DNA of 64,000 nt, from IMG/VR virus record IMGVR_UViG_3300033124_000732. One strand, written 5' to 3'. The notes beneath the pieces were generated by a model. The model had not been told where the DNA came from. It did no database searches and worked only from the letters and a program-made list of their open reading frames with translations. Positions 1 to 64,000 of the stretch are shown piece by piece. A program made the position numbers and the translations under genes. Source of the stretch: a virus. Lineage: Duplodnaviria > Heunggongvirae > Uroviricota > Caudoviricetes. Within the stretch, counting starts at the first letter, position 1. Every line of letters begins with the position of its first letter.

Positions 1-178
1 ACAAGTAACATGGTGGATTACCGCAGTCCATGGCATGATGTTTGGCCAAACGATGTGGTTGTCTTAGGACTTTTGTACTGGCACCATGTGCTTTGGCAAT
101 CTTAACTTGCCGAGCAATGGCCACTTCTGTTTTGTGCCCACGACTTGAATTTTTAAATTTAGCAAATTCGTTAGCCAT
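1..178 (-). CDS. hypothetical small basic protein, N-terminal part only (gene runs off the window start)
   Basis: Minus-strand ATG at 176-178 shares a base with the stop of the upstream ORF (TGATG). Translation MANEFAKFKNSSRGHKTEVAIARQVKIAKAHG... stays open to position 1. No recognisable domain. Confidence 0.3.
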   Translation of the reverse strand, partial: MANEFAKFKNSSRGHKTEVAIARQVKIAKAHGASTKVLRQPHRLAKHHAMDCGNPPCYL

Positions 179-450
179 CAGCCACCTCTTCCACTGGCTT
201 TTCTAACAGGTACTCCTGTGATCATTGGCACGCCGTAGTTTTGTTTGACTTTGGTTTTTTTGTTTTTTGTTGTGGGACGAGTGGCTTCATGTTTTTTAGC
301 AAGAGCCTCTCGCACAGCGTCGGTTAGTTTGGAAGGTTTGGTTTCGTTCATATAACTATTTAACAATGTGTGATCAGTATAACACAGTTCTACATAGTTG
401 TCAACTAAACAGGCCGCGCAATAATGGTTCTTTGTAGAGCATTTGAGCAC
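178..450 (-). CDS. possible small Cys/His-rich protein (start uncertain)
   Basis: 90-aa ORF with a CxxC...C..H pattern. It overlaps the 3' end of the TerC-like gene by 50 nt if started at 450; an internal Met at 351 is the alternative start. No RBS seen. Confidence 0.2.
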   Translation of the reverse strand: MLKCSTKNHYCAACLVDNYVELCYTDHTLLNSYMNETKPSKLTDAVREALAKKHEATRPTTKNKKTKVKQNYGVPMITGVPVRKASGRGG

Positions 451-976
451 CCACTACTGCCAACACAGCTGAACCGATGTAGATAGCACGTGGCCACCGT
501 TCAAGGATTCGATTTACTATGGTAGAACCAAAAAGGATTATGGGAACAGAGACAAGCAGTCCAAATATGATCACCCACCAATTGCCATTGGCAGCGGCTG
601 CAATGCCTAATGCGTTATCTATGCCCATCACAGCATCGGCCATCATGATGGTACCCAACGCCCCCCAAAATGTGGTTGCGGTATGATCTGCATGTTCCGC
701 GTTGTCAGCGAACACCAGTTTCCAAGCAATGTAAAACAGTGCTAGGCCACCAACCAGTCTAAGCCCTGGGATGGTCAACAACCAAGTAAGCACAGCCACG
801 CTGGCAAATCGTATGCCTATAGCACCCACAGTGCCCCATAAGATAGCCTTGCGGCGTAAGTGGGGTGGCAACTTGTTAGCAACCATGCCAATGATCAAGG
901 CATTGTCGCCGGCTAACACTATGTCAATTAATATTACGGCCAGAACGGCCCATGCAGAAGCAAGAAAATACTCCAT
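401..976 (-). CDS. TerC-family integral membrane protein
   Basis: 191 aa with multiple TM segments and repeated GDNA / DNALG motifs typical of TerC/YjbE/Alx-family proteins. Confidence 0.6.
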   Translation of the reverse strand: MEYFLASAWAVLAVILIDIVLAGDNALIIGMVANKLPPHLRRKAILWGTVGAIGIRFASVAVLTWLLTIPGLRLVGGLALFYIAWKLVFADNAEHADHTATTFWGALGTIMMADAVMGIDNALGIAAAANGNWWVIIFGLLVSVPIILFGSTIVNRILERWPRAIYIGSAVLAVVGAQMLYKEPLLRGLFS

Positions 977-1107
977 TGGGAGTCTCCTAAAGAAACTGGT
1001 CTCGCCCGAGACCCATTCTCTCTACACACCGGATGCTGTGGCATCGTATTGACGACGTGTAAAACCTACTGATAGTAGGCAGGCTACTCCCCAATGGAGT
1101 ATTTATA

Positions 1108-1623
1108 TCAACTGTTTAGAACACGTGACACCGAAGTAACAACTGCGGCAATTCGTCCAATATCACGAAGTTGTTCTACTGTGTAGCCTTCCTTCTTGAG
1201 CGTTTCGTAGTGTGCTTTCACACAGAAGTGGCACTTGCCCACAATTGAAGCTGCCAAACTATACGCTTCAAACCGAGCCTTGGTTGTGCCACCGTGACTT
1301 GCAATAGCATTCATGCGCAACTGGGCTGGCAAGCCTTTGAGATTCTCATCATCGGCCATCTCAACATAAGGATACCAGATGTTGTTTTGTGCCATAATTG
1401 AACCGGCGGTGAGTGCCGCATCACGCTCTTTGATGTCCACAATACCGCTAGAAATAAACGTAACCAGTTTGCCATTGCCTGTTGCAAAGGCTGCTGCCAG
1501 AGCAACAGCTTCTGCTTCTTCAGGCGCCAAGGTACTGCGTTTGATCACAGCATCCAAGTTTAACTTGGTATCCTTGGCGTACTCGGGCAGACCTTCTTTG
1601 ATTTGATCTACCCATGCAGTCAT
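1108..1623 (-). CDS. ahpD: alkylhydroperoxidase AhpD (carboxymuconolactone decarboxylase family)
   Basis: CxxCxxxH motif (CHFCVKAH) characteristic of AhpD. The start ATG at 1621-1623 overlaps the ahpC stop (ATGA), mirroring the mycobacterial ahpC-ahpD arrangement. Confidence 0.75.
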   Translation of the reverse strand: MTAWVDQIKEGLPEYAKDTKLNLDAVIKRSTLAPEEAEAVALAAAFATGNGKLVTFISSGIVDIKERDAALTAGSIMAQNNIWYPYVEMADDENLKGLPAQLRMNAIASHGGTTKARFEAYSLAASIVGKCHFCVKAHYETLKKEGYTVEQLRDIGRIAAVVTSVSRVLNS

Positions 1624-2162
1624 TTCAGTGTGTCTCCGCCCACAGTGCGATTGCAAGCACACAGTTCACCAGTTTGCAAGGCATCAAGCACACGCAAAGT
1701 TTCTTCGGGTGAACGGCCAACGTTCAAGTTGTTCACAGTCACATGCTGTATCTCATTGCTGGGGTCAACAATGAATGTGGCACGAAGTGCAGCACCTGCT
1801 GGAGCATAGAACACACCCAGTTGTTCAATCAAGCTCAACTCACCGCGCTGAGTGTCAGCAAATTGATGATGAGTGATTTTTTGTAGATCGGCGTGTGCTT
1901 TTTGCCATGATACTTTGCAAAACTCATTGTCAGTTGAGCCTGTGAGCAACACAGCGTCACGGTCAGCAAAGTCTTGAGCCAGCTTGTCGTATGCAACAAT
2001 TTCAGTTGGGCACACAAAGGTAAAGTCTTTGGGGTAATACACAATCACTTTCCACTTGCCTTCAAAACTCTGTTCGTTGATGGTATAGAAAGCATCATCG
2101 GGTTGCCCGGGTTTTACGCCAGTGATTGCAAATGGTGTTAATTTATCGCCTACAGTTTTCAT
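1620..2162 (-). CDS. ahpC: peroxiredoxin AhpC (typical 2-Cys)
   Basis: FTFVCPTE peroxidatic-Cys motif and a resolving Cys near the C-terminus. AGGAGA RBS 7 nt upstream of the ATG at 2162. A TATAAT-like box (TGCTATATAAT) lies about 45 nt upstream. Confidence 0.85.
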   Translation of the reverse strand: MKTVGDKLTPFAITGVKPGQPDDAFYTINEQSFEGKWKVIVYYPKDFTFVCPTEIVAYDKLAQDFADRDAVLLTGSTDNEFCKVSWQKAHADLQKITHHQFADTQRGELSLIEQLGVFYAPAGAALRATFIVDPSNEIQHVTVNNLNVGRSPEETLRVLDALQTGELCACNRTVGGDTLK

Positions 2163-2285
2163 ATTTTCTCCTATGTTAATGAAACTCAGTGTTTGTACTG
2201 ATACGCTATTATATAGCATAGGAGATGTCTAAGTCAAGGCATTTTGCTATTGTATTTTTTTATGATGGCGTTTGGTATTTTTTAT

Positions 2286-2360
2286 TGGCCGGCCCTGAGA
2301 GGATCGAACTCCCACCACATGGTTCGAAGCCACGTATTCTATCCATTGAACTAAAGGCCG
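2286..2360 (-). tRNA. tRNA-Arg(UCG)
   Basis: Cloverleaf with T-loop GTTCGATCC, anticodon loop CTTCGAA and encoded CCA. Confidence 0.8.
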
Positions 2361-2442
2361 AAATTGGTGCTCCCAACTGGTAACGATCCAGTGTTTCTAC
2401 ATTACCAATGTAGTGTAATACCTTTATACTATGAGAGCTAAG

Positions 2443-2517
2443 TGGAGCAGGATATCGGGTTCGAACCGATGACATTCACGTTGGCAACGTGACATTCTAC
2501 CACTGAATTAATCCTGC
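2443..2517 (-). tRNA. tRNA-Gly(GCC)
   Basis: T-loop GGTTCGAACCC, anticodon loop TTGCCAA, encoded CCA. Confidence 0.85.
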
Positions 2518-2530
2518 GATCCTTTACTTA

Positions 2531-3001
2531 TTAAGCAGCTCGAAGACTTTTAAATCTATCTGCCGCGTATGATGCCGCAAATGCTTCAGGCTTCACAAAC
2601 GGAATCACATTGCATGTTCCTTTGATGTAGCCCACAGCTTGTGAGATCACACAGCTTGAACCGTACTGTTCGTCTGGGTTGATGTCCAGGTGAACTTCAA
2701 CTTGACGTCCTTCCAGCACATCGGCCAGCTTCAAATATAGTTCTGAAACCTTGTAAACTTCAGTCATCAAGCGCATGGCTGGCTTGCCTGGTTTCACGTC
2801 CCACACACGTTCGCGTTGAACTTCACCAAACAGTTTGCAACCATTGTTGCCGTTGATATGTACCACAATGGCCAACACATAGTCAGCATACCACACACCG
2901 TCAAGTTTGATTCGTTCAGAATCGCAGCCAAGGTAGATGCGAGTTTCCGGTGTTTGAGCCTGAATAAATTCTGCTACCGATGCTATGTTGAGCTTTTTCA
3001 T
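2531..3001 (-). CDS. hypothetical protein (156 aa)
   Basis: Clean minus-strand ORF between tRNAs. No motif recognised. Confidence 0.55.
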   Translation of the reverse strand: MKKLNIASVAEFIQAQTPETRIYLGCDSERIKLDGVWYADYVLAIVVHINGNNGCKLFGEVQRERVWDVKPGKPAMRLMTEVYKVSELYLKLADVLEGRQVEVHLDINPDEQYGSSCVISQAVGYIKGTCNVIPFVKPEAFAASYAADRFKSLRAA

Positions 3002-3044
3002 TTTTTACTTTCTATTTAACTCAAGAACTGTTACAGTTATATTA

Positions 3045-3124
3045 TGGTACCCTTGCTCAGATTCGAACTGAGAACATATACTCCCTTTTGAGGAGAGTGA
3101 CTTTACCAATTTGTCCACAAGGGC
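3045..3124 (-). tRNA. tRNA-Leu(CAA), type II
   Basis: 80 nt with a long variable arm. Anticodon stem CTCTC/GGGAG with loop CTCAAAA. Encoded CCA. Confidence 0.8.
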
Positions 3125-3129
3125 GTGGT

Positions 3130-3561
3130 TTAAAAATCTTCAGTTACAGCCGCAAAATCTGCAAGATCGCTTGTGTCTTCGTCGTAGCGCACACTTCCTC
3201 CGTAGTAGCCATTGTGGCTGTTACGAACTTCTATGTCTATGTACCCACGATCGGTACGTATGGTCCAAAACCCATCTTGCACAACTTCGTAGCCATCTTC
3301 GTCGTCACGATTTTCGCTCCAACCTTTGTCTTCTACGCTTACCACGGTTGCGCCGCGTAAGACATCAAACACGTCACTGTGACCAAACACAGTTTCCACA
3401 CCGTTAACGTGATTGAACCATACTGAGTTGCAACAATCGTTTTCGGTGTTAAAACGATAGTGCCGTCCGTGAATGTCGCGAAACACTAGGCTCCACCCAT
3501 CGTTACCTATCAAAAGACCATTGATGCGTTTGCCCACCAGTACATTAAATTCACTCATCAC
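3130..3561 (-). CDS. hypothetical protein (143 aa)
   Basis: ORF directly downstream of tRNA-Leu on the same strand. No motif recognised. Confidence 0.5.
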   Translation of the reverse strand: MMSEFNVLVGKRINGLLIGNDGWSLVFRDIHGRHYRFNTENDCCNSVWFNHVNGVETVFGHSDVFDVLRGATVVSVEDKGWSENRDDEDGYEVVQDGFWTIRTDRGYIDIEVRNSHNGYYGGSVRYDEDTSDLADFAAVTEDF

Positions 3562-3596
3562 AGTCTCCTTTCTTGGTTATAAGACAAATTAAAATT

Positions 3597-3673
3597 TGGT
3601 GCCCCAGAGGAGACTCGAACTCCTAAAATTTGGTTTCTAAGACCAACACGTATACCAATTCCGTCACCGGGGC
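3597..3673 (-). tRNA. tRNA with anticodon UAG (Leu-decoding), atypical type I (short variable loop)
   Basis: Perfect 5-bp anticodon stem TTGGT/ACCAA with loop CTTAGAA. Only 77 nt with a 5-nt variable loop. T-loop TTCGAGT, encoded CCA. Confidence 0.7.
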
Positions 3674-3684
3674 GTAAATACAAC

Positions 3685-3891
3685 ATGCAATCCAAACAAG
3701 ACTCCATTAAAAAAATAGAGCGTTTGCTTGCAATGGAAACATTGGGCAAAACGTTTGTGACCAAACAACAACAGTTGGCCTACGAGCGCGGATATCTAAC
3801 AGGGTTAGTGGCTACCCTAGCCTACAACGACAACTCAATCGAGCATGTTGTAAATCAACGCATCAAACAACTTACACCTAAAATTCTCTAA
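3685..3891 (+). CDS. possible small protein (68 aa) on plus strand between tRNAs
   Basis: Only plus-strand ORF in the tRNA array. No RBS or motif support. Confidence 0.2.
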   Translation: MQSKQDSIKKIERLLAMETLGKTFVTKQQQLAYERGYLTGLVATLAYNDNSIEHVVNQRIKQLTPKIL

Positions 3892-3893
3892 CT

Positions 3894-3968
3894 GGTACCA
3901 GGAGACGGGATCGAACCGCCCACACGCGGATTTTCAATCCGCTGCTCTACCGACTGAGCTATCCTGGC
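3894..3968 (-). tRNA. tRNA-Phe(GAA)
   Basis: Close match to bacterial tRNA-Phe (GCCAGGATAGCTCAGTCGGTAGAGCAG...GGATTGAAAATCC). Confidence 0.9.
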
Positions 3969-3973
3969 ATAAA

Positions 3974-4048
3974 TGGTGGGTGATGAGAGGATCGAACTCC
4001 CGACAAACTGCGTGTAAGGCAGCGACTCTACCGCTGAGCTAATCACCC
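3974..4048 (-). tRNA. tRNA-Val(UAC)
   Basis: GGGTGATTAGCTCAGCGGTAGAGT... with anticodon loop CTTACAC. Encoded CCA. Confidence 0.9.
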
Positions 4049-4053
4049 GTATA

Positions 4054-4145
4054 TGGTGGAAGTGGTGAGATTCGAACTCACGGACCCCTTTCGGAGCCGG
4101 CAGTTTTCAAGACTGCTGCCATAAACCGGACTCGGCCACACTTCC
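4054..4145 (-). tRNA. tRNA-Ser(UGA), type II
   Basis: 92 nt with a long variable arm. Anticodon loop CTTGAAA. Encoded CCA. Confidence 0.85.
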
Positions 4146-4338
4146 TAAAAAATTAAAAAAGATACTGCTTTGCGTTTAAAGGTACTGAACATCCTTTCGG
4201 GCAGCTCACATCCTTCCCGGCACATGGTTCGACTGTGACTAGCAGTCCTGAACTTAATCCCAGCGGTCCTGGATAACGTTAAGGTCCCTAGCAGTTGGGC
4301 CCATAGTCAATGAGTTTTTCACACATCTTTTCTAAACT

Positions 4339-4414
4339 TGGAGTAGGTGACAGGACTCGAACCTGCATTATACGGATTTGCAATCCGGCGCCTAGCCATT
4401 CGGCACACACCTAC
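4339..4414 (-). tRNA. tRNA-Cys(GCA)
   Basis: Anticodon stem CCGGA/TCCGG with loop TTGCAAA. T-loop GGTTCGAGTCC. Encoded CCA. Confidence 0.85.
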
Positions 4415-4415
4415 A

Positions 4416-5276
4416 TTAATACATTGAAGCTTCGTTGCTTCGATATTCATAATCATCGGGCAACACAACAGCCCGACTACGATCAATCAATTGATCAAAT
4501 CCTGCACCAGGAACGCCCATAACTCTTACCTGCCTACGCCGACTGGTAACTACTGGCACTCCGTGTAAAAAATAATCACTGCTGAGATACATCGAGTCAT
4601 CAGCAAACCGGGCAGTCTCGACGTCGTTGTCTAGTCCCCAGTACAGCGGTACTCCACCGTTGGTGATATTCAAAGTAACAACCACATAACCTTTGTGAGC
4701 CATACCGTTGTTTAAAATTGGATTAGAACCATGCGAGTACAACCGCATGCTGTCTCTGTGTATGATAGCACAACGACCTGGTTCAAGACTCACACAACTG
4801 ACCCAAACTATACGACTCAGGCACAGTTTGTTATAAATGAAGTCAATCAGTTTCAAATTTAATTTGGCAAATTCTGATTTTAACCGCCATTCTCTTTCGG
4901 GTGCAAAATTTCTAGCTGCCAGTAGACCTTTACTTCCGGCTTCTTTTAACACAGGCTCGTCACTATCGGTCACAATCATTTCAGTCATTATGGCCTGTAA
5001 CCAACTGGGGTTACCAAGATTCTGCAATGAAGTTCTATCAGTTGGGCGATCTGCCCAGCTAGGATGCAATGTACCATCTTGCTGAGTATACATGTCAGGA
5101 GGTATCATGCCCCATTGACGATTGAGTTCTGTTGTGGCATCTCTGCCTCTAGTGCTATTGTAGATAAGCCGGCTCCGGGGCATGATGTATCGATCGTATT
5201 CGTAAACAAAACGATCGCGATCATACTCCACAGTCATTGGCGCATAAGCAATATTGGCGTAAGGTGCTGTTGTCAT
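4416..5276 (-). CDS. hypothetical protein (286 aa)
   Basis: Long ORF. Start set at the second Met (5276) because the upstream extension overlaps tRNA-Pro. Confidence 0.55.
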   Translation of the reverse strand: MTTAPYANIAYAPMTVEYDRDRFVYEYDRYIMPRSRLIYNSTRGRDATTELNRQWGMIPPDMYTQQDGTLHPSWADRPTDRTSLQNLGNPSWLQAIMTEMIVTDSDEPVLKEAGSKGLLAARNFAPEREWRLKSEFAKLNLKLIDFIYNKLCLSRIVWVSCVSLEPGRCAIIHRDSMRLYSHGSNPILNNGMAHKGYVVVTLNITNGGVPLYWGLDNDVETARFADDSMYLSSDYFLHGVPVVTSRRRQVRVMGVPGAGFDQLIDRSRAVVLPDDYEYRSNEASMY

Positions 5277-5280
5277 AAAT

Positions 5281-5357
5281 TGGTCGGAGTACGAGGGTTC
5301 GAACCTCGGACCTCCTGGTCCCAAACCAGGCGCACTACCAGGCTGTGCTATACTCCG
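5281..5357 (-). tRNA. tRNA-Pro(UGG)
   Basis: CGGAGTATAGCACAGCCTGGTAGTGC... with anticodon loop TTTGGGA. Encoded CCA. Confidence 0.9.
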
Positions 5358-5363
5358 TGTGTT

Positions 5364-5582
5364 TTATTTTACTTTGGGTTCTTGACTTTTGTCAAGTTCA
5401 TGGGGTTCGGCAAATCTTGTGCCGTGACCCAAATTCCAACTGTCTGCTGTGAAAATTCTTACGGGCTTCCAGTAACGATGTATGATGTTGTTGATAGCAA
5501 CCACTGCTGCCACAATCACTACAAATCCTACTGCTGTCAAAATACTGCCAGCTAAGAATACAGCCGCTTGATCTATGTCCAT
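5364..5582 (-). CDS. small membrane protein (72 aa)
   Basis: One strongly hydrophobic segment (FLAGSILTAVGFVVIVAAVVAI). Exactly fills the gap between tRNA-Pro and tRNA-Gly. Confidence 0.4.
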   Translation of the reverse strand: MDIDQAAVFLAGSILTAVGFVVIVAAVVAINNIIHRYWKPVRIFTADSWNLGHGTRFAEPHELDKSQEPKVK

Positions 5583-5595
5583 TGTTTGTTCCTTG

Positions 5596-5669
5596 TGGAG
5601 CAGGGTAGGGGAATCGAACCCCTCGCTTTAGCTTGGAAGGCTAAGGTATTACCACTATACGAACCCTGC
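5596..5669 (-). tRNA. tRNA-Gly(UCC)
   Basis: Anticodon loop CTTCCAA. T-loop GGTTCGATTCC. Encoded CCA. Confidence 0.85.
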
Positions 5670-5717
5670 GTTAAAATACTTATTATACAACACTCAGGCA
5701 TTGTTGTAAAGATCATT

Positions 5718-5792
5718 TGGTTGCCATGGACAGTTTCGAAATGTCGACCTATCGCTTATCAAGCGATTGCTCTTCCTCTGAGCTACACGGCA
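5718..5792 (-). tRNA. tRNA-Ile(GAU)
   Basis: Anticodon stem CGC/GCG with loop TTGATAA. Slightly atypical T-arm (TTTCGAAA). Encoded CCA. Confidence 0.7.
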
Positions 5793-5798
5793 AAAACT

Positions 5799-5872
5799 TG
5801 GCACGGGTACTAGGGCTCGAACCTAGAATGACAGAGTCAAAGTCTGTAGTGTTACCATTACACTATACCCGA
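5799..5872 (-). tRNA. tRNA-Gln(UUG)
   Basis: Anticodon stem CAGA/TCTG with loop CTTTGAC. U1-U72 first pair. Encoded CCA. Confidence 0.7.
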
Positions 5873-6448
5873 ACAATTCTCATAAACATATTGAGCATAG
5901 GCCAAATGTGCGTCAAGATTAAAATGCCCCCATTCAGTGCAAGGATAACCCTGTTGTATTGACCAGTCGCAGAAATTTTTATTTACAGGCCACTTCACAG
6001 AAGCTGGCCATTCAAAACTCACAGGCCAAAAACTATCTATGTTTATGACCTTACACATGGCATTCATTGCCAGAATATTTTTTAACTTATTCAGTCGACC
6101 AGTGGTATCGTCTGTGCAATTTACCAACCATTGCTGTCTATATGCTTCAGCAGTGATAGATAAACCACCAGGCACAATAGGCTGCCAGGCACCGGAGCTC
6201 GGATCCCATACTTCACTGCGATTACAACCAGTCCAACATGCAATTACAATATCATACTCATGATGCTGTTGTTCACAAATTCTAAACATGGCATCATTTG
6301 AGCCACCTGTAATTGCACAATTGGTAGGATTGTATCCTAGCATTCTTGCCAGGTGCATGGCATAACTGTTGTTTTGATCGTCTTGACCCGGATGTGAAAT
6401 TTCATTGCCCGATGCATGACTACATCCTAAAATTAATGCTTTTTTCAT
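5858..6448 (-). CDS. GCSH-motif protein (SGNH-hydrolase-like?), paralog of 42035..42763
   Basis: 196 aa; its N-terminal LILGCSHASG matches the VNGCSHTAA motif of the 242-aa protein at 42035..42763. The 3' end overlaps the tRNA-Gln 5' end by about 15 nt. Confidence 0.55.
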   Translation of the reverse strand: MKKALILGCSHASGNEISHPGQDDQNNSYAMHLARMLGYNPTNCAITGGSNDAMFRICEQQHHEYDIVIACWTGCNRSEVWDPSSGAWQPIVPGGLSITAEAYRQQWLVNCTDDTTGRLNKLKNILAMNAMCKVINIDSFWPVSFEWPASVKWPVNKNFCDWSIQQGYPCTEWGHFNLDAHLAYAQYVYENCSGIV

Positions 6449-6461
6449 GCAATTACTTATA

Positions 6462-6536
6462 TGGTGGATGTAAGTAGAGTCGAACTACCACTTGACTCCG
6501 TATGAAGGAGGCGCACTACCATTATGCTATACATCC
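6462..6536 (-). tRNA. tRNA-Met/Ile2(CAU), elongator type
   Basis: Regular G1-C72 acceptor stem GGATGTA/TACATCC and anticodon loop TTCATAC. Encoded CCA. Confidence 0.8.
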
Positions 6537-6541
6537 ATGTT

Positions 6542-6633
6542 TGGTACCCCCACCGGGAGTCGAACCCAGATGAACCAATTATCTGTTGCTTACGGGATAT
6601 AAATCCGCCGTTTTACCATTAAACTATAGGGGC
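6542..6633 (-). tRNA. atypical 92-nt tRNA-like gene, type II length, anticodon arm unresolved
   Basis: Good acceptor stem, D-arm and T-arm (CTGGGTTCGACTCCCGG) with encoded CCA. About 40 nt between the D- and T-arms; the best anticodon stem is only 3-4 bp with loop TTTATAT or a 9-nt loop ATTTATATC. Confidence 0.45.
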
Positions 6634-6638
6634 ATGTC

Positions 6639-6713
6639 TGGGGTGTCGTATGAGAATCGAACTCATGACAGCGGAATCACAACCCGCGGTTTTGCCACTA
6701 AACTAACGTCACC
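6639..6713 (-). tRNA. tRNA-His(GUG)
   Basis: Extra G-1 pairing with C73. Anticodon stem CGGG/TCCG with loop TTGTGAT. Encoded CCA. Confidence 0.85.
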
Positions 6714-6796
6714 ATATAGGAACACACTCAGGCGTAGTAGTTCGTTAGCCCACTAAGATACACGGCTACCACCCGTGTCATTAGTTGAGTGTGTTT

Positions 6797-6873
6797 TTAT
6801 ATAATGAAATAGTGAACAGGATTTGCACCTGTGCCCACAGCCAACGACTGCACTCTACTACTAAGCTATCACC
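6797..6873 (-). other. tRNA-like remnant / structured spacer element
   Basis: Carries the same flanking motifs as neighbouring tRNAs (GTGTTTTTATAT on one side, TCACCATATAGGAACACACT on the other). T-loop is non-canonical (TGCAAAT) and the acceptor stem cannot be closed. Confidence 0.2.
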
Positions 6874-6940
6874 ATATAGGAACACACTAATTACGTATTG
6901 CCGCCTCCAGCAACAGTCGCTACTTCAATGTGTTTTTATA

Positions 6941-7015
6941 TGGTAGGGGCGCCGGGATTCGAACCCGAAATTGGCAGATTAAAAGTCTGCTGTGATACCG
7001 TTTCACCACACCCCC
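6941..7015 (-). tRNA. tRNA-Lys(UUU)
   Basis: Anticodon stem GCAGA/TCTGC with loop CTTTTAA. T-loop GGTTCGAATCC. Encoded CCA. Confidence 0.85.
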
Positions 7016-7115
7016 GGTATCTTATCACTCTTGTCACTACTCATGACAGTTCTCCTTTTGTAAAAATAAAAATAACCAGGGACCTAACTCGTCAAGGGAG
7101 AGTATGGCTATGAGT

Positions 7116-7193
7116 TGGTACCACCTGAGAGATTCGAACTCCCCGCCCCTGCGTTCGTAGCACAGTGCTCTAATCCAAATGAGCTAAGGTGGC
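7116..7193 (-). tRNA. tRNA-Arg(ACG)
   Basis: Anticodon loop CTACGAA. T-loop AGTTCGAATCT. Encoded CCA. Confidence 0.8.
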
Positions 7194-7404
7194 ATATTGA
7201 ATTTGAGAGTAGTAGCATCACTGTTATTGCTACCATTGACCCGTGTAATAAAGCCGGCCGGGAGGGTGATACGCCACTTGGGATACTTAACACACAGATT
7301 GATAACTTAGTTGTGTACGGAATCACGCCGCCCGTGCTTTACACTAGGTTGACCTTCGAAGAATCTTCCTAGCGTGTCTTTCTCTTGCTGACACTCTCAA
7401 AACT

Positions 7405-7478
7405 TGGTGCCCCACGACAGAATCGAACTGCCATCACAGGATTACAAAACCAGTGTACTACCATTGTACTAGTAGGGC
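7405..7478 (-). tRNA. tRNA-Thr(UGU) (probable)
   Basis: Clean acceptor, D- and T-arms. The anticodon arm has U-U mispairs; the best fold gives loop TTTGTAA. Confidence 0.6.
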
Positions 7479-7484
7479 GAATTG

Positions 7485-7574
7485 TGGTGGAAGACTAGGG
7501 AGTCGAACCCTATGACCCTATTACTAGAATCTACAGATTAGCAATCTGCTGCATTACCGTCCTGCCCGTCTTCC
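7485..7574 (-). tRNA. tRNA-Ser(GCU), type II
   Basis: 90 nt with a long variable arm. Anticodon stem CAGA/TCTG with loop TTGCTAA. Encoded CCA. Confidence 0.75.
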
Positions 7575-7579
7575 TGACT

Positions 7580-7655
7580 TGGCTCCCCAGCGTGGGATCG
7601 AACCACGGACACCTTGATTAACAGTCAAGTGCAACTACCGCTGTGCTACTGGGGA
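7580..7655 (-). tRNA. tRNA-Asn(GUU)
   Basis: Anticodon stem CTTGA/TCAAG with loop CTGTTAA. T-loop GGTTCGATCCC. Encoded CCA. Confidence 0.85.
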
Positions 7656-7695
7656 ATAATCTACTTAGTAGGCACTTGAGCCTACTACAAAAATA

Positions 7696-7788
7696 TGGTG
7701 GAGCAACTTGGAGTCGAACCAAGAATGTTTACCACGAGGGGACGGATTTACAGTCCGCCGATGCACACGCCATAGCATCAATTGCTCC
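7696..7788 (-). tRNA. tRNA-Tyr(GUA), type II
   Basis: 93 nt. Anticodon stem CGGA/TCCG with loop CTGTAAA. Long variable region. Encoded CCA. Confidence 0.7.
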
Positions 7789-7793
7789 ATATT

Positions 7794-7867
7794 TGGTGGA
7801 CCGAGGGAGAATCGAACTCCCAACTGAGGCTTGCAAAGCCACCGTTATCCCATTTAACTACCAGCCC
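7794..7867 (-). tRNA. tRNA-Ala(UGC)
   Basis: Anticodon loop TTTGCAA. T-loop AGTTCGATTCT. Encoded CCA. Confidence 0.75.
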
Positions 7868-7873
7868 AAATTT

Positions 7874-7947
7874 TGGCGTCCAGGGAGGGACTCGAACCCC
7901 CACAAACGGTTTTGGAGACCGTTGTGCTGCCATTACACCACCCAGAC
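7874..7947 (-). tRNA. tRNA-Trp(CCA)
   Basis: Anticodon stem ACGGT/ACCGT with loop CTCCAAA. T-loop GGTTCGAGTCC. Encoded CCA. Confidence 0.85.
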
Positions 7948-7959
7948 ATTAAATACAGC

Positions 7960-8571
7960 ATGAACATTACATTCACACCTGCGTCTAAAATTCTTTACTT
8001 TGCTGACATTCAAGATCCGCCATTTGACTGGCACACTTTGTGTCAAGCCTGCCAGGATCTCGCCTGGAATGTTGAACCCACAATTGGCAATCAAGATCAA
8101 TTTGCTGTGATGTGCTTGGCACCACACTGTGCTGCATTTGACCACCGACTCAATGCGTTTCAACAATATTTTGATGAAGATTTCAAACAACGTCTGTTGA
8201 ACCTGTTGTTTGACAACCCAGAGTTCATGATGACCTGGTGCATGCCTGACCGTAAACACTTTGACCGCATCACCAAACTCAATTGTAACTGGATAGGCAC
8301 TCCGGCCCGCTATGATCATCATCCCTGGCACCTTGACAGTCGCAATCAAGTGGCCTTTGGCATGATCTACTTTACTGAACAAGACAATCCATTGCACAGC
8401 ACTTGGTTTGACACTGGACTTTACGGCCACTTGTTGCGTGTACCTTCAGGTCCAGGACAAGGCTGGCTGGTGATCAATACCGATCAAGCTCGCCATTGCG
8501 GAATGAACAATACTGACAACATTCGCTACAGCTTCAAGTTCAGTCTTGACTTACTGACCAAACAAATCTAA
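7960..8571 (+). CDS. hypothetical protein (203 aa), plus strand
   Basis: ORF track 7873..8571, trimmed to the internal Met at 7960 because the 5' extension overlaps tRNA-Trp. No motif recognised. Confidence 0.45.
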   Translation: MNITFTPASKILYFADIQDPPFDWHTLCQACQDLAWNVEPTIGNQDQFAVMCLAPHCAAFDHRLNAFQQYFDEDFKQRLLNLLFDNPEFMMTWCMPDRKHFDRITKLNCNWIGTPARYDHHPWHLDSRNQVAFGMIYFTEQDNPLHSTWFDTGLYGHLLRVPSGPGQGWLVINTDQARHCGMNNTDNIRYSFKFSLDLLTKQI

Positions 8572-8760
8572 CACACTGTCTGCGGCATTTCAGCCCATGC
8601 CAGCTCAATGTGTGTATTAAAGCACTCTAAAATACTTAGGCTGCCTGTTCTTAAAGAACGCTTTAATACGCTCGGATTTTTTTATGTACAAGAACATAAG
8701 CCATCCCCGAGGCCGCCCATTTGTAGTTTAGAGTGATACAGGCTCGCGTTGCCGTTGCAC

Positions 8761-8792
8761 TAAATGAAAAACCCAGGGTTTTTACGCCTGGG
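8761..8792 (-). terminator. rho-independent terminator (minus strand)
   Basis: On the minus strand, stem CCCAGG/CCTGGG followed by TTTTTCATTTA, about 210 nt downstream of tRNA-fMet. Confidence 0.4.
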
Positions 8793-9001
8793 TCCTTGGG
8801 TAAGATACGGTTGTATACTACTTAGGACCCTCTGCCTCCTGGAATGCTATTCATGCGACCATAGGCGTGTGACCAAACTGGTGTCTGGGCAAACTTGGGT
8901 AGCAGTGAACAGAATTGTATTTTCATCATAAGTCCTATTGTACAGTATTTACCTTTCAAGGTCAACCACTGTGTTAAAGTTATTTAGCCTTTTGGCAAAA
9001 T

Positions 9002-9076
9002 TGGTTGCGGGAGACGGATTCGAACCGCCGATCTCTAGGTTATGAGCCTAGTGAGTTGCCGCTTCTCTATCCCGCG
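9002..9076 (-). tRNA. initiator tRNA-fMet(CAU)
   Basis: 5' CGCGGG... and 3' ...CCCGCAACCA as in E. coli tRNA-fMet. C1 opposite A72 is unpaired (the bacterial initiator hallmark). Anticodon loop CTCATAA. Confidence 0.85.
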
Positions 9077-10494
9077 ATATTTTATTTATATAGAAACACA
9101 TTCTATGCTTTGGGAATGACATTACTGTCAAGCGACCATCAACGGGTACGGAATGCGTTTGTATATAAAGTGGCGGACTGAGAATACATCCTAACCTAAT
9201 AGTGCCTCGAGCATTATTACAAACCTTGCGAGTCTGCTTTCTCTCGACTTCCACTAAGACCATATTGCTATGTATCCTAGTCCACTATCAGTATCGCCGT
9301 TTTTAAAGACAGGCAGTAGTCTTGTCATCACATGCTACTCTACACCATCTATCCCGTTGACCTTTAGAGCCATTCACTGTCGCTAAACAGTTACGAAACT
9401 TCCAGTATAAACAGATTTCACCTTGCGAGTTACGTCTGACTGTATTGCCTTGCGGCTACAGCATTAGATACTTTTCACACATGACCGAGTCAGTCTTTGC
9501 TTTTTTGTTAGATAGTGGTTATGAAGCCACAGCCTATTCCTTAACAGGGAATTGCTCTACGATGAGCTATATCAACCTACTGCGATGTGCTGACTCAGTT
9601 GCTTCATACTCTTTTGGAATACAAAATACAACACACCACGTTCCTTTTGTCTTGCGAACTACTCAGACGTCTTTTGCGATCAGTGTCGGGTCTCGGCTTT
9701 CGCGTACCTCCACCAACCACTAAAACTGCATACGAGCCCTTGGGTGCAACCCCTCGGACAAATACGCTACCCTTTCTCATACCAATTAACTGGGCTGGTT
9801 TTGTATAGAAGTCAGCACCACCTGTTACTTTCCACTGACTCCGGTTACCCTTGCGGGCCGGTAAGTCATTGTTCTTTCCTATACTCCCAGCGTCATTGTT
9901 ACAACCACCGGTCTTATCAGTGATCGGATCCTCACGGACCTGAGCAGGCTTGTTTACACGAACCATTGCTGGCGGAGTTGCGTAGGCTTACCTCCTTTGG
10001 CTGGGTCACCCCAGTTATTCTTCGTACAGCTGGGCGAACCATACTGCACAGGACAATAAACTGCCCTAAGTATCTATTGTATGACAAACGTCTTTTGTTG
10101 TCAAACTATTTTGGATAAACTGCCAAACAATCTATCCAAAATAGTTTCTATAGTCAAGCACCGAGAGCTACCCAATTTATGCGTCCTCCGCTAAGAGTGC
10201 AAAAGCCGATGGCGGTTATGTTAGGATCCGTTCCCGGCCGGTTGGACCCGAATAGTGATTGATCAGACCACGATACCCTTATCGATGCTTGACTATAAAA
10301 ACTAAAAGTTCGGATTTAAAAATCAAATCCTCCCACTGCTAACTACTGCTTCCCAATTTATCGTCCATCGGCACCCGTGGTAGGGCTTGCGATGCTCATC
10401 GGCCCTGAGTTCTAGCTCAGGTGATCCTTGGGATAGGACTGCTGGGCCTTAGCCTGCCCAGCATCAGGAAAATTAAATTCTCTGTATCGCTATG
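9077..10494. ncRNA. 1.4-kb non-coding region; candidate large structured RNA (GOLLD/ROOL-like?) next to tRNA-fMet
   Basis: No ORF above 120 aa in any frame. Higher GC than flanking genes. Numerous GC-rich hairpins (for example CCTGAG..CTCAGG, CTGGGC..GCCCAG, CCGGCCGG). Confidence 0.3.
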
Positions 10495-11310
10495 TTATTC
10501 ACATTTCTGCAATAACTTGGCAACTGCTATTCTAAACACACTTTCTTTCTCAGGCCAAGCATAAATGTATTGTCCTGCAAAGTCATTGACCAACAACCAC
10601 GTAATGCCTGAGGCTGTATACATGTGTGTCTCTGCCTCATAACCTGGGATGGACCTATCAAAGTCGATGCTGCCATTGCCATAGTCCTGACCATGCTCTC
10701 TAACCCAATCTGCCACACTTTGTACTTCTCTATCAGTGTTAGGGCCCATACCACCCAAATTAGCTACTACAAAGATTTTGTTAGTGGGTGTAACGGTCAT
10801 AGTCTTAAACACACTACGTCCCAGCTGTCTAATTTGGTCTTTAATGTTGCCAGGTAGTGCCGCTACTTGGTGAAAGTCTGGTACCAAGTATCCTGCCTTA
10901 CGTAGTGCATATTTTGCTGTGGTTGCCAATGTGGTAGTCTTAACTAACACTGTGGGCAAGGTCTCAGGTGGCCGGGGCTCAACACTACTAGTATGTTTTT
11001 GTGTAAACTTTACAGGCTGTTGCTCAATACTAGCGTCATATGACGGCAGGTCGGCATCAAGTTTGATGTCCAATATCTTACCCAGCATATCCTGCATGGC
11101 CCGAGTAGGTTTAATCTTACCTGCGGCCGCCAATGTTTTACTAACACTGACCTTGTTAACCTTTACAACTTTAGATTGGTCTTGTTTAACCTCAGGTTTA
11201 CCCTTGGGTTTTTCTGTGTGCTTGACAATGGGACGGGCTGTGCCGGTCTTAAAGATGTTGTCAAGATCTATGTTAATCTGCGTTTGAGTTTGTGTTTTTC
11301 TTGTTGCCAT
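10495..11310 (-). CDS. hypothetical protein (271 aa), Lys/Thr-rich N-terminus
   Basis: Clean ORF ending 4 nt before the next gene's start. Confidence 0.55.
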   Translation of the reverse strand: MATRKTQTQTQINIDLDNIFKTGTARPIVKHTEKPKGKPEVKQDQSKVVKVNKVSVSKTLAAAGKIKPTRAMQDMLGKILDIKLDADLPSYDASIEQQPVKFTQKHTSSVEPRPPETLPTVLVKTTTLATTAKYALRKAGYLVPDFHQVAALPGNIKDQIRQLGRSVFKTMTVTPTNKIFVVANLGGMGPNTDREVQSVADWVREHGQDYGNGSIDFDRSIPGYEAETHMYTASGITWLLVNDFAGQYIYAWPEKESVFRIAVAKLLQKCE

Positions 11311-11314
11311 TATA

Positions 11315-12433
11315 TCACCATGATGGAAGTTTCTTCATTTTGGCTGTAAGTTTAATACCAATAGTCTTTAACACTTCCTTACGCATCTTGTCTCTTGCTG
11401 TACGACCTTCTTTTGTCATATTGTTAGTGCCCAAGATCTCTCTACTGTACATTGTCCAACTTACTGCGTGTTTAGCAATAAGAGGTTCTTGTTCTGGCCA
11501 TCTAGCTTTTTTAATGTACATAGCATATTCCTGGCTACTACGTGGGCCCAAGGCCATCTGTGGTTCTATTAGGTCATATTTCTTGTCTAACAAGTCTTTA
11601 CAAAAGCCTTCCATACCACCAGGATAGGACTTGATCTTTTTAACGTGCTTAACGTTAATGCCTGTTTCATCCAAGACATATTTGGTCATGTCGTAGAGCC
11701 TGTCTTGCTCATGCTGGGCCTGCTTCTGCTTAAACAGATAATCTGTGTATGCTTTTATTTGATTTTTTATAATCTGGCCAAGTACAGGATGTTGTTCAAA
11801 TTTTTGTTGCTCTGCCCAATCTAAAACTCTATCTCGGGCATCATATAATGTAATTCTGTTGGCATAGTCATGTTGGATCTGATATTGATACTTGCTACCA
11901 TTGCGGTCTCTCCAAACATATAAATCACTGTGTTCAGTATAGTCTTTAAAGAAACCTGCCTGTGTAGTACACCACTTTGTGCCTGCACCCAAATGTCTTG
12001 CTGCCGCAGGTGTTTGCGGACTGGCCAACTGTCCAAAAGGACCATTGTACAATATCTTTGTGCCTTTAATAATTGGGAAGGCACCCGCTTCTTTTTTAGT
12101 TTTGGTTACTAGTACTTCTTTAATAACAGGATTAAGAACTTGATCGATGGTCTCGTCTAGTTCATAAAAACTAAATTGGTTAATGTCTCGTTTTTCCAAA
12201 CGAGGTTTTAGCTTGTCAAAGTTTTCTAATACAGTCCTAACTCTGGTTGTATCTTCAAACTTGAATTGTTTGTTTATTAGTTGTTTGGCCAACCAAGGAA
12301 CGTACTGCAAGTTCTTGGTAGGATCCATTTTCTCTAAGGCAATGACGATGTCCACCACTTCCATTTTGGTATGGCGGACAACGTCTGTAAATTTGGTTTT
12401 AAATTTTTCTACAGTTATTTCACGTTTGGACAT
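11315..12433 (-). CDS. hypothetical protein (372 aa)
   Basis: Long minus-strand ORF. No confident domain assignment. Confidence 0.55.
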   Translation of the reverse strand: MSKREITVEKFKTKFTDVVRHTKMEVVDIVIALEKMDPTKNLQYVPWLAKQLINKQFKFEDTTRVRTVLENFDKLKPRLEKRDINQFSFYELDETIDQVLNPVIKEVLVTKTKKEAGAFPIIKGTKILYNGPFGQLASPQTPAAARHLGAGTKWCTTQAGFFKDYTEHSDLYVWRDRNGSKYQYQIQHDYANRITLYDARDRVLDWAEQQKFEQHPVLGQIIKNQIKAYTDYLFKQKQAQHEQDRLYDMTKYVLDETGINVKHVKKIKSYPGGMEGFCKDLLDKKYDLIEPQMALGPRSSQEYAMYIKKARWPEQEPLIAKHAVSWTMYSREILGTNNMTKEGRTARDKMRKEVLKTIGIKLTAKMKKLPSW

Positions 12434-12908
12434 TGTATCTCCTTGTGTAAAGATTACAGTATACTATAGAACTTGTTTTGTGTCAACTAAATTAGTTGCT
12501 CTGCATCCCCCGGCGGTAATTATACCATAGTTACTTGCGTACCCAAGGCTTCCACCCGCTTCCCGACAGGGACCGCTATCGTGTTGCTAACGGCCTTTCG
12601 GTAAGAAGACTACCACCCTTGAGAGTCACCTCACTTCTTATCCTGCGGGTCACAGTATCCGCTAACCAAGCGGAACGTTAGGGGAGAGCCACGGTTGCAG
12701 GACCTAGTGCTCCGAAGAGGAAGTATCCAGGCGATGTGGCTCTCAAACTTGGTGCACCTAACAGGAATCAAACCTGTCTGCGTTTAGCTTCAAATCCAAC
12801 TCGCAATGGCAATCCAGCGCATAAACTTGGCGGTCCCAGGGGGTAACGATCCCCCTCCTCAGCAGTGACAGTGCTGTGTGCGTCCATGAACACCTTGAGA
12901 CCAAAACA
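12434..12908. ncRNA. non-coding structured region with a tRNA-like 3' module (T-arm plus ACCA at 12750-12790)
   Basis: No ORFs. On the minus strand, ACAGG-TTTGATT-CCTGT followed by TAGGTGC-A-CCA, but no complementary 5' acceptor strand within 400 nt. Many GC-rich helices upstream. Confidence 0.3.
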
Positions 12909-12983
12909 TGGAAGAGCGTAGGGGAGTCGAACCCCTCTTCTCAGGATGAAAACCTGATGTCCTAACCGATAGACGAACGCTCC
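12909..12983 (-). tRNA. tRNA-Glu(UUC)
   Basis: Acceptor stem GGAGCGT/ACGCTCT. Anticodon stem TCAGG/CCTGA with loop TTTTCAT. T-loop GGTTCGACTCC. Encoded CCA. Confidence 0.8.
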
Positions 12984-13653
12984 ATAGTTTCACTATATGA
13001 AAACACATTAGGATGTTTGATAGAGATCGCAGTTTCGAACCTGCCCTACTGTGTCGTCCACAGACTTGTCTATCAACCACATTACGGGCCAACTGGATCC
13101 GGCGTGCTTCGTCCTCTCAGAGGCTCTGAGTGATCTGCTTTCGTGTAGTCCAAGTAGAGCCTAGCCGTCACTAGGATTTAGTTCTCTACTTGGGTACCTA
13201 CCGGAGTTGGTAACCCAATGCGTTTACATATAGTGCCCAGAACTGAATCTGGGACACTATACAAAATTAAATTTTTAATGAAACCTCGCTAACTAGTCTC
13301 GATCGACTGCGTTATTAGATGGGCTGGAGCGGTCGTCTCCATTTAATGTTCTCCGCCTCGCCCTTAAGCATATTTCAGCGCGGTCTGGCCTTTAGAACAA
13401 CCCTAAAATTTTGCTTAGGCCGAGTCTCCAAACTCGCTTCGAATCCCTTGGTTACAACCCTTTTTGCATTTCTGCTGGGTTCTTACATTCGAGGATCGCC
13501 TTGCTTTCTAACTAGTCTCTAGTATAGCATCTTCTGCTTTACCGGTCAACTTGTTTTGTAAATGCCCCGCCTTGTTGCAGGGTCTTTACAAACTCGGCTG
13601 TTTCTCTAACTTGTATCTAGTATAACACCGATACATTTATTGGTCTACCGCCA

Positions 13654-13686
13654 TAAAAAAACCCGCCTACTTGGCGGGTTTTTTGG
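13654..13686. terminator. bidirectional rho-independent terminator
   Basis: AAAAAAA-CCCGCC-TACTT-GGCGGG-TTTTTT, 18 nt downstream of the porin stop codon. Confidence 0.8.
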
Positions 13687-13703
13687 TTTGTACTACTTCT
13701 GTT

Positions 13704-14585
13704 TTAGAACTGTACGACCAACCCGCCTGCTACTTGTCTAATATCACTGGCTGCTGAGGTTCCCTCAACATTGCGATACAGAACTTGTGCATAGGTCTTT
13801 TTGCTGAAAGCATACTCGGCACCTACGTTGTAGCTCTTGATGCCATTCTCAATGCGACCATAGCTGGCCTTCACTGTGATTGGACCACCAAGGTTGTGTG
13901 CCGCACCAACCAATTGACCACGGTTGGTATTGGCAGTTGCGCCTTTGTTGTCGCTGGCAATGCCATAAACTGTGGTTGCACCAAACTTGGCACGAGCAGC
14001 CACTACGTCACTGGTTTCTGCACCAGCTTCGTAACGAGCATAAGTTACCACTGCTGGACCCACTGCGGCAACCAATGAAGCAGCATAAGGATCGGTCGTA
14101 GCACCAGTGCTACGATCAAAACTAGCAGTCACATTGCCAAGGTTCACAGAAGTGAAAGCGGCATTACTGAAACGCAAACCACGCAGGTTATGCACGTCAG
14201 CGGCTGAGCTACCAATCAATGTGCCAAACGGATCATTGTTGCTGATGGCCAAGAAGTGAGTGTGAACGCTACGGCCTAGATCAACACTTCCCATTTTGTG
14301 AGCAATACCCACAGTGCTTTGACGATCGCCAAATGCAGTGGTGCTGGTTTCTGGGCTGTTGGCCTGGATATAGGTTTCGTATGTGGCACGAGCCTTCAAT
14401 CCGCCACCCAAGTCTTCGGTGGCACGAATGCCAAAGTGACTCAAATCATTTGCCATGCCTTGAACAGCAGCGGCTGTGCCAGTCTTGGTGTTGTCAAGGT
14501 AAGTGCCAACACGACCATAGATACCAACTTGTGCGCTTGCGACACCAGCAACTGCCAGGGTCAACGCAACTAGAACTTTCTTCAT
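13704..14585 (-). CDS. outer-membrane porin (Gram-negative general porin, Betaproteobacterial Omp32-like)
   Basis: Signal peptide MKKVLVALTLAVAGVASAQ. Alternating amphipathic beta-strand pattern, Gly/Ala/Thr-rich, C-terminal Phe (...LVVQF). Own terminator downstream. Confidence 0.75.
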   Translation of the reverse strand: MKKVLVALTLAVAGVASAQVGIYGRVGTYLDNTKTGTAAAVQGMANDLSHFGIRATEDLGGGLKARATYETYIQANSPETSTTAFGDRQSTVGIAHKMGSVDLGRSVHTHFLAISNNDPFGTLIGSSAADVHNLRGLRFSNAAFTSVNLGNVTASFDRSTGATTDPYAASLVAAVGPAVVTYARYEAGAETSDVVAARAKFGATTVYGIASDNKGATANTNRGQLVGAAHNLGGPITVKASYGRIENGIKSYNVGAEYAFSKKTYAQVLYRNVEGTSAASDIRQVAGGLVVQF

Positions 14586-14659
14586 GAATAATTTTCCTTG
14601 TTAAAATAAATGATCAAATGTCGATCATAGAGTAGTATATAGCACAAACACTAAGAATG

Positions 14660-15781
14660 TCAACTATTTTCGGTAAATTCTACAGGATTTTTAAAAGATT
14701 TAAACTGTTGTCCTGTAACTCTAGTGATATCAGCTAGTTCTTCTTCTAGTCGATGTTGGAATTCAGGTTGACAATATGGCTGATACTGATAATCTAATAA
14801 ATTTCTATAGCTGGTGCCCATGCGGTACAACAGGCGATTCTTTACATCGCCCAGTCTGCGATGCTGAGTGATTGAATTATCAAACAGCAACAAATCACCA
14901 TGTTGTGTTTTGTACCAATGATCGTACACATTATTTTCGGCAAACAGTTCAGTTTTGAGCTTGATCAACAATGCATCACTTTCCGGTTGGCTCATGCCCA
15001 CAAATCCTACCACTGTGTTTGGACTAAAATGCAAACCAGCAATTCCGCCGGGACTATTGATCCGCAACGGTAACTGATTGGGAGTTGGACAAAAGTTATG
15101 TTTGAACATGTGGTCTTGAACTAGATTCAATCCAGGATTGATTTTGCCTGGTTGGAATTCATGTTGGCAAACAAGCTCATCTAACTCACTGCGAAATGCT
15201 TCAGACTGATCTTGGTACCATCGAGCAGTGGTACTAAATCCGGTGCTACTGCCAATCACATGATCGATGGCCAACAAGCCCACGCCAGGAGTAAATGCTA
15301 GATGTCCAGATTCATTGCTGTGCCATAACAATTCTCCTTCAGCAAAAATTCCTAATCTACGACCTTGTTCATCTCGTTGTCCGCTAACTCGTTGAGCTTG
15401 TCCTGTACTAACTGGAGCACGAGTATAATCGCTTTCGGTAACAAATGACTGATCCTCAGGAGTTAGTGGATATACACCAGCCTTGAGATCTCTCCACATT
15501 TTATCAAATGCTTGATGTACTGGAAGATTGCTGTCCAGTTGTAGATTGTATTTTTTTAAAAATGTATAAGGACTAAGACTGTTACTTCTACCTAAAGCCA
15601 ACATCAATTCAGACCACCTATCTGGTGTAAGGTTGGTGCCTCTAAAAATTGTAACCAATGTGTCTAAGTGCAGTTTGCCATATACTGTTTGCCATTCTTC
15701 AATGCTGATATTTTCTAAATCAGCGCCGTCGACGAACACGCCGTAGTCACCTAAGCCGGGAATTTTTGTGATAGTTACCAT
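14660..15781 (-). CDS. TauD/TfdA-like Fe(II)/2-oxoglutarate dioxygenase (putative)
   Basis: 373 aa. The WHSNESGH...H pattern resembles the TauD-family HxD/E...H iron-binding site. Assignment from motif memory only. Confidence 0.45.
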   Translation of the reverse strand: MVTITKIPGLGDYGVFVDGADLENISIEEWQTVYGKLHLDTLVTIFRGTNLTPDRWSELMLALGRSNSLSPYTFLKKYNLQLDSNLPVHQAFDKMWRDLKAGVYPLTPEDQSFVTESDYTRAPVSTGQAQRVSGQRDEQGRRLGIFAEGELLWHSNESGHLAFTPGVGLLAIDHVIGSSTGFSTTARWYQDQSEAFRSELDELVCQHEFQPGKINPGLNLVQDHMFKHNFCPTPNQLPLRINSPGGIAGLHFSPNTVVGFVGMSQPESDALLIKLKTELFAENNVYDHWYKTQHGDLLLFDNSITQHRRLGDVKNRLLYRMGTSYRNLLDYQYQPYCQPEFQHRLEEELADITRVTGQQFKSFKNPVEFTENS

Positions 15782-16153
15782 ATGAGATACTTTTTAAGAT
15801 GTGGTAGCTTATTCTGTTACGAGGAAAGCTACCGAAACCCTAAGCAGTGTTTAGGCTGCTAATGCGAACTGTTCGTCGTTTGCGTTTACGTTTTTTGCTT
15901 CTACGGCCAGGAGACCCCAACCCTAACGGCTTCTGCTTTGCCGAGCTGTCCACTCTGTTACTCTTTGCCCTGTCGAAACTATGCAGGCCCATCAAAAACA
16001 TTTTGTAGTTAGAGCCGTTTTCATTCTAACCTTATGGTATTTGACGCATCTTTCGATGGTTACAAAATGTTTATGGTGGACCTGGGGGGATTCGCACCCC
16101 CGTCCAGAACACTTTTCTCTCGGCTTCATACAGCAATAACTTACAGTATATAT

Positions 16154-16342
16154 TTATTCTCGAGGTTTGTCAATAGCTTTGGAGATGATGTCATATACTT
16201 GGGAGTATGCATCTGTTATTTTGTCTAGCTGTTGTTCTGAAACCAAATCTGTATCTTCCAGACTAACCAAGTCCTGGGCCAGATTTTCCTGTAGTTTCTT
16301 TAGTTGATTAATCACATACCTATTTATAGAACAAACGGGCAA
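16154..16342 (-). CDS. possible small acidic protein (62 aa)
   Basis: ORF only. Its start lies inside the terminator hairpin at 16333-16353, so this is doubtful. Confidence 0.25.
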   Translation of the reverse strand: MPVCSINRYVINQLKKLQENLAQDLVSLEDTDLVSEQQLDKITDAYSQVYDIISKAIDKPRE

Positions 16343-16353
16343 AAGCCCGTTTG
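16333..16353. terminator. rho-independent terminator hairpin
   Basis: AAACGGGC-AAAA-GCCCGTTT followed by T-rich sequence, 25 nt downstream of the DctP-like gene's stop codon. Confidence 0.6.
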
Positions 16354-16377
16354 ATGTTTAGGTTGCTTGACGAGTAA

Positions 16378-17322
16378 TTAGGCGTTTTGAATCTTGCCAA
16401 CTAACCCAGCTGTAAAGGTATCTGCAAATTGCTCGTACACTTTGGCTGTTGCCTTGCGGAAAGTTTGCTCATCAGCGTCGCTAAATTTGATAACACGAAT
16501 GCCATCTTGTTCACAACGAGCTTTGGTTGGCTCAACTTCAGCCACAGCAACGGCACGTTCAAAACGACCAGCTTCTAATGCAGCTTCTTTCATGACTTCT
16601 TGCAGATTTTCAGGCAAGCTGGCCAAGAAGTTCTTGTTTACAATAATGTTGGTCAACAGCAAACGATGGTTGGGTTCTAAAATAGTTTCAGCAACTTCGT
16701 TTTGTTGGCAAGCATAGATACGTGGCCATGAGCTTTCGCCACCATCAATAGCACCATCTCGGATGCCTTCAGCCACACGCTCCACATCCATCACAACAGG
16801 ATCTGCGCCCAATGCACTCCATGTAGCAGCCGCCACTGGTGAATTTGACACACGAACTTTGACGCCAGCCATTTCGCTTAGGCTAGCAACTTCACGGTTC
16901 ATGGGCATGTTCATAAAGCCACCTGAGTATGTAAACGCCATACCTTTGATATTGCTGTTTTTGGTGTAGCCATCCAACAAGCTCTCGCCAATTTCACTTT
17001 CAAACACACGTGCCGCATGATTGTGATCACGGAACAAGAAAGGCAAATCAAGTGCGTCAAGGTCATTGTTGTACTTGCTGAGCACATAGGTATACATCTG
17101 ACTCATTTCAATGGCGCCTGAATCCATGATGTCCAACAGGTTGTGTTTGGTGATTGGTTCACCATGATTGTACTTGCTGGTGTACTCGCTCAGAGTCAGC
17201 ACTTCAATGTTGAATTGACCGGGTGCTCGGGCTTCTACTACCTCAGTAAATTTTTCAGCGGCACGAATAAAAATGTCGATAGGTTCATGGGCTAATACCC
17301 ATTTGATGTGGATAGGTTTCAT
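16378..17322 (-). CDS. TRAP-transporter DctP-family solute-binding protein homolog (no signal peptide)
   Basis: GVKVRVSNSPV...ALGADPVVMDVERVAEGIRDGAIDGGE matches the DctP consensus (LKIRV..SP...ALGA.PVPM...EVY.ALQ.GVVDG.EN). 314 aa. N-terminus is not hydrophobic. Confidence 0.6.
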   Translation of the reverse strand: MKPIHIKWVLAHEPIDIFIRAAEKFTEVVEARAPGQFNIEVLTLSEYTSKYNHGEPITKHNLLDIMDSGAIEMSQMYTYVLSKYNNDLDALDLPFLFRDHNHAARVFESEIGESLLDGYTKNSNIKGMAFTYSGGFMNMPMNREVASLSEMAGVKVRVSNSPVAAATWSALGADPVVMDVERVAEGIRDGAIDGGESSWPRIYACQQNEVAETILEPNHRLLLTNIIVNKNFLASLPENLQEVMKEAALEAGRFERAVAVAEVEPTKARCEQDGIRVIKFSDADEQTFRKATAKVYEQFADTFTAGLVGKIQNA

Positions 17323-17452
17323 AATATTTTTCCTTGAGTAATAGCTTGCATGTGTATGCTACGGTGGGCGTTCTAGGCATGTGCTAGTAAAGGGCATTGC
17401 CCAAGCGTCCAGTGTTTCCGACGTCAGCCCCTGCTGGCGTTGCTATTTTTAT

Positions 17453-18376
17453 TTAGCTTCCGCGGGCATCTTGTATTTGTTTGCTGTAGTGCTTTCTTAG
17501 TGTTTTTAAGGATTCTATGCGAGATCGGTAAAATTGCTGTGCGCTTACTCCGTCAAATACAGGACTCCGCATGTCGCTAAGGTGTTGTATTTCTTTTAAT
17601 CCCACGTCTTTTGTTGCTTGGTCAAGAATACGACCAATAGCCGCTTGTTTTTCTGCAGGCATTGACTGATGAGCCATTACAATGTTTATAACCCCGGGTA
17701 AATTTACCCCTTGTTCTTTTAAGGTAGCAACATTCATGTTATCATATCTTGTAGGGCAACTCATGCCCACCACTCTAATGTTGGGATTTTTTTCACGAAA
17801 TTGATCAATTATTGAATATCGTTCAATAGCAAAGTTTACCCCGTGATTACCTACCAAGTTTACCAGCGCATCGTAGTTGCTTTTAAATAATACTACTCGA
17901 ACTGGAACTCCAACCCGCTCGCCAATTGCCAACCCTGTTAAATGTGTGACGTTCCCTACGCCAACAGTTCCTACAGTAATTTCTTGGATGTTTTTTAAAC
18001 TGGAAATTCCCTGAGATTCGTTACCGCCTAATGTAATTACAGCCCAGCATGCTTCACCAATAGCATGAACTGGTTTCCAGTCATTTTCCTGTACTAGATT
18101 GTTTTCTACAAGCTCTACAAAAGCAGCGTTAATTATAGCCAATCGTTGTTCACTGTTCTCGCTTGCTGTCTTTAACGCAATTAGTCCTTGCGCTCCGGGT
18201 TTAAGATCAAATTGAAACCGATACTGAGATTGTGATTGGTTAGCTTTGTCGACTACTCGTTGGAAGGCTGCATTACCGCCATGACTAGCACTGTATGGTG
18301 TATACACCGTGACAGTTTCTTGCGAGTGCGCAAGGCTAGCACAGCACACTAGAATAGTAGTTAAGAGTTTTTTCAT
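17453..18376 (-). CDS. Bug/TctC-family periplasmic binding protein (1 of 3)
   Basis: Signal peptide MKKLLTTILVCCASLAHSQ. YTPYSASHGGN resembles the TctC PFxxGGxxD motif. About 307 aa. Start ATG at 18376, 2 nt after the upstream gene's stop. Confidence 0.65.
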   Translation of the reverse strand: MKKLLTTILVCCASLAHSQETVTVYTPYSASHGGNAAFQRVVDKANQSQSQYRFQFDLKPGAQGLIALKTASENSEQRLAIINAAFVELVENNLVQENDWKPVHAIGEACWAVITLGGNESQGISSLKNIQEITVGTVGVGNVTHLTGLAIGERVGVPVRVVLFKSNYDALVNLVGNHGVNFAIERYSIIDQFREKNPNIRVVGMSCPTRYDNMNVATLKEQGVNLPGVINIVMAHQSMPAEKQAAIGRILDQATKDVGLKEIQHLSDMRSPVFDGVSAQQFYRSRIESLKTLRKHYSKQIQDARGS

Positions 18377-18377
18377 G

Positions 18378-19562
18378 TTAAAATTTATAATGGTTGTTAA
18401 TACCTGAGCTTTCAAAGTCGGCTTCTCCCAGGTAATAAAAGGGCGATAAAAACCCCACAAAGCCGACTGGTTGTCCTATTTCTTTGTTAAAATATTTGTT
18501 GTCAATAGTTTTTACTAGATGTGCAAGGCCTGCTTGCCACTTGGCATACTGTGCAGTTTCTTTGAAGTTGGTGTAAAACCAATGATCCATCTCGTTGTAA
18601 AAGCTATTGGTTGGCTTGCTGGTTTGAAATGTTTCTTGATTGTACTGTGGATAGATCAAGGGTTTGATCAAGTGCTCGTATGTTGTGCGATGGGTGTAGC
18701 TGTAGTTTGGCCAACGGCACACATACTGCATGTGTTTGTTGTGCTCCAGCATAAACCAGTTCTTGACCATGTGGCATTGTTTAATAAACATTTCTGGCAA
18801 GTCAGGGGTCCAGTAAAAATATTCATTAGTCATGTTGGTGTAATCACCAAAATCGCCCATGCTATGGTTGGCCATAACATCGATAAAATAAGCGTACCAC
18901 TTTTTATCCTTGATGCATAGCTTGGGTTTGTCTACCCCGTATAAAATACAAATACGTTGACCAGTGTCTGCTAGTTTTTTGTGGCCTTCGTAACCAGTTG
19001 CTGAATGTTTGAATGCATGTCCAGGTTGGAAATAATCTTTAGTTTTCATGACCCAAGACTCGTCATACACTTGAGTTAGCATGTTTTCACTATAGTCGTG
19101 CGTGGTAATTTTTGTGCGCGGCGACGCAGTAGTTAACCAGTCCAGCACAGGATACGCTGCATACTTTGCTTCGCTTAGAGTGTTCTCAGGTTTACAGTTA
19201 AACGGATCATCGCTAACATTTTTTTCACCAGTCTTAGGATAACGAAACACAACTTCATCAAGGTGTATGCCGTTGTTGATAAAACTATACAATGCAGTAG
19301 TTGAATCTCCCCCGCCAGAAAATTCTAAACGAATATAATCGTACTTGTCTCGTAATTGTTGCGCACGAATTCGATACAGATCTAGGATATTGATATTGGG
19401 TTCAACCAACCAATTTTCAGCGCCAAATACTTCATTGTTGAAATTCCATTCGGGGAATTGATTAGTTTCAGTAGCCTTAGTCAGTGCCATTGGTTTACTG
19501 TAAAATTTTTCTTGTCCCACAGTGTAGTATCCTAATTTGGGATTTTGTTCAATTTTTATCAT
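18378..19562 (-). CDS. PP-loop ATP pyrophosphatase-family protein, paralog A (394 aa)
   Basis: SGGGDS PP-loop motif (LEFSGGGDSTTAL) preceded by YRIRAQQLRDKYDY. Paralogous to 19564..20712 and 24959..26119. Confidence 0.7.
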   Translation of the reverse strand: MIKIEQNPKLGYYTVGQEKFYSKPMALTKATETNQFPEWNFNNEVFGAENWLVEPNINILDLYRIRAQQLRDKYDYIRLEFSGGGDSTTALYSFINNGIHLDEVVFRYPKTGEKNVSDDPFNCKPENTLSEAKYAAYPVLDWLTTASPRTKITTHDYSENMLTQVYDESWVMKTKDYFQPGHAFKHSATGYEGHKKLADTGQRICILYGVDKPKLCIKDKKWYAYFIDVMANHSMGDFGDYTNMTNEYFYWTPDLPEMFIKQCHMVKNWFMLEHNKHMQYVCRWPNYSYTHRTTYEHLIKPLIYPQYNQETFQTSKPTNSFYNEMDHWFYTNFKETAQYAKWQAGLAHLVKTIDNKYFNKEIGQPVGFVGFLSPFYYLGEADFESSGINNHYKF

Positions 19563-19563
19563 G

Positions 19564-20712
19564 CTAGGTTCCTATATCATATGCACGACTGCTCAATACT
19601 TTAAATCCTTTTTTGATGTCTGCTGGATTTCTTTTTAAAAATACTGGAGTCTGATTCCACCGGTATTCTAATCCGGTCTGCCACGTGTGTTTGGCTATGT
19701 CATTGTCTGGTAACGAAAAGAACCAACTGTCTCTGTTACTAAAAATCAAGCTAGACGGCTTGAATTGATATGGTAGAGGCTTCCAGTTTGGATAGAGTGC
19801 AGTATGTATACCATTGGAGGTTACCCAGTAAATTTTGCCGTCGATAGACACTACAGGATTTCTATCATTGTAGATTGTCGACACAAACGGTGAATTAGGC
19901 CTAAGTTGTTTCATAAATTTTTTTAACACATGGGCTTGTTTAATGACCAATGTTGGCATGTCAGGAGTCCAATAAAACATTTCATCAAACAATCCAGGGA
20001 AGCCGTCAATTTGATTATGTGTTACTGTGGCGGCATCCAAAATGTCTCTGAACACCAAACTCCATTTTCCGTTGATACCTACTATCTTGGGTTTGTCAAT
20101 TCCGTGTATAAATCCCACTTTCTTGCCAGCGTTGATCATATCCATCCAGTGAGGTTGTGTTTTTACAACCAATGTTCTTGCATGGTAATTGGGATTCACG
20201 TATTGATTTACTTTATGTACCCAATCAAATTTATTTTGTTGGTTGGCAAAGTAGTCTATAGTGAGTTGACAAATATCAATCAGTGTGTGCCGAATCCATG
20301 GTTGAGATGTTTCTTGCAAATGTTGAATCTTGGGCACTGTGAGATTGAAAATTTCACCGTTGAGATAGTCGTTGGTGTCGCCAGTAGCAGCCACGTTAAT
20401 TAACCCAGCGGCTTCATCAAGTTTGATATTATTTTCTACAAATGTATTGAGAATATTGTCGCAATCCGAGCCTCCTGAATACCATAACACCAGATAATCA
20501 TAGGTATCTCTTAGCTGTTGAGCACGTTCACGGTACAGTTCAGACAGACTTTGTGTGGATGGTCGAGCCCAATCATAAGCACTGAATATTTCATCGTTGT
20601 AGTGCCAAGTTAGTGGTTGATTGATTTTTTCTGCAACCAATGCCGCGTCAAACTTGCTATAAAATTTTAAGTTACCAACGCGATAAAATCCAAACTTATC
20701 TTTATCTTGCAT
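19564..20712 (-). CDS. PP-loop ATP pyrophosphatase-family protein, paralog B (382 aa)
   Basis: LWYSGGSDCDNIL PP-loop and YRERAQQLRDTYDY. Shares motifs with paralog A (FYWTPD, GxDKPK). Confidence 0.7.
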   Translation of the reverse strand: MQDKDKFGFYRVGNLKFYSKFDAALVAEKINQPLTWHYNDEIFSAYDWARPSTQSLSELYRERAQQLRDTYDYLVLWYSGGSDCDNILNTFVENNIKLDEAAGLINVAATGDTNDYLNGEIFNLTVPKIQHLQETSQPWIRHTLIDICQLTIDYFANQQNKFDWVHKVNQYVNPNYHARTLVVKTQPHWMDMINAGKKVGFIHGIDKPKIVGINGKWSLVFRDILDAATVTHNQIDGFPGLFDEMFYWTPDMPTLVIKQAHVLKKFMKQLRPNSPFVSTIYNDRNPVVSIDGKIYWVTSNGIHTALYPNWKPLPYQFKPSSLIFSNRDSWFFSLPDNDIAKHTWQTGLEYRWNQTPVFLKRNPADIKKGFKVLSSRAYDIGT

Positions 20713-21643
20713 CTATGTTTGCTCGATTAAGTATCTTCTTGAACTTTCGAAACTCAATAGACAAAAAAGATCGTGGAATTTGTTTTCCAATACTCTGCAA
20801 GCCTGCGTCTTTCAATTGCTCTCGAACATCAGCTCGTTGCATTAATCGACGTAACGCTTCTCGAACTTGTGTGATTTCTACAGCAGGTGCTGAAGTATTA
20901 ACTACCAACACAAACCAATTGTAAAAATCATAATCGTTATTGCCAATGTCTGTCATACTGGGTAAGTTGGGAAAATCTGAATTACGCATGCGATCCACAC
21001 TTAGCAATGGTCGAAATAATTGAGTATCAATATAAGGTCGAACACTGGTTACAAAATCTGTAACTATATCAATGTGTCGACCTTGCAGATCAACAAGTGC
21101 TGGGCCTACGCCCTTGTATGGTACATGTGTGCTTGAACACTGCAAAGTTTCCATCACAATTGACGATGAAATGTGTGTGGCAGACCCAATGCCTGCGCTG
21201 CCGTATGCGATTGGTCTTCGGCGACATTCACGTTGAAGATCTTGAATGGTGTGTATACTGCTGGCAGCATTTACAACCAACAACATGGGAATGTGTCCAA
21301 GATATTCCAATGGAACAAAATCTGTTTCTAAATTGTAATTCACAGCTGATGCATTTACAATTGATGCAGTGACTACTGCATTTGGAGCCATGAGTATTTG
21401 TAATTTGTCAGACCGTGCTACCATAGATGCCGCAAGAGTACTGCCACCGCCGGGACGATAGCTCAACACAGGATTAAAATTATAATTGGCCAATTCTTCG
21501 CGCATGGGACCGATAAGGCTTACTGCAAGTCGGTCCGCAGTACCACCGGGTGCAAAAGGAACAACAAACTCAATGTTACGTTGAGCTTGTGCTACTGTAG
21601 CTAAAAAAACTAAAGCCAGAGCAAGTAATTTACTTTTGATCAT
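20702..21643 (-). CDS. Bug/TctC-family periplasmic binding protein (2 of 3)
   Basis: VVPFAPGGTADRLAR, YGSAGIGSATHIS and VPYKGVGPALVDLQGRHID match TctC/Bug signatures. Signal peptide MIKSKLLALALVFLATVAQAQ from the ATG at 21643; the ORF-track first codon at 21670 is TTG. Confidence 0.8.
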   Translation of the reverse strand: MIKSKLLALALVFLATVAQAQRNIEFVVPFAPGGTADRLAVSLIGPMREELANYNFNPVLSYRPGGGSTLAASMVARSDKLQILMAPNAVVTASIVNASAVNYNLETDFVPLEYLGHIPMLLVVNAASSIHTIQDLQRECRRRPIAYGSAGIGSATHISSSIVMETLQCSSTHVPYKGVGPALVDLQGRHIDIVTDFVTSVRPYIDTQLFRPLLSVDRMRNSDFPNLPSMTDIGNNDYDFYNWFVLVVNTSAPAVEITQVREALRRLMQRADVREQLKDAGLQSIGKQIPRSFLSIEFRKFKKILNRANIDAR

Positions 21644-21676
21644 AGTACTCTGGTTTGTTGTTGTTTTCAAATTGAA

Positions 21677-23308
21677 TCATGCTATTCCTGCACTGTGATA
21701 TCCGCGATGTATTGTACGTGAATCATCTAAGAATTCTTGCCAACGATCAGCGTATTTGACGCTTAACGCATGATTGGAAAACACTTCTCTAAGAATTTGG
21801 TTGACCACGCGAGGCGATACAGAACCACTATTATACAAGTTCAACAGTAGTTGTGTAAAGTATTTTTTTTCCCAAAGTGGTGGAATACTTTTGTTAAACT
21901 CATCAAACTCTTCCAAAGTTACTCCAAACCATGATAGCATTTTGTAAGTAATTTGAGTGAAGTTAAAATACGCTATGTCCAGCTCGTTAAAACTAAAACT
22001 ACCACTGATCATGCTGTGCTTGTTATTTTTGATTTCTCGTGTGCGTATTTGAAATTTTTTCATATACTCGGGATCATACACCGCTGGCGAATTGGGTATG
22101 ATGATCCAGGTGTAAAACTCCAGGCACAAATTCAATTGGTATGCCTCACGCAACAAATGCTGCCAAGTTTTGCGTGTTTGTCCAGGTAGACCTTTGATTC
22201 CTTCTAACGAAAATGTTCGATCAGGAAACCGTGACTTCAAATGGCGGATGTATGTTTTGTGTTCTTCCCAAGAAATATCTGGACGGTCTATGTTGGCCAG
22301 GATTGTGGGATCTATGTCTTGTACTGCAAATTTGCCACCTTCGCACACTCCTGCGTCTATCCAAATTTCTAAAATTTCGTATGCTCGGTCTTTTTTGTTT
22401 TTGCTGAGGTTGGGGCTTTGTGTTTTGATTCCACGTGGCGGCAAAATTTCAGCCATGAGCCGAGCAATTTCTACATCCACTGGCCATTGTCCAAAGTTGG
22501 CATCACTAATGTGTAGTTGTGTAATGCCTAACTCAGCAATCATTTCCAGTTCCGCTCTGTAATCTACCTTGCGTTTGACTGTGGTTGGCCCAAGCCCCGA
22601 AGTCCAGTCACAGAAACTGCAACTGTAGGGACACCCTCTTGAAGTTTCGTAACTGAGCTCAAACTCATATCCATGATATTCTGGATCACCTACCATTTGT
22701 TTTAGTAGATGTTGACTTTCTAAATATGGACTATACTCGGTATTTTTGATGTAGGCTGCTGGAGCCTTTTGCAGTTGATCGTTTTTGACCCACAGCAAGT
22801 TATGAGTGTTTAGAATATTTAAACTTCTGTCATAAAAATGATGACACAATATGTCGTGGAATGCTTGCTCGCCATCAGAGAACACAGCGTAGTCTGCATC
22901 TTCGTAGTCTTGTCTCCAGTCATACGTGCCATGTGCTTCAATACTAGGGCCGCCCACAATCACAATCACATCATGATTGATTTGACTTTTGAGATTGCGT
23001 GTGAGATTGATAATTGTTGGCCGGTTCCAGTTGTAAACACTAAAACATATCACATTGCACTTGTGTTGATTCACATAGTCCACAACTTGTTGTTGTGTCC
23101 AGGTGTTTACACTGATCTTGTTCCAGGTCAGATCTTCGTACAGTGTGGGATTTTTTATTTTAATGTAACTATCAAGATAGCACGGAACAGTACTGAGATA
23201 CACGCTATAGTCATATTCAAATTCTTGGTCCAATAAATTTGTTTCAGCACGATATCTTGCACCGTGAACTACACTTGGACAACTGAAGAATATTTGAATC
23301 TTTGACAT
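21677..23308 (-). CDS. radical SAM enzyme with N-terminal cobalamin-binding-like domain (543 aa)
   Basis: CxxxCxxC in ETSRGCPYSCSFCDW. N-terminal Rossmann-like B12-binding region (VIVIVGGPSIEAHG). Confidence 0.75.
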   Translation of the reverse strand: MSKIQIFFSCPSVVHGARYRAETNLLDQEFEYDYSVYLSTVPCYLDSYIKIKNPTLYEDLTWNKISVNTWTQQQVVDYVNQHKCNVICFSVYNWNRPTIINLTRNLKSQINHDVIVIVGGPSIEAHGTYDWRQDYEDADYAVFSDGEQAFHDILCHHFYDRSLNILNTHNLLWVKNDQLQKAPAAYIKNTEYSPYLESQHLLKQMVGDPEYHGYEFELSYETSRGCPYSCSFCDWTSGLGPTTVKRKVDYRAELEMIAELGITQLHISDANFGQWPVDVEIARLMAEILPPRGIKTQSPNLSKNKKDRAYEILEIWIDAGVCEGGKFAVQDIDPTILANIDRPDISWEEHKTYIRHLKSRFPDRTFSLEGIKGLPGQTRKTWQHLLREAYQLNLCLEFYTWIIIPNSPAVYDPEYMKKFQIRTREIKNNKHSMISGSFSFNELDIAYFNFTQITYKMLSWFGVTLEEFDEFNKSIPPLWEKKYFTQLLLNLYNSGSVSPRVVNQILREVFSNHALSVKYADRWQEFLDDSRTIHRGYHSAGIA

Positions 23309-24268
23309 TTATTTTGGTAACAGATGCTGATATTTTTTATACAGTCGTTCTCGACTGTCATAGTATGTGTTGTAAAACTGTCTAGCTCGAACTAAGTCAC
23401 CGCCTAATGGCACATTGCCGCGACGCACTAAAGAGGCAGCAGTGTCTGAATCAACAACTGCTTGGTGCCATGCCCAGTTGAGATATTCAAGTACATGAAC
23501 AGGTGTGCCACGAGGCGCAAACAAGCCATTGTAATTTACAGTAACAACTCCATTGTAGATTTCTGCTAATGCAGGAATGTTAGGATGTTGTGCAGAGCGT
23601 GTGCGACTGCCTACTGCTAGTACTTTGACCTTTTTAGCGTCTATCAATCCTTGTGCATCTCCAATGGCTGATAACACAAATGCTGTTTCGTTAGCAGCCA
23701 CTGATCGTAAAGTCTCTGCTTGACTTTTGTACGCCACTGGTTGAATATCTTGCACCCGCGCAGTTTCTAAGAACGCCTCAGTCATCAGTGTTTGAATGCC
23801 GCCCACTGTGGCGTAACTCAATCGTTTTTGTTGTTGAAGATACGCAACAAACTCTTGCACAGTACTAGCTGGTGTGTCTGCACCAACAATCAACGCAAGG
23901 CTGCTTTCTATGCTGGCCGACACTGGTACTAATTGATCTCTTGATGGTGCATTTGGTAACCCTTGAATGGCGTTCACCATGGCTGGACCAGTTTCAAATT
24001 GCCCTAGGGTCAGCCCATTGGGTTCTGATTGCGTCAACGCCTGAGTACCAATGGTGCCACTGGCACCTGGACGATTGGATACTATGATGTTTACCCCAGT
24101 GATTTGTTCCACAGTCTTGGCCAATTGCCTTGCGGTAATATCGCTGTTGCCTCCAGGGCCGTACGGCACAATAACAGTGATGGTCTTGCCTGTCAGTTCA
24201 GCAGGAATGTCTCGTGCGTGTGTGGTCACGCACAGTGATAATAGCAGTAGTGTTAGTAGTTTCTTCAT
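23309..24268 (-). CDS. Bug/TctC-family periplasmic binding protein (3 of 3)
   Basis: Signal peptide MKKLLTLLLLSLCVTTHA. IVPYGPGGNSDITAR motif. 319 aa. Confidence 0.75.
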   Translation of the reverse strand: MKKLLTLLLLSLCVTTHARDIPAELTGKTITVIVPYGPGGNSDITARQLAKTVEQITGVNIIVSNRPGASGTIGTQALTQSEPNGLTLGQFETGPAMVNAIQGLPNAPSRDQLVPVSASIESSLALIVGADTPASTVQEFVAYLQQQKRLSYATVGGIQTLMTEAFLETARVQDIQPVAYKSQAETLRSVAANETAFVLSAIGDAQGLIDAKKVKVLAVGSRTRSAQHPNIPALAEIYNGVVTVNYNGLFAPRGTPVHVLEYLNWAWHQAVVDSDTAASLVRRGNVPLGGDLVRARQFYNTYYDSRERLYKKYQHLLPK

Positions 24269-24269
24269 A

Positions 24270-24965
24270 TTAATATTTCAATTCAAATTGTCCACCAGCT
24301 GAGAACCAGCGGTGCCAGCGATCAGTGGTCATTCCACTCAAACGCAATAATGGTCTGGACCAGTAGCCGTTGTTAAACGTACCATGCACTTCCGTGGGCC
24401 AATTCCAAGCATATACATCACCACGCCGCCAATTGTCCAGCAAGCCGTGTTCAGTTGTAAAGCCTTGGCCAATGCGCCAATCTTCCAGCATGATCAACAC
24501 TCTTGTGGCTGTTTGAGGATCTTGCGCAAATCGCTGTCGATCTTCATCAGTAATTGCAGCCTGATAATAGTGTTCAATCTCGCTGACTTCTCCCAGGTAA
24601 CTGGTAGACAGATCATCTCTGTGTGGCATGACCATTTGTCCTGAGCGTTGCACTTGTACTCTGCCCAGTGTCAGTTTTAATCCAAGGCGTTCTCCAATGC
24701 GTTCAACCACACTGTGATCAGTTATGGCCCACTTCTCAAAGTCCAGTACATCTGCTCCAAATACATCTGTGTCTGTGTTGGTATAGCCATACTTGGCAGC
24801 CATGTCGGCAGCGCATTTGCTACGTACACGAACCCGTAATGCATGAGATGCAGGTGCTTGTTTCACTGTGTGTACATTTTCTGGCTTGGTTCGTAATTCT
24901 GACCATTTGAGATAATCGGGAATGCCAGAAATGTTACCGACGCAACGAAAGGTATTATTTACCAT
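24270..24965 (-). CDS. hypothetical protein, possible cupin/2OG-oxygenase-like (231 aa)
   Basis: MPHRDD...H pattern suggests an HxD...H metal site. Low-confidence call. Confidence 0.4.
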   Translation of the reverse strand: MVNNTFRCVGNISGIPDYLKWSELRTKPENVHTVKQAPASHALRVRVRSKCAADMAAKYGYTNTDTDVFGADVLDFEKWAITDHSVVERIGERLGLKLTLGRVQVQRSGQMVMPHRDDLSTSYLGEVSEIEHYYQAAITDEDRQRFAQDPQTATRVLIMLEDWRIGQGFTTEHGLLDNWRRGDVYAWNWPTEVHGTFNNGYWSRPLLRLSGMTTDRWHRWFSAGGQFELKY

Positions 24966-26119
24966 GGTATGGTTCCTATTGGGTGGAAATTGTCAAAGAC
25001 AGTCATATCACTTTTTACTGATTTCTTGTCATTGAATGCGATTGCAGGATCTAATTGGCGTATTGTATTTATTGCACATGACGCCCAACTTTGATAAAAT
25101 CGTTCTTTCTGGAACTGTTGGGTAAGTTTGTCAAAGTGATTGTTGGCAAAAATACCGCTTTTGTCTACTTGTATTTTGTTAAAGTCCCAGTGTGGGTAGC
25201 AAATTTTCTTTATGGTATGGTCAAACCATTTTTTGCGTTGTTGCCATTCTGCGCCTTTAAGATCCAGCATGGCTTGTGTGCCTGTGGGATCTAACAGTAG
25301 ACTATCCCAAACCAAGTGTGCTTGTTCAGTTACGATAGCAGGAAAGTCTGGTGTCCAGTAGAAGTATTCAATGTTGCGATATTCGTTGCCTTGTGCGTGT
25401 GTTTTAAAAATAGCCGCATTGTCAACAAATCGAAATCCGTACTGATTACCACGTCGAGCTGGATTGACTTTGTCCATGCCGGTGATCACAGCAACTCTTT
25501 GTCCGCGATCCACAAACTGTTGTAGATATCGTGTGATGTATCTGTAGCGTTTGATTGACGTGTATACTGTGGGCACAGAAATAACAGTCATGCTATCTTC
25601 AGCATCTTCTTCTGTTTGCCCAGCAAAGGTATCGCTTACGTGTACATGTATTTCGGGATTGGTAACTGCTAGTTCGTCTAATGCAGGTTTGATCACACGG
25701 AACCATTCTACAGGCATGTTCTCTGGATTGGTTGCATCACTGATTACATAGTTGCTTTTTTCAACAAGGCTAAGTGGCCAGTCACACCACACTTCATCCA
25801 AGTGTATTTTGTTTTGTTGAAAAACTTTTAAGATGTTGTCACTGTCAGCACCGCCACTATATCCTAAAATTAAGTAATCGTATCGGTCGCGAAGTTGCAA
25901 AGCACGTTGTTTGTACAATTCCATCAGTGGAATGCCTAGTCTAGGCATCTGTGCTTGTTGAGCAAACACTGCATGATTGAAATCCCAAGACACATGTTGA
26001 TGTGTACAACTGGCTTCTAGCAAGGCGTTGAGTTTTTTGTCAAATAGTTTTGTTCCTACTTGATAATAGCCTTGTTTGCTGTGTGCCGGATCAAGACTGC
26101 TGTCTTCAAACCTCGTCAT
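24959..26119 (-). CDS. PP-loop ATP pyrophosphatase-family protein, paralog C (386 aa)
   Basis: LGYSGGADSDNIL PP-loop and YKQRALQLRDRYDY. Shares FYWTPDFP and other blocks with paralogs A and B. Confidence 0.7.
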   Translation of the reverse strand: MTRFEDSSLDPAHSKQGYYQVGTKLFDKKLNALLEASCTHQHVSWDFNHAVFAQQAQMPRLGIPLMELYKQRALQLRDRYDYLILGYSGGADSDNILKVFQQNKIHLDEVWCDWPLSLVEKSNYVISDATNPENMPVEWFRVIKPALDELAVTNPEIHVHVSDTFAGQTEEDAEDSMTVISVPTVYTSIKRYRYITRYLQQFVDRGQRVAVITGMDKVNPARRGNQYGFRFVDNAAIFKTHAQGNEYRNIEYFYWTPDFPAIVTEQAHLVWDSLLLDPTGTQAMLDLKGAEWQQRKKWFDHTIKKICYPHWDFNKIQVDKSGIFANNHFDKLTQQFQKERFYQSWASCAINTIRQLDPAIAFNDKKSVKSDMTVFDNFHPIGTIPW

Positions 26120-26633
26120 TATCTACAGGGATCCACCCCAATTTAAAAAAGTCTTCGCGTATTTCTTCTGTGACTGTACCTTCGGGCACATAGCCTTTAG
26201 CACCATCGGCATCACCATTGCCCAATCCATCACCTATGCCCGAACAGTACCAATTGATGTAGTCACCCTCCTCACGCATGTCAGCCACAATGCCGCCGGC
26301 ATATCGCCAACTGCAACTGTAGGTCTCACCCTTCAACAATGGCCATACTTCGTTCTTTTGCCAGTCTTGATTGCACAAGGCAGCGTAGATGTTTTGAGCG
26401 TAGGTGTCACTGGCCTTGGCTTTGTTGCAAATCCACTCAGTACTGCGCAAATCGTATTCAAGATTGTTTTCTCGCCACTTTTCGTCGGCCTCACGTTGAG
26501 CATTGTGTTCGTTGATCATGCGTTCAAGATCTAAAGCTCGTTGAACATCTTCATCAGGGTTGCCTCCTTCCGCAATGACATCTTCAATTCTGCATTGGCT
26601 GTGAAAGGTTCCGCGGGCAGGACTTTTGTTCAT
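26106..26633 (-). CDS. hypothetical acidic protein (175 aa)
   Basis: ORF with ATG at 26631-26633. No motif recognised. Confidence 0.45.
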   Translation of the reverse strand: MNKSPARGTFHSQCRIEDVIAEGGNPDEDVQRALDLERMINEHNAQREADEKWRENNLEYDLRSTEWICNKAKASDTYAQNIYAALCNQDWQKNEVWPLLKGETYSCSWRYAGGIVADMREEGDYINWYCSGIGDGLGNGDADGAKGYVPEGTVTEEIREDFFKLGWIPVDNDEV

Positions 26634-26639
26634 AATATT

Positions 26640-26725
26640 TGGTACCAGAGACGGGTATCGAACCCGTATGCCCTTTCAAGCGGCAGATTTTAAGTCTGCT
26701 GTGTATACCATTCCACCACTCTGGC
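26640..26725 (-). tRNA. tRNA-Leu(UAA), type II
   Basis: 86 nt. Anticodon stem GCAGA/TCTGC with loop CTTAAAA. Long variable arm. Encoded CCA. Confidence 0.85.
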
Positions 26726-26743
26726 TTTGTGTTATTTACTGCA

Positions 26744-26818
26744 TGGTCCGGCCGCCAGGAATCGAACCTGGATTGATTGCTTAGAAGGCAACTGTATTAT
26801 CCATTATACTACGGCCAG
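26744..26818 (-). tRNA. tRNA-Arg(UCU)
   Basis: Anticodon stem TTGC/GCAA with loop CTTCTAA. T-loop GGTTCGATTCC. Encoded CCA. Confidence 0.8.
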
Positions 26819-26822
26819 TGTT

Positions 26823-26897
26823 TGGTGGGCCAACTTGGAATTGAACCAAGACTCGACCGATTATGAGTCGGTTGCTTTACCATTAAGCTATTGGCCC
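26823..26897 (-). tRNA. tRNA-Met/Ile2(CAU), third CAU tRNA
   Basis: Anticodon stem ACCGA/TCGGT with loop CTCATAA. T-loop GGTTCAATTCC. Encoded CCA. Confidence 0.8.
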
Positions 26898-26920
26898 TGT
26901 GCTACATTGTAGCAGGAAAA

Positions 26921-27301
26921 CTATTTAGTGTCAACTGTGCCGTCGGCCAAGTGGTCGTGTTTAATTTCCTTTACTGGATGCCCCAAAATAGTGGCAATGG
27001 AATTTTTGTAAGCAATGCGTTTGTTGTTGTGATCTCTAATGGCAATGGCACGCCGGCCAATTTCTTGTAGACTCAACATCTGTTCCACGCCTGATTTAAG
27101 TTGCCATTCCAAATCCCAGATAGCATGATGGATATCGGTCATGGCTTGAATGTCTGAATCCAGTTCGGGACTTTGTGGTAGTTGTTGAAACTTGTCCTCG
27201 TACCAATCAAGTTCAACTTGGTTGGCACCTTTGGTTCGTGCATGTTTTACTCTGGCAATGCAGAGTCTGTCAATTAGTTCTAATACTGGAAGAAATTCCA
27301 T
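26921..27301 (-). CDS. hypothetical protein (126 aa)
   Basis: ORF with AAGGG RBS. A TATAAT box (TTGTATAAT on the minus strand) sits 25-35 nt upstream of the ATG. Confidence 0.5.
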   Translation of the reverse strand: MEFLPVLELIDRLCIARVKHARTKGANQVELDWYEDKFQQLPQSPELDSDIQAMTDIHHAIWDLEWQLKSGVEQMLSLQEIGRRAIAIRDHNNKRIAYKNSIATILGHPVKEIKHDHLADGTVDTK

Positions 27302-27355
27302 AGCATACCCTTTCTATTTTGTATAGAATTATTATACAAAAATGCGAAGTGTTTG

Positions 27356-27481
27356 TCAACCTTCCATTTCGGCAATCAGCAGATCAGCAAATTGTTGACA
27401 GAAGATAGCAAACCAAAGTTCCGTCATGACTTCTTCGGGTGCGCCAGCGGCCCGCACCAGGCGTTCAAGTTCAGCGTTCAT
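27356..27481 (-). CDS. small protein (41 aa)
   Basis: ATG at 27479-27481 overlaps the upstream gene's stop (ATGA). Last gene of the SPFH operon chain. Confidence 0.3.
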   Translation of the reverse strand: MNAELERLVRAAGAPEEVMTELWFAIFCQQFADLLIAEMEG

Positions 27482-27774
27482 AGCCTGGAATCATAAGTGA
27501 AGGCAGCAAGATATCGCATGCTGGCACGGCTGGGAATGTGCTGGTCACAGAATCGCTGGTACGCCGCCCGCCACTGCGTTTGGACGGGTGCTGGTGCATG
27601 GCAAGCAAGATAATGCAAGTGGCCAAATCTGCGCCCAATGCTGATGTGATTGGGCTTCCAGCCTGCAGGATACCATTTGTTGCGAGTTTGCCAGTTGTAG
27701 TTTACCCAGATACCCATTCGGCGTTCTTGCATGATATACTTTTTAGATATATCTTGTGGTCTAAATCGATTCAT
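27478..27774 (-). CDS. hypothetical protein (98 aa)
   Basis: ORF in the overlapping-gene chain. Confidence 0.4.
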   Translation of the reverse strand: MNRFRPQDISKKYIMQERRMGIWVNYNWQTRNKWYPAGWKPNHISIGRRFGHLHYLACHAPAPVQTQWRAAYQRFCDQHIPSRASMRYLAAFTYDSRL

Positions 27775-28139
27775 TTTTCAACTTCCTCTACGGGTTGATT
27801 GGGAATGTTTTCTGTATCACCATCTTGTGCAGGTACAAAGCCCATGCCTAACATTGTTTCAGTTTCAAAAGGCGTGCAGTGCGGACGGAACACAAACAGT
27901 CGGCAAGTGAGATTATCTTGACTGTAGTAGATCCTATAACTCACACGTTCTACATTTAATACTTGAGCAAGATCGGGTCCATTAAAACTTTCAGGCCATG
28001 CCTCGGTCACACTGGCACGAGTCTTTTCAAAATAGAAATCCTGCATGTGCCGGATGGCCGCTGCCTTGGCTTCCGCTTGCTTTTGCTCACACCATGCAAT
28101 CTTGCGGTCAAGCATTGCCGCAGTGATTTTATTGCTCAT
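27771..28139 (-). CDS. hypothetical protein (122 aa)
   Basis: ORF in the overlapping-gene chain (ATGA overlaps at both ends). Confidence 0.45.
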   Translation of the reverse strand: MSNKITAAMLDRKIAWCEQKQAEAKAAAIRHMQDFYFEKTRASVTEAWPESFNGPDLAQVLNVERVSYRIYYSQDNLTCRLFVFRPHCTPFETETMLGMGFVPAQDGDTENIPNQPVEEVEK

Positions 28140-28312
28140 CTACGACTCCAAGCAATGTACCCACCGTTAGTGTCACTCCATGGGCAGTATCGTTCCCAAA
28201 GTGCTTGACTTGAGTCGGGATTTTCTTTCATCAAACGATCTAGGTCGGGACGAGTTTTATACCCATCCAGACTCCAGTCGTGATTTTTTAGTGCAGTTTC
28301 AAGATCGATCAT
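28136..28312 (-). CDS. small protein (58 aa)
   Basis: ATG 28310-28312 overlaps the SPFH gene's stop. Its stop 28136-28138 overlaps the next gene's ATG. Confidence 0.3.
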   Translation of the reverse strand: MIDLETALKNHDWSLDGYKTRPDLDRLMKENPDSSQALWERYCPWSDTNGGYIAWSRR

Positions 28313-29103
28313 TTTTGCATCATCAGCGCATTGAAGTTTGCAGGAACAACAATCGTTTGCACACGGCCGTTCTTGATACCTTCTGAGATATTCATCATAG
28401 CCTGCGCTTGCATGTAAGCAATTGACTGAGCACCTTGATTACTCAATGCTTGCATACGCTCTGCTTCCATCTTTGCAGTCTTAACTTCAACTTCTTTTTG
28501 TTTCAATTCATTCTTAGCACGAACCAACTCATTTGCACTTGCAACAACTGAATCGGCAGGTACAATATTCCGAATCAACACTTGACCAACAACCAAACTA
28601 CCGTCAAGTTTTTCATCAGCCAAACTCTTTTGAATTTGTTCTTTGATTGCCTGTTCCATCACTTGACGATTGTCAGCCATATCCAATGCCTCATACTTGC
28701 GAGCTTCTTTGTAGATAGCATTACGAGCAGTTTGGACAATATAATTAAACATCAAATAAATGTCGCCGTTTTGTCGAGCATGGAATGCTTGGCTCTTGGT
28801 TGAGTACAGCTCTGCAACCTGTGCTTGATTGATGTTATAGATAACCACAGCATCAAAGTCTTTCATTGTTGAGTTATCTTTGGCCACTGGGGTCATGTCG
28901 TCCAATCTAACATTCACATCCTTGATTGGAAATGTAAGAACATCACCCCAGAAAGTTTGATTAAACGAGCCAGGCAAAAGTTCACCTTGCTGTACTTGTT
29001 TATCAAAGCCAACACGGACACCAACTTCACCTGTTTCAATACGAGTACAACCTGTTGCCAGCACAGCCGCGGCAAGAACGGAGAGAGTCAAAATACGTTT
29101 CAT
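28309..29103 (-). CDS. SPFH/Band-7 (HflK/C, prohibitin-like) domain lipoprotein
   Basis: Lipobox LATGC after the signal peptide. SPFH-like core followed by a long coiled coil (ELVRAKNELKQKEVEVKTAKMEAERMQAL). Confidence 0.7.
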   Translation of the reverse strand: MKRILTLSVLAAAVLATGCTRIETGEVGVRVGFDKQVQQGELLPGSFNQTFWGDVLTFPIKDVNVRLDDMTPVAKDNSTMKDFDAVVIYNINQAQVAELYSTKSQAFHARQNGDIYLMFNYIVQTARNAIYKEARKYEALDMADNRQVMEQAIKEQIQKSLADEKLDGSLVVGQVLIRNIVPADSVVASANELVRAKNELKQKEVEVKTAKMEAERMQALSNQGAQSIAYMQAQAMMNISEGIKNGRVQTIVVPANFNALMMQK

Positions 29104-29112
29104 TTTATATCC

Positions 29113-29289
29113 TTAAAAAAGCACCACAAGGGCGATTAGACTACCAAAAGTAAGTATAGCACAAAATGCACTGTAAGTCAAGAGTTTTACCAAACTCCAT
29201 GTTTCTTTTCCGGACATGTTCCGCATGTACCGAATACCAAAAAAGAACATGCCAAACACCACAACAAAAGCTAGAATTATTCTAATCAT
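29113..29289 (-). CDS. small two-TM membrane protein (58 aa)
   Basis: MIRIILAFVVVFGMFFFGIRY...TFGSLIALVVLF. The ATG overlaps the upstream stop (ATGA). Confidence 0.35.
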   Translation of the reverse strand: MIRIILAFVVVFGMFFFGIRYMRNMSGKETWSLVKLLTYSAFCAILTFGSLIALVVLF

Positions 29290-29513
29290 TCTTCAACTCC
29301 GAAATGTTCTTTAATCTCGCTAATACATTGCGAACCACCATTCAACCAAGTGTCTACCGATTCGGGAACAGGATCACTAATCGCTTGCTCACAACAACCG
29401 ATACATTCTCTTACAATCAACAGGGCAAACTTTTCCAGCTTGGTTGGGATACCATCTGGATTGTATGTTGGTAATCCAGCCTCATGAGCAAGTTCTCTAA
29501 TTCGATCGTTCAT
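29286..29513 (-). CDS. small-protein family member (N-term MNDRIRELAHEAG, core FALLIVRECIG, C-term HFGVEE)
   Basis: Shares N-terminal, core and C-terminal blocks with 29697, 30815, 31822 and 32046. Start taken at the internal Met at 29513. Confidence 0.55.
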   Translation of the reverse strand: MNDRIRELAHEAGLPTYNPDGIPTKLEKFALLIVRECIGCCEQAISDPVPESVDTWLNGGSQCISEIKEHFGVEE

Positions 29514-29700
29514 TTTGTTCTTTCTCATAACAAGGAACACAATATGTATGTTGGGTACCGGGACCACCCATACCACTAATCCAACCACCGCAACAACCGC
29601 AAGTCATAACAGCCGCTGTATACATATAACCTTTAGGCTGAACAATTGATTGCCAATTATCTTTACCAGCTTTACGATAACCTAAAATTTCATCAGTCAC
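29497..29700 (-). CDS. small Cys-rich protein (67 aa)
   Basis: TCGCCGGW...CVPC cysteine cluster. ATGA overlap with the upstream gene. Confidence 0.4.
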   Translation of the reverse strand: MTDEILGYRKAGKDNWQSIVQPKGYMYTAAVMTCGCCGGWISGMGGPGTQHTYCVPCYEKEQNERSN

Positions 29701-29987
29701 TCTTCAACTCCGAAATGTTTCTTAATAAGTTTGGCGTTTTTCTTCAGCAAGAAACTGCCATAATGTTTAACGGCTTCTTCGTAGCCTTCCATCCAATCAG
29801 TGGTTTTGTTGTGTGATTCTGGTTCTACCGTTCTAATAGTAAATTGTTTGTTGCCATTTTCTATTAATATATCAGCACACTCCATAACAATCAATTCGGC
29901 AAACCTTTCTATTGCTTTGTGTCTGGCACCAGGATTATCAAATTCTTTGTCTACTTGTTCAGCAAATAGTTTAATCTTTTCATTCAT
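29697..29987 (-). CDS. small-protein family member (MNEKIKLFAEQ, FAELIVMECA, HFGVEE)
   Basis: Family motifs present. 96 aa. Confidence 0.55.
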   Translation of the reverse strand: MNEKIKLFAEQVDKEFDNPGARHKAIERFAELIVMECADILIENGNKQFTIRTVEPESHNKTTDWMEGYEEAVKHYGSFLLKKNAKLIKKHFGVEE

Positions 29988-30325
29988 ACATTCCTCAATC
30001 CTACTCTACTATAACCCAACTTTGATTTTATCTCTTTACGGCCTTGTTTGTCCAACGGACGAATCTCTGGATACTTTTTGGGTTTGTTTGGCCATCCTCT
30101 TGGTTCAACGGTTTCACCTGTCAATTCATAACGAAAGTCTGGATCGTAAACCATGTTGCCAGAACTCTTGGGCACAACCTTGCCGTCCTTGTGGACAAAG
30201 ATGACGCCTCGTTGCATACAGAAACACCAACCTTTGTCGGTCATTACATTACCATTTATGGTGCCTACATATTTGACAACATTGCCACGGTGCATTTCTT
30301 TAATTGCTTCGTGGTAGTCAATCAT
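29984..30325 (-). CDS. hypothetical protein (113 aa)
   Basis: ORF with ATGA overlaps. Confidence 0.45.
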   Translation of the reverse strand: MIDYHEAIKEMHRGNVVKYVGTINGNVMTDKGWCFCMQRGVIFVHKDGKVVPKSSGNMVYDPDFRYELTGETVEPRGWPNKPKKYPEIRPLDKQGRKEIKSKLGYSRVGLRNV

Positions 30326-30561
30326 TCTTTAACTCCAAACAATCTATTAAATTCGTCAATGATACCCGACCCCATACCACCCACCGCAAAGAAATAATCA
30401 AAATTGTCATAGTCATTGCCCTTTTGATAGTGTTCAGTTCTACCACCAATCACGGCATAGTCATTGGTAATGTATTCATTCCATTGCTTTGCCCATGACA
30501 ATGCTTTATCAGCATTCACTCTGGGAACGGTAACCCAATTCTTTACAATTTCTTCGTTCAT
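30322..30561 (-). CDS. small protein ending LFGVKE (79 aa), distant family member
   Basis: C-terminal FGVKE block and shared 3' nucleotide element. Confidence 0.45.
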   Translation of the reverse strand: MNEEIVKNWVTVPRVNADKALSWAKQWNEYITNDYAVIGGRTEHYQKGNDYDNFDYFFAVGGMGSGIIDEFNRLFGVKE

Positions 30562-30650
30562 TCTTCAACTCTGAAATGTTATATAAATCATTGGTCCAAA
30601 CATTATAACACATACCAAAAGAAAAAGCAAGGCCGATCTCCAATGCCAGA

Positions 30651-30818
30651 TCATTCTTTGCCACTGAAGTTTTGTTCGATCAGAAATTGAGTATGGTAAT
30701 AATCACCTTCAATTTCAACCGCCAGTTCATCGAGTTTTCTTTTAATCAGAGACTGAACCTGTTCGTAAGTTTGTCCAAACCTTGGGGTTGTGATAAAATC
30801 AATTTTGACTTCAATCAT
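30651..30818 (-). CDS. small protein (about 55 aa) ending in KE
   Basis: ATG overlaps the stop of 30815..31033. Ends GGCAAAGAATGA, a variant of the conserved 3' element. Confidence 0.3.
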   Translation of the reverse strand: MIEVKIDFITTPRFGQTYEQVQSLIKRKLDELAVEIEGDYYHTQFLIEQNFSGKE

Positions 30819-31033
30819 TCTTTAACTCCGAAATGTTTCAACATAAACTTTTTCTTGTATCCTGCCATATCCAGTTCATGTTCAGCATACTCGGCACATT
30901 CCCGAACAATCAACTCGGCGAACTTTTCCTGATCCAATGCTTTGATCTCAGTATATCCACCATCAAGGTATCCTACAATCTTTTGCGCCTGTTCAGCAAG
31001 TTTTTGAATTCGTTCGTTCATCACACTCTCCAA
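30815..31033 (-). CDS. small-protein family member (MNERIQKLAEQAQ, FAELIVRECAEYA, HFGVKE)
   Basis: Canonical family member. 72 aa. Confidence 0.55.
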   Translation of the reverse strand: MESVMNERIQKLAEQAQKIVGYLDGGYTEIKALDQEKFAELIVRECAEYAEHELDMAGYKKKFMLKHFGVKE

Positions 31034-31467
31034 ATTTCATCAAAGCCTTCCGACAAGTCTGGCTCTTCCCAGTCTTCAATCATGCGCTCGATCACATCGG
31101 GTGGAATGGTTTTGCCAGGACGGCTGGCCAATCGTCGTTCAAGTTCTGCCGGCTCGGGCGTGGGAAAGACCACAGCAATGGCCGAGTAGTCGGGCAACAA
31201 GCGAAACTTCTTGGCCCGGCTTGCCCGTGTGGTGCTGGTCTGATCCCAGATGATGTCGTTGTTGTTGGCCTGTGCAGTCAACGCATGGTTGGTCATGAGC
31301 CGCACTGCCACAGGCATGTATTCTTCAAACACTTCTGAATAGGTCTTGCCCTGCTGACGAGCATAATCTTCCACCCAGGGATCTGTGCTGACCACACTCA
31401 AGCCCAAGGCCCAGACCTGGTCTTTGATCCAGGTGCTTTTGCCTGATCCTGGCACTCCTACCAACAT
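31021..31467 (-). CDS. P-loop NTPase / kinase-like protein (about 148 aa)
   Basis: Walker A LVGVPGSGKSTW at the N-terminus from the internal Met at 31467. Nucleoside/polynucleotide-kinase-like size. Confidence 0.55.
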   Translation of the reverse strand: MLVGVPGSGKSTWIKDQVWALGLSVVSTDPWVEDYARQQGKTYSEVFEEYMPVAVRLMTNHALTAQANNNDIIWDQTSTTRASRAKKFRLLPDYSAIAVVFPTPEPAELERRLASRPGKTIPPDVIERMIEDWEEPDLSEGFDEIWRV

Positions 31468-31474
31468 GTACAAT

Positions 31475-31699
31475 TTAGGCACTGTGAACTCCAAAATGTT
31501 CTTTGAACAAATCTTTACCACTAATTGCTCTGCCCGTGGTATAAACAATGTCAAAACTATCATTCTCAATGTGATACCGATTGCGGTCGCAGTTTACATA
31601 CTCGCCCCGGTCATCAGTATACACTTGTCGCATCTGGGTAAAGGTACTATCCACAACACCATCAAAGATAACTCGGGTAGTGATTTTACGCTTGTTCAT
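31475..31699 (-). CDS. small protein (74 aa) ending FKEHFGVHSA
   Basis: Degenerate version of the family C-terminus. Confidence 0.4.
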   Translation of the reverse strand: MNKRKITTRVIFDGVVDSTFTQMRQVYTDDRGEYVNCDRNRYHIENDSFDIVYTTGRAISGKDLFKEHFGVHSA

Positions 31700-31821
31700 T
31701 CTTCAACCCCAAATCAATTTTTTAACAAAACTAAAAACGACCATAAAGATCACGAAGTAAGCAGCCGCACCTACCAAGAGTAGGTATACAATGGCCCACC
31801 AGCCTGCCCGCTCACCTGCCG

Positions 31822-32049
31822 TCATTCTTCAACTCCGAAATGTTGTCTAATCTCATTGTGGGCACTATCACCGAATTGATTATGAAACCCTAATACTGTA
31901 TCAGCACATTCCCGAACAATCAACTCGGCAAACTTTTCAACATATTCAGTCAAATCAACATAATCTTCCCACGAGTTGTATACTTTACCATCAGTGGTTT
32001 CATACACTAACTGCGATTGTAGAGCAAGTTGTTTAATTCGTTCATTCAT
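31822..32049 (-). CDS. small-protein family member (MNERIKQLALQ, FAELIVRECADTV, HFGVEE)
   Basis: Canonical family member. 75 aa. Confidence 0.55.
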   Translation of the reverse strand: MNERIKQLALQSQLVYETTDGKVYNSWEDYVDLTEYVEKFAELIVRECADTVLGFHNQFGDSAHNEIRQHFGVEE

Positions 32050-32285
32050 TCTTTAACTCCAAATTGTCGTGCAATCCGATATGCAACAATGCCCACTGCA
32101 TTTGATTCGCTGAGACTGTTGGCATTTTCAAGTTGATCCTGCCAATTTTTAGCAATATTCATACATTCCCGAACAATCAACTCGGCGAACTTTTCCTCGT
32201 CAAACCCAAATGTTAACAGTTCACCATTGACACCATAAGTTTCAATTCGACACTGTTCAGCAAGTTCTTGAATTCGTTCGTTCAC
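32046..32285 (-). CDS. small-protein family member (VNERIQELAEQ, FAELIVRECMN, QFGVKE), probable GTG start
   Basis: Family motifs begin at a GTG (32283-32285) that overlaps the upstream gene's stop (GTGA). The ORF track extends it to 32363 with a non-family leader. Confidence 0.45.
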   Translation of the reverse strand: MNERIQELAEQCRIETYGVNGELLTFGFDEEKFAELIVRECMNIAKNWQDQLENANSLSESNAVGIVAYRIARQFGVKE

Positions 32286-32560
32286 TTCAAGTCGCCTTTG
32301 AGGGTGTGCCACATGCGGGGATCGGTGCCCAAGTAGATGCGATACTTTTGATAATTGCGCCACTGGCTCAGACGGTTCACACCACGCTCAACCCAGTCAA
32401 ACATGGCACTGCGGAACCACAAGGGATTCACAATGGCCACAATCAAGGCTGTGGCCACAGGCACAATCAGCACAGCCACAACCAGCCAATGAAATGTCAT
32501 TGCACGGTAGTAACGGCCACCACCGGGCACCAGTTCAATTTCTTTGTTCATATTTGCCAT
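32282..32560 (-). CDS. small membrane protein (92 aa)
   Basis: Hydrophobic segment WLVVAVLIVPVATALIVAIV. Confidence 0.4.
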   Translation of the reverse strand: MANMNKEIELVPGGGRYYRAMTFHWLVVAVLIVPVATALIVAIVNPLWFRSAMFDWVERGVNRLSQWRNYQKYRIYLGTDPRMWHTLKGDLK

Positions 32561-32961
32561 TCCTTTCTTGTAAAGCGTTTTTTGAGAATCTTGTCAGCCA
32601 CTGCCAACAGGTCTTGCGTGACATCTTCCTCGAGGTCTGGGTCAGTGCTCTTTTTGAGACCCAGTGCAACCTTTTCTTCTGCTGTGAGTTTACGCAGGGC
32701 CGCCCGCCGCAGGCGCACACGCTCTTGTTTGCGTTCTTCCTTTTCGCGGGCCTTGCGGTCTGCTTCTTTGTGTTTGGCCCACCATTCACGCACTTCGTCA
32801 TCACGGAGCAACAGCATATCTTCAATCTTGTTGTTTTCCAGTTCAGTCATGGCCTTGCAGGCAATGCGAGCCAGCAGGTCAGCACGATCTTTGAGATCGC
32901 GATACTGCCTACTGTCAGTGGGGCTGGAATAACTGTCTGACGCATAGTCTCTACAGGGCAT
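32548..32961 (-). CDS. hypothetical basic coiled-coil protein (137 aa)
   Basis: Lys/Arg/Glu-rich ORF. Confidence 0.45.
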   Translation of the reverse strand: MPCRDYASDSYSSPTDSRQYRDLKDRADLLARIACKAMTELENNKIEDMLLLRDDEVREWWAKHKEADRKAREKEERKQERVRLRRAALRKLTAEEKVALGLKKSTDPDLEEDVTQDLLAVADKILKKRFTRKEWQI

Positions 32962-32962
32962 G

Positions 32963-33391
32963 TTACTCTCCTTGTGCCTGGCAGGCTTTCAAAAACTCCA
33001 CACATGCGGCTTCGGTGCGCTTGGTCACCACCACTCGACCACCCCAGAAGCCCACAAACAGATTGCGGTGCGGCACAAACTTCACCTCACCGTCCGCACC
33101 TGTATGCTTTTGACGAGCCACTGGCTTTGCAGGTGCGGCCTTTTTTGCAGGTGCTTTAGGCACTGCAACCACCACAGGCTTTACTGCCACTGCCTTTGCA
33201 GGTGCAGGCACTTTCAACGGTGTCGGCGCAAAGCCATGCTTGGCATCATAGCGGGCTATGGCTTTTTCATCCATGCCCCATGTGGCCAGCAGTCGTTTGA
33301 CTTCCGTGCCGGGCAGTTGATTCCAATGTATGATAGGGTCAGTCCAGTTGGTCATGTTGGGCTCCTTAATAAGATTGATGTGAATGTCCAA
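32963..33391 (-). CDS. hypothetical protein with Ala/Pro/Lys-rich linker (142 aa)
   Basis: ORF with a PAPAKAVAVKPVVVAVPKAPAKKAAPAKP low-complexity segment. Confidence 0.45.
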   Translation of the reverse strand: MDIHINLIKEPNMTNWTDPIIHWNQLPGTEVKRLLATWGMDEKAIARYDAKHGFAPTPLKVPAPAKAVAVKPVVVAVPKAPAKKAAPAKPVARQKHTGADGEVKFVPHRNLFVGFWGGRVVVTKRTEAACVEFLKACQAQGE

Positions 33392-33566
33392 TACGATACA
33401 CGGGTGCGCCTGGCGTCAAATCATTTTCCGGAGTATACACTTCCGGCAACATGATATCCGCAAACTCACTGTAGGAGTAATAACCAGACTCGGTCACTAC
33501 CAAGCGAGCATCAGCGGGCAGGGCACTGAGTGCCTCAATCATTTGTGCTACAGTTATAGTGGTCAT
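33366..33566 (-). CDS. hypothetical protein (66 aa)
   Basis: GGAG RBS and an upstream TGCTATAAT extended -10 (33586-33602). Confidence 0.5.
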   Translation of the reverse strand: MTTITVAQMIEALSALPADARLVVTESGYYSYSEFADIMLPEVYTPENDLTPGAPVYRIGHSHQSY

Positions 33567-33585
33567 ATCGGGCTCCTTTGTTGTC

Positions 33586-33602
33586 TATGTGTGTATTATA
33601 GC
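33586..33602 (-). promoter_or_regulatory. extended -10 promoter TGCTATAATACACACAT (copy 1)
   Basis: On the minus strand reads TGnTATAAT, about 25 nt upstream of the RBS/ATG of 33366..33566. An identical 17-mer is repeated at 33949-33965. Confidence 0.5.
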
Positions 33603-33619
33603 AAAACGGTGATTTGGTG

Positions 33620-33988
33620 TCAACCGTTTTGCTTCACGCGAACATCCGTGTTCAGCGCAGGTGCATACTTTTGTATTAACTCGCGCTCCAACTTGTGTGC
33701 GGCATCTTTGCCACGCACAATGTCGATGATGGTGTAGTTGATAGCCGATTCGCCAGCGGCACGAATTGCTTCGTACAGGTTCCAGGCTTTGTCTTCTGTA
33801 CGGCTACGGTAGATGTGCTTGTTCACACGGCTACGGAGCGACATGTTAATTGTGCGCTGGGTTTTTGCGGTAATACCAATGTAGTACTCAAATCCAATTT
33901 GGATACAGTACACTATGTGGCTTCGATCAGTACGTTTCTTTCGCATCATGTGTGTATTATAGCATTTCGGGCATTTTCCGTCAACCAA
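33620..33988 (-). CDS. GIY-YIG family endonuclease with N-terminal CxxC zinc-finger-like segment
   Basis: [14 protein letters not shown] (GIY...YIG) and downstream [11 protein letters not shown]. The Met-Met pair at 33944-33949 sits directly after the TGCTATAAT copy 2, so the transcript may be leaderless. Confidence 0.6.
33949..33965 (-). promoter_or_regulatory. extended -10 promoter TGCTATAATACACACAT (copy 2)
   Basis: Identical 17-mer. On the minus strand, TGCTATAAT-ACACAC-ATGATG. Confidence 0.45.
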
Positions 33989-34093
33989 AATGTCTGTTGC
34001 AAAAATACAACAAAAGTACTACCTTTTTTGGGTGTAAAAAGTACTACTTTTTGCTATTTTAGCCCAGGGTCATTGGTGTTACTAAGTATTGAC

Positions 34094-35176
34094 ATGACAG
34101 ATTTATACCATCAAATTTATCAGGGAGAAATATTTCAAAAGAGTCAATGTATTTGGCATGAAAATATGCTCATGAATTTCTTTCGAAGCAATTTGTTATC
34201 ACTTGGATATGAACCACTAAGCGACAATAATAAAGTTTATCAACGTGGCACACGCCAAGTTGTGATATGCCTGGTTGATGATTTTTCAACCTGTAGCACA
34301 AATCACAACACATCGTTGCCTTATCTTTTTGATAAAGACACAGTAGTCATCACAGACAATTACATTACTGTCCCAACTCAATATCAAGTGTGCCAACTAC
34401 CTCCTAGTTTTTTTGGCATATACAATCATACACCGTCTGACGCAAAATGGAACCCTGACAGACGTTTTAATTTTAGTGTAAACAGGTTGGATACTAAACG
34501 TATGTTGGTATTATTAGAAATATGGAACCGTGTTATGTTAATGGCACTTAACGGATTCAAGGTTGACAATTTGGATTATATTAATTTTAATTGTTGGTCC
34601 TGGTCTGGCGACAACGGTTCAGTCAATGGATTGAAAGAAAATTTTACACAGCAATGGCAACAATTGGAATTGCAGTATCAAGAAGTTTATCAACATGTAT
34701 ATGACGACTTGTTACCACACATGCCGTTTTGTAATCATGATCTCGAACACAAACAATCACATTTACAAGCCTGGGCTAATATTGTAATAGAAACTTACAG
34801 TTCGGATACCACTGTAGCCCTCAGTGAAAAAATGTTTAGAGCTTTGTGTTTGCCTGTGCCGTGGATTGTGTATTCGGGCAAACATACTGTGGCATACTTG
34901 CACAGTTTGGGATTTGATGTTTTACATGACTTAATCAATCATGACTATGATAGTATAATTGAAAATAAAACTGCTGACCCTGGAGATAAAATGGTAGTTT
35001 TTATCTTTGAAGGACATGATGCTGTCGAAAAGATTAAAGCTACGTCGTGGCCTGAACTATCTCAACGCTGTGAACAAGCCGCACAGCATAACCAAAATTT
35101 ATTAGCGCAAATGCAATCCAACTGGCCTACAGATTTTGCCAACTGGTGGCCCAGTGTAATTGAAAAAATAAAATAA
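34094..35176 (+). CDS. hypothetical protein (360 aa), paralog of 37377..38324
   Basis: ORF 33695..35176 trimmed to the Met at 34094 because the upstream part overlaps minus-strand genes. C-terminal block SEKMFRALCLPVPWIVYSGKHTVAYLHSLGFDVLHDLINHDYD aligns with the corresponding block of 37377..38324. Confidence 0.55.
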   Translation: MTDLYHQIYQGEIFQKSQCIWHENMLMNFFRSNLLSLGYEPLSDNNKVYQRGTRQVVICLVDDFSTCSTNHNTSLPYLFDKDTVVITDNYITVPTQYQVCQLPPSFFGIYNHTPSDAKWNPDRRFNFSVNRLDTKRMLVLLEIWNRVMLMALNGFKVDNLDYINFNCWSWSGDNGSVNGLKENFTQQWQQLELQYQEVYQHVYDDLLPHMPFCNHDLEHKQSHLQAWANIVIETYSSDTTVALSEKMFRALCLPVPWIVYSGKHTVAYLHSLGFDVLHDLINHDYDSIIENKTADPGDKMVVFIFEGHDAVEKIKATSWPELSQRCEQAAQHNQNLLAQMQSNWPTDFANWWPSVIEKIK

Positions 35177-36711
35177 TGTGCGGCATATTGTTTGTGAAAA
35201 GTCAGCGGCCTCTTGACCTTGACCTACACCTACAAGCAGTTGATAAAATACATGCTCGTGGCCCAGACTTCACACATTACCAGCATCATGACAATATTTT
35301 TATAGCGCAAACTGTGTTACATATCACAGGTGAAGATGAGTTTTATCATCGACCACGATCAGACTTCTTGGCCTACAATGGTGAAGTTTATAACTATCGT
35401 TGGTTTGGCCGATACACTACAGACACAGAATTAGTGTATCGCACTGTGCGAGAACAAAACTACAAAAAGATTCCGTACTTTGAAGGTCCTTGGGCTTGGG
35501 TGTACACTGATTTTGAGTCAGTGAGATTTGCAACAGATCCACAAGGCGAGCGTTGTTTGTATCGATATCAAGACGATGATATTTTGATTGTTAGTAGTGA
35601 AGTGTCGGCAATCTTGTGTTATACACAGCCCAAAATTCAAGTTGACGCATGGAGTCAAAAGCACTGGCCTACCATACGCCGCACACCTTATCAGGGCATT
35701 GAACGCTGTGAACCAGGTCGATTGTATACCGAAACTGGCTTGAGTTTTCAGCTTGACAGCATGTTTGACTGGGTCCAAGCACCACAGTCTATGAGTGACT
35801 CAGAAGCTCAAGAAGAATTTGATTGGATATTTAACAAGGTCATAGCAGACATGCGCCCTACGGAACCTGCAGGATTGACCTTTAGTGGTGGCGTGGACTC
35901 TGGAATCATACTGGCTGCCATGCCGGAGTTTGCGGGATTGTATACCACAGTGTGTGAAGGCAAAGACACTGTGAGCATGAGAATTAGAGATTTCTTAACT
36001 GATCAACAATGTCAAAATCTCACTGAGTTGCCCATGACCGAACGTGACTGGGCACAGGACTATGTTGACATCATTGAGTGTTCACAAATGCCTGTGCAGA
36101 GTTGGAGTTTTGTTGGCCAATGGCACATTGCTCATCACTGTCAACAACGTATCTTGTTTACTGGCATAGCCGCTGATGAATTATTTGGCGGATATCCTGT
36201 GTATCGCAACATGGCATTTGACATCAAAACATCTGCAAGTCCTTACAGTTGTTTTGATCCATCAGACACAGACAGTCAACGTCTTTGGGATCAGTGTGTG
36301 TCTGCGTCACAAGGGCATGCAGGTGCTGCCACACTACTAATGGATTACCTTGTGCAGATCACAGCAGTTGATGCACGTGGCGTAGATACCATGACCATGG
36401 CACACAGTATAGAACCGCGTTCGCCATTCATGCATCCTAAGATTATAAAGTTTGCTCTTAACTTACCTTGGCACTTGAGGCAAGGCAAACCATTATTACA
36501 AAACAAGTTTTTAGAAAAATGGCCTAGAGATTTACTGTTGCCCAAACAAGGATTTGCAGGACACTGCAACGACAGTTTGCCTTGGATGGGGGTACATGTG
36601 CCTGCATCTCTTGATCGATCTGAACAGTGGAAACAGATTCAGTTGGCTACTTTTTTACAATATTGTGGTATTGATTCCAGTCAATCACGTGATCAAACCA
36701 CTCAGGAGTAA
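35176..36711 (+). CDS. asparagine-synthetase-like glutamine amidotransferase (class II GATase plus PP-loop synthetase domain)
   Basis: N-terminal MCGI (catalytic Cys2). SGGVDSGI PP-loop in LTFSGGVDSGIILAAM. 511 aa. The ATG overlaps the upstream stop. Confidence 0.8.
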   Translation: MCGILFVKSQRPLDLDLHLQAVDKIHARGPDFTHYQHHDNIFIAQTVLHITGEDEFYHRPRSDFLAYNGEVYNYRWFGRYTTDTELVYRTVREQNYKKIPYFEGPWAWVYTDFESVRFATDPQGERCLYRYQDDDILIVSSEVSAILCYTQPKIQVDAWSQKHWPTIRRTPYQGIERCEPGRLYTETGLSFQLDSMFDWVQAPQSMSDSEAQEEFDWIFNKVIADMRPTEPAGLTFSGGVDSGIILAAMPEFAGLYTTVCEGKDTVSMRIRDFLTDQQCQNLTELPMTERDWAQDYVDIIECSQMPVQSWSFVGQWHIAHHCQQRILFTGIAADELFGGYPVYRNMAFDIKTSASPYSCFDPSDTDSQRLWDQCVSASQGHAGAATLLMDYLVQITAVDARGVDTMTMAHSIEPRSPFMHPKIIKFALNLPWHLRQGKPLLQNKFLEKWPRDLLLPKQGFAGHCNDSLPWMGVHVPASLDRSEQWKQIQLATFLQYCGIDSSQSRDQTTQE

Positions 36712-37357
36712 TAACAATTTCTGGATGAGCATGGGCATAGGCCACAAAGGCCTGCACACAATCTGATTCATTAGGTGTGACCCATCTGGTCTGGTCACTG
36801 TTGTATTCGTACCAGTACATGCCAAATGGTGCAGCGGAATCTGTCAGCCTAAAAGTAAACAACTGTCCAGGCCGTGCTCCGCATAATCGAGCAAACTGAT
36901 CCAACGTGGTCACAGGCTCAAGATGCTGATACTGATCGGCTCTGTTGACATGTGTGCTTATGAATGCTGGTACAGTTTGAATTTCTGGTATGCGTTCCAG
37001 ACATCTCAATCTACTGTCCCCGGTACCAGGGACTAGTGTACCATCTTGATCCAGCAACAACCAAGGTTTCACAATACCTTGTGTTCGAATATCATGTATC
37101 CACAGATTCAATTTGACCAAGTTAGCAATATCATAATGATTGCGAGCATCGGCAGCAAACCCATCTATGCCGTCGTGATCAAGCCATTCCATGGCCCATC
37201 TGCACAGTTCACCAAGTCGTTGGTTGGTTGGTAAGTTTTGAAATTCTGCGGTTGGATTCCAAAATAAACAATGTGTGCCATTGTGTAAACTGTCATGAAC
37301 AGGATCTTGGTCGCCGGGAAAATGTGCTTCAATTAACGGATTATTCCAGTACATCAA
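36647..37357 (-). CDS. hypothetical protein (236 aa)
   Basis: Convergent with the asnB-like gene (65-nt overlap). No motif recognised. Confidence 0.45.
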   Translation of the reverse strand: MMYWNNPLIEAHFPGDQDPVHDSLHNGTHCLFWNPTAEFQNLPTNQRLGELCRWAMEWLDHDGIDGFAADARNHYDIANLVKLNLWIHDIRTQGIVKPWLLLDQDGTLVPGTGDSRLRCLERIPEIQTVPAFISTHVNRADQYQHLEPVTTLDQFARLCGARPGQLFTFRLTDSAAPFGMYWYEYNSDQTRWVTPNESDCVQAFVAYAHAHPEIVITPEWFDHVIDWNQYHNIVKK

Positions 37358-37376
37358 ATACTTAGTAAATACTCCT

Positions 37377-38324
37377 GTGAACTATGCTGAATTAATTGCC
37401 CATACATTTGATCAATTGGGTGTAGAACTTGTGGCTGAATACAACTGTTTTCAACCCCCTTACAACTCACAATCTGGCTGGCCTCTTCGATTGCCCAATG
37501 TTGAGTTTGGTCCACGCACGTTGATACTGCTACACTTTCAAGACTTTGTTACTCCAGGATTAACAGAATTAGCACAAGTACAATCACACTATGGTCAGCA
37601 TTCTAATCAAGTGGTGGTAACATATTGGAGTCATGGGCTAGATCAGCTGTACTCTGGGCCTATCAATCTTATTGAGTTTAGCAATCATAATCTAGCAACC
37701 TGCGAGACTATTAGAAAACGACAAACAGAATGGCAATATCACTTTGAACAACCTAGATCCATGGCCTGGCAATGTCTGAATGGTAGAAAATGCAATCACA
37801 GATTGCAAGTAGTAAACATTCTTAAAACCTGGCCAGATGGTATTTTAAGTTATGGGGACGAAATATTACTTGACCAATGGAACTATTCTAGCTATCGCGG
37901 TACTGAAAATGACAAAAACTTTGTGCGTCTAGCACCATTGTATTCTCAGTGCTCTGTAAACATTGTTACAGAAACACAGTATGAAGACCGACCCGGCATA
38001 ATAACTGAAAAAACATTGCAGGCAATGATTGCCGGACAGATACCTATTTTGATTGGACATCCGGGTATTGTGCAAGACTGTCGAGAACTTGGATTTGATA
38101 TGTTTGAAGATTTAGTAAACACGTCGTATGATTGGTTGCCCAATGACCGTAGAGTCGAAGAAGCATTAAAACTTAATAAAGAGTTAATACTAGGCAATAT
38201 TGATCTCAAGCCATACCAAGAACGATTGCAACATCAAAAACAATTTGTGCTTGATGTGTACCCTAATTGGATACGAGCAAATTTTGTACGCCAGGCACAA
38301 TCATGTGCGATTAAGATACTTTAA
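37377..38324 (+). CDS. hypothetical protein (315 aa), paralog of 34094..35176
   Basis: C-terminal block TETQYEDRPGIITEKTLQAMIAGQIPILIGHPGIVQDCRELGFDMFEDLVNTSYD loosely resembles the EX7E nucleotide-sugar-binding region of GT-B glycosyltransferases. Confidence 0.5.
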   Translation: MNYAELIAHTFDQLGVELVAEYNCFQPPYNSQSGWPLRLPNVEFGPRTLILLHFQDFVTPGLTELAQVQSHYGQHSNQVVVTYWSHGLDQLYSGPINLIEFSNHNLATCETIRKRQTEWQYHFEQPRSMAWQCLNGRKCNHRLQVVNILKTWPDGILSYGDEILLDQWNYSSYRGTENDKNFVRLAPLYSQCSVNIVTETQYEDRPGIITEKTLQAMIAGQIPILIGHPGIVQDCRELGFDMFEDLVNTSYDWLPNDRRVEEALKLNKELILGNIDLKPYQERLQHQKQFVLDVYPNWIRANFVRQAQSCAIKIL

Positions 38325-38666
38325 CCATTTTTCCAAGTCGTTGTACATGGCTAACATCACTGCCTGCTGGCTGCCAAACAGAACAATTTGCGGATTCTTG
38401 CCAATTTTGATGTAGTAAGGACAATCCAACTTTTTGTCCAAGGTCAGCAAATGTCTAGCAATAGCAACTATGTTAGTCGGAACAGCAAATGAGTATGTTT
38501 CAAACTTCCATGTGCTCAAGGCCATGTATCCAGCATTGGTCAGTCTAAACCCGCCGCCTTCTCTAAAGTTCATCCACCATGATTTACACGCTTCTTCATA
38601 AGTGGGACGATCTTCTTCAGGAAGACCTTGGAGAATTTTCTGTGTAATTTCTTCTTTGGTGATCAC
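38301..38666 (-). CDS. hypothetical protein (121 aa)
   Basis: ORF only. Confidence 0.4.
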   Translation of the reverse strand: MITKEEITQKILQGLPEEDRPTYEEACKSWWMNFREGGGFRLTNAGYMALSTWKFETYSFAVPTNIVAIARHLLTLDKKLDCPYYIKIGKNPQIVLFGSQQAVMLAMYNDLEKWLKYLNRT

Positions 38667-38670
38667 CGAC

Positions 38671-39696
38671 TTACAAAGTAGGTTGATTGTGTTGTGCTTG
38701 GAACCGTTCGGGCCATGCTTCAGTCACTTGTTTTTGTTGCATTCGGTCCGGCCAATGGCCATTGCCACACATATTTTTGCAAATTTCCATGGGATTGGTT
38801 TCCCACCGATCACTCACACGATGAAATAATTCAAGAGCATGATCAAGTCCGTGACTGCTGTGATATTGAGAAAAATCTCCTAGCACTTCTTCAATTTCTT
38901 TTTGTGTTGAAGGCATAGCAGGACCGTATGCATTTTCGTTGATAAAACAACACGGCATATAAAGTCCGTTGGCACTTAAAAACAACTCATCAAATTGCTT
39001 GCCTATGCAATTAATTTTGACCGTGCCAGTGCCTTGATTTTCTTTCCAAGTTTTGGGTTGCTTGAGCCATTCAATTGGCCTAATAAGAGTTCGCTGACTG
39101 ACTTTGACCCCGAATGAATAAAATCCCATGCTCTTGGCCAACTTCCGCGCCTTCAACACTTGATGCTCGTTGTGTTCAAATACAATCATATCCCACACAG
39201 CCACCCCACCAGCATCAATGAATGCCTGAGCATTTTCCATGATCTTTTTCCACACAGTGCGTCGACGATATATGTGATTGGTATCTTCTATGCCATCCAA
39301 ACTAAAAGTCACTGTACTGCGTCGTTCCGGATTGTATTGAAAAAATTGTGCAAGCTCGCGCCACCATTCTTTATTTCTTGTACTACCATTGGTATGCAAT
39401 GCAAAGGTAACAGTGGGATTTACTTCTCTAAACCATCTGAGTATGTCAGTGCAATCTTTGGCCATGGTTGGTTCGCCATGAGTGCCTTCGAATTTAACAT
39501 GCTTGGCTTGTTTTAACCATTCATGATCTATCAAAGTTTTTAACACATCCAAGGTCAATGTGTTTTGTGGTAAGTTAGGATTTTCTACAATACCAAGTTC
39601 TGGATCATCATCTAGATATCTAGAACACTGCGGACAGGCTGCGTTACAGGCTGTTGACAACTCGATATTAAGTTTGGTCGGCCATTTGTCAAACAT
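38671..39696 (-). CDS. radical SAM enzyme (341 aa), possibly SPASM/twitch-type
   Basis: CxxxCxxC in LSTACNAACPQCSRY. Additional Cys cluster (PCCF...CKNMCGNGH) near the C-terminus. Confidence 0.65.
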   Translation of the reverse strand: MFDKWPTKLNIELSTACNAACPQCSRYLDDDPELGIVENPNLPQNTLTLDVLKTLIDHEWLKQAKHVKFEGTHGEPTMAKDCTDILRWFREVNPTVTFALHTNGSTRNKEWWRELAQFFQYNPERRSTVTFSLDGIEDTNHIYRRRTVWKKIMENAQAFIDAGGVAVWDMIVFEHNEHQVLKARKLAKSMGFYSFGVKVSQRTLIRPIEWLKQPKTWKENQGTGTVKINCIGKQFDELFLSANGLYMPCCFINENAYGPAMPSTQKEIEEVLGDFSQYHSSHGLDHALELFHRVSDRWETNPMEICKNMCGNGHWPDRMQQKQVTEAWPERFQAQHNQPTL

Positions 39697-39699
39697 ACG

Positions 39700-39987
39700 T
39701 TATGGATAAATTTTATCACCAGTAGTCAACAACACTACTGAAAACTTTGTGGTTTGAAACTGTGTGTTAAGTTTGCGAGCCAGATTTTTGGCATGTCCAG
39801 GATTTGAGAATGAGACTTTTTTGTACTTAGGACCAGGATACTGAGTAAGCATATTTGAAGTTTTTAAGTTGATTGGTTTGTTTTCGTAAAAAACTGCCCA
39901 TACGCCTTCCGAGGCCAACACTTGCTCGGTCTTGTAAGTTTGTTTGTTGGTGATTTCAATTAACACCTGTGGCTTGGGTCGTGACAT
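39700..39987 (-). CDS. hypothetical protein (95 aa)
   Basis: ORF only. Confidence 0.4.
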   Translation of the reverse strand: MSRPKPQVLIEITNKQTYKTEQVLASEGVWAVFYENKPINLKTSNMLTQYPGPKYKKVSFSNPGHAKNLARKLNTQFQTTKFSVVLLTTGDKIYP

Positions 39988-40018
39988 AGATAAACTCCGT
40001 GTTTATTTATCCCAATAA

Positions 40019-40231
40019 CTATGCAGATTTAAAACTGCCACCTGACAAAACTACCTCAATTGGCTCATTTTGCCTGGCCTGTTCTCTGCGTGATTGTTCT
40101 AGCGCCAACAACAACTTGGTTATATCACCATGCAAGTCTTTGGCATCACGCACGGACATGATAAGATCTTTCTGTCCACGGCTTTCTGCTGCCTTGATTG
40201 AGTCAATAAACCGATTGATGTGCAAACTCAT
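40019..40231 (-). CDS. hypothetical protein (70 aa)
   Basis: ORF with an ATGA overlap to the next gene. Confidence 0.3.
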   Translation of the reverse strand: MSLHINRFIDSIKAAESRGQKDLIMSVRDAKDLHGDITKLLLALEQSRREQARQNEPIEVVLSGGSFKSA

Positions 40232-40563
40232 TTTTTAAGATATGGTTCTAAATTAGGAGGAGTCCAGCCTACTGGCTTGAGTACCTTACCATCTTCGCGC
40301 TTGCGAACCTTGCCTGTTTCTTTGTCGATCTTGGCAAAGTTTGTGGTCATGACTTCCTTCCAGCCACCTTCGGCATCAGCACCATAGCTGTGTAATGCAC
40401 CAATTGTAACAACAAGGATATCCAGCAACGCATCGACTATTTCAACTTCGTCGTCCTCGGCAAGAGCAACCTTGAGCTCTTTGTGTTCTTCTTCGATGAG
40501 AGCACAGTACATATCAAACTGTGTGCCATTAAATTTGTCAACGCTTTGGTCACAAGCCTTCAT
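40228..40563 (-). CDS. MazG-like nucleoside triphosphate pyrophosphohydrolase (putative)
   Basis: All-alpha EExxE...D pattern (ALIEEEHKELKVALAEDDEVEIVDALLDIL). Start set at the internal Met; the ORF track extends to 40647. Confidence 0.5.
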   Translation of the reverse strand: MKACDQSVDKFNGTQFDMYCALIEEEHKELKVALAEDDEVEIVDALLDILVVTIGALHSYGADAEGGWKEVMTTNFAKIDKETGKVRKREDGKVLKPVGWTPPNLEPYLKK

Positions 40564-40576
40564 AAATTTTTCTTGA

Positions 40577-41023
40577 TCACGAAAGGGATTCACTAGCCAG
40601 CTCCTTGGTGTAAAATGGTCCTTGATACTTGTAACGATCAAGTGCAATCAGTTTAGGGTTGCGCACAATCTTCCATGAGCGATGTTGTTTTACTGTGTAC
40701 CATCCGGCTGCGAACCATGACTTGGATTTCTCTTGTTTGGTAAACAGCGGCAACTTCAGTCTCACATTCCACAATCCATTGTAGGTCTTACACCCGGTTT
40801 CATAACCGTGAACTGAATCATTAGGTGGTGGGGTGACTGTTTCGGAAGGTTCAAAAGTGATGTCAATCACTTCTCTAACCATGGGCATGGTCTTGTAATT
40901 GGATACTTGATTTTGTATTTTTACAACATAACCATCTGCACTGGCCTCAATGTTACCAATCTTTTGATTGTTTTGTTTGAGAATCCAGTATTGATTGTCA
41001 ATTACTGGTTTTGCTACTATCAT
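40577..41023 (-). CDS. hypothetical protein (148 aa)
   Basis: ORF only. Confidence 0.45.
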   Translation of the reverse strand: MIVAKPVIDNQYWILKQNNQKIGNIEASADGYVVKIQNQVSNYKTMPMVREVIDITFEPSETVTPPPNDSVHGYETGCKTYNGLWNVRLKLPLFTKQEKSKSWFAAGWYTVKQHRSWKIVRNPKLIALDRYKYQGPFYTKELASESLS

Positions 41024-42057
41024 TTTAACACTCCTTGATATGTTTGATTCAGCCAGCGACCAATTGGCTCTGCTTGGTCACTCAGCTTGGTGAGTTCATA
41101 CTTGCCACAGAATTTAAGAAAGTGTGCGCCCACCATGCCCGTGTCTTTAGCACTGACTTGTTCACTGATCACAGCATCCACAGTATCTTTCACTTCTTGT
41201 GGTTGTGCAGTGAGGTCAATCAGTGTGACATTACGTTCGTAGTCGTCAAGCACCTTGTGTTCTTTTTCTTCGTGGTCAGTCCAACGTTGCAACATGAGAT
41301 TGTTCCAATTGTAGCCTTTTTTGTTGCGATCTTCAAATGCTTCTGTAATGCCCACACGATTCTTTGTGCCTTTAACTGGTGCACCAGGGTATGCCGAGAA
41401 CACATTGTCGCCGGGATCACCGCGTACACATTTCAAGAACAACACCCACTTCTGATAGTCAGTTGGAGCCACAAAGTCTTTATCAGCTTTGCCTACTTTG
41501 ATCTTGGAATTGCTTTCAATTGTAAAGCTCAATTTGTTGCCTTTGGCATCTGTTACGCCATTAACACTGAACAGGTGATCGTTTATGCCATTGTACAATT
41601 GCACATTTGGTGCAACCAACTGAACGAAGTCTGAATCACTGCTAACGATAATATGTTCATCTTGGGGGTGTAGTGCAATCCAGCGGCCTATGATATCGTC
41701 CGCTTCTGCTGTTGCGCAACGGATCACGCTACAATTTGTTTTCTCAGACAAGTATTTAGTCAGTTCATCATAGGTTTCCCAAAACAACTTGTCCTCTTCT
41801 GCTTCAGTTTCGCTCATGGCACCACGTGCCACAGCACGATTGGCTTTGTAGGGTTTGTAGTGGTCTTTGCGCCAGCTGCGTCCTTCCAATGCAAAAACCA
41901 CATGGTCTACACCAAAACGTCTAGCTACTTTATTAGCACTCATCATGGTCAAGTGCAGTGCAAAGCCTAATTTAGTCCATGTGTCGCTAGCCCTGTGCGC
42001 CGAATGGCGGGCACGGAAGAACATGTTGGCAGTATCAATCAGTAGATATTTCATCAA
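41020..42057 (-). CDS. 5'-3' exonuclease / flap endonuclease (T4 RNase H-like, FEN family)
   Basis: YLLIDTANMFFRA N-terminal block, EADDIIG and SSDSDFVQL acidic clusters typical of PIN-like 5' nucleases. Confidence 0.75.
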   Translation of the reverse strand: MMKYLLIDTANMFFRARHSAHRASDTWTKLGFALHLTMMSANKVARRFGVDHVVFALEGRSWRKDHYKPYKANRAVARGAMSETEAEEDKLFWETYDELTKYLSEKTNCSVIRCATAEADDIIGRWIALHPQDEHIIVSSDSDFVQLVAPNVQLYNGINDHLFSVNGVTDAKGNKLSFTIESNSKIKVGKADKDFVAPTDYQKWVLFLKCVRGDPGDNVFSAYPGAPVKGTKNRVGITEAFEDRNKKGYNWNNLMLQRWTDHEEKEHKVLDDYERNVTLIDLTAQPQEVKDTVDAVISEQVSAKDTGMVGAHFLKFCGKYELTKLSDQAEPIGRWLNQTYQGVLK

Positions 42058-42763
42058 ATCGGTCCAGAAGTTTGTGTTGCTTTAAGTATTGTAACACATA
42101 TTCCGACCAAAATCTATGACCATTGGCTCCAAAGTGATAACTTTTGGGATTCACATGTTCGAATCCGTTGTTTTTTAGTATGGCATTCCAACTGTGTTCT
42201 CTTGAGTAAGGTTGGATGTAGTGATTTTGCCAATCTCTTTGATTTGGCATATCACTGAATGTGCTGTTACCGCTGTAGAAAAGATGCCGCACATTAAGGT
42301 CTTTTAGTCGACAATGCAGATGCCAGATTTTATTGTGCCACTCATCTGTTTTTTGATTCCAATTCACATCCAAAATGTACTGACGATATCTAGCTTCAAG
42401 TTCTGGTGGCACCATGTCTACACCACTGGCATTTACTTGATAGTGCTTGCCTTCGAACACCCATTCTTCTCGTTCCCATGTGGTCCATTGAATCACCATC
42501 ACAGTATCATACAAGCGGCTATAATTGTTGTGAATCCAATCTGTAGTAGTGCGCAGTATACGATCATTGCTGGCTGCTGTTTCGGCATCACAGTAAAATT
42601 CAGTGTTGAGCAATCGACTCAAATTCTTGCCCCAGCTGGCTTCCAAGTTGATGGGATGAGGGCGGCGGTCAATGCCGTATCGGCCATCATCCACAGCAAA
42701 CGCATCAGGAACCACTGCTTCTGCAGCCGCTGTGTGACTGCATCCATTTACATATAATATCAT
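42035..42763 (-). CDS. GCSH-motif protein, paralog of 5858..6448
   Basis: N-terminal YVNGCSHTAA, 242 aa. Confidence 0.55.
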   Translation of the reverse strand: MILYVNGCSHTAAAEAVVPDAFAVDDGRYGIDRRPHPINLEASWGKNLSRLLNTEFYCDAETAASNDRILRTTTDWIHNNYSRLYDTVMVIQWTTWEREEWVFEGKHYQVNASGVDMVPPELEARYRQYILDVNWNQKTDEWHNKIWHLHCRLKDLNVRHLFYSGNSTFSDMPNQRDWQNHYIQPYSREHSWNAILKNNGFEHVNPKSYHFGANGHRFWSEYVLQYLKQHKLLDRFDEISTD

Positions 42764-43236
42764 CGTTGTAGTAATACTTTTTCTGTTTCGGCAGCCACCA
42801 CACGCTTGCGCAGGCTTGAACTTGAGAATGAATGATCTCTGCTGTTAAACACATGCTCAATGTGTTGCCCAGCACCTTCATTGCGACCAGTAAAGTTAGT
42901 ATCTTCATATTCTCGACCAAGTATGCGTACATCGATTGGCAAGGTTAGTATCAAGTCAATTAGGTCTTGTTCGGTAGTGTACACAACAATTTCGTCTACA
43001 AATCTACATGCACTCAATTGTATCTGGCGTTCCACAATGCTTTGCACAGGGGGATTTTTAATTCCCGGTCGGTCAATGCTGGCATCTGTTTGCAGGCCTA
43101 CAATTAGATAATCGCAATGATTTTTTGCTTCAGCCAACATGGCAATGTGTCCTGCATGTAGCATGTCAAATTGACTGAATGTGATGCCGATTTTTTTACC
43201 TTCGGCTTTGAGGTCTTTAATGTGATTGAATATCAT
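42760..43236 (-). CDS. cytidylyltransferase-like nucleotidyltransferase (HIGH-motif; TagD/RfaE-domain-II-like)
   Basis: FSQFDMLHAGHIAMLAEA (HxGH motif), 158 aa. Confidence 0.6.
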   Translation of the reverse strand: MIFNHIKDLKAEGKKIGITFSQFDMLHAGHIAMLAEAKNHCDYLIVGLQTDASIDRPGIKNPPVQSIVERQIQLSACRFVDEIVVYTTEQDLIDLILTLPIDVRILGREYEDTNFTGRNEGAGQHIEHVFNSRDHSFSSSSLRKRVVAAETEKVLLQR

Positions 43237-43619
43237 CCTATTTCGCTCCGTCCGTCTCCGAGATCACGTTTTTGCACATACATGCCGGAGTTTTTAATTG
43301 CTTGTTCTTGTTCCCATGTTTCCATCACAACATGTCGGCACACATTTTGAAACCATCGATCCACAATCTCGCCGTCACTGTCAGCAGGTTTCAACATATA
43401 GCCAGCCTTGACCAGTCGTGCCACAAAGATTTCGTTCCAGTCTAGTTCAAATGCACCTTGATGCAGGTTGTTGGGATCCACATCCATACTAAGCACAGCC
43501 ACATAAGGCTCGCCCTTTTCTGTAGCAAGTTGCTTTTCTGTTTTTACCGGTACCTTGGGCTTGGTCTCGGCCTTGACCTTGGGCTCAGATTTCTTTTTAA
43601 ATCTATCAAAAAATCCCAT
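43233..43619 (-). CDS. hypothetical protein (128 aa)
   Basis: ORF with ATGA overlap. Confidence 0.45.
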   Translation of the reverse strand: MGFFDRFKKKSEPKVKAETKPKVPVKTEKQLATEKGEPYVAVLSMDVDPNNLHQGAFELDWNEIFVARLVKAGYMLKPADSDGEIVDRWFQNVCRHVVMETWEQEQAIKNSGMYVQKRDLGDGRSEIG

Positions 43620-43628
43620 ATAGTTTCC

Positions 43629-44729
43629 TTAGAATAAATCCACAGTTTCCCAAGGCAAATAGTCTTTGCCAAAATGCCCGTAGTTAGTTGTTGTACTATA
43701 GATAGGGCGGAACAAGTCAAAACGTTCAATAATACCCTTGGGTGTCAAGTCAACGTTATCCTGAATCCATTTAGTTAGATCACGTCCTTGTTGTGCGTCA
43801 GCTGTTTCCACGTAGAAACTCATGGGTTGTGCAAGTCCAATTGCGTAACTGATCTGCACTGTAGCCCACGGTGCTTGACCACTTGCCACAATGTTCTTGG
43901 CAATCCAGCGTGTTAAGTAGGCAGCACTGCGATCCACTTTAGTAGGATCTTTGCCGCTGAAGGCTCCGCCACCATGAGGACTATACCCGCCGTAAGTGTC
44001 AACAATAATCTTGCGGCCAGTAAGCCCAGTATCGCCATCAGGCCCACCAATAACAAATCTACCAGTAGGGTTAATATAAAATTCAGTTTTGTCATCAACA
44101 TATTTTTCAGGAAGAGTACCACGGATTACACTTTCAACAGACATTCGAACTTGGTCGATGTCCACGGACTCATGATGCTGAGTTGAGCAAACTACTTTGG
44201 CAATGCGTTTGGGAGTACCATTGTCGTTGTATTCAAACGTTACTTGACTTTTGGCGTCTGGTCCTAACCACGGCAGTGCTAAACTTTTTCGTACACGAGT
44301 CAAAGTTTCTACAATACGATGGCTCCAATAGATTGCACTGGGCATATGATTATCAGTTTCGTTGCAGGCATAACCAAACATCAAGCCCTGATCGCCTGCG
44401 CCAAACGTATCTGTACCCAGTGCAATATCTGCACTTTGCCCGTGTAACAAGTTGGTAATTTCTGCCGTACGCCAATCAAAACCTGACTGTTCGTAACCCA
44501 CATCCTTGATAACTTTTCTCACTGCTGATTCAACTTCCTCAGCATGTAAAACGCCTTTGTATTCTCCTGCCACCACCACACGATTGGTAGTAACCAACGT
44601 TTCGCATGCGCAACGTAGAGCGGGATCCTGTTTAGCCATCACAATGTCTAGCACTGCATCGCTAATAGCATCCGCGATTTTGTCCGGATGTCCTTCTGAC
44701 ACACTTTCACTTGTAAATAGATAACTCAT
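43629..44729 (-). CDS. metK: S-adenosylmethionine synthetase
   Basis: SEGHPDKIAD signature. GAGDQG and DxGxTGRKII blocks. 366 aa, full length. Confidence 0.9.
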   Translation of the reverse strand: MSYLFTSESVSEGHPDKIADAISDAVLDIVMAKQDPALRCACETLVTTNRVVVAGEYKGVLHAEEVESAVRKVIKDVGYEQSGFDWRTAEITNLLHGQSADIALGTDTFGAGDQGLMFGYACNETDNHMPSAIYWSHRIVETLTRVRKSLALPWLGPDAKSQVTFEYNDNGTPKRIAKVVCSTQHHESVDIDQVRMSVESVIRGTLPEKYVDDKTEFYINPTGRFVIGGPDGDTGLTGRKIIVDTYGGYSPHGGGAFSGKDPTKVDRSAAYLTRWIAKNIVASGQAPWATVQISYAIGLAQPMSFYVETADAQQGRDLTKWIQDNVDLTPKGIIERFDLFRPIYSTTTNYGHFGKDYLPWETVDLF

Positions 44730-44782
44730 TAATTCCTTTTAATTTTAAAAATAACATGTTTGTTTGCTTTGGAGACTGGTCA

Positions 44783-44986
44783 TTACTTGAGTCCCCATTT
44801 GATTTTCAACCATATACGTTCGTGTATGTAGTAATCAACACTCAACAGAATGTGTAATGCAGTAGCAAACCCTGCTGAGTTGCCTAGATTACCTGTAAAT
44901 AGGTATGTCCAAAAGATTGTGAACAGCCAGGCTGTCAATCTATATGTAAGCATCCTTGCTACTGTACGTTTTTTTGTTTCGGACAT
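44783..44986 (-). CDS. small membrane protein (67 aa)
   Basis: Two hydrophobic segments. Confidence 0.35.
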   Translation of the reverse strand: MSETKKRTVARMLTYRLTAWLFTIFWTYLFTGNLGNSAGFATALHILLSVDYYIHERIWLKIKWGLK

Positions 44987-45859
44987 TTATTTGCCCCAGC
45001 CATTGCCCCAGAGATCCACATGCAATCTTGGGCTATAGTTATAACCACGAGCCAGTGCCCAGTCAGCTACATTCACTCGGTTGCGTTCGTATGGAGTGAC
45101 CACACCGCCTTGTGGCATCACATAGGTAACACCACGGAAACCTGCTTCACGATATGCAGCCACAGCACGATCAACTTCTTCAAAGTGTGCCAGTGTTTCT
45201 ACCACAAATTTTAAATATACTGTGCCATGCATTTGATAGTCTGCCACAATCTCGGGCTTGATAGCATCCGACCACGATTCGCCTGACGCTGATAGCTTGG
45301 GACTTACTGAGAAAGTAATTTCTCGCGTGGGCACGGCCCCTAGTGCAGGGCGACGCCATTCGTGCAAAAATGTTCGAAATGCTGGCTGTAACTTTTGAGT
45401 GCCATTGGTTTCGAATGTGATGTTCTTTAAGTCACCCATACTGCCTTGCGACAGCAGTTCTTCGTATCCACGCTGCCAACCCAACAGCGGTTCACCACCT
45501 GTGATCACAAGATGCACATCATTGCCGTTGTCTTGTTGCCAGTGATGATTGGGTGTAAGAACCAACATCTTTTCAATCAGTTCATCATGTGTGAGTGTGT
45601 GACTTAGTTCCTTAAATGCAGGATGCCACGAAGCGTAGCTATCACATCCGGTGTTCACAAGCGGCAGTTCAAGAAAATCCTTGTACAGGTGTATGTTCTT
45701 TGCCACTTGGTCTGCTTCGGTAGACTGTACGCCCGGAGCGCAGCCAAAGCCTGAGCAAGTGAAGTTGCATCCGTATGTGCGTAGGAACACTGAAGGAACA
45801 CCAACAAAGCGTCCTTCGCCCTGTGCAGAATAAAATAACTCACTAACTTTTAATTTCAT
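44987..45859 (-). CDS. queE: 7-carboxy-7-deazaguanine synthase QueE (radical SAM)
   Basis: ELFYSAQGEGRFVGVPSVFLRTYGCNFTC matches the QueE N-terminal consensus (E.F.S.QGEG...G.P..F.R..GCN..C). Cys cluster C31/C35/C40. Confidence 0.75.
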   Translation of the reverse strand: MKLKVSELFYSAQGEGRFVGVPSVFLRTYGCNFTCSGFGCAPGVQSTEADQVAKNIHLYKDFLELPLVNTGCDSYASWHPAFKELSHTLTHDELIEKMLVLTPNHHWQQDNGNDVHLVITGGEPLLGWQRGYEELLSQGSMGDLKNITFETNGTQKLQPAFRTFLHEWRRPALGAVPTREITFSVSPKLSASGESWSDAIKPEIVADYQMHGTVYLKFVVETLAHFEEVDRAVAAYREAGFRGVTYVMPQGGVVTPYERNRVNVADWALARGYNYSPRLHVDLWGNGWGK

Positions 45860-46629
45860 ATTTTTGTTGCTTTAACCAGTAGATGCCAACCCAAGTATTC
45901 GCGAACTGCTTGACGCATTTCTTCGCTCATTGCCGCAAACCAAGGTTCCAGTTCATAGATACCTTGCTTGTACTTAGGTACATTATACATGAAACAATGC
46001 GCTTGTCTAATGCGTCCGATATGGAATTTGCCCTCTAGCAACTGATAGACTTCTTCTTTTGTGTAGGCTTTGGCATACGGACATCCGGCTTGTGCTTCGT
46101 ATTGGTCCAGACCTTTTTGGATCATGGCATACTTCCAACTGTCACGAGCATACACTAGCATTTTGAACTCGCCACCGTCCACGGTCAAACTGTGTATGTT
46201 TTCAATCACACGATCAATGTCTGGATAGTGATGTAACACACCACAACTGTAAACCAAATCAAATTTGCCCAAGTGTGACAAGTCATCATCGCCGCTACCT
46301 TGAATGAATTGACCTTCCAGTCCCAAAACTTCAAATCGTTTCCGGGCCAATGCAATGCTTTCACTGCTGAGATCGATACCAACATACTCGGCACCATGCT
46401 TGGCAAACTCAGCTGCATCGGCACCAATGCCACATCCAATTTCTAACACACGTTTGCCAGCATACAAATGAAACTGTGCTAGATCTTTGAGATGTGGTTC
46501 AACAAAGTAGCGTTTTTCGCTATTCTCGTTAAAGAATTGTTCAGTACCAACTTCACTGGCGCTGTGGTTGATGTTACAGGGCTGGCGATCCCAGTACTGC
46601 ACAATCTTGTCTATTAGTTCATTGCTCAA
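45856..46629 (-). CDS. class I SAM-dependent methyltransferase
   Basis: VLEIGCGIGADAAEF (motif I) and downstream DLVYSCGVLHH (motif II region). Confidence 0.7.
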   Translation of the reverse strand: MSNELIDKIVQYWDRQPCNINHSASEVGTEQFFNENSEKRYFVEPHLKDLAQFHLYAGKRVLEIGCGIGADAAEFAKHGAEYVGIDLSSESIALARKRFEVLGLEGQFIQGSGDDDLSHLGKFDLVYSCGVLHHYPDIDRVIENIHSLTVDGGEFKMLVYARDSWKYAMIQKGLDQYEAQAGCPYAKAYTKEEVYQLLEGKFHIGRIRQAHCFMYNVPKYKQGIYELEPWFAAMSEEMRQAVREYLGWHLLVKATKI

Positions 46630-47476
46630 AGGGACTGTCCTTCCATTGTCTTAATCGTTTGTGTGGATCTTGCAGGACCATTCTGGCCCAGATGTTTGGA
46701 TTTTTACCGGTCATTGAATCTCTAAACCACGTGGTATCGCGGCCTATGCTGTCAAGATAGTCTGCAATTTTTTCAGTTTCTTCAACCCTGCGTTTGCGCC
46801 AGGTAATGTGATTGAAATCTCTAGGATCATTGCCGGGCATGTTTTCCAACATGATACGTTCTTTGAATGTTTCATCCAAGTTCTCGCCAGTAAGATCATA
46901 GCGTTCATGGTGTACCATTACAGGAATTGTTTTCACAATATCCAACATCCAAGCCACTTGGCTGGTCCAGGCATCGTTGATTTGATGCGGACTCAAATGG
47001 CCAGTAATTTCCACCCACTTCTTTGGCAGGATAGGAAAGATAGCATAAGGGTGTTCGTGATTGGTTTCGGCACGGAGCAAATTGAATTCTTGCCCGTTGT
47101 CTCGAATCACCTGATCCCAATCCTGTGTTTTCATCACAGCATCGTCATTCCAAAAGAACAACCAAGAGCCTTGACTGTGCTTGGCCAACTCGTTAAGGTA
47201 CTCGTTTAGTCGCATGTACCCTAATCTTTCAAACTGTATGGCGCTGTATTCTACACCAAGGTCATCAAGATAAGGTTGTACGACATCCACAAAGTGTTTG
47301 ATGTTTTCACTATCATCATTATCAAATGCCAACATCACTTCTATTCGACTGGGGTCTTTGGCCCGGTCAAGTAGAGTGCGTAGGCATTGTTCTAGTGGTT
47401 TTGGTCTGCCACGAGTGGGCAATAAAATACTGATGTCGATGGGATTGTCAAGGGGTAATAAGTTCTCTGTTGTCAT
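46619..47476 (-). CDS. glycosyltransferase family 2-like protein
   Basis: ISILLPTRGRP...MLAFDNDDSE, a GT-A DxD-containing N-terminal fold. 285 aa. Confidence 0.6.
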   Translation of the reverse strand: MTTENLLPLDNPIDISILLPTRGRPKPLEQCLRTLLDRAKDPSRIEVMLAFDNDDSENIKHFVDVVQPYLDDLGVEYSAIQFERLGYMRLNEYLNELAKHSQGSWLFFWNDDAVMKTQDWDQVIRDNGQEFNLLRAETNHEHPYAIFPILPKKWVEITGHLSPHQINDAWTSQVAWMLDIVKTIPVMVHHERYDLTGENLDETFKERIMLENMPGNDPRDFNHITWRKRRVEETEKIADYLDSIGRDTTWFRDSMTGKNPNIWARMVLQDPHKRLRQWKDSPFEQ

Positions 47477-49421
47477 ATTCTATTTCAGGTAAGTTGGCTG
47501 AATTAGTTTTTGTTATTGTTGTTTTTCCAAAATTCCGCTTGCGAGCAAAATACATGTTCTCTAAGAACCGATCCATGCTCATGGTTTTATCTTCCACGCT
47601 GTCAAATTTGTACAAGCATGGTGTGTTGATGTCAGCATCGTCCAGTAGATATCCAAGAAAGTCATAGTCAAACTTTTGTTGAATTGGCAATGCTGGTAAA
47701 TCTTTGTAATCAATCACATAGTTTCTCTGAAACTGCAACAACTGATTTAGTATGTTGCTGTCAATAGTATACGTGGTTCTTACAAAGTTGTCAATGATAT
47801 CGAACACATGATTGATCTTTTGTTGCTGTTGCATATACAAAGTGGTTCGATGCACAAGATTCCATCCAAACACTTCGATGTTGCCAATTCGAGGATGATT
47901 GATACGACCGTCTGTGGTCCAGTTTCTAAAGTAACTGCGTGTCTCATCAAACTGTTGTTGAAACCATGCATCGCTTTCAATATACTTGTACAAACTGTCG
48001 TAGAACTCACTGTAGTCAATGTCATGAGCTTTGGCCAAGTATCTAGCAATGTACGTGGTCAACCCGTTGATGTGAAAAGTTTGAATAAAACTGTTCCATA
48101 CCAGTGTGTCCAACATCATTTCTCGTGGAATGTCTTTGGTTCCTACCACAACATCCACACACTCGTCCATGTCTACATCACCATAGCTGCCACTCATGTA
48201 GTCATACACTGGCACTGAATCCAGCTTCCACATTCGTTTTTGCAAGAGATTCATCTCGGCATTTTCCAACAACTGCGCTTGGAGAATGTTCACACCAGTA
48301 TGGTTACCTGCACGGAAGATTTGCCAAAAAGCATTTTTCCAAGTTTCCACAGTTTCACCTGGCAAGCCCAAGATAACTTCTGTGTACACAGGAATATTGT
48401 TGCGATCACACAAAGCAAAGATTTCGTCAATCTTGTGTTGATCAAGATTTCTACGCTTGATGTTTTCCAACACATCGTGGTCCATGCTTTGCACACTCAC
48501 AGTAAGGCCTTGACCAAAGTTGGGGCTTTCGTCGATCAATTTCTTTACAATGCCCACTACTTCGTTCTTTTGATTCTTGGCCCATGTCATAGAAAATGAC
48601 GCCAGCTTGGCCCATTGCTTTTGTACTTCAATCAACTTGTCCACAATCATGTTGTCACGTTCAATGAACATGCCAAAGTTGGCATCTGTGATTGTGACAA
48701 ATCCGCAATGGCGACCAATCCATTCTAATTCATGGAACACTCTAGTGAGTTCAAATTTCTTGACCTTGTTGTAAGTGAGACTGCCCCAGTCACAAAAGGT
48801 ACACTGATAAGGGCAACCGCGATTGGTTTCCAATGTAGCATTCCAAATTACATCAGGATTTTCAGCTATGATTCGATCAAAGATGCCGGCAAGGTAAGGA
48901 CTGGGGATTTGATCTAGATTGTCGATTCTGGCACAATCTCCAGTGTCTACTAGCCCTGCTGGTGTGTTAATCAACAAGCCAGGAATGTGCGTAAAGTCTG
49001 TGTCAAAATCTTCTAGGATGCGTTTGAATGTGATCTCGCCTTCCATCTTGCTCACAAGATCCATGAAAGGTTCTTTCACAAACAATTCAGGATCCGTAAT
49101 AGCAGGCTCGGGTCCACCAAATATAATTTTTACTTTGGGATTGAGTTCTTTGATTCGACGTGCTAGTTTGTAGTTGTATCTGTGATTCCATACATAGGCA
49201 CTAAACGCCACAATGTCATTGTGTTGCAATCTTGCGGCTGCTTCTTCAATGGGCTCTCTACGCCAAATTAATTCATCAATTTCCCAGGCATTTTTAATAT
49301 GCTCAAACCCAAAGGCGTAACTCAAAATCACACCTGCAGAATACGGCAAGTAGTAGGCATTGAATTCTTTAGGCCCTTGTTGAAAGTTGGGCTGTACAAA
49401 ACTTATTGTTTTTTTGTTCAT
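47448..49421 (-). CDS. cobalamin-binding-domain radical SAM enzyme (657 aa)
   Basis: N-terminal B12-binding-like Rossmann segment (KVKIIFGGPEP). CxxxCxxC in TNRGCPYQCTFCDWGS. Confidence 0.75.
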   Translation of the reverse strand: MNKKTISFVQPNFQQGPKEFNAYYLPYSAGVILSYAFGFEHIKNAWEIDELIWRREPIEEAAARLQHNDIVAFSAYVWNHRYNYKLARRIKELNPKVKIIFGGPEPAITDPELFVKEPFMDLVSKMEGEITFKRILEDFDTDFTHIPGLLINTPAGLVDTGDCARIDNLDQIPSPYLAGIFDRIIAENPDVIWNATLETNRGCPYQCTFCDWGSLTYNKVKKFELTRVFHELEWIGRHCGFVTITDANFGMFIERDNMIVDKLIEVQKQWAKLASFSMTWAKNQKNEVVGIVKKLIDESPNFGQGLTVSVQSMDHDVLENIKRRNLDQHKIDEIFALCDRNNIPVYTEVILGLPGETVETWKNAFWQIFRAGNHTGVNILQAQLLENAEMNLLQKRMWKLDSVPVYDYMSGSYGDVDMDECVDVVVGTKDIPREMMLDTLVWNSFIQTFHINGLTTYIARYLAKAHDIDYSEFYDSLYKYIESDAWFQQQFDETRSYFRNWTTDGRINHPRIGNIEVFGWNLVHRTTLYMQQQQKINHVFDIIDNFVRTTYTIDSNILNQLLQFQRNYVIDYKDLPALPIQQKFDYDFLGYLLDDADINTPCLYKFDSVEDKTMSMDRFLENMYFARKRNFGKTTITKTNSANLPEIEYDNRELITP

Positions 49422-49504
49422 GTCTTATTTAATCTGTTCTGTGCCCTGGATATAACTTGTTAAAAACCCAGAGTTACCTGGGTTTTTGTTATGGTCAATG
49501 TCCA

Positions 49505-50131
49505 TTAGTTAGGTTGTTTAATATCTTCTACTATTTTTTTCTGCAAGTGACTCAACAACAATCCATAAGCAGGTAGGATAACCAATAAGCTCACAATGAC
49601 TTTGCTGATTGAATTGTTGGTTGCAACAATGTGCCAGTTAGCAGCCATAAACTCATTGGCACCACCGGCAAATGCAGTAAAGAAGAACACATAGGTATCA
49701 AAGAATGTGCTCACAATTGAACTCAACGCAGGTGCAATCCACCAAGTAGCATACTTCTCACGAATGTATTGGAACACGTACACATCAAGCAAATTGCTCA
49801 CAAAGTATGCAACACCTGAACCAAGACCAATCCGGAAAGCCACTGAGTCAGGAGCACCGCCTAATTTGACTACCGCCATTGATACAATGATGGCAGGGAT
49901 GAATGCCAAGGCAATCACGGCACGACCAGTTTGTTTGCCTAACATTCGCACAGTCAAGTCGGTCAACACAACCACTAGTGGAAATGTGAACGCGGCTGCT
50001 GCCAATGGTGCACCAAACACTGAGAATTTAAATTGCACGATGTAATTGCTAACAGCAATAATAATGATATGTGCCAGCATGAGCTTGTAGGCCAATGCAC
50101 GGTCAACACCATTTAAGATTCGATCTAACAT
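49505..50131 (-). CDS. YhhQ/VUT-family queuosine-precursor (preQ0) transporter homolog
   Basis: 208 aa with about 6 TM segments. FPLVVVLTDLT resembles the DUF165/YhhQ FPLTYLLSD block. Sits among queuosine-precursor genes. Confidence 0.55.
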   Translation of the reverse strand: MLDRILNGVDRALAYKLMLAHIIIIAVSNYIVQFKFSVFGAPLAAAAFTFPLVVVLTDLTVRMLGKQTGRAVIALAFIPAIIVSMAVVKLGGAPDSVAFRIGLGSGVAYFVSNLLDVYVFQYIREKYATWWIAPALSSIVSTFFDTYVFFFTAFAGGANEFMAANWHIVATNNSISKVIVSLLVILPAYGLLLSHLQKKIVEDIKQPN

Positions 50132-50148
50132 GATTTTTCCTTGTTATA

Positions 50149-50646
50149 TTAAACGAACAGATCTTCCATCCACTCGCGATGGCCTTCTCGGAAAGCCATG
50201 TTGCTCTGTGTTTCACGCACTTCTACACGATAGCACCAGAGACGCTCTGCTTCACCCGGTCCCCACAGGTCCGGAATGTAAACACCGTTCACATACTTGT
50301 ACAGCATGTCTGCTAGGCCTTCACAGCCCAGCCGTGGTAGGATGGTGAGTTTGGCCATTTTCTTCTCTTGCAAGAGCTTGTATGTTTCCAGCTCTGGATC
50401 ATCTGCAGATACTAGTAAGGTATGATCAAATTGATCTTCCAATTGCTTCTTGAGTTCTTTGAGACCACCATAATCGGCTGCCCAATTGCGTACATCCAGG
50501 TTGTCTGTGCCAAAGTAAAACTTCATCGAAAAACTGTAACCATGAATTAGATTGCAGTGGCTGTCAGCCCTCCACTGTCTATACGCACATGGAAATGCGT
50601 CATGGTACTCTTTGGTTGAAGTAAATTTGTATGTTATCGGTTGCAT
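50149..50646 (-). CDS. queD: 6-carboxy-5,6,7,8-tetrahydropterin synthase QueD
   Basis: CxxxHGH zinc motif (SHCNLIHGYSF). AGGAGG RBS 7 nt upstream of the ATG at 50646. The ORF track's extension to 50814 is rejected. Confidence 0.75.
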   Translation of the reverse strand: MQPITYKFTSTKEYHDAFPCAYRQWRADSHCNLIHGYSFSMKFYFGTDNLDVRNWAADYGGLKELKKQLEDQFDHTLLVSADDPELETYKLLQEKKMAKLTILPRLGCEGLADMLYKYVNGVYIPDLWGPGEAERLWCYRVEVRETQSNMAFREGHREWMEDLFV

Positions 50647-50729
50647 TATTTGTCCTCCTATGACATTATAGCATAGGCAGCAGAGTTTGTATAGCGGGAT
50701 GATGCCGGACAGGCCGCTTAGAGAAATAC

Positions 50730-51125
50730 TTATGCAGGTTGTTGATAGCCTGTTGTTTTGTAGTTGGCTTGTCCGTGAATAACTCCACGTACCCCACCCA
50801 CAGGATCTGCACAATCGCCCACACGTCGTGGAATCAAATGCACATGCGGATACATTACAGTTTGCCCTGCTTCTCGCCCCATGTTGATGCCAATGTTGAA
50901 CGCATCACACTTGCCATCAGCTACCATACGCCGACCATGCAACATGGCTGATTCAAAACATTCCATGATTACATCATCAGTATTGTATTGTGGCACAAAC
51001 AACAAATGTCCTGAAGTTACTGGAAAGCGATCACGGAACGCAGCTACATGAAAGTCCGAAAGTTCTTCCACACGGTCGTCCCAGGGTGCAATGCCTTGTT
51101 GACGTGCAATTTCTAAATCAGTCAT
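50730..51125 (-). CDS. HIT-family (histidine triad) protein
   Basis: HVHLIP histidine-triad motif. 131 aa. Confidence 0.7.
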   Translation of the reverse strand: MTDLEIARQQGIAPWDDRVEELSDFHVAAFRDRFPVTSGHLLFVPQYNTDDVIMECFESAMLHGRRMVADGKCDAFNIGINMGREAGQTVMYPHVHLIPRRVGDCADPVGGVRGVIHGQANYKTTGYQQPA

Positions 51126-51955
51126 TTAACTCCTTTTAATACGTTGATTACATCTTGTTTGTTACCAAACTGGTGTGGTTGAGAATTTGGTACATGTGTA
51201 TACCAAAAGTCTAACATGCGAAACAGTCGTGTACTACTAGAAATCACTTGTTCTACCCAGGCAATTTTAGGCCTTGGCGACACATTATAAAATCTTAGTT
51301 TATTATACTGCTCATTTATTGCTGAATCAAACATTTTGATATATGCCAATGCTAATTCGGCAGTATACATAAAAAATCCTGTAGGGTGTTGACCGGATCT
51401 AAACACATCTAACGCAAAGTCCACAATGTTACAATAAAAGTGATCTTGATCTTGATCTTGATTGATATCACCCACACCATTTACATAGTATCCGCCAAGA
51501 GCTTGAATTTCGTCAGCTAGATATAAATTAGCTACAATACCAGTTTGGTGAGTGTTTCTTAACACTAACAAATACTTTTTAACAATGTCCTCATACTCAG
51601 AAATAGTTACTGTTTTAATTAACGGAGTTACGTTGTGTTGTTGGCACCAATATTCAGCATACCAAGACTCTGCGGCATTGAGATTGCTAACTTGAAGGAT
51701 CACTGGTGTAAATGAAATATGGTTTCTAACAAAAGTGTTGGCAATCAATTCACTGTCGAGTCCGCCACTAAGGCTGAGATATAGTGGCCGGTTGCTCCAC
51801 TCCTGGCATAGCATTTGTGCAGCAATGTCACATGCTGATTGAAAATCCAATTCTTCAGTAGCAGGATTGTTAACTCGAAATGAAAACTGTTCAGGTGTAA
51901 GATTTACACTGCACCAGCCATTATGGCCAGCTGGATGCCATGTGTTAACGCTCAT
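51122..51955 (-). CDS. PP-loop ATP pyrophosphatase-family protein (277 aa)
   Basis: LSLSGGLDSELIA (SGGxDS). No C-terminal Cys cluster, so not a canonical QueC. Confidence 0.6.
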   Translation of the reverse strand: MSVNTWHPAGHNGWCSVNLTPEQFSFRVNNPATEELDFQSACDIAAQMLCQEWSNRPLYLSLSGGLDSELIANTFVRNHISFTPVILQVSNLNAAESWYAEYWCQQHNVTPLIKTVTISEYEDIVKKYLLVLRNTHQTGIVANLYLADEIQALGGYYVNGVGDINQDQDQDHFYCNIVDFALDVFRSGQHPTGFFMYTAELALAYIKMFDSAINEQYNKLRFYNVSPRPKIAWVEQVISSSTRLFRMLDFWYTHVPNSQPHQFGNKQDVINVLKGVK

Positions 51956-52868
51956 CTACTACTAACTTTCCAGACTCATAGTAGCGACTAAAACACAATC
52001 TATTGGTTTGCAAACTGCCACGATTGTAGTGATCATATTTGTGCTCGGTGTCTATGCCAAACAGTACTGTATCACTTGGTTCAAGATCTAACTGATTGCA
52101 AAACTCCAATTGTTTAGAACGCCATTTGGTAAACGTGGTATCTGGATTTCTACTGGCCATTAATTTGAGACCAATTGCAGCCGATAACTTGTTTACGTAC
52201 TGAGTGCTGTGATAGATTTGCATGCCGTCTTCAAAATCTTCTCTAGCAAATCTAATACCAATACGCAAGGCATTTACCGGAAAACTTTTGCTAAGACTAA
52301 ACACCACCTCTTGAATAGCTGGATGAGAAAAGTCATAATGTTGATTTGCGCACACACCAAAGAAGGCAGCGTCAATCAGTACAGGCACGCCCAATTCATA
52401 ACACTTGTCCAAGAACTTCTGATTAAAATGTTCGTGTGTGTTTCCGGTATCAGCAAATGGCCAACTCACAATCACTGCATCATTTGTTTTGATATCATCA
52501 ACATCTATAAACGTCCATTGGTCTGCATAGTGACGCTGCCATATACGTTTGTGATAGATGTATTCTCCACGAAATACTCTAAACCGTCGATCATGATGTC
52601 GGATATAAAAATTATCAAAGGCTTCTGTAGTGCCTTGACTAAATGCCACAACTGGCAATGTATCCAACCCAGTCACAGTGTTTAGTTGGCTGCTCAAAAT
52701 CCAATTTTGAAATTGAGCACAGTAGTCGGGTACTACTGAATCGCCCAAGTTGTTAAGTGCAGTAGATTGCAACACTTGATGGGTTAGATCAAGTTGCTGT
52801 TGCTCCACAACACATTCAGCCGGCGCATAAGGCCGTCCAATCAATTCAGGCTGTAATGGTAGGGTCAT
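51945..52868 (-). CDS. PLP-dependent aminotransferase-like protein (class I/II-like)
   Basis: FSLSKSFPVNALRIGI resembles the SxSK...G.RxG PLP-lysine block. Low-to-moderate support. Confidence 0.45.
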   Translation of the reverse strand: MTLPLQPELIGRPYAPAECVVEQQQLDLTHQVLQSTALNNLGDSVVPDYCAQFQNWILSSQLNTVTGLDTLPVVAFSQGTTEAFDNFYIRHHDRRFRVFRGEYIYHKRIWQRHYADQWTFIDVDDIKTNDAVIVSWPFADTGNTHEHFNQKFLDKCYELGVPVLIDAAFFGVCANQHYDFSHPAIQEVVFSLSKSFPVNALRIGIRFAREDFEDGMQIYHSTQYVNKLSAAIGLKLMASRNPDTTFTKWRSKQLEFCNQLDLEPSDTVLFGIDTEHKYDHYNRGSLQTNRLCFSRYYESGKLVVDER

Positions 52869-53248
52869 GCTTGTTCCAGTTCCAGTTCACCGTAGAACCA
52901 GTATTCAGTATCATCATTGCTCCAGCCTAGACCTTCCATACCATCGTAAAAGTCTTCGTCCCAGGCTGCTTCGATTGCTTGTTGTTCTTCTTCAGTCATG
53001 TCATCTGGAAATGTCCAGTCTGCCCAACAGCCATCATCAAGATGGTCAAGTTCCCAGTCATACTCACTGTCGCCAAGTTCATAGCCATCTGGGTTGGCAA
53101 GATCCACATCAGGGCGCTCGTCGTTTTCGCAGTAGAACTTGCCCCAACGATAGCCTTCTTCACGGATGATAGTTCGCCCATCCTTGGTCCAAAACTGCTT
53201 TTCAACAGCGTTCTTTTTGGTCTTGGTAGTTAGCACCCAGGTGGACAT
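52865..53248 (-). CDS. hypothetical acidic protein (127 aa)
   Basis: Asp/Glu/Trp-rich ORF. Confidence 0.45.
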   Translation of the reverse strand: MSTWVLTTKTKKNAVEKQFWTKDGRTIIREEGYRWGKFYCENDERPDVDLANPDGYELGDSEYDWELDHLDDGCWADWTFPDDMTEEEQQAIEAAWDEDFYDGMEGLGWSNDDTEYWFYGELELEQA

Positions 53249-53574
53249 TAGTCTGCTCGCTCAATTTCAGTTGCTTCGCGAACCAACAACAACAGTTCTT
53301 CCACAGTGTCAACAATGATCTTGGCAGTCTTCCAGTTGTCTTCGTCGTCTCTGCCGCCCACCTCGATCATGTAGCCATTGTCATACATGTTGATGGTAAA
53401 GTTTTCATTGACCTTGGTCAACTTGTCGCTGAGTTTTTTAACAGACCCTGCGGCCTTTGTTTTTGATTTTGCCATTTGATTTTCCTCTGTAGTTAATGCT
53501 TCAAATTCCTGTTTCAACTCTTCAAGAGCTGCTGCCAGTTCTGCTTCGGATACCTTTGGTTTTTTTCGAGTCAT
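53248..53574 (-). CDS. hypothetical protein (108 aa)
   Basis: ORF with an ATG/stop overlap. Confidence 0.45.
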   Translation of the reverse strand: MTRKKPKVSEAELAAALEELKQEFEALTTEENQMAKSKTKAAGSVKKLSDKLTKVNENFTINMYDNGYMIEVGGRDDEDNWKTAKIIVDTVEELLLLVREATEIERAD

Positions 53575-53684
53575 TTAAATCTCCGCCAAGTGGTACTGAG
53601 AGTAGGGATAGGTTGCTTGCAACCATTCCAACAATCCTTCTTCAACTGGAAATTGAATGTTACCAGTTTTGTTAGATATAATAA

Positions 53685-54377
53685 TCATCGTGGTGCAAAG
53701 TCCTGTTGTAGTTTGATGTTGTCAAAGAATTCTTTCTTCACGCTTTGGTCTGACTTAAACGCACCGTGTAAAACTGTGGTTTGTGTAAGACTAGAGTGTG
53801 CCATGATACCGCGATTCTCACAACAACCATGGGTAGCTTGAATATAAACTGCGACATCTTTTGACCCGGTCGCAAATTCAATTTCGCGAGCAATATCCAT
53901 ACATAGTTCTTCTTGGAGAGTCCCACGTCTTGCACACCACTGCGCGATCCGCGTGTACTTGGATAGACCAATGAGCACGGGTCCAGCAATGATTCCAATA
54001 TAAGCCACACCCGTAACAGGTTGGTGATGATGGCTACACATGCTCTTAAGCTCTGAACGCACCACCAACATACCTTCGTACGCTCCTTCTGTGTCATTTG
54101 GAAACGCTGTAGCATTAGGGCTCTCCTCATAACGGCCAGCCATAATTTCATTGAAGTACATTTTGGCAAGACGCTGTGCGGTACCTTTTGAGTTTGGATC
54201 ATTTTCCCTGTCGATTAGTAATACATCAAGCACTTGTTCAAATGCGTTGGTAGCTTCGTTGATTAAACTGTGTTTGGTCTCTTCATCAACATACTCACTG
54301 ATGTTGTCTCCTGCCCAAAATCTTTTGCCTTCTGCCTTCATCTGTTCGCGAAGGACTTGTGATAAGTGTTTTTCCAA
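53685..54377 (-). CDS. folE: GTP cyclohydrolase I FolE
   Basis: CSHHHQP (CEHH-type zinc site) and HGCCENRG (HMCM-type) blocks. 230 aa. Confidence 0.85.
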   Translation of the reverse strand: MEKHLSQVLREQMKAEGKRFWAGDNISEYVDEETKHSLINEATNAFEQVLDVLLIDRENDPNSKGTAQRLAKMYFNEIMAGRYEESPNATAFPNDTEGAYEGMLVVRSELKSMCSHHHQPVTGVAYIGIIAGPVLIGLSKYTRIAQWCARRGTLQEELCMDIAREIEFATGSKDVAVYIQATHGCCENRGIMAHSSLTQTTVLHGAFKSDQSVKKEFFDNIKLQQDFAPR

Positions 54378-54429
54378 TTTTATTCTCCGAGTTTAGGTCG
54401 TGGATGACCTTTGTGTAATTGTAAAGTAT

Positions 54430-55026
54430 TTAGACGGAATCGTCAACGATTTTGATATTTCTCAAGTCAGGGTATGGCACATGTACGGGTTTGGGATTGT
54501 GTTCTTTGACACCTTGCAACAATGCCATACCTTGAACAGCATCTTCGATACTGGGTTTGTAATGATAGCCCACATGAAAAGTCTTTTGGTCTTGCCACGG
54601 AACCACAGTTAAGTCTCTGCCATCATAGCGTTGACGCAATATAGTTTCATATGCTATCTTGTCATCTAACAATATGGCACCACCATGCCCAATTGCCAAT
54701 GGCTTGTTATGGCCAAAGCTCAAACACTGCATGGTACCCAGGCGATACATGCCTGATTCGAGTCTACGAGCCGAGTCCCATATGCGGGTGCCATGGAACC
54801 GATATTCGCCGGTCCACTCCTCTTCTCGGTAGTAGTATTTGATACCCAATTTGTGCATGGTCATAGGTATGCTGAGATAGGTATATGGAGTCATTACAAC
54901 TTCTCTCACTCGATTATATCGCAAGCAAAGTTCAATGGCATGTGTACAGCAATCAGTCATGACAGCATACGGTGCTCCTGTGAACTCTGCTAGTTCGTCT
55001 TCAAACTTTTTTATCTTGTCGAACAT
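54430..55026 (-). CDS. DegT/DnrJ/EryC1-type aminotransferase-like protein, short form (198 aa)
   Basis: SFGHNKPLAIGHGGAIL resembles the DegT PLP-lysine block (SFHxxKxxxxGEGG). Only about half the normal length. Confidence 0.5.
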   Translation of the reverse strand: MFDKIKKFEDELAEFTGAPYAVMTDCCTHAIELCLRYNRVREVVMTPYTYLSIPMTMHKLGIKYYYREEEWTGEYRFHGTRIWDSARRLESGMYRLGTMQCLSFGHNKPLAIGHGGAILLDDKIAYETILRQRYDGRDLTVVPWQDQKTFHVGYHYKPSIEDAVQGMALLQGVKEHNPKPVHVPYPDLRNIKIVDDSV

Positions 55027-55963
55027 ACCAGTTCCATGCGTGTTGAATCATGTCATCTAAATCATGATGCCGCCAAGCCCCTGCAACCAGGTTAAACTTG
55101 TCTGGACTTGCAATCAGTTCAGGTGGATCGCCTGCTCGACGAGCCTCTGTGCCAATGTGAGGCATCTTGCCAGTGATAGTTTTTGCCTGCTCTATTACCT
55201 GTTTGACACTGAACCCTTGATTTGATCCAAGGTTGTAGACCCCTGCAGGGATTTTGTGATACAACGCCAAAGCGTGGGCTCGGGCGATATCATCCACATG
55301 CACATAATCGCGAATGCAAGTACCATCAGCAGTAGGGTAATCATCACCATATATTCTGAACTGTCCATCATCTCTTGTGGCCTCTAAAAATTTAGCAATC
55401 AAGTGTGTGGCACCTGGCTCTTGTCCGTGCCTACCTTCAGGATCGGCACCACAAGCATTGAAGTAACGAAAGCCCACATAGTCAAGACCGTATGCCCGGT
55501 GATAGCTTTCCAGCATCATGTCACTCATCAGATTAGATTCACCATACGGACTGACAGGCTCTTTAGGATCCACTTCGTGTATGGGATTCATGATAGGTTC
55601 GCCGTATGTGGCAGCACTAGAACTAAACACCAACTTACAACGAGGCATGCTTTGTTTAACAATGTCCAACAACTTCAATGTTTTGGCCACATTGTTGTTG
55701 TAGTATTCTGAAGGATTCTTTACTGAAGGACCCACAAGACTGGTGCCAGCACAATGGATAATAGCATTGGGTTGTTTTTGTATGATCCAACTTAGGGCAG
55801 TATCAGTAGAAAAATCTTCACACAAGAATCCGTCGGGCACACCTTGAAGATGCTTGGGAGGATCTCTACGGTCAATGCCGTACACTGTATGCCCAGCATC
55901 TTTCAATGTGAGCATGGTCTGACCACCAATATATCCAGCTGAGCCGGTTACAATTACAATCAT
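55001..55963 (-). CDS. NAD-dependent sugar epimerase (UDP-glucose 4-epimerase GalE-like)
   Basis: GSAGYIGG Rossmann motif and overall GalE-like blocks. The YxxxK catalytic motif aligns to PYGESNLMS with both lysines replaced; worth checking. Confidence 0.7.
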   Translation of the reverse strand: MIVIVTGSAGYIGGQTMLTLKDAGHTVYGIDRRDPPKHLQGVPDGFLCEDFSTDTALSWIIQKQPNAIIHCAGTSLVGPSVKNPSEYYNNNVAKTLKLLDIVKQSMPRCKLVFSSSAATYGEPIMNPIHEVDPKEPVSPYGESNLMSDMMLESYHRAYGLDYVGFRYFNACGADPEGRHGQEPGATHLIAKFLEATRDDGQFRIYGDDYPTADGTCIRDYVHVDDIARAHALALYHKIPAGVYNLGSNQGFSVKQVIEQAKTITGKMPHIGTEARRAGDPPELIASPDKFNLVAGAWRHHDLDDMIQHAWNWYVRQDKKV

Positions 55964-57174
55964 GCTTCGATCTTTACAACTTGATATTTTTCGTGAGAAG
56001 CGTGGTCACGATAGCGATTGCCCGCTCTATTCCATTGCTCACCCACACCGCTAATAATATCCACAACACGATCCACAGTGGAATTGTTCCAGTCGGAAAT
56101 AAGTCCCATGTTGTGGTGCGGCTCGCGAAGTAGGTTTTGCATTTTGTGATAAGCATCATCTATGCTCCAGGGAATATACAGTCTATTGGGATCGTTTGCG
56201 AAGGTTTCAGGAAAACTGCGATACGCTGGATATAACACATTGCATCCAAGAGTATCGGCCTCTGATACGGTGTTTGAAACCCAATCTTGTAAAGCACAAT
56301 TAAACAACACACGAGTATTGTTAAGATGAGCATAGTATTCATTTTTGCTTATGTTGTCGTAGATTTTGAGCTTGCCTTGTGCCTCCATACGGCGGGCACG
56401 TTCAATATACTCTGGATTGTTGGATCGGAGAGGTCCGCCACTGTATATTGCAAACTCACATGGCTCGCTGGTGAGCTCACCATACATCTCAATGAGGTCC
56501 ATAAAGAAGCCAGGTTGCTTCTCTTGATCGAACCTTGCTGCGAAACCCACCCTCCGCGGACGCGAAGCAAACGGCGTGATATTTCCCGTTCCGCCAATTC
56601 TCTCCAGAACTTCTGATTTGCCAAATGCCAGGCCGGAAATGTTGTAGATTGGAGCAGTCCATCCAGCGATGCGCATGTGCGCGACCATTTCTTCATTGGT
56701 AGCCAATACTGCACCCCCCGAGAAAGCCACCATCTCATTGACCATTTGTTCATACAAGTTCATCCACTTTGCCATTCCCCACACATGCACGAAGTCATCA
56801 GGATCAATGGCCTGTGCCAAACAACGAACATAGATCTTTGGACATTGTTCTTGTGGAATCTGGTTCATGATGTAGCCAAGACTTTCAAAGCCTGGTTGGA
56901 ACATGTCTTCAAAGTAGATCACATCATCACCAGTTACATCACCGTTCTTCATGAGCTGAACCAAGTTCATCATCTGGCTCATGGCAAAGTAACTGCGTCC
57001 GTGTGCGTCCAACACCTGGCCTACCGAGATGGCTTGTGTGTTGTCGATTGTGGTGCCAGGCACATACACAACATCTAGTCCTCTGCGGTCAAACACACGT
57101 CGATTCCATTCTGTCAGTTGCAGTGTGTAGCGGGCTTCATAACTTTCCAAGCCCATGTAGAATAGTTTTCTCAT
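55960..57174 (-). CDS. T4 alpha-glucosyltransferase (AGT)-like GT-B glycosyltransferase (about 404 aa)
   Basis: N-terminus MRKLFYMGLESYEARYTLQLTEWNRRVFDRRGLDVVYV parallels T4 AGT MRICIFMARGLEGCGVTKFSLEQRDWFIKNGHEVTLVY. Start at the ATG at 57174. Confidence 0.5.
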   Translation of the reverse strand: MRKLFYMGLESYEARYTLQLTEWNRRVFDRRGLDVVYVPGTTIDNTQAISVGQVLDAHGRSYFAMSQMMNLVQLMKNGDVTGDDVIYFEDMFQPGFESLGYIMNQIPQEQCPKIYVRCLAQAIDPDDFVHVWGMAKWMNLYEQMVNEMVAFSGGAVLATNEEMVAHMRIAGWTAPIYNISGLAFGKSEVLERIGGTGNITPFASRPRRVGFAARFDQEKQPGFFMDLIEMYGELTSEPCEFAIYSGGPLRSNNPEYIERARRMEAQGKLKIYDNISKNEYYAHLNNTRVLFNCALQDWVSNTVSEADTLGCNVLYPAYRSFPETFANDPNRLYIPWSIDDAYHKMQNLLREPHHNMGLISDWNNSTVDRVVDIISGVGEQWNRAGNRYRDHASHEKYQVVKIEA

Positions 57175-57395
57175 TAGTATCTTCCGGCAAAGCGACGAGT
57201 GTCTTCGTCCCACATGTTCTTGGCGTTTTTGCCTTGTGAGTATTTGTTAAACTGTTGCCACGCATAACTCTTAAAGTTGTACAAATCGGCCTCATTGTAA
57301 CGGTAACCATAGTCCTGACAGAACTCCAAAAGTTTTTCCAAGTCTTCTTGGATTTCAATCACGCGGGGATTAGATTTGTATGTAATTTTTGCCAT
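57174..57395 (-). CDS. hypothetical protein (73 aa)
   Basis: ORF only. Confidence 0.4.
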   Translation of the reverse strand: MAKITYKSNPRVIEIQEDLEKLLEFCQDYGYRYNEADLYNFKSYAWQQFNKYSQGKNAKNMWDEDTRRFAGRY

Positions 57396-57406
57396 TTTGT
57401 TTCCTA

Positions 57407-57883
57407 TTAGATAGCAATGTTGATATTGGGGCGGTGAGTTTCATATTTAATAAGGGCTCCATTTTCACCATCTTCAGAGACCTCAATCCAGACTGAGCGT
57501 CCGGGATACCTGCCAGCGATTTGCAAATACAAATCGTCCGACATCATTTCACATGACTTGTAGTCAAGTTGGATGGTTCCTTCTTTGTAGAGCTTTTCGA
57601 GCCATCGCTTGAACTGGATGAATTCAATGTCTCTATCATTGTGTACAACAGAAATCCACACCCGGAAGTGGAAGATATGACGGTGAGGAGTACCAAGGAA
57701 ACTAACGTCATACTCATCGCCCGTCTTAAGGGCTGGATCTGTTGCGGCTGCTGGGTAACAGTGGATGCCTTCTCTTTGGAAGGTAACCCAGATTTGTCTT
57801 TGAGCGGCATGCTTGATTCTTTCTACAGTGTCTCGTTCAGCTTGTATCATTTGATTACTTCGTCCTTTGTGTATTGATCCCAT
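57407..57883 (-). CDS. hypothetical protein (158 aa)
   Basis: ORF only. His-rich patch TPHRHIFHF. Confidence 0.45.
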   Translation of the reverse strand: MGSIHKGRSNQMIQAERDTVERIKHAAQRQIWVTFQREGIHCYPAAATDPALKTGDEYDVSFLGTPHRHIFHFRVWISVVHNDRDIEFIQFKRWLEKLYKEGTIQLDYKSCEMMSDDLYLQIAGRYPGRSVWIEVSEDGENGALIKYETHRPNINIAI

Positions 57884-58380
57884 GAGGTAAATGTTTTTCT
57901 ATCCAGCAAATTATGCAGGCTGTGACACCATACTCCGGGGTTGGTTGCTTTGAAATCTTTGTCGTCCAGTTTGATTGTGGTATTGTAACCTAGCAGTTTG
58001 ACGTAAGGTAGTTTTACAGATATCATTGGGATAAATTGTGACTGTTCGCACAAACTGCCTTCAGCTAGGCCTTCCACAGCACTGACATCAAGATCTAGTG
58101 TACACCAGTATCCTTTGTCCAACCACGGTTGAATCATGCGTTCCCACGCAGTCCAGGCTTCAGCATCATTGATAGTGGGATTTGGAAAACTTTGATTGGC
58201 ACCAAAATAGATGTGTGTGATTGGTAGTTTTGATCGTGCATCAATTTCGCCACGCTTCCAGTCAATATCTGATGCAGTTTGCAATCCTACCACAAACAAT
58301 GTGCGGTGTCCAGCAACAGGGCTGGCCTCAACTTCTGTACCTACAAAGAAGTTGGTGTCTGCGTGTCCTTGGCGATTCAT
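57847..58380 (-). CDS. hypothetical protein (177 aa)
   Basis: ORF only. Confidence 0.45.
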   Translation of the reverse strand: MNRQGHADTNFFVGTEVEASPVAGHRTLFVVGLQTASDIDWKRGEIDARSKLPITHIYFGANQSFPNPTINDAEAWTAWERMIQPWLDKGYWCTLDLDVSAVEGLAEGSLCEQSQFIPMISVKLPYVKLLGYNTTIKLDDKDFKATNPGVWCHSLHNLLDRKTFTSWDQYTKDEVIK

Positions 58381-59927
58381 TTGATTTGCTCACTTTCAAG
58401 CAGTTGTAATGCTTCTAATTGTAACTGGTCTTCGGGTTCTGTGTCAACTTCTGGTTGTTCGAAAGAGAACAGTGCGTTGAATTGTGTGCGAGCGTTTTTG
58501 GTCTTCTTACCTTTGAATCCTCGTGTGCCCACAATCTCCATCCAATAACTATCATATGTTTCAATAATAGCGTCAGCAGTTTCTCGATCTGGTGCGGCAA
58601 AGATTGCTTCCACAATGTCTTCAAATCGAGCATAATCGCCTGTGCTACGGCGCATCATGGCAGGATGTTCACCTGCATCAAATCGTCGATTGGCTTCTTG
58701 CACAGCAGTTAGATGCATCCAAACATTGTGCCCCATCAGCAGTGCATATGAGAATGAATCCCATGATGTCTTGCCTTCTTTGCCAATCTTATTTAGGTCG
58801 CCGGGCTTGTAAATGCAAATATCTTTCATCTGAAACAAGTCACTTAGTGGGCTGTCTTCCCAGCGTGGATAGATTCCATCTGCTACCACGCCAGTTGACC
58901 ACTTGCGTGTGTCTAGGCTGTATTTTTTATCGTCGGCACTAGGACCCATGCGATACGACCACTTTGAATCATGTTCAAATACATTTTCGTAATACACTTG
59001 TCCGTTGGCTGTGGCAAGGAATGGACTGGCACAATCAAAACTAATAGTAAAAGCCGGATTAACGTATTTTCTAACTGCTCGTTGAATTACGGTCAGTAGC
59101 ACAGCCCATTCTAACTTTGATGTGCCCAAGAAGTGCATCCAATCATGCACACCTTCTTGCAACAAATTGTCATAGCGCAGGGCTACCAGGCGACGTAGAA
59201 CCAAATGAACGTCACACATGTTTTGTCCACCCATTGACCAACCGTCAAAATGTGTGTCTGGATACTTGACAGGATCACAGTATTCTTTCATGGTTTCGTA
59301 CCATTGGTCTGCACTGCTGTGGTTGTCGCCTTGCAATACATTTAGAATCCTAGTACCACCATTACGAATACCCTTACGATGTTTCATAAAGTATTCGTTG
59401 TTGAACTTGGTAGCGTCTACTGCTTCTTGCAGTGTGGAGATTTGACAGGCCTTGCTGGCTTTTTTATCGTGAATGACCCAGGTTGGAATATCAAGTGTCA
59501 TGCAGTAATCAGACACATTGTCCAGCCAATTAAGCACAAGCTCGCGTTTCTTTTGAGCTTTAGCACAACCTGAGTTGGCCTTCCAATCACCTTCCCACAG
59601 ACCTTTGGCAATCTGGAAACCACCAGAGTCGCCCAGGAGAAATGTACCAGGCTCTCGGTTTCGTACCATGTCCTCAGACCAGTCTTGTTTTGAGAGATCG
59701 AGGTTAGCATGTCCTCCAGACGCAAGTGACCAACGATACGGAAATAAAGCCTTGGTGGAGTTGAGCCAATTAAGCTGTTCCATGTCTGTAAGGCCCTGTG
59801 GAAACCGTGCGGGATCTACATATTGTTCATTCCTTTGCTTGCCCACAAATGTGGAATAGAATCCGCTGATGGCTGGAAGAAACACAGCGTAATCCAATTG
59901 CTTGGTAGTTAAGTTATCTTGTGTCAT
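58377..59927 (-). CDS. tRNA-guanine-transglycosylase-like protein (DpdA-like candidate DNA 7-deazaguanine transglycosylase)
   Basis: FLLGDSGGFQIAKG matches the TGT catalytic-Asp block (xDSGGFQ). 516 aa. Lies within the FolE/QueD/QueE cluster. No obvious CxCxxC zinc site. Confidence 0.65.
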   Translation of the reverse strand: MTQDNLTTKQLDYAVFLPAISGFYSTFVGKQRNEQYVDPARFPQGLTDMEQLNWLNSTKALFPYRWSLASGGHANLDLSKQDWSEDMVRNREPGTFLLGDSGGFQIAKGLWEGDWKANSGCAKAQKKRELVLNWLDNVSDYCMTLDIPTWVIHDKKASKACQISTLQEAVDATKFNNEYFMKHRKGIRNGGTRILNVLQGDNHSSADQWYETMKEYCDPVKYPDTHFDGWSMGGQNMCDVHLVLRRLVALRYDNLLQEGVHDWMHFLGTSKLEWAVLLTVIQRAVRKYVNPAFTISFDCASPFLATANGQVYYENVFEHDSKWSYRMGPSADDKKYSLDTRKWSTGVVADGIYPRWEDSPLSDLFQMKDICIYKPGDLNKIGKEGKTSWDSFSYALLMGHNVWMHLTAVQEANRRFDAGEHPAMMRRSTGDYARFEDIVEAIFAAPDRETADAIIETYDSYWMEIVGTRGFKGKKTKNARTQFNALFSFEQPEVDTEPEDQLQLEALQLLESEQIK

Positions 59928-60916
59928 AGTAATTGTTTAAGACTCGATCCAATGGTTATGTGTTTATATGTTGAAATCTCGAGCAATTTTTGTACAGCCA
60001 ATTCATGATTTGGATGTTGCTTATTACCAATAACATCGTGACTATCAAAATCCTTGATATTCCATTTATCAATTTTAGTAACTTCTCCTAGAAATCCATA
60101 CTCAAGACACATATTAGAAAAGTTTTCAAGATCATTAAAGTTTTTTGATTGTAACACAAATTTTAATAGTACATTTGTGTTCGGTCTACGGTTTTTAGAT
60201 AACCAACTAAGATTATCCTGTAGTACATCAAACCGCCCAGGACGCCTGACTACTTCGTAAACTTCTTTACTACCAGCATCTACACTAATTAGAAATTCTT
60301 GAATGTTTGGTAATATACCACTGTCTGGTAATAATTTTTTCATCAACAATCCATTGGTAAAAAGTATAACACTTTGATTTGATTTTGGTTTCCAATTTAA
60401 CACCAATGGGCGCATGATCAAACTGGCCAATGGATCACCATTACCTGTCATAACGATTGACATCGGTTCTGTAAATTCATTAATCAGTTTAACAAAATGT
60501 TTAACCTGTGCAAGTTTACGTTCAAACACAGGGCCTTCGATATAGTTAATAGCACCGACGCGACAACTTGGACAGGCCAAATTGCAACTATCATCAATGG
60601 CAAAATTAATTCTGTAGTCCGGTGTTGTTATATTTCTGTCCATAACACCGCACGTATCTACAGCACAATAGGTAAATTTACGATCCTTGACAGTTTGTTG
60701 TAGTTTCTGTGCTATAGGATTGTTCCAAATATCACTCAGTGATTCAAAATCGAGTACGTTGCCTACACTAACCGGTAACCATGCATCACATATACATAAA
60801 AAACAATTTCCCTCAAGATTGACGGTCAAAGTTTTAAACGGTCGATCACAGTCGTGTGCAATCTCAGTACTTCCTCTTGAATAACTTGAAAAAATAAAAG
60901 GATTTACTTGTATCAT
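59924..60916 (-). CDS. radical SAM enzyme (330 aa)
   Basis: CxxxCxxC in DDSCNLACPSCRVG. A second Cys pair (GNCFLCICD) near the N-terminus. Confidence 0.6.
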   Translation of the reverse strand: MIQVNPFIFSSYSRGSTEIAHDCDRPFKTLTVNLEGNCFLCICDAWLPVSVGNVLDFESLSDIWNNPIAQKLQQTVKDRKFTYCAVDTCGVMDRNITTPDYRINFAIDDSCNLACPSCRVGAINYIEGPVFERKLAQVKHFVKLINEFTEPMSIVMTGNGDPLASLIMRPLVLNWKPKSNQSVILFTNGLLMKKLLPDSGILPNIQEFLISVDAGSKEVYEVVRRPGRFDVLQDNLSWLSKNRRPNTNVLLKFVLQSKNFNDLENFSNMCLEYGFLGEVTKIDKWNIKDFDSHDVIGNKQHPNHELAVQKLLEISTYKHITIGSSLKQLL

Positions 60917-60919
60917 CTA

Positions 60920-61642
60920 TTACTTGCTTTGTGCCGGTAAGATGTAGTTATAAACAACAATGCCTGAATCCACAGTGATCTTGGCAGCACCATCATCACT
61001 GATGCGAATGGTCTTGTCACCGGTGAGGGCCAAGATACTCATGACTTGTTGAGCAGGCCAAGACCATGCACGTTTCAACTGACCATTCACACCAGGGTGG
61101 AACACAAAGTTGCCAGAGTGTGTGCTATGGTCACCAAAGAAAAACTTCAAGTCGCCGTTTTCGGTCTTGGCTTGAAAATGTGGTTCCTCGGCATTGGCCT
61201 GTGCCTGCATACGCAATCGATTGATTGCAGCCACAGTGGGTTCAAATTCAATATGCCAGTTAACACCTTTGAACTTGGGCGTCTTGAGCTTTTCAGTCAC
61301 AATTGCTTCGGCCATAAACCGATAGTTGTTTTTAAAGTCGCCCACAGCATTTTCAAAGTTGATGCCATCGGGTTCTCCACCTGCACGACGACTCAAGCTG
61401 AGTTTGGCATTTTCTTTGTACTCTTGCAAGCTCAACAGAATTTTCAACTTGCTCAAGTTTGGCATGCCAAATGTGCCCACAAAATCAGGGTGTGGGTTTT
61501 TAAATTCACCTTCCACAACCACACTCATATCTTCGGCCAAGCCTACGATCTGTGTGGATTTGTCATCACCCACAATCTTGATCAAGTCAATGCAACCAAG
61601 GTCATGTGTGTGTTGTACTAAGTCTAATAGATAATCTCTCAT
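60920..61642 (-). CDS. possible sliding clamp (gp45-like), 240 aa
   Basis: Size and beta-rich, acidic composition like T4 gp45. Located between RNase H-like/pol genes. No sequence motif verified. Confidence 0.35.
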   Translation of the reverse strand: MRDYLLDLVQHTHDLGCIDLIKIVGDDKSTQIVGLAEDMSVVVEGEFKNPHPDFVGTFGMPNLSKLKILLSLQEYKENAKLSLSRRAGGEPDGINFENAVGDFKNNYRFMAEAIVTEKLKTPKFKGVNWHIEFEPTVAAINRLRMQAQANAEEPHFQAKTENGDLKFFFGDHSTHSGNFVFHPGVNGQLKRAWSWPAQQVMSILALTGDKTIRISDDGAAKITVDSGIVVYNYILPAQSK

Positions 61643-61691
61643 TGTATACTCCTAAGTGTTTAATTATAACAGATGTATTTAGAATTTGCAA

Positions 61692-62633
61692 TCATTCTTG
61701 GCGAATTACTTTTGCCAGAACTTGCCCGCCACGCAAGCTACGGACTTCTCCGGGCTTGTGCATTTCAAACCAAGCAATGTCACCAGTACCGGTACATTGT
61801 TCGATAATTTTATAGCCAAGATTTCTGGCTATTGTTTGTATCCGACTGCCTGGTGTATAACACATCCAAGCGTTTTCTACTGCTCCAACACCGTTCCAGT
61901 TGTCGCATTCATTGTAGGTAAACACTAATGCACCACCAGGACGTAGTTTTTGGTATATCTCTGTGAGAAACTTTTCAATCATCTCAATGGGTTTCCAATT
62001 AAAATAGTTGTAGGCAAAAACTAGTCCAAATTGGTTAGACGGAAGTGCTGTAAAAATTTCTGTGTTTTTCCAGTCGTTGATCACATAAGGTCTCAGTCGC
62101 CGTTGGTATTCTTGAGTAAACGGACTCATTGCAACGTTAATTAATTCTCGATCATGGTCCACAAGATACAGCGGATCCATAGGCACCATATCTTCTATAA
62201 ATGTTTCGCGTCTGGCACCAAGAACCATACCGGGTAATCTCCAATCGGTATAGTTTTTTATTGTGTTGCGCAGGCGTTCGTGATCGTCAAAATCAATATT
62301 CAACTTGCGATTGATCAGATGTTCTACTGTTTCAAAACACATCTCCTGCTCGTATCTCTTCCAACTTTCTGCATAATATTCAGGGGCCAAGCGATCAACG
62401 TCGTTTTGTAATTGTTGTTTTAATGCCTGAAGTGATTGATCAAATTTACCAATAGAATGTTTGACACCTGCAAGTTTTTCATCAAGATCTGAGTTTGCGG
62501 AATGATATTGCAAGTCTCGATTTTTTACCGCATGCAAAATGTTATCTAACTTGTCAGTTATATTACCATAAGAAGGATCCATGTCAGTACTGTCTAACAT
62601 GTTTAAGTATGCAACAACTTGGCTTAGCTTCAT
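61692..62633 (-). CDS. SAM-dependent methyltransferase with N-terminal coiled-coil region
   Basis: C-terminal LRPGGALVFTY (MTase post-I/II block). Start at the Met whose ATG overlaps the polymerase stop. Confidence 0.55.
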   Translation of the reverse strand: MKLSQVVAYLNMLDSTDMDPSYGNITDKLDNILHAVKNRDLQYHSANSDLDEKLAGVKHSIGKFDQSLQALKQQLQNDVDRLAPEYYAESWKRYEQEMCFETVEHLINRKLNIDFDDHERLRNTIKNYTDWRLPGMVLGARRETFIEDMVPMDPLYLVDHDRELINVAMSPFTQEYQRRLRPYVINDWKNTEIFTALPSNQFGLVFAYNYFNWKPIEMIEKFLTEIYQKLRPGGALVFTYNECDNWNGVGAVENAWMCYTPGSRIQTIARNLGYKIIEQCTGTGDIAWFEMHKPGEVRSLRGGQVLAKVIRQE

Positions 62634-64000
62634 TCGAATGAAAATAGTGATGTAAAAGTGTTTTCTGTGTTGGTAGCAGCCGCAAGGTCCCACTCCAACA
62701 CACCCAGCAAGTTATCGACCTTTTGATCCACAACAGTTGCTTCCATTAACCCATCGTCAAACGGCAGTTCAGTAAACCATGCAGGCAATCTTTGTTCATC
62801 GGTAGGATAGCCAATTGACGTCCATCCAAGTGCATTTGATTTGAGTTTGCACACAATGGTTTTCATACCATCCACGACCTGCATTGAGTAGTTGTCTGAA
62901 TTCATTCTACGCATTTGATTCCAGTTCATTGCGGCTCTAACGTGCCCGGGCATGTTTGCTTTGCCAAGACGTGCTTCTTCTGCCGCATACTTGGTCAAGT
63001 TGTTCACACGCTTGGGTGACCCTTTCTCCCAGCCTGGCCGCTCTTTGAATTCATACTTGAATTCTCTAATGCGTTCAATAATTTCATCTCGTTGTGTACC
63101 TGCCAGTACTTTATTTAGAATTTCTAGCAAGAAGTCTTGAATTACTTTGGGAGTATCACTGCGTTTCAAATCCAAGCCCATAGCCTTGGTCTTGCCAATC
63201 TTGCCATCCACATCCAATCGCTTGCCTTCCAAGTCAATGATGTTCACAGCATAACGCTTCTTGGTAATGAACAAACTGCGGTCAGCAACCAGTTCACGGC
63301 CAGCTTTGATCAAGGATCCCATGTCTCTGGGACAATGGAATGCCTGTTCCATAAACGCTGGAAAGCTCTCGTTTACCTGATCAGCAATTGAGTCATACAG
63401 TTGGATGCAAGTTTCTTTTGACCATTCCATACGTCCTTCTGCAACTTCTTTTTCCAGTATGGGCCACGCAGAGAAATAGCATGAGTCTGTATCACCATAG
63501 ATGATGGCCTTGCCTGTGTGATCATATTCGCCTGTGATACACTCGTTGATGTGAGCATCCATGTGCTTGGCAATTGATCTGCCTGCCAGTGTGGTTGACT
63601 GCCCAATGCGCTTGTCAAAGAATCTACAGCCTGGATTCAAAATAGCACCATACAAGGAGTTAAGGTTAATCTTCTTGACCAGCTGACGCTTGTCCCAGAA
63701 CGCAATCTCTTTGGGATCCTTGGTTTCTTTCTTCTTGGCCTGTAGCTCTTGTCGCTCACGATACCAGCGTTCTAGCAAGCCGGGGATGATACCTTTCTTC
63801 TCGTAAGTGAGAATGGTACCATTGGCAGTGAGGATCCAGGGCTGGTTGCTATCAAAGATCATGTGCCAGATTTCCATGGCCGAGTGGACTGACTCTTCGC
63901 CGCCTTCCCAGTCAATGGTAATTTCTGTGCCACGTTGCTGTTCCATTACGGCTGTGTATTCTAAGCTGGCAAACAGGCCTTCCCATGCAGCCGCAAAACT
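62630..64000 (-). CDS. family B DNA polymerase, C-terminal portion (gene continues beyond window end)
   Basis: Motif B KINLNSLYG and motif C IYGDTDS. The reading frame stays open upstream of 63946 through position 64000. Confidence 0.85.
   Translation of the reverse strand, partial: SFAAAWEGLFASLEYTAVMEQQRGTEITIDWEGGEESVHSAMEIWHMIFDSNQPWILTANGTILTYEKKGIIPGLLERWYRERQELQAKKKETKDPKEIAFWDKRQLVKKINLNSLYGAILNPGCRFFDKRIGQSTTLAGRSIAKHMDAHINECITGEYDHTGKAIIYGDTDSCYFSAWPILEKEVAEGRMEWSKETCIQLYDSIADQVNESFPAFMEQAFHCPRDMGSLIKAGRELVADRSLFITKKRYAVNIIDLEGKRLDVDGKIGKTKAMGLDLKRSDTPKVIQDFLLEILNKVLAGTQRDEIIERIREFKYEFKERPGWEKGSPKRVNNLTKYAAEEARLGKANMPGHVRAAMNWNQMRRMNSDNYSMQVVDGMKTIVCKLKSNALGWTSIGYPTDEQRLPAWFTELPFDDGLMEATVVDQKVDNLLGVLEWDLAAATNTENTFTSLFSFE

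Follow-up and report, generated by a model that had tools for sequence, protein, structure and literature searches.

Four covarying RNA families, absent from Rfam 15, in a 1.27-kb gap of a phage tRNA island

The genomes of large phages encode tRNA islands and tmRNAs and, in addition, a few puzzling giant RNAs (GOLLD, ROOL), and to our knowledge the other content between phage tRNAs has hardly been charted. The question of what such content may be is raised by a 1.27-kb minus-strand stretch (positions 12434–13703) that forms one section of the minus-strand RNA island of a large freshwater phage genome. An earlier note on the window (the whole 64,000-nt stretch of DNA that was analysed) had described this section as a non-coding region around a tRNA-Glu, a free-standing tRNA-like 3′ module and repeated motifs. 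Overall, the stretch proves to be a non-coding mosaic of separate small RNA genes. Specifically, its tRNA complement consists of two ordinary tRNAs and TL, a tRNA look-alike minus one arm, and TL together with the structured RNAs E1, E2 and E3 makes four covariation-supported RNA families, absent from Rfam 15, in a single gap.

Layout, coding content and promoters

Read along the minus strand, the order of elements is terminator, P1, P2, a 188-nt block, E3, tRNA-Glu, tRNA-Asp, TL, E1, E2 and P3, with the following boundaries.

13656–13684, minus strand: intrinsic terminator hairpin of the two-way kind, AAAAAACCCGCC-loop-GGCGGGTTTTTT (inverted repeat I5), also kept in relatives
13619–13647, minus strand: promoter P1, sigma-70 type, TAGACC-17-TATACT, 9/12 consensus matches, TG before the −10
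13555–13592, minus strand: hairpin between P1 and P2, with 16-nt arms (inverted repeat I3)
13521–13549, minus strand: promoter P2, TTGACC-17-TATACT, 10/12 consensus matches, with TG
13311–13503, minus strand: genome-specific insertion of about 188 nt in the leader, with coverage in none of 135 loci
13228–13262, minus strand: hairpin H0, just upstream of E3, whose inner stem co-varies in relatives
12991–13235, minus strand: E3, a 245-nt structured RNA (inverted repeat I1; covariation)
12909–12983, minus strand: tRNA-Glu (UUC), CCA encoded (ARAGORN; Rfam, 54.1 bits)
12828–12902, minus strand: tRNA-Asp (GUC), CCA encoded, unusual T-loop AUCGUUA (ARAGORN)
12750–12820, minus strand: TL, a 71-nt tRNA-like gene (13 IMG/VR loci; covariation in 26 sequences)
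12684–12744, minus strand: E1, a 61-nt hairpin RNA (fold z-score −2.6; covariation)
12496–12680, minus strand: E2, a 185-nt RNA of eight nested helices (model R1, 194.7 bits, E 3.6e-59)
12458–12486, minus strand: promoter P3, TTGACA-17-TATACT, for a 372-aa gene, 11/12 consensus matches

With respect to coding content, the longest ORF measures 77 aa, overlaps the tRNAs and is not credible as a gene, and a 67-aa plus-strand ORF in the 188-nt block gave no signal in Pfam or PHROG. A protein-coding reading was dropped for want of a credible ORF or a Pfam or PHROG match, and the earlier statement that the region has no ORFs is borne out, as is its description as non-coding sequence rich in conserved structured RNA. 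A cmscan of positions 12300–13800 with all 4227 Rfam 15 families at E ≤ 10 returned only tRNA-Glu and weak leader or terminator look-alikes, the latter confined to the 13656–13684 hairpin that ends the upstream porin gene. Thus TL, E1, E2 and E3 are each without a match to any Rfam 15 family; at gathering thresholds and at E ≤ 10, no module was matched by the tmRNA, GOLLD, ROOL, intron, RNase P, SRP, 6S, T-box, riboswitch or ribozyme families, and the covariance models that the earlier note had proposed (tmRNA, GOLLD, ROOL, group I and group II introns) were among those run without a match at E ≤ 10. When the whole region was compared by blastn with 50,697 phage records, tRNAs alone matched, and no close relative was found among these isolates. 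A literature search for a prior description of the four families returned general precedents only; an earlier description may still exist. Each of E2, E1, E3 and TL recurs as homologues in freshwater phage contigs with its helices kept through compensatory substitutions, which is the behaviour expected of a structured RNA family.

The promoters are likewise conserved. The hexamers of P1 and P2 are kept across 12 loci while their spacers vary, the arms of the hairpin between them appear to co-vary in relatives (in an alignment judged by eye), and a conserved transcript start, GAGACUAGUUAG, lies downstream of P2. P3 is retained before the same 372-aa gene in three relatives (L001, L003 and L007), and the ATG of this gene at 12433 follows an AAGGAG ribosome-binding site by 6 nt. 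By consensus matching only, the region contains 6 promoter-like sites where 1.9 ± 1.5 would be expected, the best three being on the minus strand, and a pattern scan lists no minus-strand terminator within the RNA unit. The 12-mers behind the repeated motifs of the earlier note do exist, and are promoter parts, namely the −35 flank ACAAAACAAGTTGAC and the transcript start GAGACTAGTTAG; the direct repeats D1 and D2 are explained by P2 with its conserved transcript start. The 188-nt block, missing from relative L011, has no detectable structure or coding signal (fold z-score −1.1).

As for the ordinary tRNAs, the tRNA-Glu recognized previously is confirmed by both ARAGORN and Rfam, and it is followed by a tRNA-Asp that was absent from that account. 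The tRNA-Asp is 100% identical in L011 and scores 36.2 bits with the Rfam tRNA model against a 29-bit threshold, a match reached only with laxer filters. All 30 window tRNAs checked have an encoded CCA followed by an A/U-rich spacer.

A tRNA-like gene without a D-arm

The minus-strand module of T-arm, acceptor and CCA that the earlier note described is present; its string ACAGGTTTGATTCCTGTTAGGTGCACCA (12750–12777) is found a single time in the window, where 0 occurrences are expected, and it constitutes the 3′ half of TL. The accompanying claim that a matching 5′ acceptor strand is lacking is incorrect: GCGCUGG (12820–12814) forms a stem with UAGGUGC that covaries in relatives. The idea that the CCA module belongs to a non-canonical tRNA-like RNA is supported; TL, however, is a complete 71-nt three-helix unit rather than a 3′-only, split or permuted tRNA. 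A second permuted tmRNA or a split tRNA was rejected since the 5′ acceptor strand is part of TL itself. A tmRNA-like 3′ end does not fit either, as TL has neither a tag frame nor a tmRNA match, and the phage's only tmRNA call (ARAGORN, Rfam) is a permuted tmRNA at 15760–16166.

TL has the acceptor, discriminator and CCA of a canonical tRNA. Of its 7 acceptor positions, five pair in almost every sequence and 3:70 does so in 25 of 26, a mismatch at 6:67 is conserved, compensatory changes occur at 2:71 and 3:70, the discriminator is A or G (A in the window) and the CCA is encoded. The T-arm reads ACAGG-UUUGAUU-CCUGU, with U in place of the C56 expected in the T-loop. In place of a D-arm there is an unpaired linker of 8–10 nt (8 nt in the window copy), and in place of a 5-bp anticodon stem with a 7-nt loop there are 4+4 bp, an internal loop and an 8-nt loop, AUUUGAAG. 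A decoding role for TL is unlikely.

The covariation evidence spans all three helices. In 26 sequences, 94.4% of cells are paired, compensatory changes are found at 7 of 20 pairs, and none of 500 shuffles did as well; the window copy taken singly folds no better than its shuffles (z-score −0.26). Besides the 13 IMG/VR loci, roughly 50 distinct metagenome copies were recognized by eye. TL escaped ARAGORN whether this was run in standard, intron or pseudogene mode, and a 171-nt search with the Rfam tRNA model at E ≤ 10 gave no match to it. In the mitochondrial mode of ARAGORN, relatives of TL were called as 'mtRNA-Ser(tga)', which is D-armless, and the window copy was not called. In several contigs TL adjoins a tRNA-Asp-like 3′ end and is followed by other modules or tRNAs; at the corresponding place, L011 has two other non-canonical tRNA-like units.

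The G3:U70 pair is the alanine identity element, which tmRNA uses as well. At 3:70, TL sequences have G:U in 20 of 26 cases (including the window copy), C-G in 2, U-A in 2, G-C in 1 and no pair in 1, and the combination of G3:U70 with A73 is found in 20 of 26. Alanine identity was rejected as a trait of the family as a whole, since the pair is not invariant and is replaced in divergent members. With its acceptor, T-arm, discriminator and CCA, its missing D-stem and its prevalent G3:U70 and A73, TL resembles the tRNA-like domain of tmRNA, from which it differs in being free-standing at 71 nt, with no mRNA-like part, tag frame, pseudoknots or Rfam match. Its three-helix layout with a short linker for the D-arm likewise recalls D-armless mitochondrial tRNAs, although TL belongs to a bacterial virus, has a 4+4-bp hairpin with an internal loop and encodes its CCA. 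Viral 3′ tRNA-like structures and the tRNA-like domains of bacterial Y RNAs may be grouped with TL as tRNA mimics, again without an Rfam match.

These features raise the possibility that TL is a working tRNA mimic, one that would be matured by RNase P, might be aminoacylated, and could either capture host factors that bind tRNAs, in the manner of a decoy or sponge, or mark the RNA downstream of it for processing. We regard this as possible but doubtful. The sequence comparison is consistent with it insofar as acceptor stem, T-arm, discriminator and CCA are kept with covariation in a D-armless unit that ARAGORN can read as such in relatives, that sits in tRNA slots behind a tRNA-Asp-like end and before modules or tRNAs, and that mostly pairs G3:U70 with A73. 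It is less easily reconciled with the exchange of G3:U70 for C-G, U-A or G-C in divergent members, with a central stem and loop abnormal for an anticodon arm, and with the U at C56. Anticodon nucleases may be named as an example of the host factors concerned in the decoy variant.

Structure and distribution of E3, E1 and E2

E3 is closed by a 22-bp stem (13214–13235 with 12991–13012) around a multi-helix cargo, and 20 of its 74 predicted pairs show compensatory changes in an alignment of only 7 sequences. The cargo is present in 11 IMG/VR stretches, and in other phages E3-type stem arms enclose unrelated cargos of about 45–215 nt. The inner stem of H0 appears in relatives as CCCAGA/UCUGGG, CUCGGA/UCCGGG and CUUGAU/AUCAAG. 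The heptamer CACUAUA is common to the 3′ arm of H0 and the 5′ arm of the E3 closing stem, and because both use it the two pairings are mutually exclusive. Within the E3 cargo lies the hairpin that had been reported at 13029–13050 as T-arm-like. The motif GCAG-GTTCGAAA-CTGC is indeed found at approximately 13030–13045, whereas its interpretation as a T-arm was rejected, as the loop varies among relatives (GUUCGAAA, A--AAAAA, GUUUAAAA and GAUCAAAA).

In E1 the basal stem, GAGAGCCAC/GUGGCUCUC, covaries, the internal loops are invariant and the apical stem-loop swaps between UUCG, GCAA and GUAA. Compensatory changes are seen at 11 of 18 pairs in 21 sequences, and E1 occurs in 62 IMG/VR stretches. 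In 15 of the 21 distinct copies it starts 4–8 nt after a tRNA.

The E2 model gave at least 97 matches in at least 100 IMG/VR loci, which were themselves collected with the E2 pattern. The length of E2 varies from 185 to 270 nt. Across the alignment 97.1% of cells are paired, compared with 81.2% in shuffles (0 of 500 as good) and about 40% with slid partners, and 26 of the 43 pairs tested are compensatory. Two candidate pseudoknots are centred on an invariant GGGUGGU, one pairing ACCC of L2 to GGGU and the other ACC of L4 to GGU; for these and for helix P7 the support is mostly conservation rather than covariation. Invariant unpaired bases comprise GAUGAGAAGU, GUCGGGAAGC, the loop URGCAAU and the tail GCAGAGCA, and about 50 positions are invariant overall. 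By eye, E2 had been likened to 5S rRNA, to a T-box-like GGGUGGUA, to an SRP-like GGAAGCA and to GC-rich strings of the ZTP, cobalamin and twister type; these were dropped, as no model scores and the helix layouts differ. A role for UGGU in binding tRNA 3′ ends was set aside as well, this motif being already engaged in the candidate pseudoknots. A search of 596 Gb of genomes with the E2 core pattern, which is too short for so large a database, found at least 120 stretches, and in none of the cellular-genome matches listed was the pattern flanked by GGGYGGT upstream and ACCGCCG downstream.

TL, E1 and E2 all occupy tRNA slots: each starts a short way behind an encoded CCA, from which an A/U-rich spacer (AGUUU...) separates it, and in other phages the next tRNA is often 3–10 nt downstream. 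Among the matches listed, E2 starts 0–8 nt after a tRNA 3′ end (CCA) in 51 of 89 distinct copies and has a tRNA no more than 15 nt downstream in 29, counts that are biased by the gathering of these loci with the E2 pattern itself. Its neighbours in the same listed matches are 8 different tRNA species upstream and 7 downstream. In 20 of the 89 there is no nearby upstream tRNA, some of these copies apparently having their own −10-like CATACT, so punctuation by tRNAs is not obligatory.

Expression of the array and alternative readings

How, then, might these RNAs be made? The explanation that we favour, and consider probable, is a multi-gene RNA transcription unit in which P1 and P2 drive six RNA genes and the passengers are released by tRNA processing. 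Tandem P1 and P2, just past the porin terminator, would yield a transcript with E3, tRNA-Glu, tRNA-Asp, TL, E1 and E2, and P3 would then start the next protein gene (372 aa). The nucleases that mature tRNAs would cut TL, E1, E2 and E3 out as discrete, stable small RNAs, candidates being RNase P at downstream 5′ ends and RNase E or exonucleases in the spacers, with RNase III possibly acting at the E3 stem. We infer co-transcription and the processing route from layout only (same strand, starts 0–8 nt past CCA, no listed terminator). The new RNAs presumably act in trans, and that they serve tRNA or translation metabolism or host defence is a guess.

Long processing stems, as in rRNA operons and T7 RNase III sites, and tRNA punctuation are layouts for the enzymatic release of neighbouring RNAs. 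The likeness of the present locus to them is an analogy of layout only, with RNAs that abut tRNAs or a tRNA mimic and with the 22-bp E3 stem arms around unrelated cargos. A comparison limited to genomic logic may also be drawn with phage T4, in which RNAs C and D, small non-tRNA RNAs whose roles are not known, come from the tRNA region (PMC3014915), much as TL, E1 and E2 are non-tRNA RNAs in a phage tRNA cluster.

A bolder version, in which E2 is a new class of functional RNA core carried by large freshwater phages within their tRNA arrays, TL is a D-armless mimic, and these two, with E1 and the stem-bracketed cassettes of the E3 type, form an as yet undescribed set of 'array-passenger' RNAs that use the tRNA-processing machinery, seems to us unlikely as a whole. 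Under it, E2 may act as a ribozyme or bind a ligand or protein, and TL may be matured and possibly charged in the way of a tRNA and serve as decoy or as processing signal.

The more specific proposal that E2 is catalytic, whether by self-cleavage or otherwise, and would help to cut the tRNA-array transcript beside the upstream CCA draws on the onset of its conserved part 0–5 nt past the CCA in 51 of 89 listed copies, and on a compact-looking predicted fold with candidate pseudoknots and many unpaired bases among its roughly 50 invariant positions. E2 is nonetheless unlike any known self-cleaving class (no Rfam match), the bases between the CCA and its conserved ACGUU vary, and some copies lack an upstream tRNA, so that we hold a catalytic E2 to be decidedly improbable.

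The earlier note had further suggested that the region is one large non-coding RNA or half of an RNA class shared with positions 9077–10494. GOLLD and ROOL are structured RNAs of phages and prophages that are typically found near tRNA islands and whose function is not known (PMC12286853), and a single giant ornate RNA of this kind, spanning 1.27 kb with embedded tRNAs and perhaps kin to or half of 9077–10494, would account for the lack of ORFs across the region and for the loci in which E1 is followed directly by E2. The variable part of GOLLD can carry tRNAs (PMC12286853), and the window's own GOLLD (9175–9639 by Rfam cmscan, 3 kb away in the same island) overlaps a tRNA at 9506–9576. The modules themselves argue otherwise. 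As phage structured RNAs in or near a tRNA island they are like GOLLD and ROOL (RF02032, RF03087), but those RNAs measure some 600–800 nt or more, compared with 185–270 nt for E2, 245 nt for E3 and 61 nt for E1 as separate modules, and neither sequence nor structure matches; no GOLLD, ROOL or other large-RNA Rfam family is found at E ≤ 10.

Moreover, relatives carry the modules as separable, reshuffled units, which lie apart, in other orders and beside other tRNAs. In L003 and L007, E1 is flanked by tRNA-Leu and tRNA-Ser and E2 comes after tRNA-Glu; in L005 and L006, E2 follows tRNA-Glu and E1 was not detected by sequence search; and modules, the 188-nt block among them, are present or absent without effect on their neighbours. 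The 9077–10494 region, which holds GOLLD, is set off by two protein genes, and model R1 finds a single E2 in the window and none there. A giant RNA is therefore very unlikely, even if E1 and E2, adjacent in the window, L011, L029, L123 and L125, could form one RNA in some phages given this recurrence.

Two readings are least credible of all. That the gap is decaying filler, made up of dead tRNA remnants and a pseudogenised protein gene with the CCA module as the 3′ fragment of a duplicated tRNA, would suit the unremarkable fold of TL in the window, its being missed by ARAGORN and the Rfam tRNA model, the two odd tRNA-like units of L011 and the unique, unstructured 188-nt block, but is largely refuted by the conservation of TL, E1, E2 and E3 in many contigs with compensatory base-pair changes and by the retention of full length, 5′ strand and CCA in 26 distinct TL sequences. 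That E2, alone or together with E1, acts in cis as a leader (riboswitch or attenuator) of the 372-aa gene accords with its place immediately before that gene in the window, L001, L003 and L007 and with invariant unpaired bases like those of ligand-binding cores, yet P3 intervenes, E2 elsewhere precedes tRNAs (the 29 of 89 listed copies), other RNA modules or unrelated genes rather than a consistent gene set, and no conserved terminator or RBS-sequestering platform follows the GCAGAGCA tail.

Taken together, the transcription-unit explanation remains the one that we prefer. If tRNA-processing enzymes do release these RNAs, tRNA arrays would be a general phage platform for small-RNA expression. 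The four families may also be used as annotation models for 'empty' gaps in the tRNA regions of jumbo phages, and, at 61–245 nt, they offer short targets for structural and functional work on phage takeover of translation or counter-defence.

Mosaic make-up of the region

The stretch 12434-13703 lies between two minus-strand genes, one for a 372-residue protein without a family (11315-12433) and one for a porin (13704-14585), and no credible ORF was found within it, which agrees with an earlier note that had described it as non-coding. That note had also suggested one giant RNA. An alignment of the minus strand with L011, the closest relative, and a BLAST comparison with 135 related loci distinguished the following blocks.

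Blocks of the region and their occurrence in related loci
13703-13504, minus: found in about 21 loci
about 13503-13311, minus: found in 0 of 135 loci
13303-12989, minus: found in 7-20 loci
two-tRNA block (tRNA-Glu, tRNA-Asp), minus: found in 40-58 loci
12745-12685, minus: found in about 33 loci
12680-12496, minus: found in about 100 loci (a biased count, the locus set having been gathered with a pattern for E2, the module in this block)

Each block is kept independently and block order differs among relatives, which argues against one giant RNA; in both L003 and L007, tRNA-Leu and tRNA-Ser flank the 12745-12685 block, and the 12680-12496 block comes five tRNAs further downstream. The region is thus a mosaic. 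Specifically, it holds two ordinary tRNAs, three predicted promoters, one genome-specific insert and four conserved RNA families (E1, E2, E3 and TL) that are absent from Rfam 15. Its description as structured and unusual was borne out. The insert (13311-13503), specific to this genome among the 135 related loci, is a 188-nt leader block without significant structure (z-score -1.1), and its 67-aa plus-strand ORF gave no Pfam match.

RNA modules and transcription signals of the region
13656-13684, two-way: terminator at the end of the porin gene
13647-13619, minus: P1, promoter-like TAGACC-17-TATACT (consensus scan)
13549-13521, minus: P2, promoter-like TTGACC-17-TATACT (consensus scan)
12991-13235, minus: E3, 245-nt domain closed by a 22-nt inverted repeat
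12909-12983, minus: tRNA-Glu
12828-12902, minus: tRNA-Asp(GUC)
12750-12820, minus: TL, 71-nt unit
12684-12744, minus: E1, 61-nt hairpin
12496-12680, minus: E2 (alignment, covariation, covariance model)
12486-12458, minus: P3, promoter-like TTGACA-17-TATACT (consensus scan), before the 372-aa gene

The structured modules E2, E1 and E3

A 20-nt core pattern for E2 matched at least 120 IMG/VR stretches, with about 100 distinct true copies of 173-280 nt among the matches listed. An alignment of 38 non-redundant copies (A1) yielded eight nested helices and two candidate pseudoknots, in which 97.1% of cells are paired, compared with 81.2% after shuffling and about 40% with slid partners. Compensatory change was seen in 26 of 43 pairs, and none of 500 shuffles reached any of five measures. 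A particularly clear example is the long-range helix GNNCCU/RGGNNY (GUUCCU/AGGAAC, GACCCU/GGGGUC, GAACCU/AGGUUC). Support for helix P7 (GGUGG/CCGCC) and the two candidate pseudoknots comes chiefly from conservation, with few compensations (L033, L006, L106). The covariance model found 97 matches in 100 loci and, within the window, just one copy at 194.7 bits (E 3.6e-59); no Rfam family match was found for E2.

With respect to its neighbours, E2 starts within 8 nt of the 3′ end of a same-strand tRNA in 51 of 89 distinct copies (eight tRNA species), and the upstream tRNA is about 60-90 nt away, roughly an E1-sized gap, in 8 of the 89. A tRNA follows within 15 nt in 29 of the 89; otherwise E2 is followed by additional RNA modules or by unrelated genes, a variety that argues against a riboswitch. 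The many invariant unpaired bases of E2 suggest a binding or catalytic core, a role we regard as unlikely.

The E1 hairpin folds better than its shuffles (z-score -2.6) and shows compensatory change in 11 of 18 predicted pairs across 21 distinct copies. Its internal loops are invariant in these copies, and the apical loop is UUCG, GCAA or an extended stem with a GUAA cap. E1 was located in 62 IMG/VR stretches by a strict two-part pattern, and 15 of the 21 copies start 4-8 nt past a tRNA.

For E3, seven homologues show compensatory change in 20 of 74 predicted pairs, and cargo of the window type is present in 11 IMG/VR stretches. The hairpin GCAG-GUUCGAAA-CUGC, previously placed at 13029-13050 and read as T-arm-like, does exist (about 13030-13045) but is an inner E3 hairpin, and not a T-arm because its loop is not conserved. 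Just upstream, a covarying hairpin (13228-13262) and the closing stem compete for CACUAUA. This type of closing stem (CAUAUUGAAGCACAUU ... GUGUGUUUCAAUAUG) is also found around unrelated interiors, about 45-215 nt long and in many cases immediately downstream of E2 (L003:5848-5950, L018, L021, L041, L062, L016 and others), and in L011 and L029 the stem is kept around different cargo. The stem thus looks like a reusable cassette frame.

Further modules recur in these arrays. One starting AGUUUUGAGAGUGUCAGCAAG occurs in the window at about 7390-7404, after tRNA-Thr (7405-7478), and comes after TL in several contigs (L259, L265, L292, L296, L328); it is probably another passenger RNA family. Another, ending ...GGGAAGCACCC and enclosed by the stem UUUGUUUAGUG/CACUAAACAAA, follows tRNA-Glu or E2-linked cassettes (L002:5284-5430, L044, L111, L123).

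TL and the neighbouring tRNAs

The tRNA-Glu named in the earlier note was confirmed by ARAGORN and Rfam. The tRNA-Asp, which that note missed, was called by ARAGORN and is 100% identical in L011; Rfam missed it in two larger searches and scored it at 36.2 bits in a 171-nt stretch with laxer filters. Its T-loop, like that of tRNA-Thr (2365-2438), reads AUCGUUA instead of UUCGAAU, with positions 54 and 58 swapped to A and U, and such tRNAs also occur in L027, L039, L041, L073 and L109. All 30 window tRNAs checked encode CCA followed by a short A/U-rich spacer, and the local order is tRNA-Asp, AGUUUAU, TL, AGUUUGA, E1.

The minus-strand T-arm/acceptor/CCA string that had been taken for an orphan 3′ module is indeed present (12750-12777), but it is the 3′ part of TL. 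Rather than a tmRNA-like end or a split tRNA, TL is a three-helix unit in which 94.4% of cells are paired across 26 distinct sequences (slid controls, about 40%). Seven pairs are compensatory (two in the acceptor stem, two in the central hairpin, three in the T-arm); none of 500 shuffles was as good on four of five measures, and on the fifth, the number of further pair types, five of 500 matched it. TL lacks a D-arm, has 4+4 bp and an 8-nt loop in its central hairpin, and keeps a mismatch at 6:67. A T-arm/acceptor pattern found TL in 13 IMG/VR contigs, and a central-hairpin pattern matched 94 metagenome stretches (about 50 distinct sequences being true copies by eye, the others chance matches), which rules out a unique, decayed unit.

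TL is called neither by ARAGORN in standard mode nor by the Rfam tRNA model. In mitochondrial mode, ARAGORN read three TL relatives as D-armless tRNAs, whereas the window copy was not called. G3:U70 is present in 20 of the 26 sequences, with Watson-Crick pairs in its place in divergent members, so alanine identity does not hold family-wide. TL has the look of a tRNA mimic, although we regard a working role as such as rather unlikely. The corresponding slot in L011 holds two other non-canonical 90-nt tRNA-like units with an acceptor stem, a T-arm and odd bodies, one scoring 20 bits on the tRNA model, and tRNA-Glu and tRNA-Asp of L011 are separated by a 200-nt insert (L011:7485-7685 and 7769-7958).

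Genomic setting and proposed processing

The window derives from a large phage-like genome. Its nearest relatives are uncultivated IMG/VR contigs, many >200 kb, and across 50,697 isolated-phage records the region had no match except at its tRNAs. The minus-strand RNA island comprises 30 tRNA genes, a GOLLD RNA and a permuted tmRNA (ARAGORN, Rfam).

Other features of the island and its surroundings
9175-9639, minus: GOLLD RNA (Rfam, 203.8 bits)
15760-16166, minus: permuted (two-piece) tmRNA, tag ANDEQFALAA, scored by the beta-proteobacterial tmRNA model
13704-14585, 16378-17322, 20702-21670, 23309-24268: Gram-negative porin and three periplasmic solute-binding proteins (one DctP, two TctC)

GOLLD explains the non-coding region 9077-10494, and the E2 covariance model finds no copy there, so the kinship once proposed between the two regions falls away. 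The GOLLD 3′ domain is full-length, and an Rfam tRNA match (9506-9576) overlaps it. Two window tRNAs are unusually long by ARAGORN, tRNA-Ile(UAU) at 92 nt (6542-6633) and tRNA-Tyr at 93 nt (7696-7788), and a tRNA with a four-base anticodon (caag) was called in a related array (L029:9189-9270). Proteins encoded nearby include TauD, radical-SAM enzymes, SAM synthetase and a family-B DNA polymerase, and the porin and solute-binding proteins look like auxiliary host-type genes. The beta-proteobacterial-type tmRNA, together with the porin, TctC and DctP genes, suggests a betaproteobacterial host.

In terms of expression, the consensus scan gave six promoter-like sites, against 1.9 ± 1.5 expected, three of them strong minus-strand sites. 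The hexamers of P1 and P2 and the transcript start AGAGACUAGUUAG are kept, with variable spacers, in 12 related loci; the repeated 12-mers noted earlier are real and correspond to the -35 flank and this start. A pattern scan listed no minus-strand terminator inside the RNA unit, and TL, E1 and E2 are spaced in the array as tRNAs are. On the simplest reading, P1 and P2 would drive one poly-RNA transcript. Judging from this layout, tRNA-processing nucleases most likely cut it into tRNAs and passenger RNAs, and the E3 stem may serve as an additional double-strand processing site. Precedents include T4 RNA C and RNA D, non-tRNA RNAs of unknown role from the T4 tRNA region (PMC3014915), and GOLLD and ROOL, phage RNAs near tRNA islands (PMC12286853). 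We class the four RNA families, whose novelty was judged against Rfam 15, with the known structured RNAs associated with phage tRNA islands.

Follow-up and report, generated by a model that had tools for sequence, protein, structure and literature searches.

Why should a phage encode a porin, and did it take the host-like genes around it from a bacterium in recent times? The question is raised by positions 13704-17322 of the window (by which we mean the whole 64,000-nucleotide stretch of DNA that was analyzed), where an earlier note had described a porin, a TauD-like oxygenase and a DctP homolog as host-like genes carried by a phage. All three genes are there, and all are encoded on the minus strand (Table 1). 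They form the distal end of a variable accessory block of a large (jumbo-type) freshwater phage; on the minus strand this block runs from a 175-aa gene down to the porin terminator (26633 to 13656). Its envelope-targeted products are the porin and three TctC (TTT-family) binding proteins with Sec signal peptides, and its cytoplasmic products are a DctP-like protein without a signal, three putative PP-loop ATPase-like paralogs, a B12-radical SAM enzyme and the TauD-like oxygenase.

Table 1. Features of the porin cassette and the adjoining accessory block, in order of position.
Feature	Position	Strand	Evidence or remark
Porin intrinsic terminator	13656..13684	-	hairpin AAAAAACCCGCC-AAGTA-GGCGGGTTTTTT, T-tail
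Porin precursor, 293 aa	13704..14585	-	Pfam Porin_4 3.5e-23, Porin_1 9.4e-08
Porin sigma70-like promoter	14634..14663	-	TTGACA-N18-TATACT, 11/12
TauD/TfdA-family oxygenase homolog, 373 aa	14660..15781	-	Pfam TauD 5e-13
Permuted (two-piece) tmRNA gene, betaproteobacterial type	about 15783..16187	-	Rfam, ARAGORN
DctP-family (TRAP-type) solute-binding homolog, 314 aa	16378..17322	-	Pfam DctP 2.2e-55
Divergent TctC-like binding protein	17453..18376	-	Pfam TctC 0.032; signal peptide MKKLLTTILVCCASLAHS, followed by QE
Two tandem PP-loop-motif paralogs, 394 + 382 aa	18378..20712	-	SGGxDS motif
TctC (TTT-family) periplasmic binding protein (TctC2)	20702..21670	-	Pfam TctC 1.6e-33; signal peptide MIKSKLLALALVFLATVAQA, followed by Q
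Cobalamin-binding radical SAM enzyme, KedN5-type C-methyltransferase-like	21677..23308	-	B12-binding 4.4e-11, Radical_SAM 4.6e-10
TctC (TTT-family) periplasmic binding protein (TctC1)	23309..24268	-	Pfam TctC 2.9e-38; signal peptide MKKLLTLLLLSLCVTTHA, followed by R
Third PP-loop-like paralog, 386 aa	24959..26119	-	paralog of the 18378-20712 genes
175-aa gene	26106..26633	-	marks upstream edge of variable block

Phage origin of the contig

As the earlier note had supposed, the contig is phage-like and not a bacterial flank. A bacterial contig or prophage flank with ordinary host genes would account for the cell-like functions encoded here (a full tRNA set, a tmRNA, SAM synthetase, the porin and the binding proteins) and for the location of some DctP-family loci in MAGs, but we consider it highly improbable. 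The window encodes 30 tRNAs packed in arrays, together with the tmRNA and a GOLLD RNA, and its family-B DNA polymerase (phrog_262, 7.9e-83) and 5'-3' exonuclease are of phage type; no rRNA was detected in the window, no ribosomal-protein family was matched among the ~40 larger ORFs scanned, and most ORFs have no family match at all. Close relatives are found on IMG/VR contigs 98-364 kb long, no relative of the porin was recovered when 185,579 bacterial species genomes were scanned with a motif, and in one related locus (L008) the TauD homolog has a T4-type portal on one side and a prohead protease on the other.

The description of the genes as host-like is right in part only: the DctP subfamily is found in bacteria too. 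The evidence speaks against a recent pick-up from a host: the GC3 of the porin, TauD and DctP genes lies within the range of other phage genes, those porin relatives that could be placed are on viral or phage-like contigs, and the TauD-like protein belongs to a phage family. The latter matches phrog_24590 (“taurine catabolism dioxygenase”) over its full length (2.9e-81) and shares ~40% identity, again over the full length, with proteins of the Prochlorococcus phages P-HM1, P-HM2 and MED4-213; on these matches it is a member of a long-standing phage family common to marine cyanomyophages. The TauD-like assignment made previously is confirmed. Throughout phrog_24590, WHSNE replaces the HxD of TauD and TfdA, which may make the catalytic metal site a non-canonical one, and to our knowledge taurine has never been demonstrated as a substrate.

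Porin sequence and predicted structure

The porin begins with MKKVLVALTLAVAGVASA followed by QV, which reads as a Sec-type signal (residues 1-18), and ends in ...VVQF, the terminal Phe being invariant in 34 family members; both features had been pointed out earlier. An AlphaFold (AF2) model (pLDDT 92, pTM 0.85) predicts the expected beta-barrel, with 16 strands. The L3 loop (residues 108-137) is the constriction loop of the model and carries two short helices; L2 comprises residues 73-88, and the remaining surface loops, L1 and L4-L8, are very short (2-7 aa). The best fold match found by Foldseek is the Omp32-malate complex 2fgq (E 7.5e-17, TM 0.81), and the family profile finds PorB (2e-25), Omp38 of B. 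pseudomallei (1e-17) and Omp32 (4e-17) in the PDB, with E. coli PhoE far weaker (3e-5). Model and profile support a porin of the betaproteobacterial Omp32/PorB type, as had been proposed from its composition; against the NCBIfam PorB model it scores 31 bits, the cut-off being 480.

Omp32 (Delftia acidovorans), PorB (Neisseria) and BpsOmp38 (Burkholderia pseudomallei) are trimeric general porins of the Betaproteobacteria (Pfam Porin_4). The phage porin shares with them the signal peptide, the C-terminal Phe, the 16 strands and L3, but is only ~20% identical to them, and its mature form has ~273 residues, whereas porins of the Omp32/PorB/OmpF type have ~310-340. Omp32 R75, R133 and E58 align to R88, R138 and E70 of the porin family, and R38 to position 50, where the family consensus has Arg but the porin of the window has His; we take these four Omp32 residues to be those of its constriction. 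Judging from two or three aligned arginines and the fold match, the phage porin is probably anion-preferring.

A self-contained porin cassette

The porin is a promoter-gene-terminator cassette in its own right, with a layout conserved across loci. The perfect intrinsic terminator already reported has all 12 of 12 pairs (6 of them G-C) around a loop of 5, begins 20 nt past the stop codon, and has a T-run and a core folding energy of -15 kcal/mol; the perfect 12-bp hairpin is flanked by an A-run and, on its other side, by the T-run, which gives the terminator a bidirectional form. A hairpin with a T-run is found 3' of the porin in 33/37 other loci, vs 45/479 other genes (p = 4e-26). The ribosome-binding site is AAGGA. 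The porin also has its own sigma70-like promoter, of which the earlier note made no mention; the TGA stop codon of the TauD gene falls within its -35 hexamer. In 24/37 loci the porin is preceded by a promoter match of 10/12 or better, vs 58/479 other genes (p = 2e-12), and in the window promoters of this TTGACA...TATACT type also stand before the tmRNA and a tRNA cluster.

The two-piece tmRNA gene lies between TauD and DctP and was likewise absent from the earlier note. It scores 108.8 bits with RF01850 (beta_tmRNA) and 119.4 bits with RF04321 (tmRNA_permuted); ARAGORN places it at 15760-16166, with the tag ANDEQFALAA, and its 5' end carries a TTGACA-N17-TATACT site (16173-16145).

Host assignment

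A betaproteobacterial host is a reasonable reading of four observations: the type of the porin, the permuted tmRNA of beta type, the expanded set of TctC genes, and the binning of two phage-like contigs into a Polynucleobacter MAG. The earlier note had proposed a Burkholderiales-type host: the betaproteobacterial part of that proposal stands on this same evidence, and the order Burkholderiales is no more than plausible. The DctP homolog, which had been counted as a pointer to Burkholderiales, is uninformative, because its nearest bacterial relatives (36-53% identity) are scattered over Bdellovibrionota, Alpha-, Beta- and Gammaproteobacteria and Polyangiaceae.

Distribution of the porin family

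We found 55 IMG/VR porin loci, spanning 30-88% identity; taken with the GC3 of the porin gene, this suggests that the porin is an “ancient” resident of phages. Every relative that could be placed is on a viral or phage-like contig, so that “phage-specific” covers the placed porins only, many remote short-porin clusters (30-45% identity) being of unplaced provenance. A tblastn search of 50,697 GenBank phage records with the porin gave no match. In 11/39 distinct loci a TctC, PP-loop or DctP gene is found 8 kb or less from the porin, and these loci include porins only 35-37% identical to that of the window (L090, L093); in the other 28/39 the porin stands without such neighbors. In the closest relatives (L014-L018), whose SPFH protein is 97% and porin 87% identical to those of the window, the porin comes directly after the 175-aa gene and the entire binding-protein block is missing.

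These distributions bear on what the porin is for. Our favored but tentative explanation, to which we give slightly less than an even chance, is that the porin and the binding proteins remodel the envelope to boost the uptake of organic acids. It is weakened by the 28 loci in which the porin has no transport partner and by the closest relatives, which keep the porin alone, so that its benefit would be independent of the binding proteins. Minimal loops and a moron-like cassette fit the replacement of a receptor at least as well as they fit uptake. If made in large amounts, a loop-trimmed phage porin might fill the outer membrane and displace or mask the host porin that this or competing phages use as receptor, so that phages no longer adsorb to infected cells and their debris but the outer membrane stays permeable at a basic level; we hold such receptor replacement or superinfection exclusion, the main rival of the uptake reading, to be possible, if on the doubtful side. 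The earlier note had offered altered permeability and a block to superinfection as possible roles, and both would be hypotheses still. L1 and L4-L8 are much shorter than the corresponding loops of Omp32, PorB and OmpF, and the conserved moron-like cassette, the lack of transport partners in most loci and the closest relatives, which have the porin alone, all speak for this rival. Among 120 close porin homologs, substitutions fall more often in the short surface loops than elsewhere (14/30 vs 43/245; odds ratio 4.1, p = 6e-4), as expected for a surface under biotic selection, but such variation is expected in any porin because loops are less constrained. Nor does receptor replacement explain why secreted TctC proteins recur beside the porin down to 35% porin identity.

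There is precedent for phage-borne general porins as accessory genes. The Lc porin of the lambdoid phage PA-2 and NmpC of the cryptic prophage DLP12 can change the porin complement of the host outer membrane; they replace OmpC/OmpF in lysogens and alter phage sensitivity. Lc and NmpC, however, are enterobacterial porins of the OmpC/OmpF type, which closely resemble host genes and are found in temperate phages, whereas the porin described here belongs to a distinct betaproteobacterial-type clade with trimmed loops, found so far only on phage contigs, and is carried by large, apparently lytic-type genomes.

Binding proteins and their neighbors

The Bug paralogs mentioned in the earlier note proved to be three TctC genes, all of them outside 13704-17322 and all with signal peptides, as is the case for every TctC-like gene in these phages. 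Two score well above the Pfam threshold, and TctC1 matches solved carboxylate binders in the PDB (TphC, BugE and BugD, 1e-25 to 1e-22); the product of 17453-18376 is related by BLAST to TctC2 and to TctC-like genes of other phage loci. Most Bug genes are orphans without adjacent TctAB, and the TctC genes of the window resemble such orphans (BugD, BugE, TphC, AdpC) in having a signal peptide and no adjacent TctAB; no DctQM- or TctAB-like polytopic protein is encoded in the 64 kb window. Unlike the Bug genes they are phage-encoded, are only 22-25% identical to one another, and are interleaved with PP-loop-like genes.

The DctP homolog is predicted to be a cytoplasmic protein by every test made, and the absence of a signal peptide stated in the earlier note is upheld. 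Its ORF is maximal and its start, MKPIHIKWVLAHEP, lines up with the N-terminus of mature TRAP binding proteins, so the lack of a signal is genuine; signal peptides are absent from the family in phages and from the N-termini of most bacterial members. Homology to DctP/SiaP (PF03480) is full-length (TRAP_S1 124.9 bits; TIGR00787 129.9, below its cut-off of 175; PDB matches 1e-26 to 1e-12). The selectivity-filter Arg is kept: R157 (KVRVSNSP), the carboxylate-binding residue, is invariant in the family and aligns to the K-x-R of solved TRAP proteins. Unlike TRAP binding proteins it has neither signal peptide nor lipobox, and the Asn of the TRAP “EN” motif is Ser (GESSWP).

In all phage loci seen, as well as in 5 bacterial ones, the DctP-like gene adjoins PP-loop-like genes, and a 200-aa partner is conserved in 7 bacterial loci and in one phage (L033); bacterial members of the subfamily adjoin either an MFS gene and the 200-aa protein or PP-loop genes. 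Such pairing would suit a biosynthetic module, in which the DctP-like, PP-loop, B12-radical SAM and TauD-like proteins (possibly also the TctC-like ones) make or modify a carboxylate-bearing metabolite or cofactor, the porin being merely adjacent. The window is moreover rich in SAM synthetase, radical SAM enzymes, methyltransferases, aminotransferase, epimerase and asparagine synthase. The PP-loop-like paralogs have no sequence match in Pfam, PHROG or PDB; S82, G83, G84 and D86 are invariant in their alignment, and the top folds for a model with pLDDT 48 are all PP-loop enzymes (LarE, GMP synthetase, NAD synthetase; E ~1e-3), which adenylate carboxylates or carbonyls. Motif and model hint at PP-loop ATPase-like proteins, but with the low pLDDT and hhalign probabilities of only 25-36% this is weak. 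Further, the TauD-like protein and the radical SAM enzyme (NCBIfam NF033712, 1.8e-30, under its cut-off) are not conserved partners in other loci, and the TctC proteins would act outside the cytoplasm because they carry signal peptides. We therefore judge a biosynthetic module unlikely.

Comparison with other phage-encoded outer membrane channels

Some aquatic myophages that infect streamlined heterotrophs, namely pelagimyophages and the Methylophilales phage Melnitz, encode CsgG/CsgF outer-membrane pores and have a two-piece tmRNA as well, with an early promoter ahead of it (PMC9004378). Both uptake and lysis timing have been proposed as the function of these pores, which are absent from the hosts, and a secretin/pinholin-like role in release has been suggested (PMC9004378). 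Our phage likewise combines an outer-membrane channel with a two-piece tmRNA gene, but CsgG/CsgF is a nonameric curli secretion channel, with no relation in sequence or fold to a 16-strand diffusion porin. By analogy the porin could be a late device for timing lysis or permeabilizing the outer membrane, which would depolarize or weaken the envelope, and in one locus (L005) the DctP/TctC block adjoins lysis-type genes (Glyco_hydro_19, LysC). We give this little credence: a general-diffusion porin of the outer membrane does not depolarize the inner membrane, the porin is not beside lysis genes in this window, and its promoter, of the host sigma70 type also found at tRNA and tmRNA genes, suggests that it is expressed early and not late.

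A proposed model of envelope remodeling

In the uptake model we tentatively favor, the porin cassette would be transcribed by host RNA polymerase independently of its neighbors, and probably early, because its promoter is of the type found before the tRNA and tmRNA genes. The precursor would be exported by Sec and inserted by BAM via the C-terminal Phe signal, giving an Omp32/PorB-like diffusion pore with minimal surface loops, presumably trimeric and anion-preferring. The secreted TctC proteins would dock on the TctAB of the host, since the window encodes no membrane component, and together with the porin they might bring more organic acids into the infected cell and so fuel replication of a very large genome. 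The DctP-like protein would have no part in a TRAP importer; it would bind a carboxylate in the cytoplasm via its conserved Arg, with the adjacent PP-loop enzymes as its most likely partners. The porin family recurs across many uncultured phages, and if this model is true, the phage of the window changes what the envelope of its host lets in.

Features of the porin, oxygenase and DctP region, with the PP-loop-like paralogues
Feature	Position (nt)	Strand	Evidence or context
Perfect 12-bp hairpin and T-run, 20 nt past the porin stop codon	13656-13684	-	Sequence and folding
Porin gene	13704-14585	-	Porin_4, 3.5e-23
Sigma70-like site TTGACA-N18-TATACT; the TauD stop codon lies inside the -35 hexamer	14663-14634	-	Upstream of porin
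TauD-like gene	14660-15781	-	Pfam, 5e-13; phrog_24590, 2.9e-81
Permuted (two-piece) tmRNA, betaproteobacterial type, tag ANDEQFALAA	about 15783-16187	-	ARAGORN, Rfam
62-aa ORF, doubtful reality	16154-16342	-	
DctP homologue	16378-17322	-	Pfam, 2.2e-55
PP-loop-like paralogue	18378-19562	-	Invariant motif
PP-loop-like paralogue	19564-20712	-	Invariant motif
PP-loop-like paralogue	24959-26119	-	Invariant motif

Family and predicted structure of the porin

The porin scores 83.3 bits against Pfam PF13609 (cut-off 27) and 32.3 bits against PF00267 (cut-off 23.7), and in the PDB the profile of its family matches PorB (2.2e-25), Omp38 (1.4e-17) and Omp32 (3.7e-17), whereas PhoE is reached only at 3e-5. 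A model calculated with AF2/AlphaFold from 34 family members (pLDDT 92, pTM 0.85) predicts a signal helix and 16 strands; its top match among solved structures is the Delftia Omp32-malate complex (E 7.5e-17, TM 0.81), followed by B. pseudomallei Omp38, Vibrio cholerae OmpU and Neisseria PorB. Fold and profile matches thus uphold the “betaproteobacterial Omp32 type” proposed in the earlier note, which was also right about the signal peptide, the C-terminal Phe and the terminator. The N-terminus is a cleavable Sec signal peptide, MKKVLVALTLAVAGVASA, with cleavage before QV, as judged by its n/h/c-region pattern and by the model (helix 2-14; barrel from residue 19); the C-terminus provides the Phe of a BAM beta-signal, F293, invariant in the 34 sequences.

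In the model, loop L3 (residues 108-137; 30 aa, with two short helices) is predicted to fold inward as the constriction loop, loop L2 has 16 aa, and the remaining surface loops are trimmed to 2-7 residues. The predicted L2 would be a “latching” loop of the kind expected in an outer-membrane homotrimer. Residues R75, R133 and E58 of Omp32 align to R88, R138 and E70 of the porin, in a comparison of sequences that leaves geometry aside, and R88 and R138 are nearly invariant in the family; at position 50, the equivalent of Omp32 R38, the family consensus is Arg and the window has His50. In Omp32, R38, R75 and R133 together with E58 form a basic cluster at the constriction. Variable sites among close porin alleles are enriched in the short surface loops L1 and L4-L8 (odds ratio 4.1, p = 6e-4), and significance is lost when L2 and L3 are counted as surface (p = 0.18); this is weak evidence, as enrichment would be expected in any porin.

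Distribution of the porin family

Relatives of the porin are present on 55 IMG/VR loci at 30-88% identity, and the best 120 database matches listed are all at least 92% identical. An exhaustive representative search returned 38 clusters below 1e-30 and 93 below 1e-10, with members nearly all of 285-315 aa and sharing the signal peptide and terminal Phe. For only 17 of 73 representative clusters was there a link of at least 50% identity to a viral locus, and the remote part of the family is of unassigned provenance. The full alignment of 34 porins proved too diverse for scanning loci, and an alignment of six sequences was used instead. With it, a motif scan covering 185,579 bacterial and archaeal species, each represented by one genome, gave no porin relative; the scan hinges on two motifs, and remote bacterial relatives could escape it. 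There was likewise no match to the porin by tblastn, or to positions 13000-18500 by megablast, in GenBank phages, and no PHROG family matched; a BFVD fold search recovered only remote porins, labelled “uncultured Caudovirales phage”, at 18-19% identity. The family has so far been seen only on phage contigs. A few lambdoid phages carry host-like porins (Lc, NmpC), and in this respect the porin described here differs from theirs.

A conserved promoter-gene-terminator cassette

The most robust new result is the conserved architecture around the porin gene. A hairpin with a T-run lies within about 45 nt after the stop codon in 33 of 37 porin genes, compared with 45 of 479 other genes in the same loci (p = 4e-26), and a sigma70 match of at least 10/12 occurs within 120 nt upstream of 24 of 37, compared with 58 of 479 (p = 2e-12). 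This self-contained design is kept across relatives down to 30-40% identity. The promoter had escaped the earlier note, as had the tmRNA between the TauD-like and DctP genes. Further TTGACA...TATACT sites in the window precede the tmRNA and a tRNA cluster, and two more were found elsewhere; the promoter type common to porin, tmRNA and tRNA cluster suggests transcription by the host RNA polymerase in the same temporal class. Judged as a moron, the porin has the promoter and the terminator, both conserved, but it is retained in the closest relatives rather than dispensable; no integrase was seen within the window. A diffusion porin with a sigma70-type promoter seems unlikely to take part in the timing of lysis, a role suggested for the pelagimyophage and Melnitz CsgGF pores (PMC9004378).

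A stretch free of ORFs (12990-13650, minus strand) separates tRNA-Glu from the porin terminator and has sigma70-like promoters at 13647-13619 and 13549-13521. Its 300-nt segment 12990-13282 is 77.6% identical to a phage (L032) whose porin is just 48% identical, and includes, besides a T-loop-like GGTTCGAAAC, a conserved hairpin in which one change is compensatory; neither Rfam nor ARAGORN made a call on this segment, which is a candidate new non-coding RNA.

The TauD-like protein and the tmRNA

Membership of the upstream gene product in the TauD-like fold family is clear: it scores 50 bits against Pfam PF02668 (cut-off 27) and 274 bits, over its full length, against phrog_24590, a family of phage proteins whose annotation is auxiliary metabolic gene. 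Its counterparts in the Prochlorococcus phages P-HM1, P-HM2 and MED4-213 share about 40% identity with it, and a relative of 58% identity, on a contig of 362 kb, is flanked by a T4-type portal and a prohead protease. The 2-His-1-carboxylate facial triad (HxD...H) of Fe(II)/2-oxoglutarate dioxygenases is altered, LWHSD of TfdA aligning to LWHSN; in phrog_24590, WHSNE (residues 153-157) replaces the iron-binding HxD of TauD/TfdA, while the distal His307 and Arg316/Arg320 are kept, and 17 family members share W153, H154, N156, E157 and H307 without exception. Judging by this alignment the metal site may be non-canonical, and Glu157 could act as a substitute ligand.

The tmRNA scores 108.8 bits against RF01850 beta_tmRNA (threshold 84) and 119.4 bits against RF04321 tmRNA_permuted (threshold 47). 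It lies between the DctP and TauD-like genes, has a TTGACA-N17-TATACT site of its own (16173-16145), and runs right up to the TauD start codon without an intervening terminator.

A DctP subfamily mostly without signal peptides

The DctP homologue scores 188.4 bits against Pfam PF03480 (cut-off 23.4) and 124.9 against NCBIfam NF037995 TRAP_S1 (cut-off 50), falls below the cut-off of TIGR00787 dctP (129.9 versus 175), and can be aligned over its whole length with solved TRAP binding proteins (1e-26 to 1e-12). Its R157, the retained arginine of K-V-R, is invariant in 15 sequences, aligns to the K-I/V-R of 4xfe, 4p47 and 4ovs, and corresponds to the carboxylate-binding arginine of published TRAP work; the asparagine of the usual “EN” is replaced by Ser. 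The maximal ORF begins MKPIHIKWVLAHEP, which aligns to mature residues of the solved proteins, leaving no export signal, as the earlier note had observed; none of the phage family members has a signal peptide. The best 120 matches listed (54-97% identity, 314-328 aa, contigs of up to 357 kb) also start at the mature region, and tblastn against phages gave only matches of 18-25% on short unannotated fragments, “Bacteriophage sp.” contigs and bacterial scaffolds.

Scanning bacterial species genomes identified 23 loci of the subfamily at 36-53% identity, in Bdellovibrionota, Alpha-, Beta- and Gammaproteobacteria and Polyangiaceae; this spread removes the gene as a pointer to Burkholderiales, which the earlier note had taken it to be. 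Most bacterial members also have no signal peptide, the exception being a single Bacteriovoracaceae-centred subclade. Signal-less bacterial genes occur in two contexts: following an MFS transporter gene and the gene of a conserved 200-aa protein (seven loci), and beside a 400-aa protein with an SGGxDS PP-loop motif (five loci). No DctQ/DctM genes were seen in the phage or bacterial loci of the subfamily, the bacterial ones having the MFS gene instead, and the ORFs of the 64-kb window have at most four predicted transmembrane segments. The cytoplasmic ligand-binding role suggested in the earlier note is thereby supported, and sharpened to an established signal-less subfamily with a PP-loop ATPase-like partner that recurs in both phages and bacteria.

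The 200-aa protein, with a start of the form MKDWTYKLLP.LP.PP (L089:7387-7989, L072:556-1161, L078:11362-11988, L033:5873-6412), is directly beside signal-less DctP-like genes in seven bacterial loci, in six of them after the MFS transporter; it is carried by the phage locus L033 too (39-41% identity), and has no match in Pfam. The PP-loop-like proteins, of about 380-430 aa, have an invariant YDY..L.[FY]SGGxDS and conserved DKP, FYW.P and KQAH motifs; they are present in the related loci L005, L031, L033, L041, L056, L062 and L090, with one to three paralogues per phage interleaved with TctC-like genes. No match was found in Pfam, PHROG, NCBIfam or PDB sequences. A model from the three paralogues is of low confidence (pLDDT 48), the segment around the motif reaching 70-85, and its fold matches are limited to LarE, GMP synthetase and NAD synthetase at E of about 1e-3; hhalign against the window's asparagine synthase and against a bacterial neighbour aligned the PP-loop segment alone (25-36% probability). 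Invariant motif, local model segment and fold matches together make the PP-loop assignment suggestive.

Secreted binding proteins and the accessory block

Two TctC proteins score well above the cut-off of 27 bits (23309-24268, 132.4 bits; 20702-21670, 116.9 bits); a third, TctC-like copy (17453-18376) remains under the threshold at 14.2 bits and is tied to the others by BLAST only. All TctC-like proteins of the window and related phages have Sec signal peptides, and the first of the window's copies (23309-24268) matches the solved carboxylate binders TphC, BugE and BugD at 1e-25 to 1e-22. Since the 64 kb hold no polytopic membrane partner (TctA/B or DctQ/M), the TctC-type proteins are orphan binders, which would depend on permeases of the host. 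The only multi-pass ORFs in the window, 401-976 and 49505-50131 (both minus strand), have four predicted segments each and by their N-terminal sequences resemble TerC-type and YhhQ/queuosine-precursor-transporter-type proteins.

Upstream of DctP the order is a divergent TctC-like gene, two paralogues with the PP-loop motif, TctC, a B12-radical SAM enzyme and TctC, and further upstream a 231-aa gene, the third PP-loop paralogue and a 175-aa gene. In L014-L018, the nearest relatives, the porin comes straight after the 175-aa gene, and this marks the block as variable cargo and the porin as its stable end. Secreted organic-acid binding proteins often accompany the porin. In 11 of 39 distinct porin loci a TctC, PP-loop or DctP gene is found no further than 8 kb from it, and porins only 35-37% identical to that of the window are also near binders in L090 (TctC, PP-loop, porin) and L093 (porin, TctC). 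The main rival to a role in uptake is that the porin replaces a receptor or excludes superinfecting phages, which accounts at least as well for the shortened loops, for a cassette resembling a moron and for the many loci with a porin only; we regard it as rather unlikely.

The window also encodes an SPFH/Band-7 protein (28309-29103, minus strand) with a lipoprotein-type signal (LATGC), 97% identical in L014-L018, where the porin is 87% identical. Metabolic genes are dense at 33695-63946, among them SAM synthetase (43629-44729) and a SPASM radical SAM enzyme (59924-60916); the two B12-radical SAM enzymes are at 21677-23308 and 47448-49421, and methyltransferases, a GT2 glycosyltransferase, an aminotransferase, an NAD-dependent epimerase/dehydratase and an asparagine synthase were also found. 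This gene set suggests a pathway of sugar or small-molecule modification. A biosynthetic role for the cytoplasmic genes, which could coexist with either reading of the envelope genes, is in our estimate improbable.

Phage nature and host

The contig is taken to be part of a jumbo-type phage. It encodes a phage-type family-B DNA polymerase (phrog_262, 7.9e-83) and a 5'-3' exonuclease, the majority of its ORFs have no family match, the identical locus also occurs on metagenome contigs of up to 90.9 kb, and close relatives, in which the SPFH protein is 97% identical, are found as IMG/VR contigs 98-364 kb in length. Thirty tRNA genes for all 20 amino acids form three clusters (2286-9076, 12828-12983 and 26640-26897, minus strand), including a tRNA-Ile (tat) with a long insertion and three tRNA-Met; within the array is a full-length GOLLD RNA (9175-9639, minus strand; RF02032, 203.8 bits, E 4.4e-56) with an internal tRNA-like match at 9506-9576. 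That the region is bacterial flanking DNA was rejected as extremely improbable given the 30 tRNAs, tmRNA, GOLLD, phage-type polymerase and large viral relatives. Recent acquisition from a host, implied when the earlier note called these genes host-like, was also rejected: the GC3 of the porin (0.44) is inside the phage range (0.40 +/- 0.05), and the gene families lie deep within phages.

Porin type, beta-type permuted tmRNA, TctC paralogues and Polynucleobacter-binned contigs point, indirectly, to a betaproteobacterial host. Those contigs, L077 and L084, are short (GC 0.47), sit in a MAG labelled uncultured Polynucleobacter sp., and both have DctP-like genes of the subfamily, L077 having a PP-loop-like gene as well; they are probably misbinned phage DNA, and so a weak host lead. 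The GC of the window, about 0.44, is compatible with Polynucleobacter. Permuted tmRNAs are known in Alpha- and Betaproteobacteria and Cyanobacteria (PMC11915505).

Functional interpretation

The region is a conserved porin cassette, so far phage-only, together with an oxygenase of a known phage family, a tmRNA and a cytoplasmic TRAP-family binding protein that has a conserved PP-loop partner. The observation made in the earlier note is confirmed, and its interpretation stands in part: porin type and cytoplasmic DctP hold, recent host pick-ups and a Burkholderiales host through DctP do not. Phage-encoded porins and phage-borne uptake genes are kinds already known, single uptake genes such as the PstS of cyanophages among the latter, and the region is a variant of both.

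We favour, tentatively, remodelling of the envelope for the acquisition of organic acids. The porin, probably anion-preferring, would be expressed early and strongly, secreted TctC binders would feed the TctAB of the host, and DctP with the PP-loop proteins would form a separate, cytoplasmic step. The DctP-like protein, the PP-loop ATPase-like protein and the 200-aa protein may constitute an undescribed cytoplasmic system common to large phages and to bacteria, which may include Bdellovibrionota and Alpha-, Beta- and Gammaproteobacteria; in it the binding protein may capture a carboxylate metabolite and hand it to an adenylating enzyme. Coupled to the phage-only, loop-trimmed porin and the TctC binders, this system may complete an end-to-end pathway for scavenging, encoded by the virus and leading from the outer membrane into the metabolism of the cytoplasm. 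That both proposals, the system and its coupling, hold jointly we consider doubtful.

If the porin replaces a receptor, it would represent a widespread exclusion mechanism. If the uptake reading is true, large freshwater phages would re-engineer both the permeability of the host envelope and the capture of solutes, carbon flow through infected lake cells would be altered, and the porin would be a naturally minimised scaffold. The pairing of a cytoplasmic DctP-like subfamily with PP-loop enzymes suggests an undescribed intracellular job for TRAP-type binding proteins.

Follow-up and report, generated by a model that had tools for sequence, protein, structure and literature searches.

Bug/TctC proteins of the tripartite tricarboxylate (TTT) family include BugD, BugE, Bug27, TphC and AdpC; in Bug structures, two conserved loops, PxxxGGxxD and GxxGxGxxxH, hold the carboxylate of the ligand. 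Cellular bug genes often neighbour genes whose products, cytoplasmic enzymes, use the ligand taken up. Pathways of the clavam, carbapenem and thienamycin type are made up of beta-lactam synthetase (BLS) with CAS, and of carbapenam synthetase CarA with CarC and ThnK/L/P. Phages also carry uptake genes, as with pstS in cyanophages. The permease gene tctA has been reported on SUP05 viral contigs, its role being stated as unknown (PMC4164917).

We analysed a 64,000-nucleotide stretch of viral DNA (IMGVR_UViG_3300033124_000732; hereafter the window), which comes from a giant freshwater-type phage and encodes TctC-type binding proteins together with members of an enzyme family that we call X. As with cyanophage pstS and SUP05 viral tctA, both auxiliary metabolic genes, the phage would contribute a periplasmic or membrane component to the uptake machinery of its host; here, however, that component is a TTT-family binding protein, present as several paralogs per genome and locked to a dedicated cytoplasmic enzyme. 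Two of the binding proteins, TctC-a and TctC-b, are clear Bug/TctC members with signal peptides. The phage proteins differ from the described ones in being phage-encoded, usually without tctA or tctB, in their systematic partnership with one enzyme family and, in the subtype TctC-c, in the loss of the first canonical loop motif. X shares with the synthetase domain of AsnB, with BLS, CarA and TsnB9 an alpha/beta fold of the PP-loop type, with SGGxDS following the first strand, and its chemistry is predicted to be alike (carboxylate adenylation, then amide formation). Unlike these relatives, X has no N-terminal Ntn glutaminase domain but a conserved stretch of ~60-80 aa before the PP-loop fold, is ~385 rather than ~500-550 aa long, and is known only from phage contigs. 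The operon also bears a general resemblance to clavam and carbapenem logic, in that an AsnB-like synthetase, a 2-oxoglutarate (2OG) oxygenase and a B12 radical SAM enzyme stand in one operon, although no beta-lactam precursor pathway is evident and the oxygenase is prolyl-hydroxylase-like, not CAS/CarC-like. X is a previously undescribed family of putative ATP-using enzymes, paired in phages with secreted binding proteins.

Layout of the locus

The features of the locus, in transcribed order and followed by one gene outside the operon, are:

26906..26934, minus strand: candidate sigma-70-like promoter (TTGACA, 17-nt spacer, TACAAT, TG extension), a consensus match only (11/12)
26640..26897, minus strand: tRNA-Met(cat), tRNA-Arg(tct) and tRNA-Leu(taa), immediately preceding p175 and X1
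26106..26633, minus strand: p175, 175 aa, first gene of the packed block, overlapping X1 by 14 nt
24959..26119, minus strand: X1, predicted AsnB-like PP-loop ATP pyrophosphatase (SGGADS) without glutaminase domain or signal peptide
24270..24965, minus strand: Fe(II)/2-oxoglutarate oxygenase, 231 aa, with invariant H115-x-D117...H194...R204
23309..24268, minus strand: TctC-a, secreted TTT-family solute-binding protein with signal peptide MKKLLTLLLLSLCVTTHA (Pfam TctC, E = 2.9e-38, 132.4 bits)
21677..23308, minus strand: cobalamin-dependent (class B) radical SAM enzyme (B12-binding, 4.4e-11; Radical_SAM, 4.6e-10; CPYSCSFC)
20702..21670, minus strand: TctC-b, canonical secreted TTT solute-binding protein (Pfam TctC, E = 1.6e-33, 116.9 bits)
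19564..20712, minus strand: X2, paralog of X1 (SGGSDC), sharing 11 nt with the end of TctC-b
18378..19562, minus strand: X3, paralog of X1 (SGGGDS), separated by 1 nt each from X2 and TctC-c
17453..18376, minus strand: TctC-c, divergent secreted TctC-family protein with its true ATG at 18376 (6e-39 to the phage TctC HMM)
17419..17442, strand unassigned: 10-bp G+C-rich hairpin just past the TctC-c stop, where the transcription unit may end
16378..17322, minus strand: DctP-family (TRAP) solute-binding protein without signal peptide (PF03480, E = 2.2e-55)
51122..51955, minus strand: fourth, distant PP-loop relative outside the operon, 277 aa, of the PPl2 type (PPl2 HMM, 1.2e-12; X HMM, 2.1e-5), with no Pfam match

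Nine minus-strand genes (26633-17453) are packed with overlaps or gaps of no more than 6 nt, the spacing from X1 to TctC-c being -7, +1, 0, +6, -11, +1 and +1 nt. The original prediction had placed the operon genes at the correct coordinates and had rightly described them as tightly packed. Its span of 17453-26119 contains genes that are indeed present, but the unit reaches further, to p175 upstream and to the DctP-family gene, 130 nt downstream of the operon. A strict alternation of Bug and PP-loop genes, also proposed, is contradicted by the transcribed order, which is p175, X1, 2OG oxygenase, TctC-a, B12 radical SAM enzyme, TctC-b, X2, X3, TctC-c.

The promoter candidate lies upstream of both the tRNA trio and the operon, and the tRNA-Met/Arg(tct) lead-in was found again in related loci. 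Homologues of p175, which has no match in Pfam or NCBIfam, occur in 13 of 83 related loci, a sample that was centred on X and includes near-duplicate contigs. The hairpin past TctC-c was scored as a plus-strand terminator, and its minus strand has no T-run. A Porin_4 gene lies 3 kb downstream in the window, which also has an Rfam beta_tmRNA match above threshold; these support a betaproteobacterial host at class level only, so that the Bordetella/Burkholderiales-type host suggested earlier stands for the class and not for Bordetella or Burkholderiales specifically.

Binding proteins, X enzymes and their neighbours

Full-length matches link TctC-a and TctC-b to TTT binding proteins of solved structure (TphC, Bug27 and BugD), at E values of 1e-25 to 1e-30. 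TctC-c scores only 14.2 bits against Pfam TctC (PF03401; gathering cut-off, 27 bits) and so fails the threshold by itself; it is placed in the family because of its match to the phage TctC HMM and because many of its 143 relatives carry PF03401. Thus, two of the three Bug/TctC proteins originally called are firm and the third is sub-threshold in Pfam. The motifs PFAPGGxxD and YGSAGIGS, ascribed to all three, are found as quoted in TctC-b (PFAPGGTAD, YGSAGIGSATH and also VPYKG), the real start of which is probably the ATG at 21643, but not in the others. TctC-a retains the first motif (PYGPGGNSD), but its second is shortened; in TctC-c it is the first that is degenerate (PYSASHGGN), with the second preserved (VGTVGVGNVTH). 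TctC-b is therefore the only one of the three with both canonical loop motifs, and degenerate ligand-loop motifs occur in several phage TctC subtypes.

By a Kyte-Doolittle hydrophobicity heuristic, used here instead of SignalP, a signal-peptide-like N-terminus was present in all three TctC proteins of the window, as had been predicted, and in 77/77 tested phage TctC proteins, versus only 2/121 X proteins. Neither TctA nor TctB, nor any open reading frame with at least four TM-like segments, was found in the window. The expected rarity of phage-borne binding proteins was confirmed for TctC, with one doubtful match among 50,697 phage records. The DctP-family protein retains the context of the carboxylate-binding Arg (VKVRV); its open reading frame begins at the mature domain, and a hydrophobic N-terminus was seen in 0 of 20 phage homologues.

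X1, X2 and X3 are mutual paralogs of ~385 aa with 27-29% identity and an invariant SGGxD loop. This agrees with the three PP-loop paralogs of the original prediction, the PP-loop assignment being made by structure only. Profile and sequence libraries were silent (no match for X1-X3 in Pfam, NCBIfam, PHROG, PADLOC or PDB sequences, and none to the Asn_synthase profile in any of 52 diverse members at E up to 1), and it was a structure model that placed the proteins. The model is confident (pLDDT 93) and its best fold matches are asparagine synthetase B and beta-lactam synthetase, with CarA also among the top matches; on this ground the X proteins are modelled as PP-loop adenylating enzymes of the AsnB kind that lack a glutaminase domain. 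The fold aligns with AsnB-type enzymes over 267 residues, versus ~156 for TilS. It comprises a Rossmann-like alpha/beta/alpha nucleotide-binding fold within a synthetase-domain architecture that includes the C-terminal helical part, and the SGGxDS loop sits between strand 82-86 and helix 91-102. Across the 52 members, S88, G89, G90 and D92 are invariant, as are the acidic and basic residues E138, E251 and K320, and S93 is at least 90% conserved. No class II glutamine amidotransferase (GATase) match was found in X1-X3, which have only ~85 residues before the PP-loop. The putative reaction converts ATP to AMP and PPi by way of an adenylated substrate; not every PP-loop enzyme acts on carboxylates.

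Two further enzymes had been proposed within the operon, and both assignments hold. The 2OG-oxygenase-like protein has the double-stranded beta-helix fold, the HxD/E...H triad and the 2OG-binding Arg/Lys of that class. The radical SAM enzyme carries a CxxxCxxC motif and exceeds the cut-offs for PF02310 (43.1 versus 32.1 bits) and PF04055 (40.4 versus 29.5 bits). Its closest curated model is a KedN5-type C-methyltransferase, but at 105.7 bits it falls far under that model's cut-off of 700 and so receives no equivalog-level assignment.

Recurrence of the TctC-X pairing

The X family comprises ~1,800 clusters at 50% identity and is present in 390 viral contigs, with none found in cultured phages or isolate genomes. 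In the 83 related loci, 60 of 79 TctC genes were immediate neighbours of an X gene; 57 of these pairs shared a strand and 46 overlapped or abutted. Adjacency was present in 17 of 20 X subclades, and 61 of 126 X genes had a TctC or DctP gene at <100 bp. Paralog types of X and TctC co-vary between genomes (163/226 comparisons concordant, versus 106 expected by chance). The combination of Bug and PP-loop genes is thus not unique to this genome but recurs across uncultured phages and X subclades. The proposed order of a PP-loop gene after each Bug gene holds only loosely, since the position relative to the partner varies (downstream in 31 cases, upstream in 29).

The minimal conserved unit is TctC plus X, and one such pair stands isolated in a 115-kb phage contig (L096), outside any island. 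Larger arrangements also occur. A 362-kb contig (L001) repeats the cassette of X, oxygenase, TctC and B12 radical SAM enzyme, its X being 52% identical to X1; homologues of the window oxygenase (O231) are found in 6 loci and close radical SAM homologues in 3-4. TctA or TctB is encoded in only 1 of the 83 loci, L044, in which a methyltransferase, TctA (Pfam, 2.7e-94), TctC and two X genes form one packed operon, and in L011 a sodium:solute symporter gene lies beside X and TctC. In about a quarter of loci, X has no binding-protein gene within 8 kb, and one X subclade adjoins a second PP-loop gene, small ~100-aa proteins (c5) and a P450 instead. Related islands carry genes for P450, SPASM and B12 radical SAM enzymes, GNAT and TauD, and the accessory island holds many auxiliary genes of unrelated kinds (AhpC, CMD, desaturase-like proteins, P450, tRNAs and tmRNA).

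A proposed carboxylate capture model and its alternatives

The same pairing in many uncultured phages suggests that these phages probably import a carboxylic acid and trap it chemically. We propose a module that captures and commits one or more carboxylates, a model to which we give about an even chance of being right. In its main points this supports the dedicated ligand-handling module of the original prediction. Each TctC-type protein would be exported by its Sec signal peptide, bind a carboxylate in the periplasm and pass it to a TTT permease. This would normally be a putative host TctAB, because the window encodes neither subunit and related loci almost never do; the one related phage with TctA would bring its own. 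In the cytoplasm, the partner X would spend ATP to form an acyl-adenylate of the imported carboxylate and resolve it with ammonia or with an amine, possibly an internal one, to give an amide, which would make uptake irreversible and reserve the compound for the phage. Being non-identical, the three pairs may handle different substrates, and the 2OG oxygenase and B12 radical SAM enzyme beside X1 and TctC-a may hydroxylate and methylate the substrate or product of that pair. In favour of the model we count the invariant X residues, the full-length matches of TctC-a and TctC-b to carboxylate-binding TTT proteins, the contrast in N-termini between TctC and X, the conserved synteny with its co-varying paralog types, the isolated pair in L096, the transporter genes beside X and TctC in L044 and L011, the repeated cassette in L001 and the porin gene of the window. 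Weighing against it are the deviation of TctC-a and TctC-c in one canonical ligand-loop motif each, the loci in which X stands without a nearby binding-protein gene, the lack of TctA and TctB in the window and in nearly all related loci, and the DctP-type proteins without signal peptides.

The operon might instead be a small-molecule biosynthetic cassette, with X as a lactam or amide synthetase of the BLS/CarA kind, the oxygenase and B12 radical SAM methylase as tailoring enzymes, and the binding protein supplying a precursor or recovering the product. The fold matches to BLS and CarA point this way, as do the cassette conserved in L001, the tailoring-type genes of related islands and the fact that an internal amine is a natural nucleophile for an X without a glutaminase domain. 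We nevertheless consider this reading unlikely: few X genes are accompanied by the oxygenase and radical SAM genes, the minimal unit is merely TctC plus X, no precursor-forming enzyme of crotonase or ThDP type was seen, and the X fold is no closer to BLS than to AsnB. It is less likely still that secreted TctC feeds no transporter but sequesters a periplasmic metabolite, signals through a host sensor or blocks superinfection, X having a separate cytoplasmic role. Sensor kinases can receive signals from TTT binding proteins (as with BctC/BctE in Bordetella), and the lack of TctA and TctB in the window and the degenerate loops of several phage subtypes fit such a role, but the TctA-TctC-X-X operon of L044 argues for transport, and tight pairing in most subclades is difficult to explain without a shared ligand.

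Three further readings appear very improbable. X could have tRNA or some other nucleic acid as its substrate, like TilS, ThiI or QueC, its linkage to TctC being incidental to a shared accessory island: three tRNA genes precede the operon, including one with a CAU anticodon, several related loci have tRNA-Met(cat)/Arg(tct) immediately before p175 or X, and many loci sit inside tRNA/tmRNA arrays. Yet the AsnB-type alignment is longer than that to TilS, no RNA-binding domain was found, ~24 of 60 scanned loci have no tRNA, adjacency to TctC is far more regular, and genomes hold multiple paralogs, each with its own TctC. That X and TctC are mere neighbours in a hypervariable region, without functional coupling, would suit an island full of unrelated auxiliary genes, but this idea is already disfavoured by the counts of adjacent, co-oriented and abutting pairs, the stand-alone pair in L096, the co-variation of paralog types and the near absence of TctC from phages otherwise. 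We give equally little credence to X as a peptide- or protein-modifying enzyme, such as a lasso-peptide cyclase or another amide-forming RiPP enzyme, that targets the binding protein or a small neighbouring protein. Lasso cyclases are AsnB homologues, and one X subclade adjoins SPASM radical SAM genes and c5 proteins; however, these neighbours are missing from the window operon, neither a leader-peptidase (B protein) gene nor an RRE-like one was found, lasso cyclases are ~550-600 aa long, and the exported binding proteins and the cytoplasmic X occupy different compartments.

The capture model could be extended, in a form that we regard as speculative and rather improbable, to phage-only X and phage-only binding proteins that have co-evolved into private metabolic channels. 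TctC would retarget the host TTT permease and the ligase would make an amide or lactam, which the four-gene cassette would hydroxylate and methylate into a phage-made specialised metabolite by clavam/carbapenem-like logic. Signal-peptide-less DctP-type proteins, which a pure uptake model does not account for, might in this extension serve as cytoplasmic ligand carriers.

Gene order and protein families of the block

All genes considered here lie on the minus strand of the window according to our ORF calls. Because the gaps between successive genes range only from -14 to +6 nt (-14, -7, +1, 0, +6, -11, +1 and +1 nt), the nine genes from p175 to TctC-c make up one packed block. They are listed below in order of transcription, with the neighbouring features; X1, X2 and X3 are the three PP-loop paralogues, and TctC-a, TctC-b and TctC-c are the three Bug/TctC (TTT-family) solute-binding proteins.

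Genes and sites of the block and its flanks
26934-26906: near-consensus promoter-like site, upstream of the tRNA trio
26640-26897, minus: three tRNA genes, directly upstream of the block
26106-26633, minus: p175, function not assigned
24959-26119, minus: X1, 386 aa
24270-24965, minus: oxygenase, 231 aa
23309-24268, minus: TctC-a
21677-23308, minus: B12 radical SAM enzyme, 543 aa
20702-21670, minus: TctC-b
19564-20712, minus: X2
18378-19562, minus: X3
17453-18376, minus: TctC-c (ATG at 18376)
16378-17322, minus: DctP-family gene

A G+C-rich hairpin lies 3' of the TctC-c stop codon, with the DctP-family gene beyond a 130-nt gap. ORF calls and profile matches in the window bore out the coordinates and gene families of the original prediction, but not the strict alternation of Bug and PP-loop genes that it proposed: the only directly adjoining pairs are TctC-b/X2 and X3/TctC-c, with the oxygenase gene standing between X1 and TctC-a. 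Two long antisense ORFs, at 18519-18920 (+) within X3 and 19930-20403 (+) within X2, have apparent homologues elsewhere that form an ORF cluster (c16); they are shadow ORFs of conserved X genes, not genes.

TctC-a and TctC-b score 132 and 117 bits, respectively, with the Pfam TctC model (cut-off of 27) and align over their full length to the solved TTT proteins TphC, Bug27 and BugD (E values of 1e-25 to 1e-30). Of the canonical loop motifs, TctC-b has both (PFAPGGTAD and YGSAGIGSATH), and TctC-a the first plus a shortened second. TctC-c falls under the Pfam threshold and its first loop motif is degenerate; it is nonetheless recognized by a phage TctC family HMM (6e-39) and has 143 database relatives, many annotated as TctC/PF03401 and some on contigs of 330-350 kb. 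All three proteins start with a typical signal peptide. Across the related loci described below, a hydrophobicity test assigned a signal-like N terminus to all 77 phage TctC proteins but to only 2 of 121 X proteins; the 20 DctP-like proteins all lack one.

X1, X2 and X3 are 27-29% identical to one another and had no significant match in Pfam, PHROGs, NCBIfam, PADLOC or PDB sequences, including when profiles of 3 and 52 sequences were used; the sole traces in sequence searches were to QueC (E values of 0.008-1.5). Twelve residues are invariant in the 52-sequence alignment (S88, G89, G90, D92, Y69, R72, Q75, R77, E138, E251, Q317 and K320). A confident AlphaFold model (pLDDT 93.3, pTM 0.92) predicts a PP-loop ATP pyrophosphatase; its closest structural relatives are enzymes that form amides after adenylating carboxylates. 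X lacks the glutaminase domain found in those relatives, and a profile test of 52 members showed that the family does not belong to Asn_synthase at the sequence level. X is predicted to work like an AsnB-type synthetase, yet it should not be filed as one. A second, shorter PP-loop family (PPl2, approximately 280-310 aa), with a weak QueC match and distant kinship to X, has a member in the window at 51122-51955 (-) and occurs in 20 related loci; in other phages, its gene often immediately precedes X.

In the 543-aa protein, a B12-binding domain is combined with a radical SAM domain and a CxxxCxxC motif; the best curated match is a KedN5-type C-methyltransferase model, far under the family cut-off. 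The 231-aa oxygenase has just 11 database relatives, among which H115-x-D117, H194 and R204 are invariant. Elsewhere in the window, another radical SAM enzyme with a B12-binding domain (657 aa) is encoded at 47448-49421 (-), and there are two further radical SAM genes at 38671-39696 and 59924-60916 (-), giving at least four phage radical SAM proteins within 64 kb. The last of these has a Pfam SPASM domain; the product of 38671-39696 has a Radical_SAM domain only and matches a SPASM-type cluster HMM from related loci.

TctC-X pairs across uncultured phages

ORFs called in 83 related loci were assigned to families using HMMs that we derived from the window proteins. The sample was picked through X, includes near-duplicates and was called mechanically; it contained 126 X genes, with TctC in 57 loci and DctP in 20. 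Of the X genes, 61 were less than 100 bp from a binding-protein gene. Conversely, 60 of 79 TctC genes directly adjoined X, with 57 of these 60 on the same strand and 46 overlapping or abutting; most of the remaining TctC genes were separated from X by a single gene, at a distance of 0.7-1.3 kb, as for X1 and TctC-a. The order of X and TctC goes both ways (31 versus 29), and their adjacency is present in 17 of 20 X subclades. Labelling each gene by the best-matching window paralogue gave no clean one-to-one map, and a between-genome concordance test was used instead; by this test, X type and partner TctC type co-vary between multi-pair genomes (163 of 226 concordant, compared with 106 expected). 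The pairing of X with TctC is recurrent among uncultured phages and not a one-genome curiosity.

The pair also occurs in varied settings. A 115-kb phage contig (L096) carries a solitary pair among unrelated neighbours, and in a T4-like contig (L003) the pair adjoins neck and tail genes. On a 362-kb contig (L001), the cassette of X, oxygenase, TctC and B12 radical SAM enzyme recurs, with an X protein 52% identical to X1 and a TauD-family enzyme as the oxygenase. Approximately one-quarter of loci have no binding-protein gene near X, and one X subclade adjoins a second PP-loop gene, small proteins of approximately 100 aa and a P450.

Several other enzyme genes accompany these islands. A fatty-acid-desaturase-like membrane protein with His boxes is present in 2-3 copies per island (49 ORFs in 22 loci, including L018-L024, L027, L028, L032, L036, L061 and L072-L079), together with cytochrome P450, GNAT and a cluster of approximately 100-aa ORFs (c5) flanking the P450. 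A pair of AhpC/TSA peroxiredoxin and carboxymuconolactone-decarboxylase-family genes, at 1108-2219 (-) in the window, recurs near X islands elsewhere.

Database searches show X to be a large viral family. We found 306 close clusters in a 90%-identity database, 1,808 clusters at 50% identity (E values up to 1e-3) and relatives on 390 IMG/VR viral contigs; close fold matches in BFVD were only to uncharacterized proteins of uncultured Caudovirales. No homologue turned up in 50,697 GenBank phage records, searched at both the DNA and the protein level. Among 185,579 species-representative genomes there were only 11 matches, all of them on MAG contigs that belong to freshwater-type bins; no isolate genome had one.

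Nutrient-uptake auxiliary genes of phages are known chiefly from phosphate-binding proteins of cyanophages (pstS). In bacteria, a binding protein and an enzyme for the imported ligand in one operon is a familiar arrangement; the parts and logic here are likewise familiar, but they come with an undescribed, phage-restricted PP-loop family. The TctC-X pattern is both widespread and unexpected in phages: an enzyme family of approximately 1,800 clusters at 50% identity, nameless in domain libraries and almost exclusively on viral contigs, is partnered with secreted proteins that bind solutes for a transporter family almost unknown in phages. Our literature search for phage TctC, TTT auxiliary genes and phage asparagine-synthetase-like modules found only a single listing of tctA, on SUP05 viral contigs, where it is a putative auxiliary gene without a known role (PMC4164917), and no report of phage TctC proteins, the X family or their pairing.

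Proposed roles of TctC and X

No ORF in the window has four or more TM-like segments, and the window therefore lacks TctA and TctB. One related locus (L044, 3876-9143) encodes a methyltransferase, TctA (Pfam, 2.7e-94), TctC, X and X in a single packed operon, the only phage-encoded TctA among the 83 loci. A 169-aa ORF upstream of this tctA was considered as TctB and rejected, being methyltransferase-like. In another locus (L011, 3-3620), a sodium:solute symporter gene precedes X and TctC. The window itself has a Gram-negative porin gene (Porin_4, 3.5e-23) at 13704-14585 (-), 3 kb downstream of the operon; beside it, at 14660-15781 (-), is a TauD-family dioxygenase gene (PHROG 'taurine catabolism dioxygenase', 2.9e-81). 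Collectively, the signal peptides, TctA operon, symporter and porin support a probable role in transport for TctC and in the cytoplasm for X.

With folds, motifs, localization signals and synteny as observed, we infer the chemistry of X, its substrates and the use of host TctAB, and give roughly even chances to the following model. Secreted TctC would bind a carboxylate and load it onto a TTT permease, which in most cases would belong to the host. X would then adenylate the imported carboxylate and form an amide, trapping the compound in the cell and committing it to phage use; as X has no glutaminase domain, the nucleophile would be free ammonia, an amine or an internal amine. Separate TctC-X pairs would handle separate ligands, and for X1/TctC-a the oxygenase and B12 radical SAM enzyme may modify the same compound. 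Under this uptake model, the ligand of each binding protein would indicate what the partner enzyme acts on, making the function of the family directly testable. The answer would reveal the dissolved organic acids whose uptake by the host is driven by large freshwater phages, and would bear on how carbon and nitrogen move during infection.

Three observations are harder to reconcile with the uptake model: the loci without a binding protein, the P450-side X subclade and the signal-less DctP-like proteins. The DctP-like ORF of the window cannot be extended upstream and aligns to solved TRAP binding proteins from their mature N terminus, with the conserved Arg context kept; a pure uptake model does not account for a cytoplasmic solute-binding protein. 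DctP-family proteins in the 20 related loci often adjoin TctC-X pairs and also keep the carboxylate-binding Arg context.

Of the other explanations, the one we weigh most, while still thinking it unlikely, is that X is a lactam or amide synthetase in a biosynthetic pathway, with the oxygenase and B12 radical SAM enzyme tailoring its product as in clavam and carbapenem pathways. This is attractive for the four-gene cassette but leaves the far commoner bare TctC-X pair unexplained. Somewhat less probable still is a role other than transport for the secreted TctC proteins, an idea weakened by the TctA operon. That tRNA genes lie just upstream of the operon, in the window and in several related loci, could suggest that X acts on tRNA, but such activity fits poorly with the fold ranking and the regular pairing with TctC, and we think it very improbable. 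Chance co-location of X and TctC and modification of peptides by X are disfavoured to a similar, strong degree, and anti-phage defence, DNA hypermodification, lasso/RiPP synthesis and tRNA modification were all ranked low.

Genome context and probable host

The window is part of a jumbo myovirus genome. With the DNA polymerases of Sinorhizobium phage Phosso, Agrobacterium phage Atu_ph07, Salicola phage SCTP-2 and the GAP32 group, the polymerase encoded here shares 42-51% identity. A tmRNA gene at 15783-16187 (-), between the DctP-like and TauD genes, scores 108.8 bits with the Rfam beta_tmRNA model (gathering score of 84), also matches the permuted tmRNA model and encodes the tag ANDEQFALAA. 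Permuted tmRNA genes with similar tags are present in at least ten related loci. A Bordetella/Burkholderiales-type host had been proposed from the Bug family; the beta_tmRNA, Porin_4 and TctC genes support a probable betaproteobacterial host at the level of class only, and neither Bordetella nor Burkholderiales is established. X-bearing contigs have also been placed in bins of several other phyla.

There are 30 tRNA genes in the window (2286-9076, 12828-12983 and 26640-26897 (-)), three of which have a CAU anticodon; another is a 92-nt tRNA-Ile(tat). Genes for tRNA-Met(cat)/Arg(tct) immediately precede p175 or X in the window and in L006, L008, L056, L063, L069 and L075. Upstream of the operon, at 28309-29103 (-), is a gene for an SPFH/Band_7 protein with a lipoprotein-type signal (LATGC).
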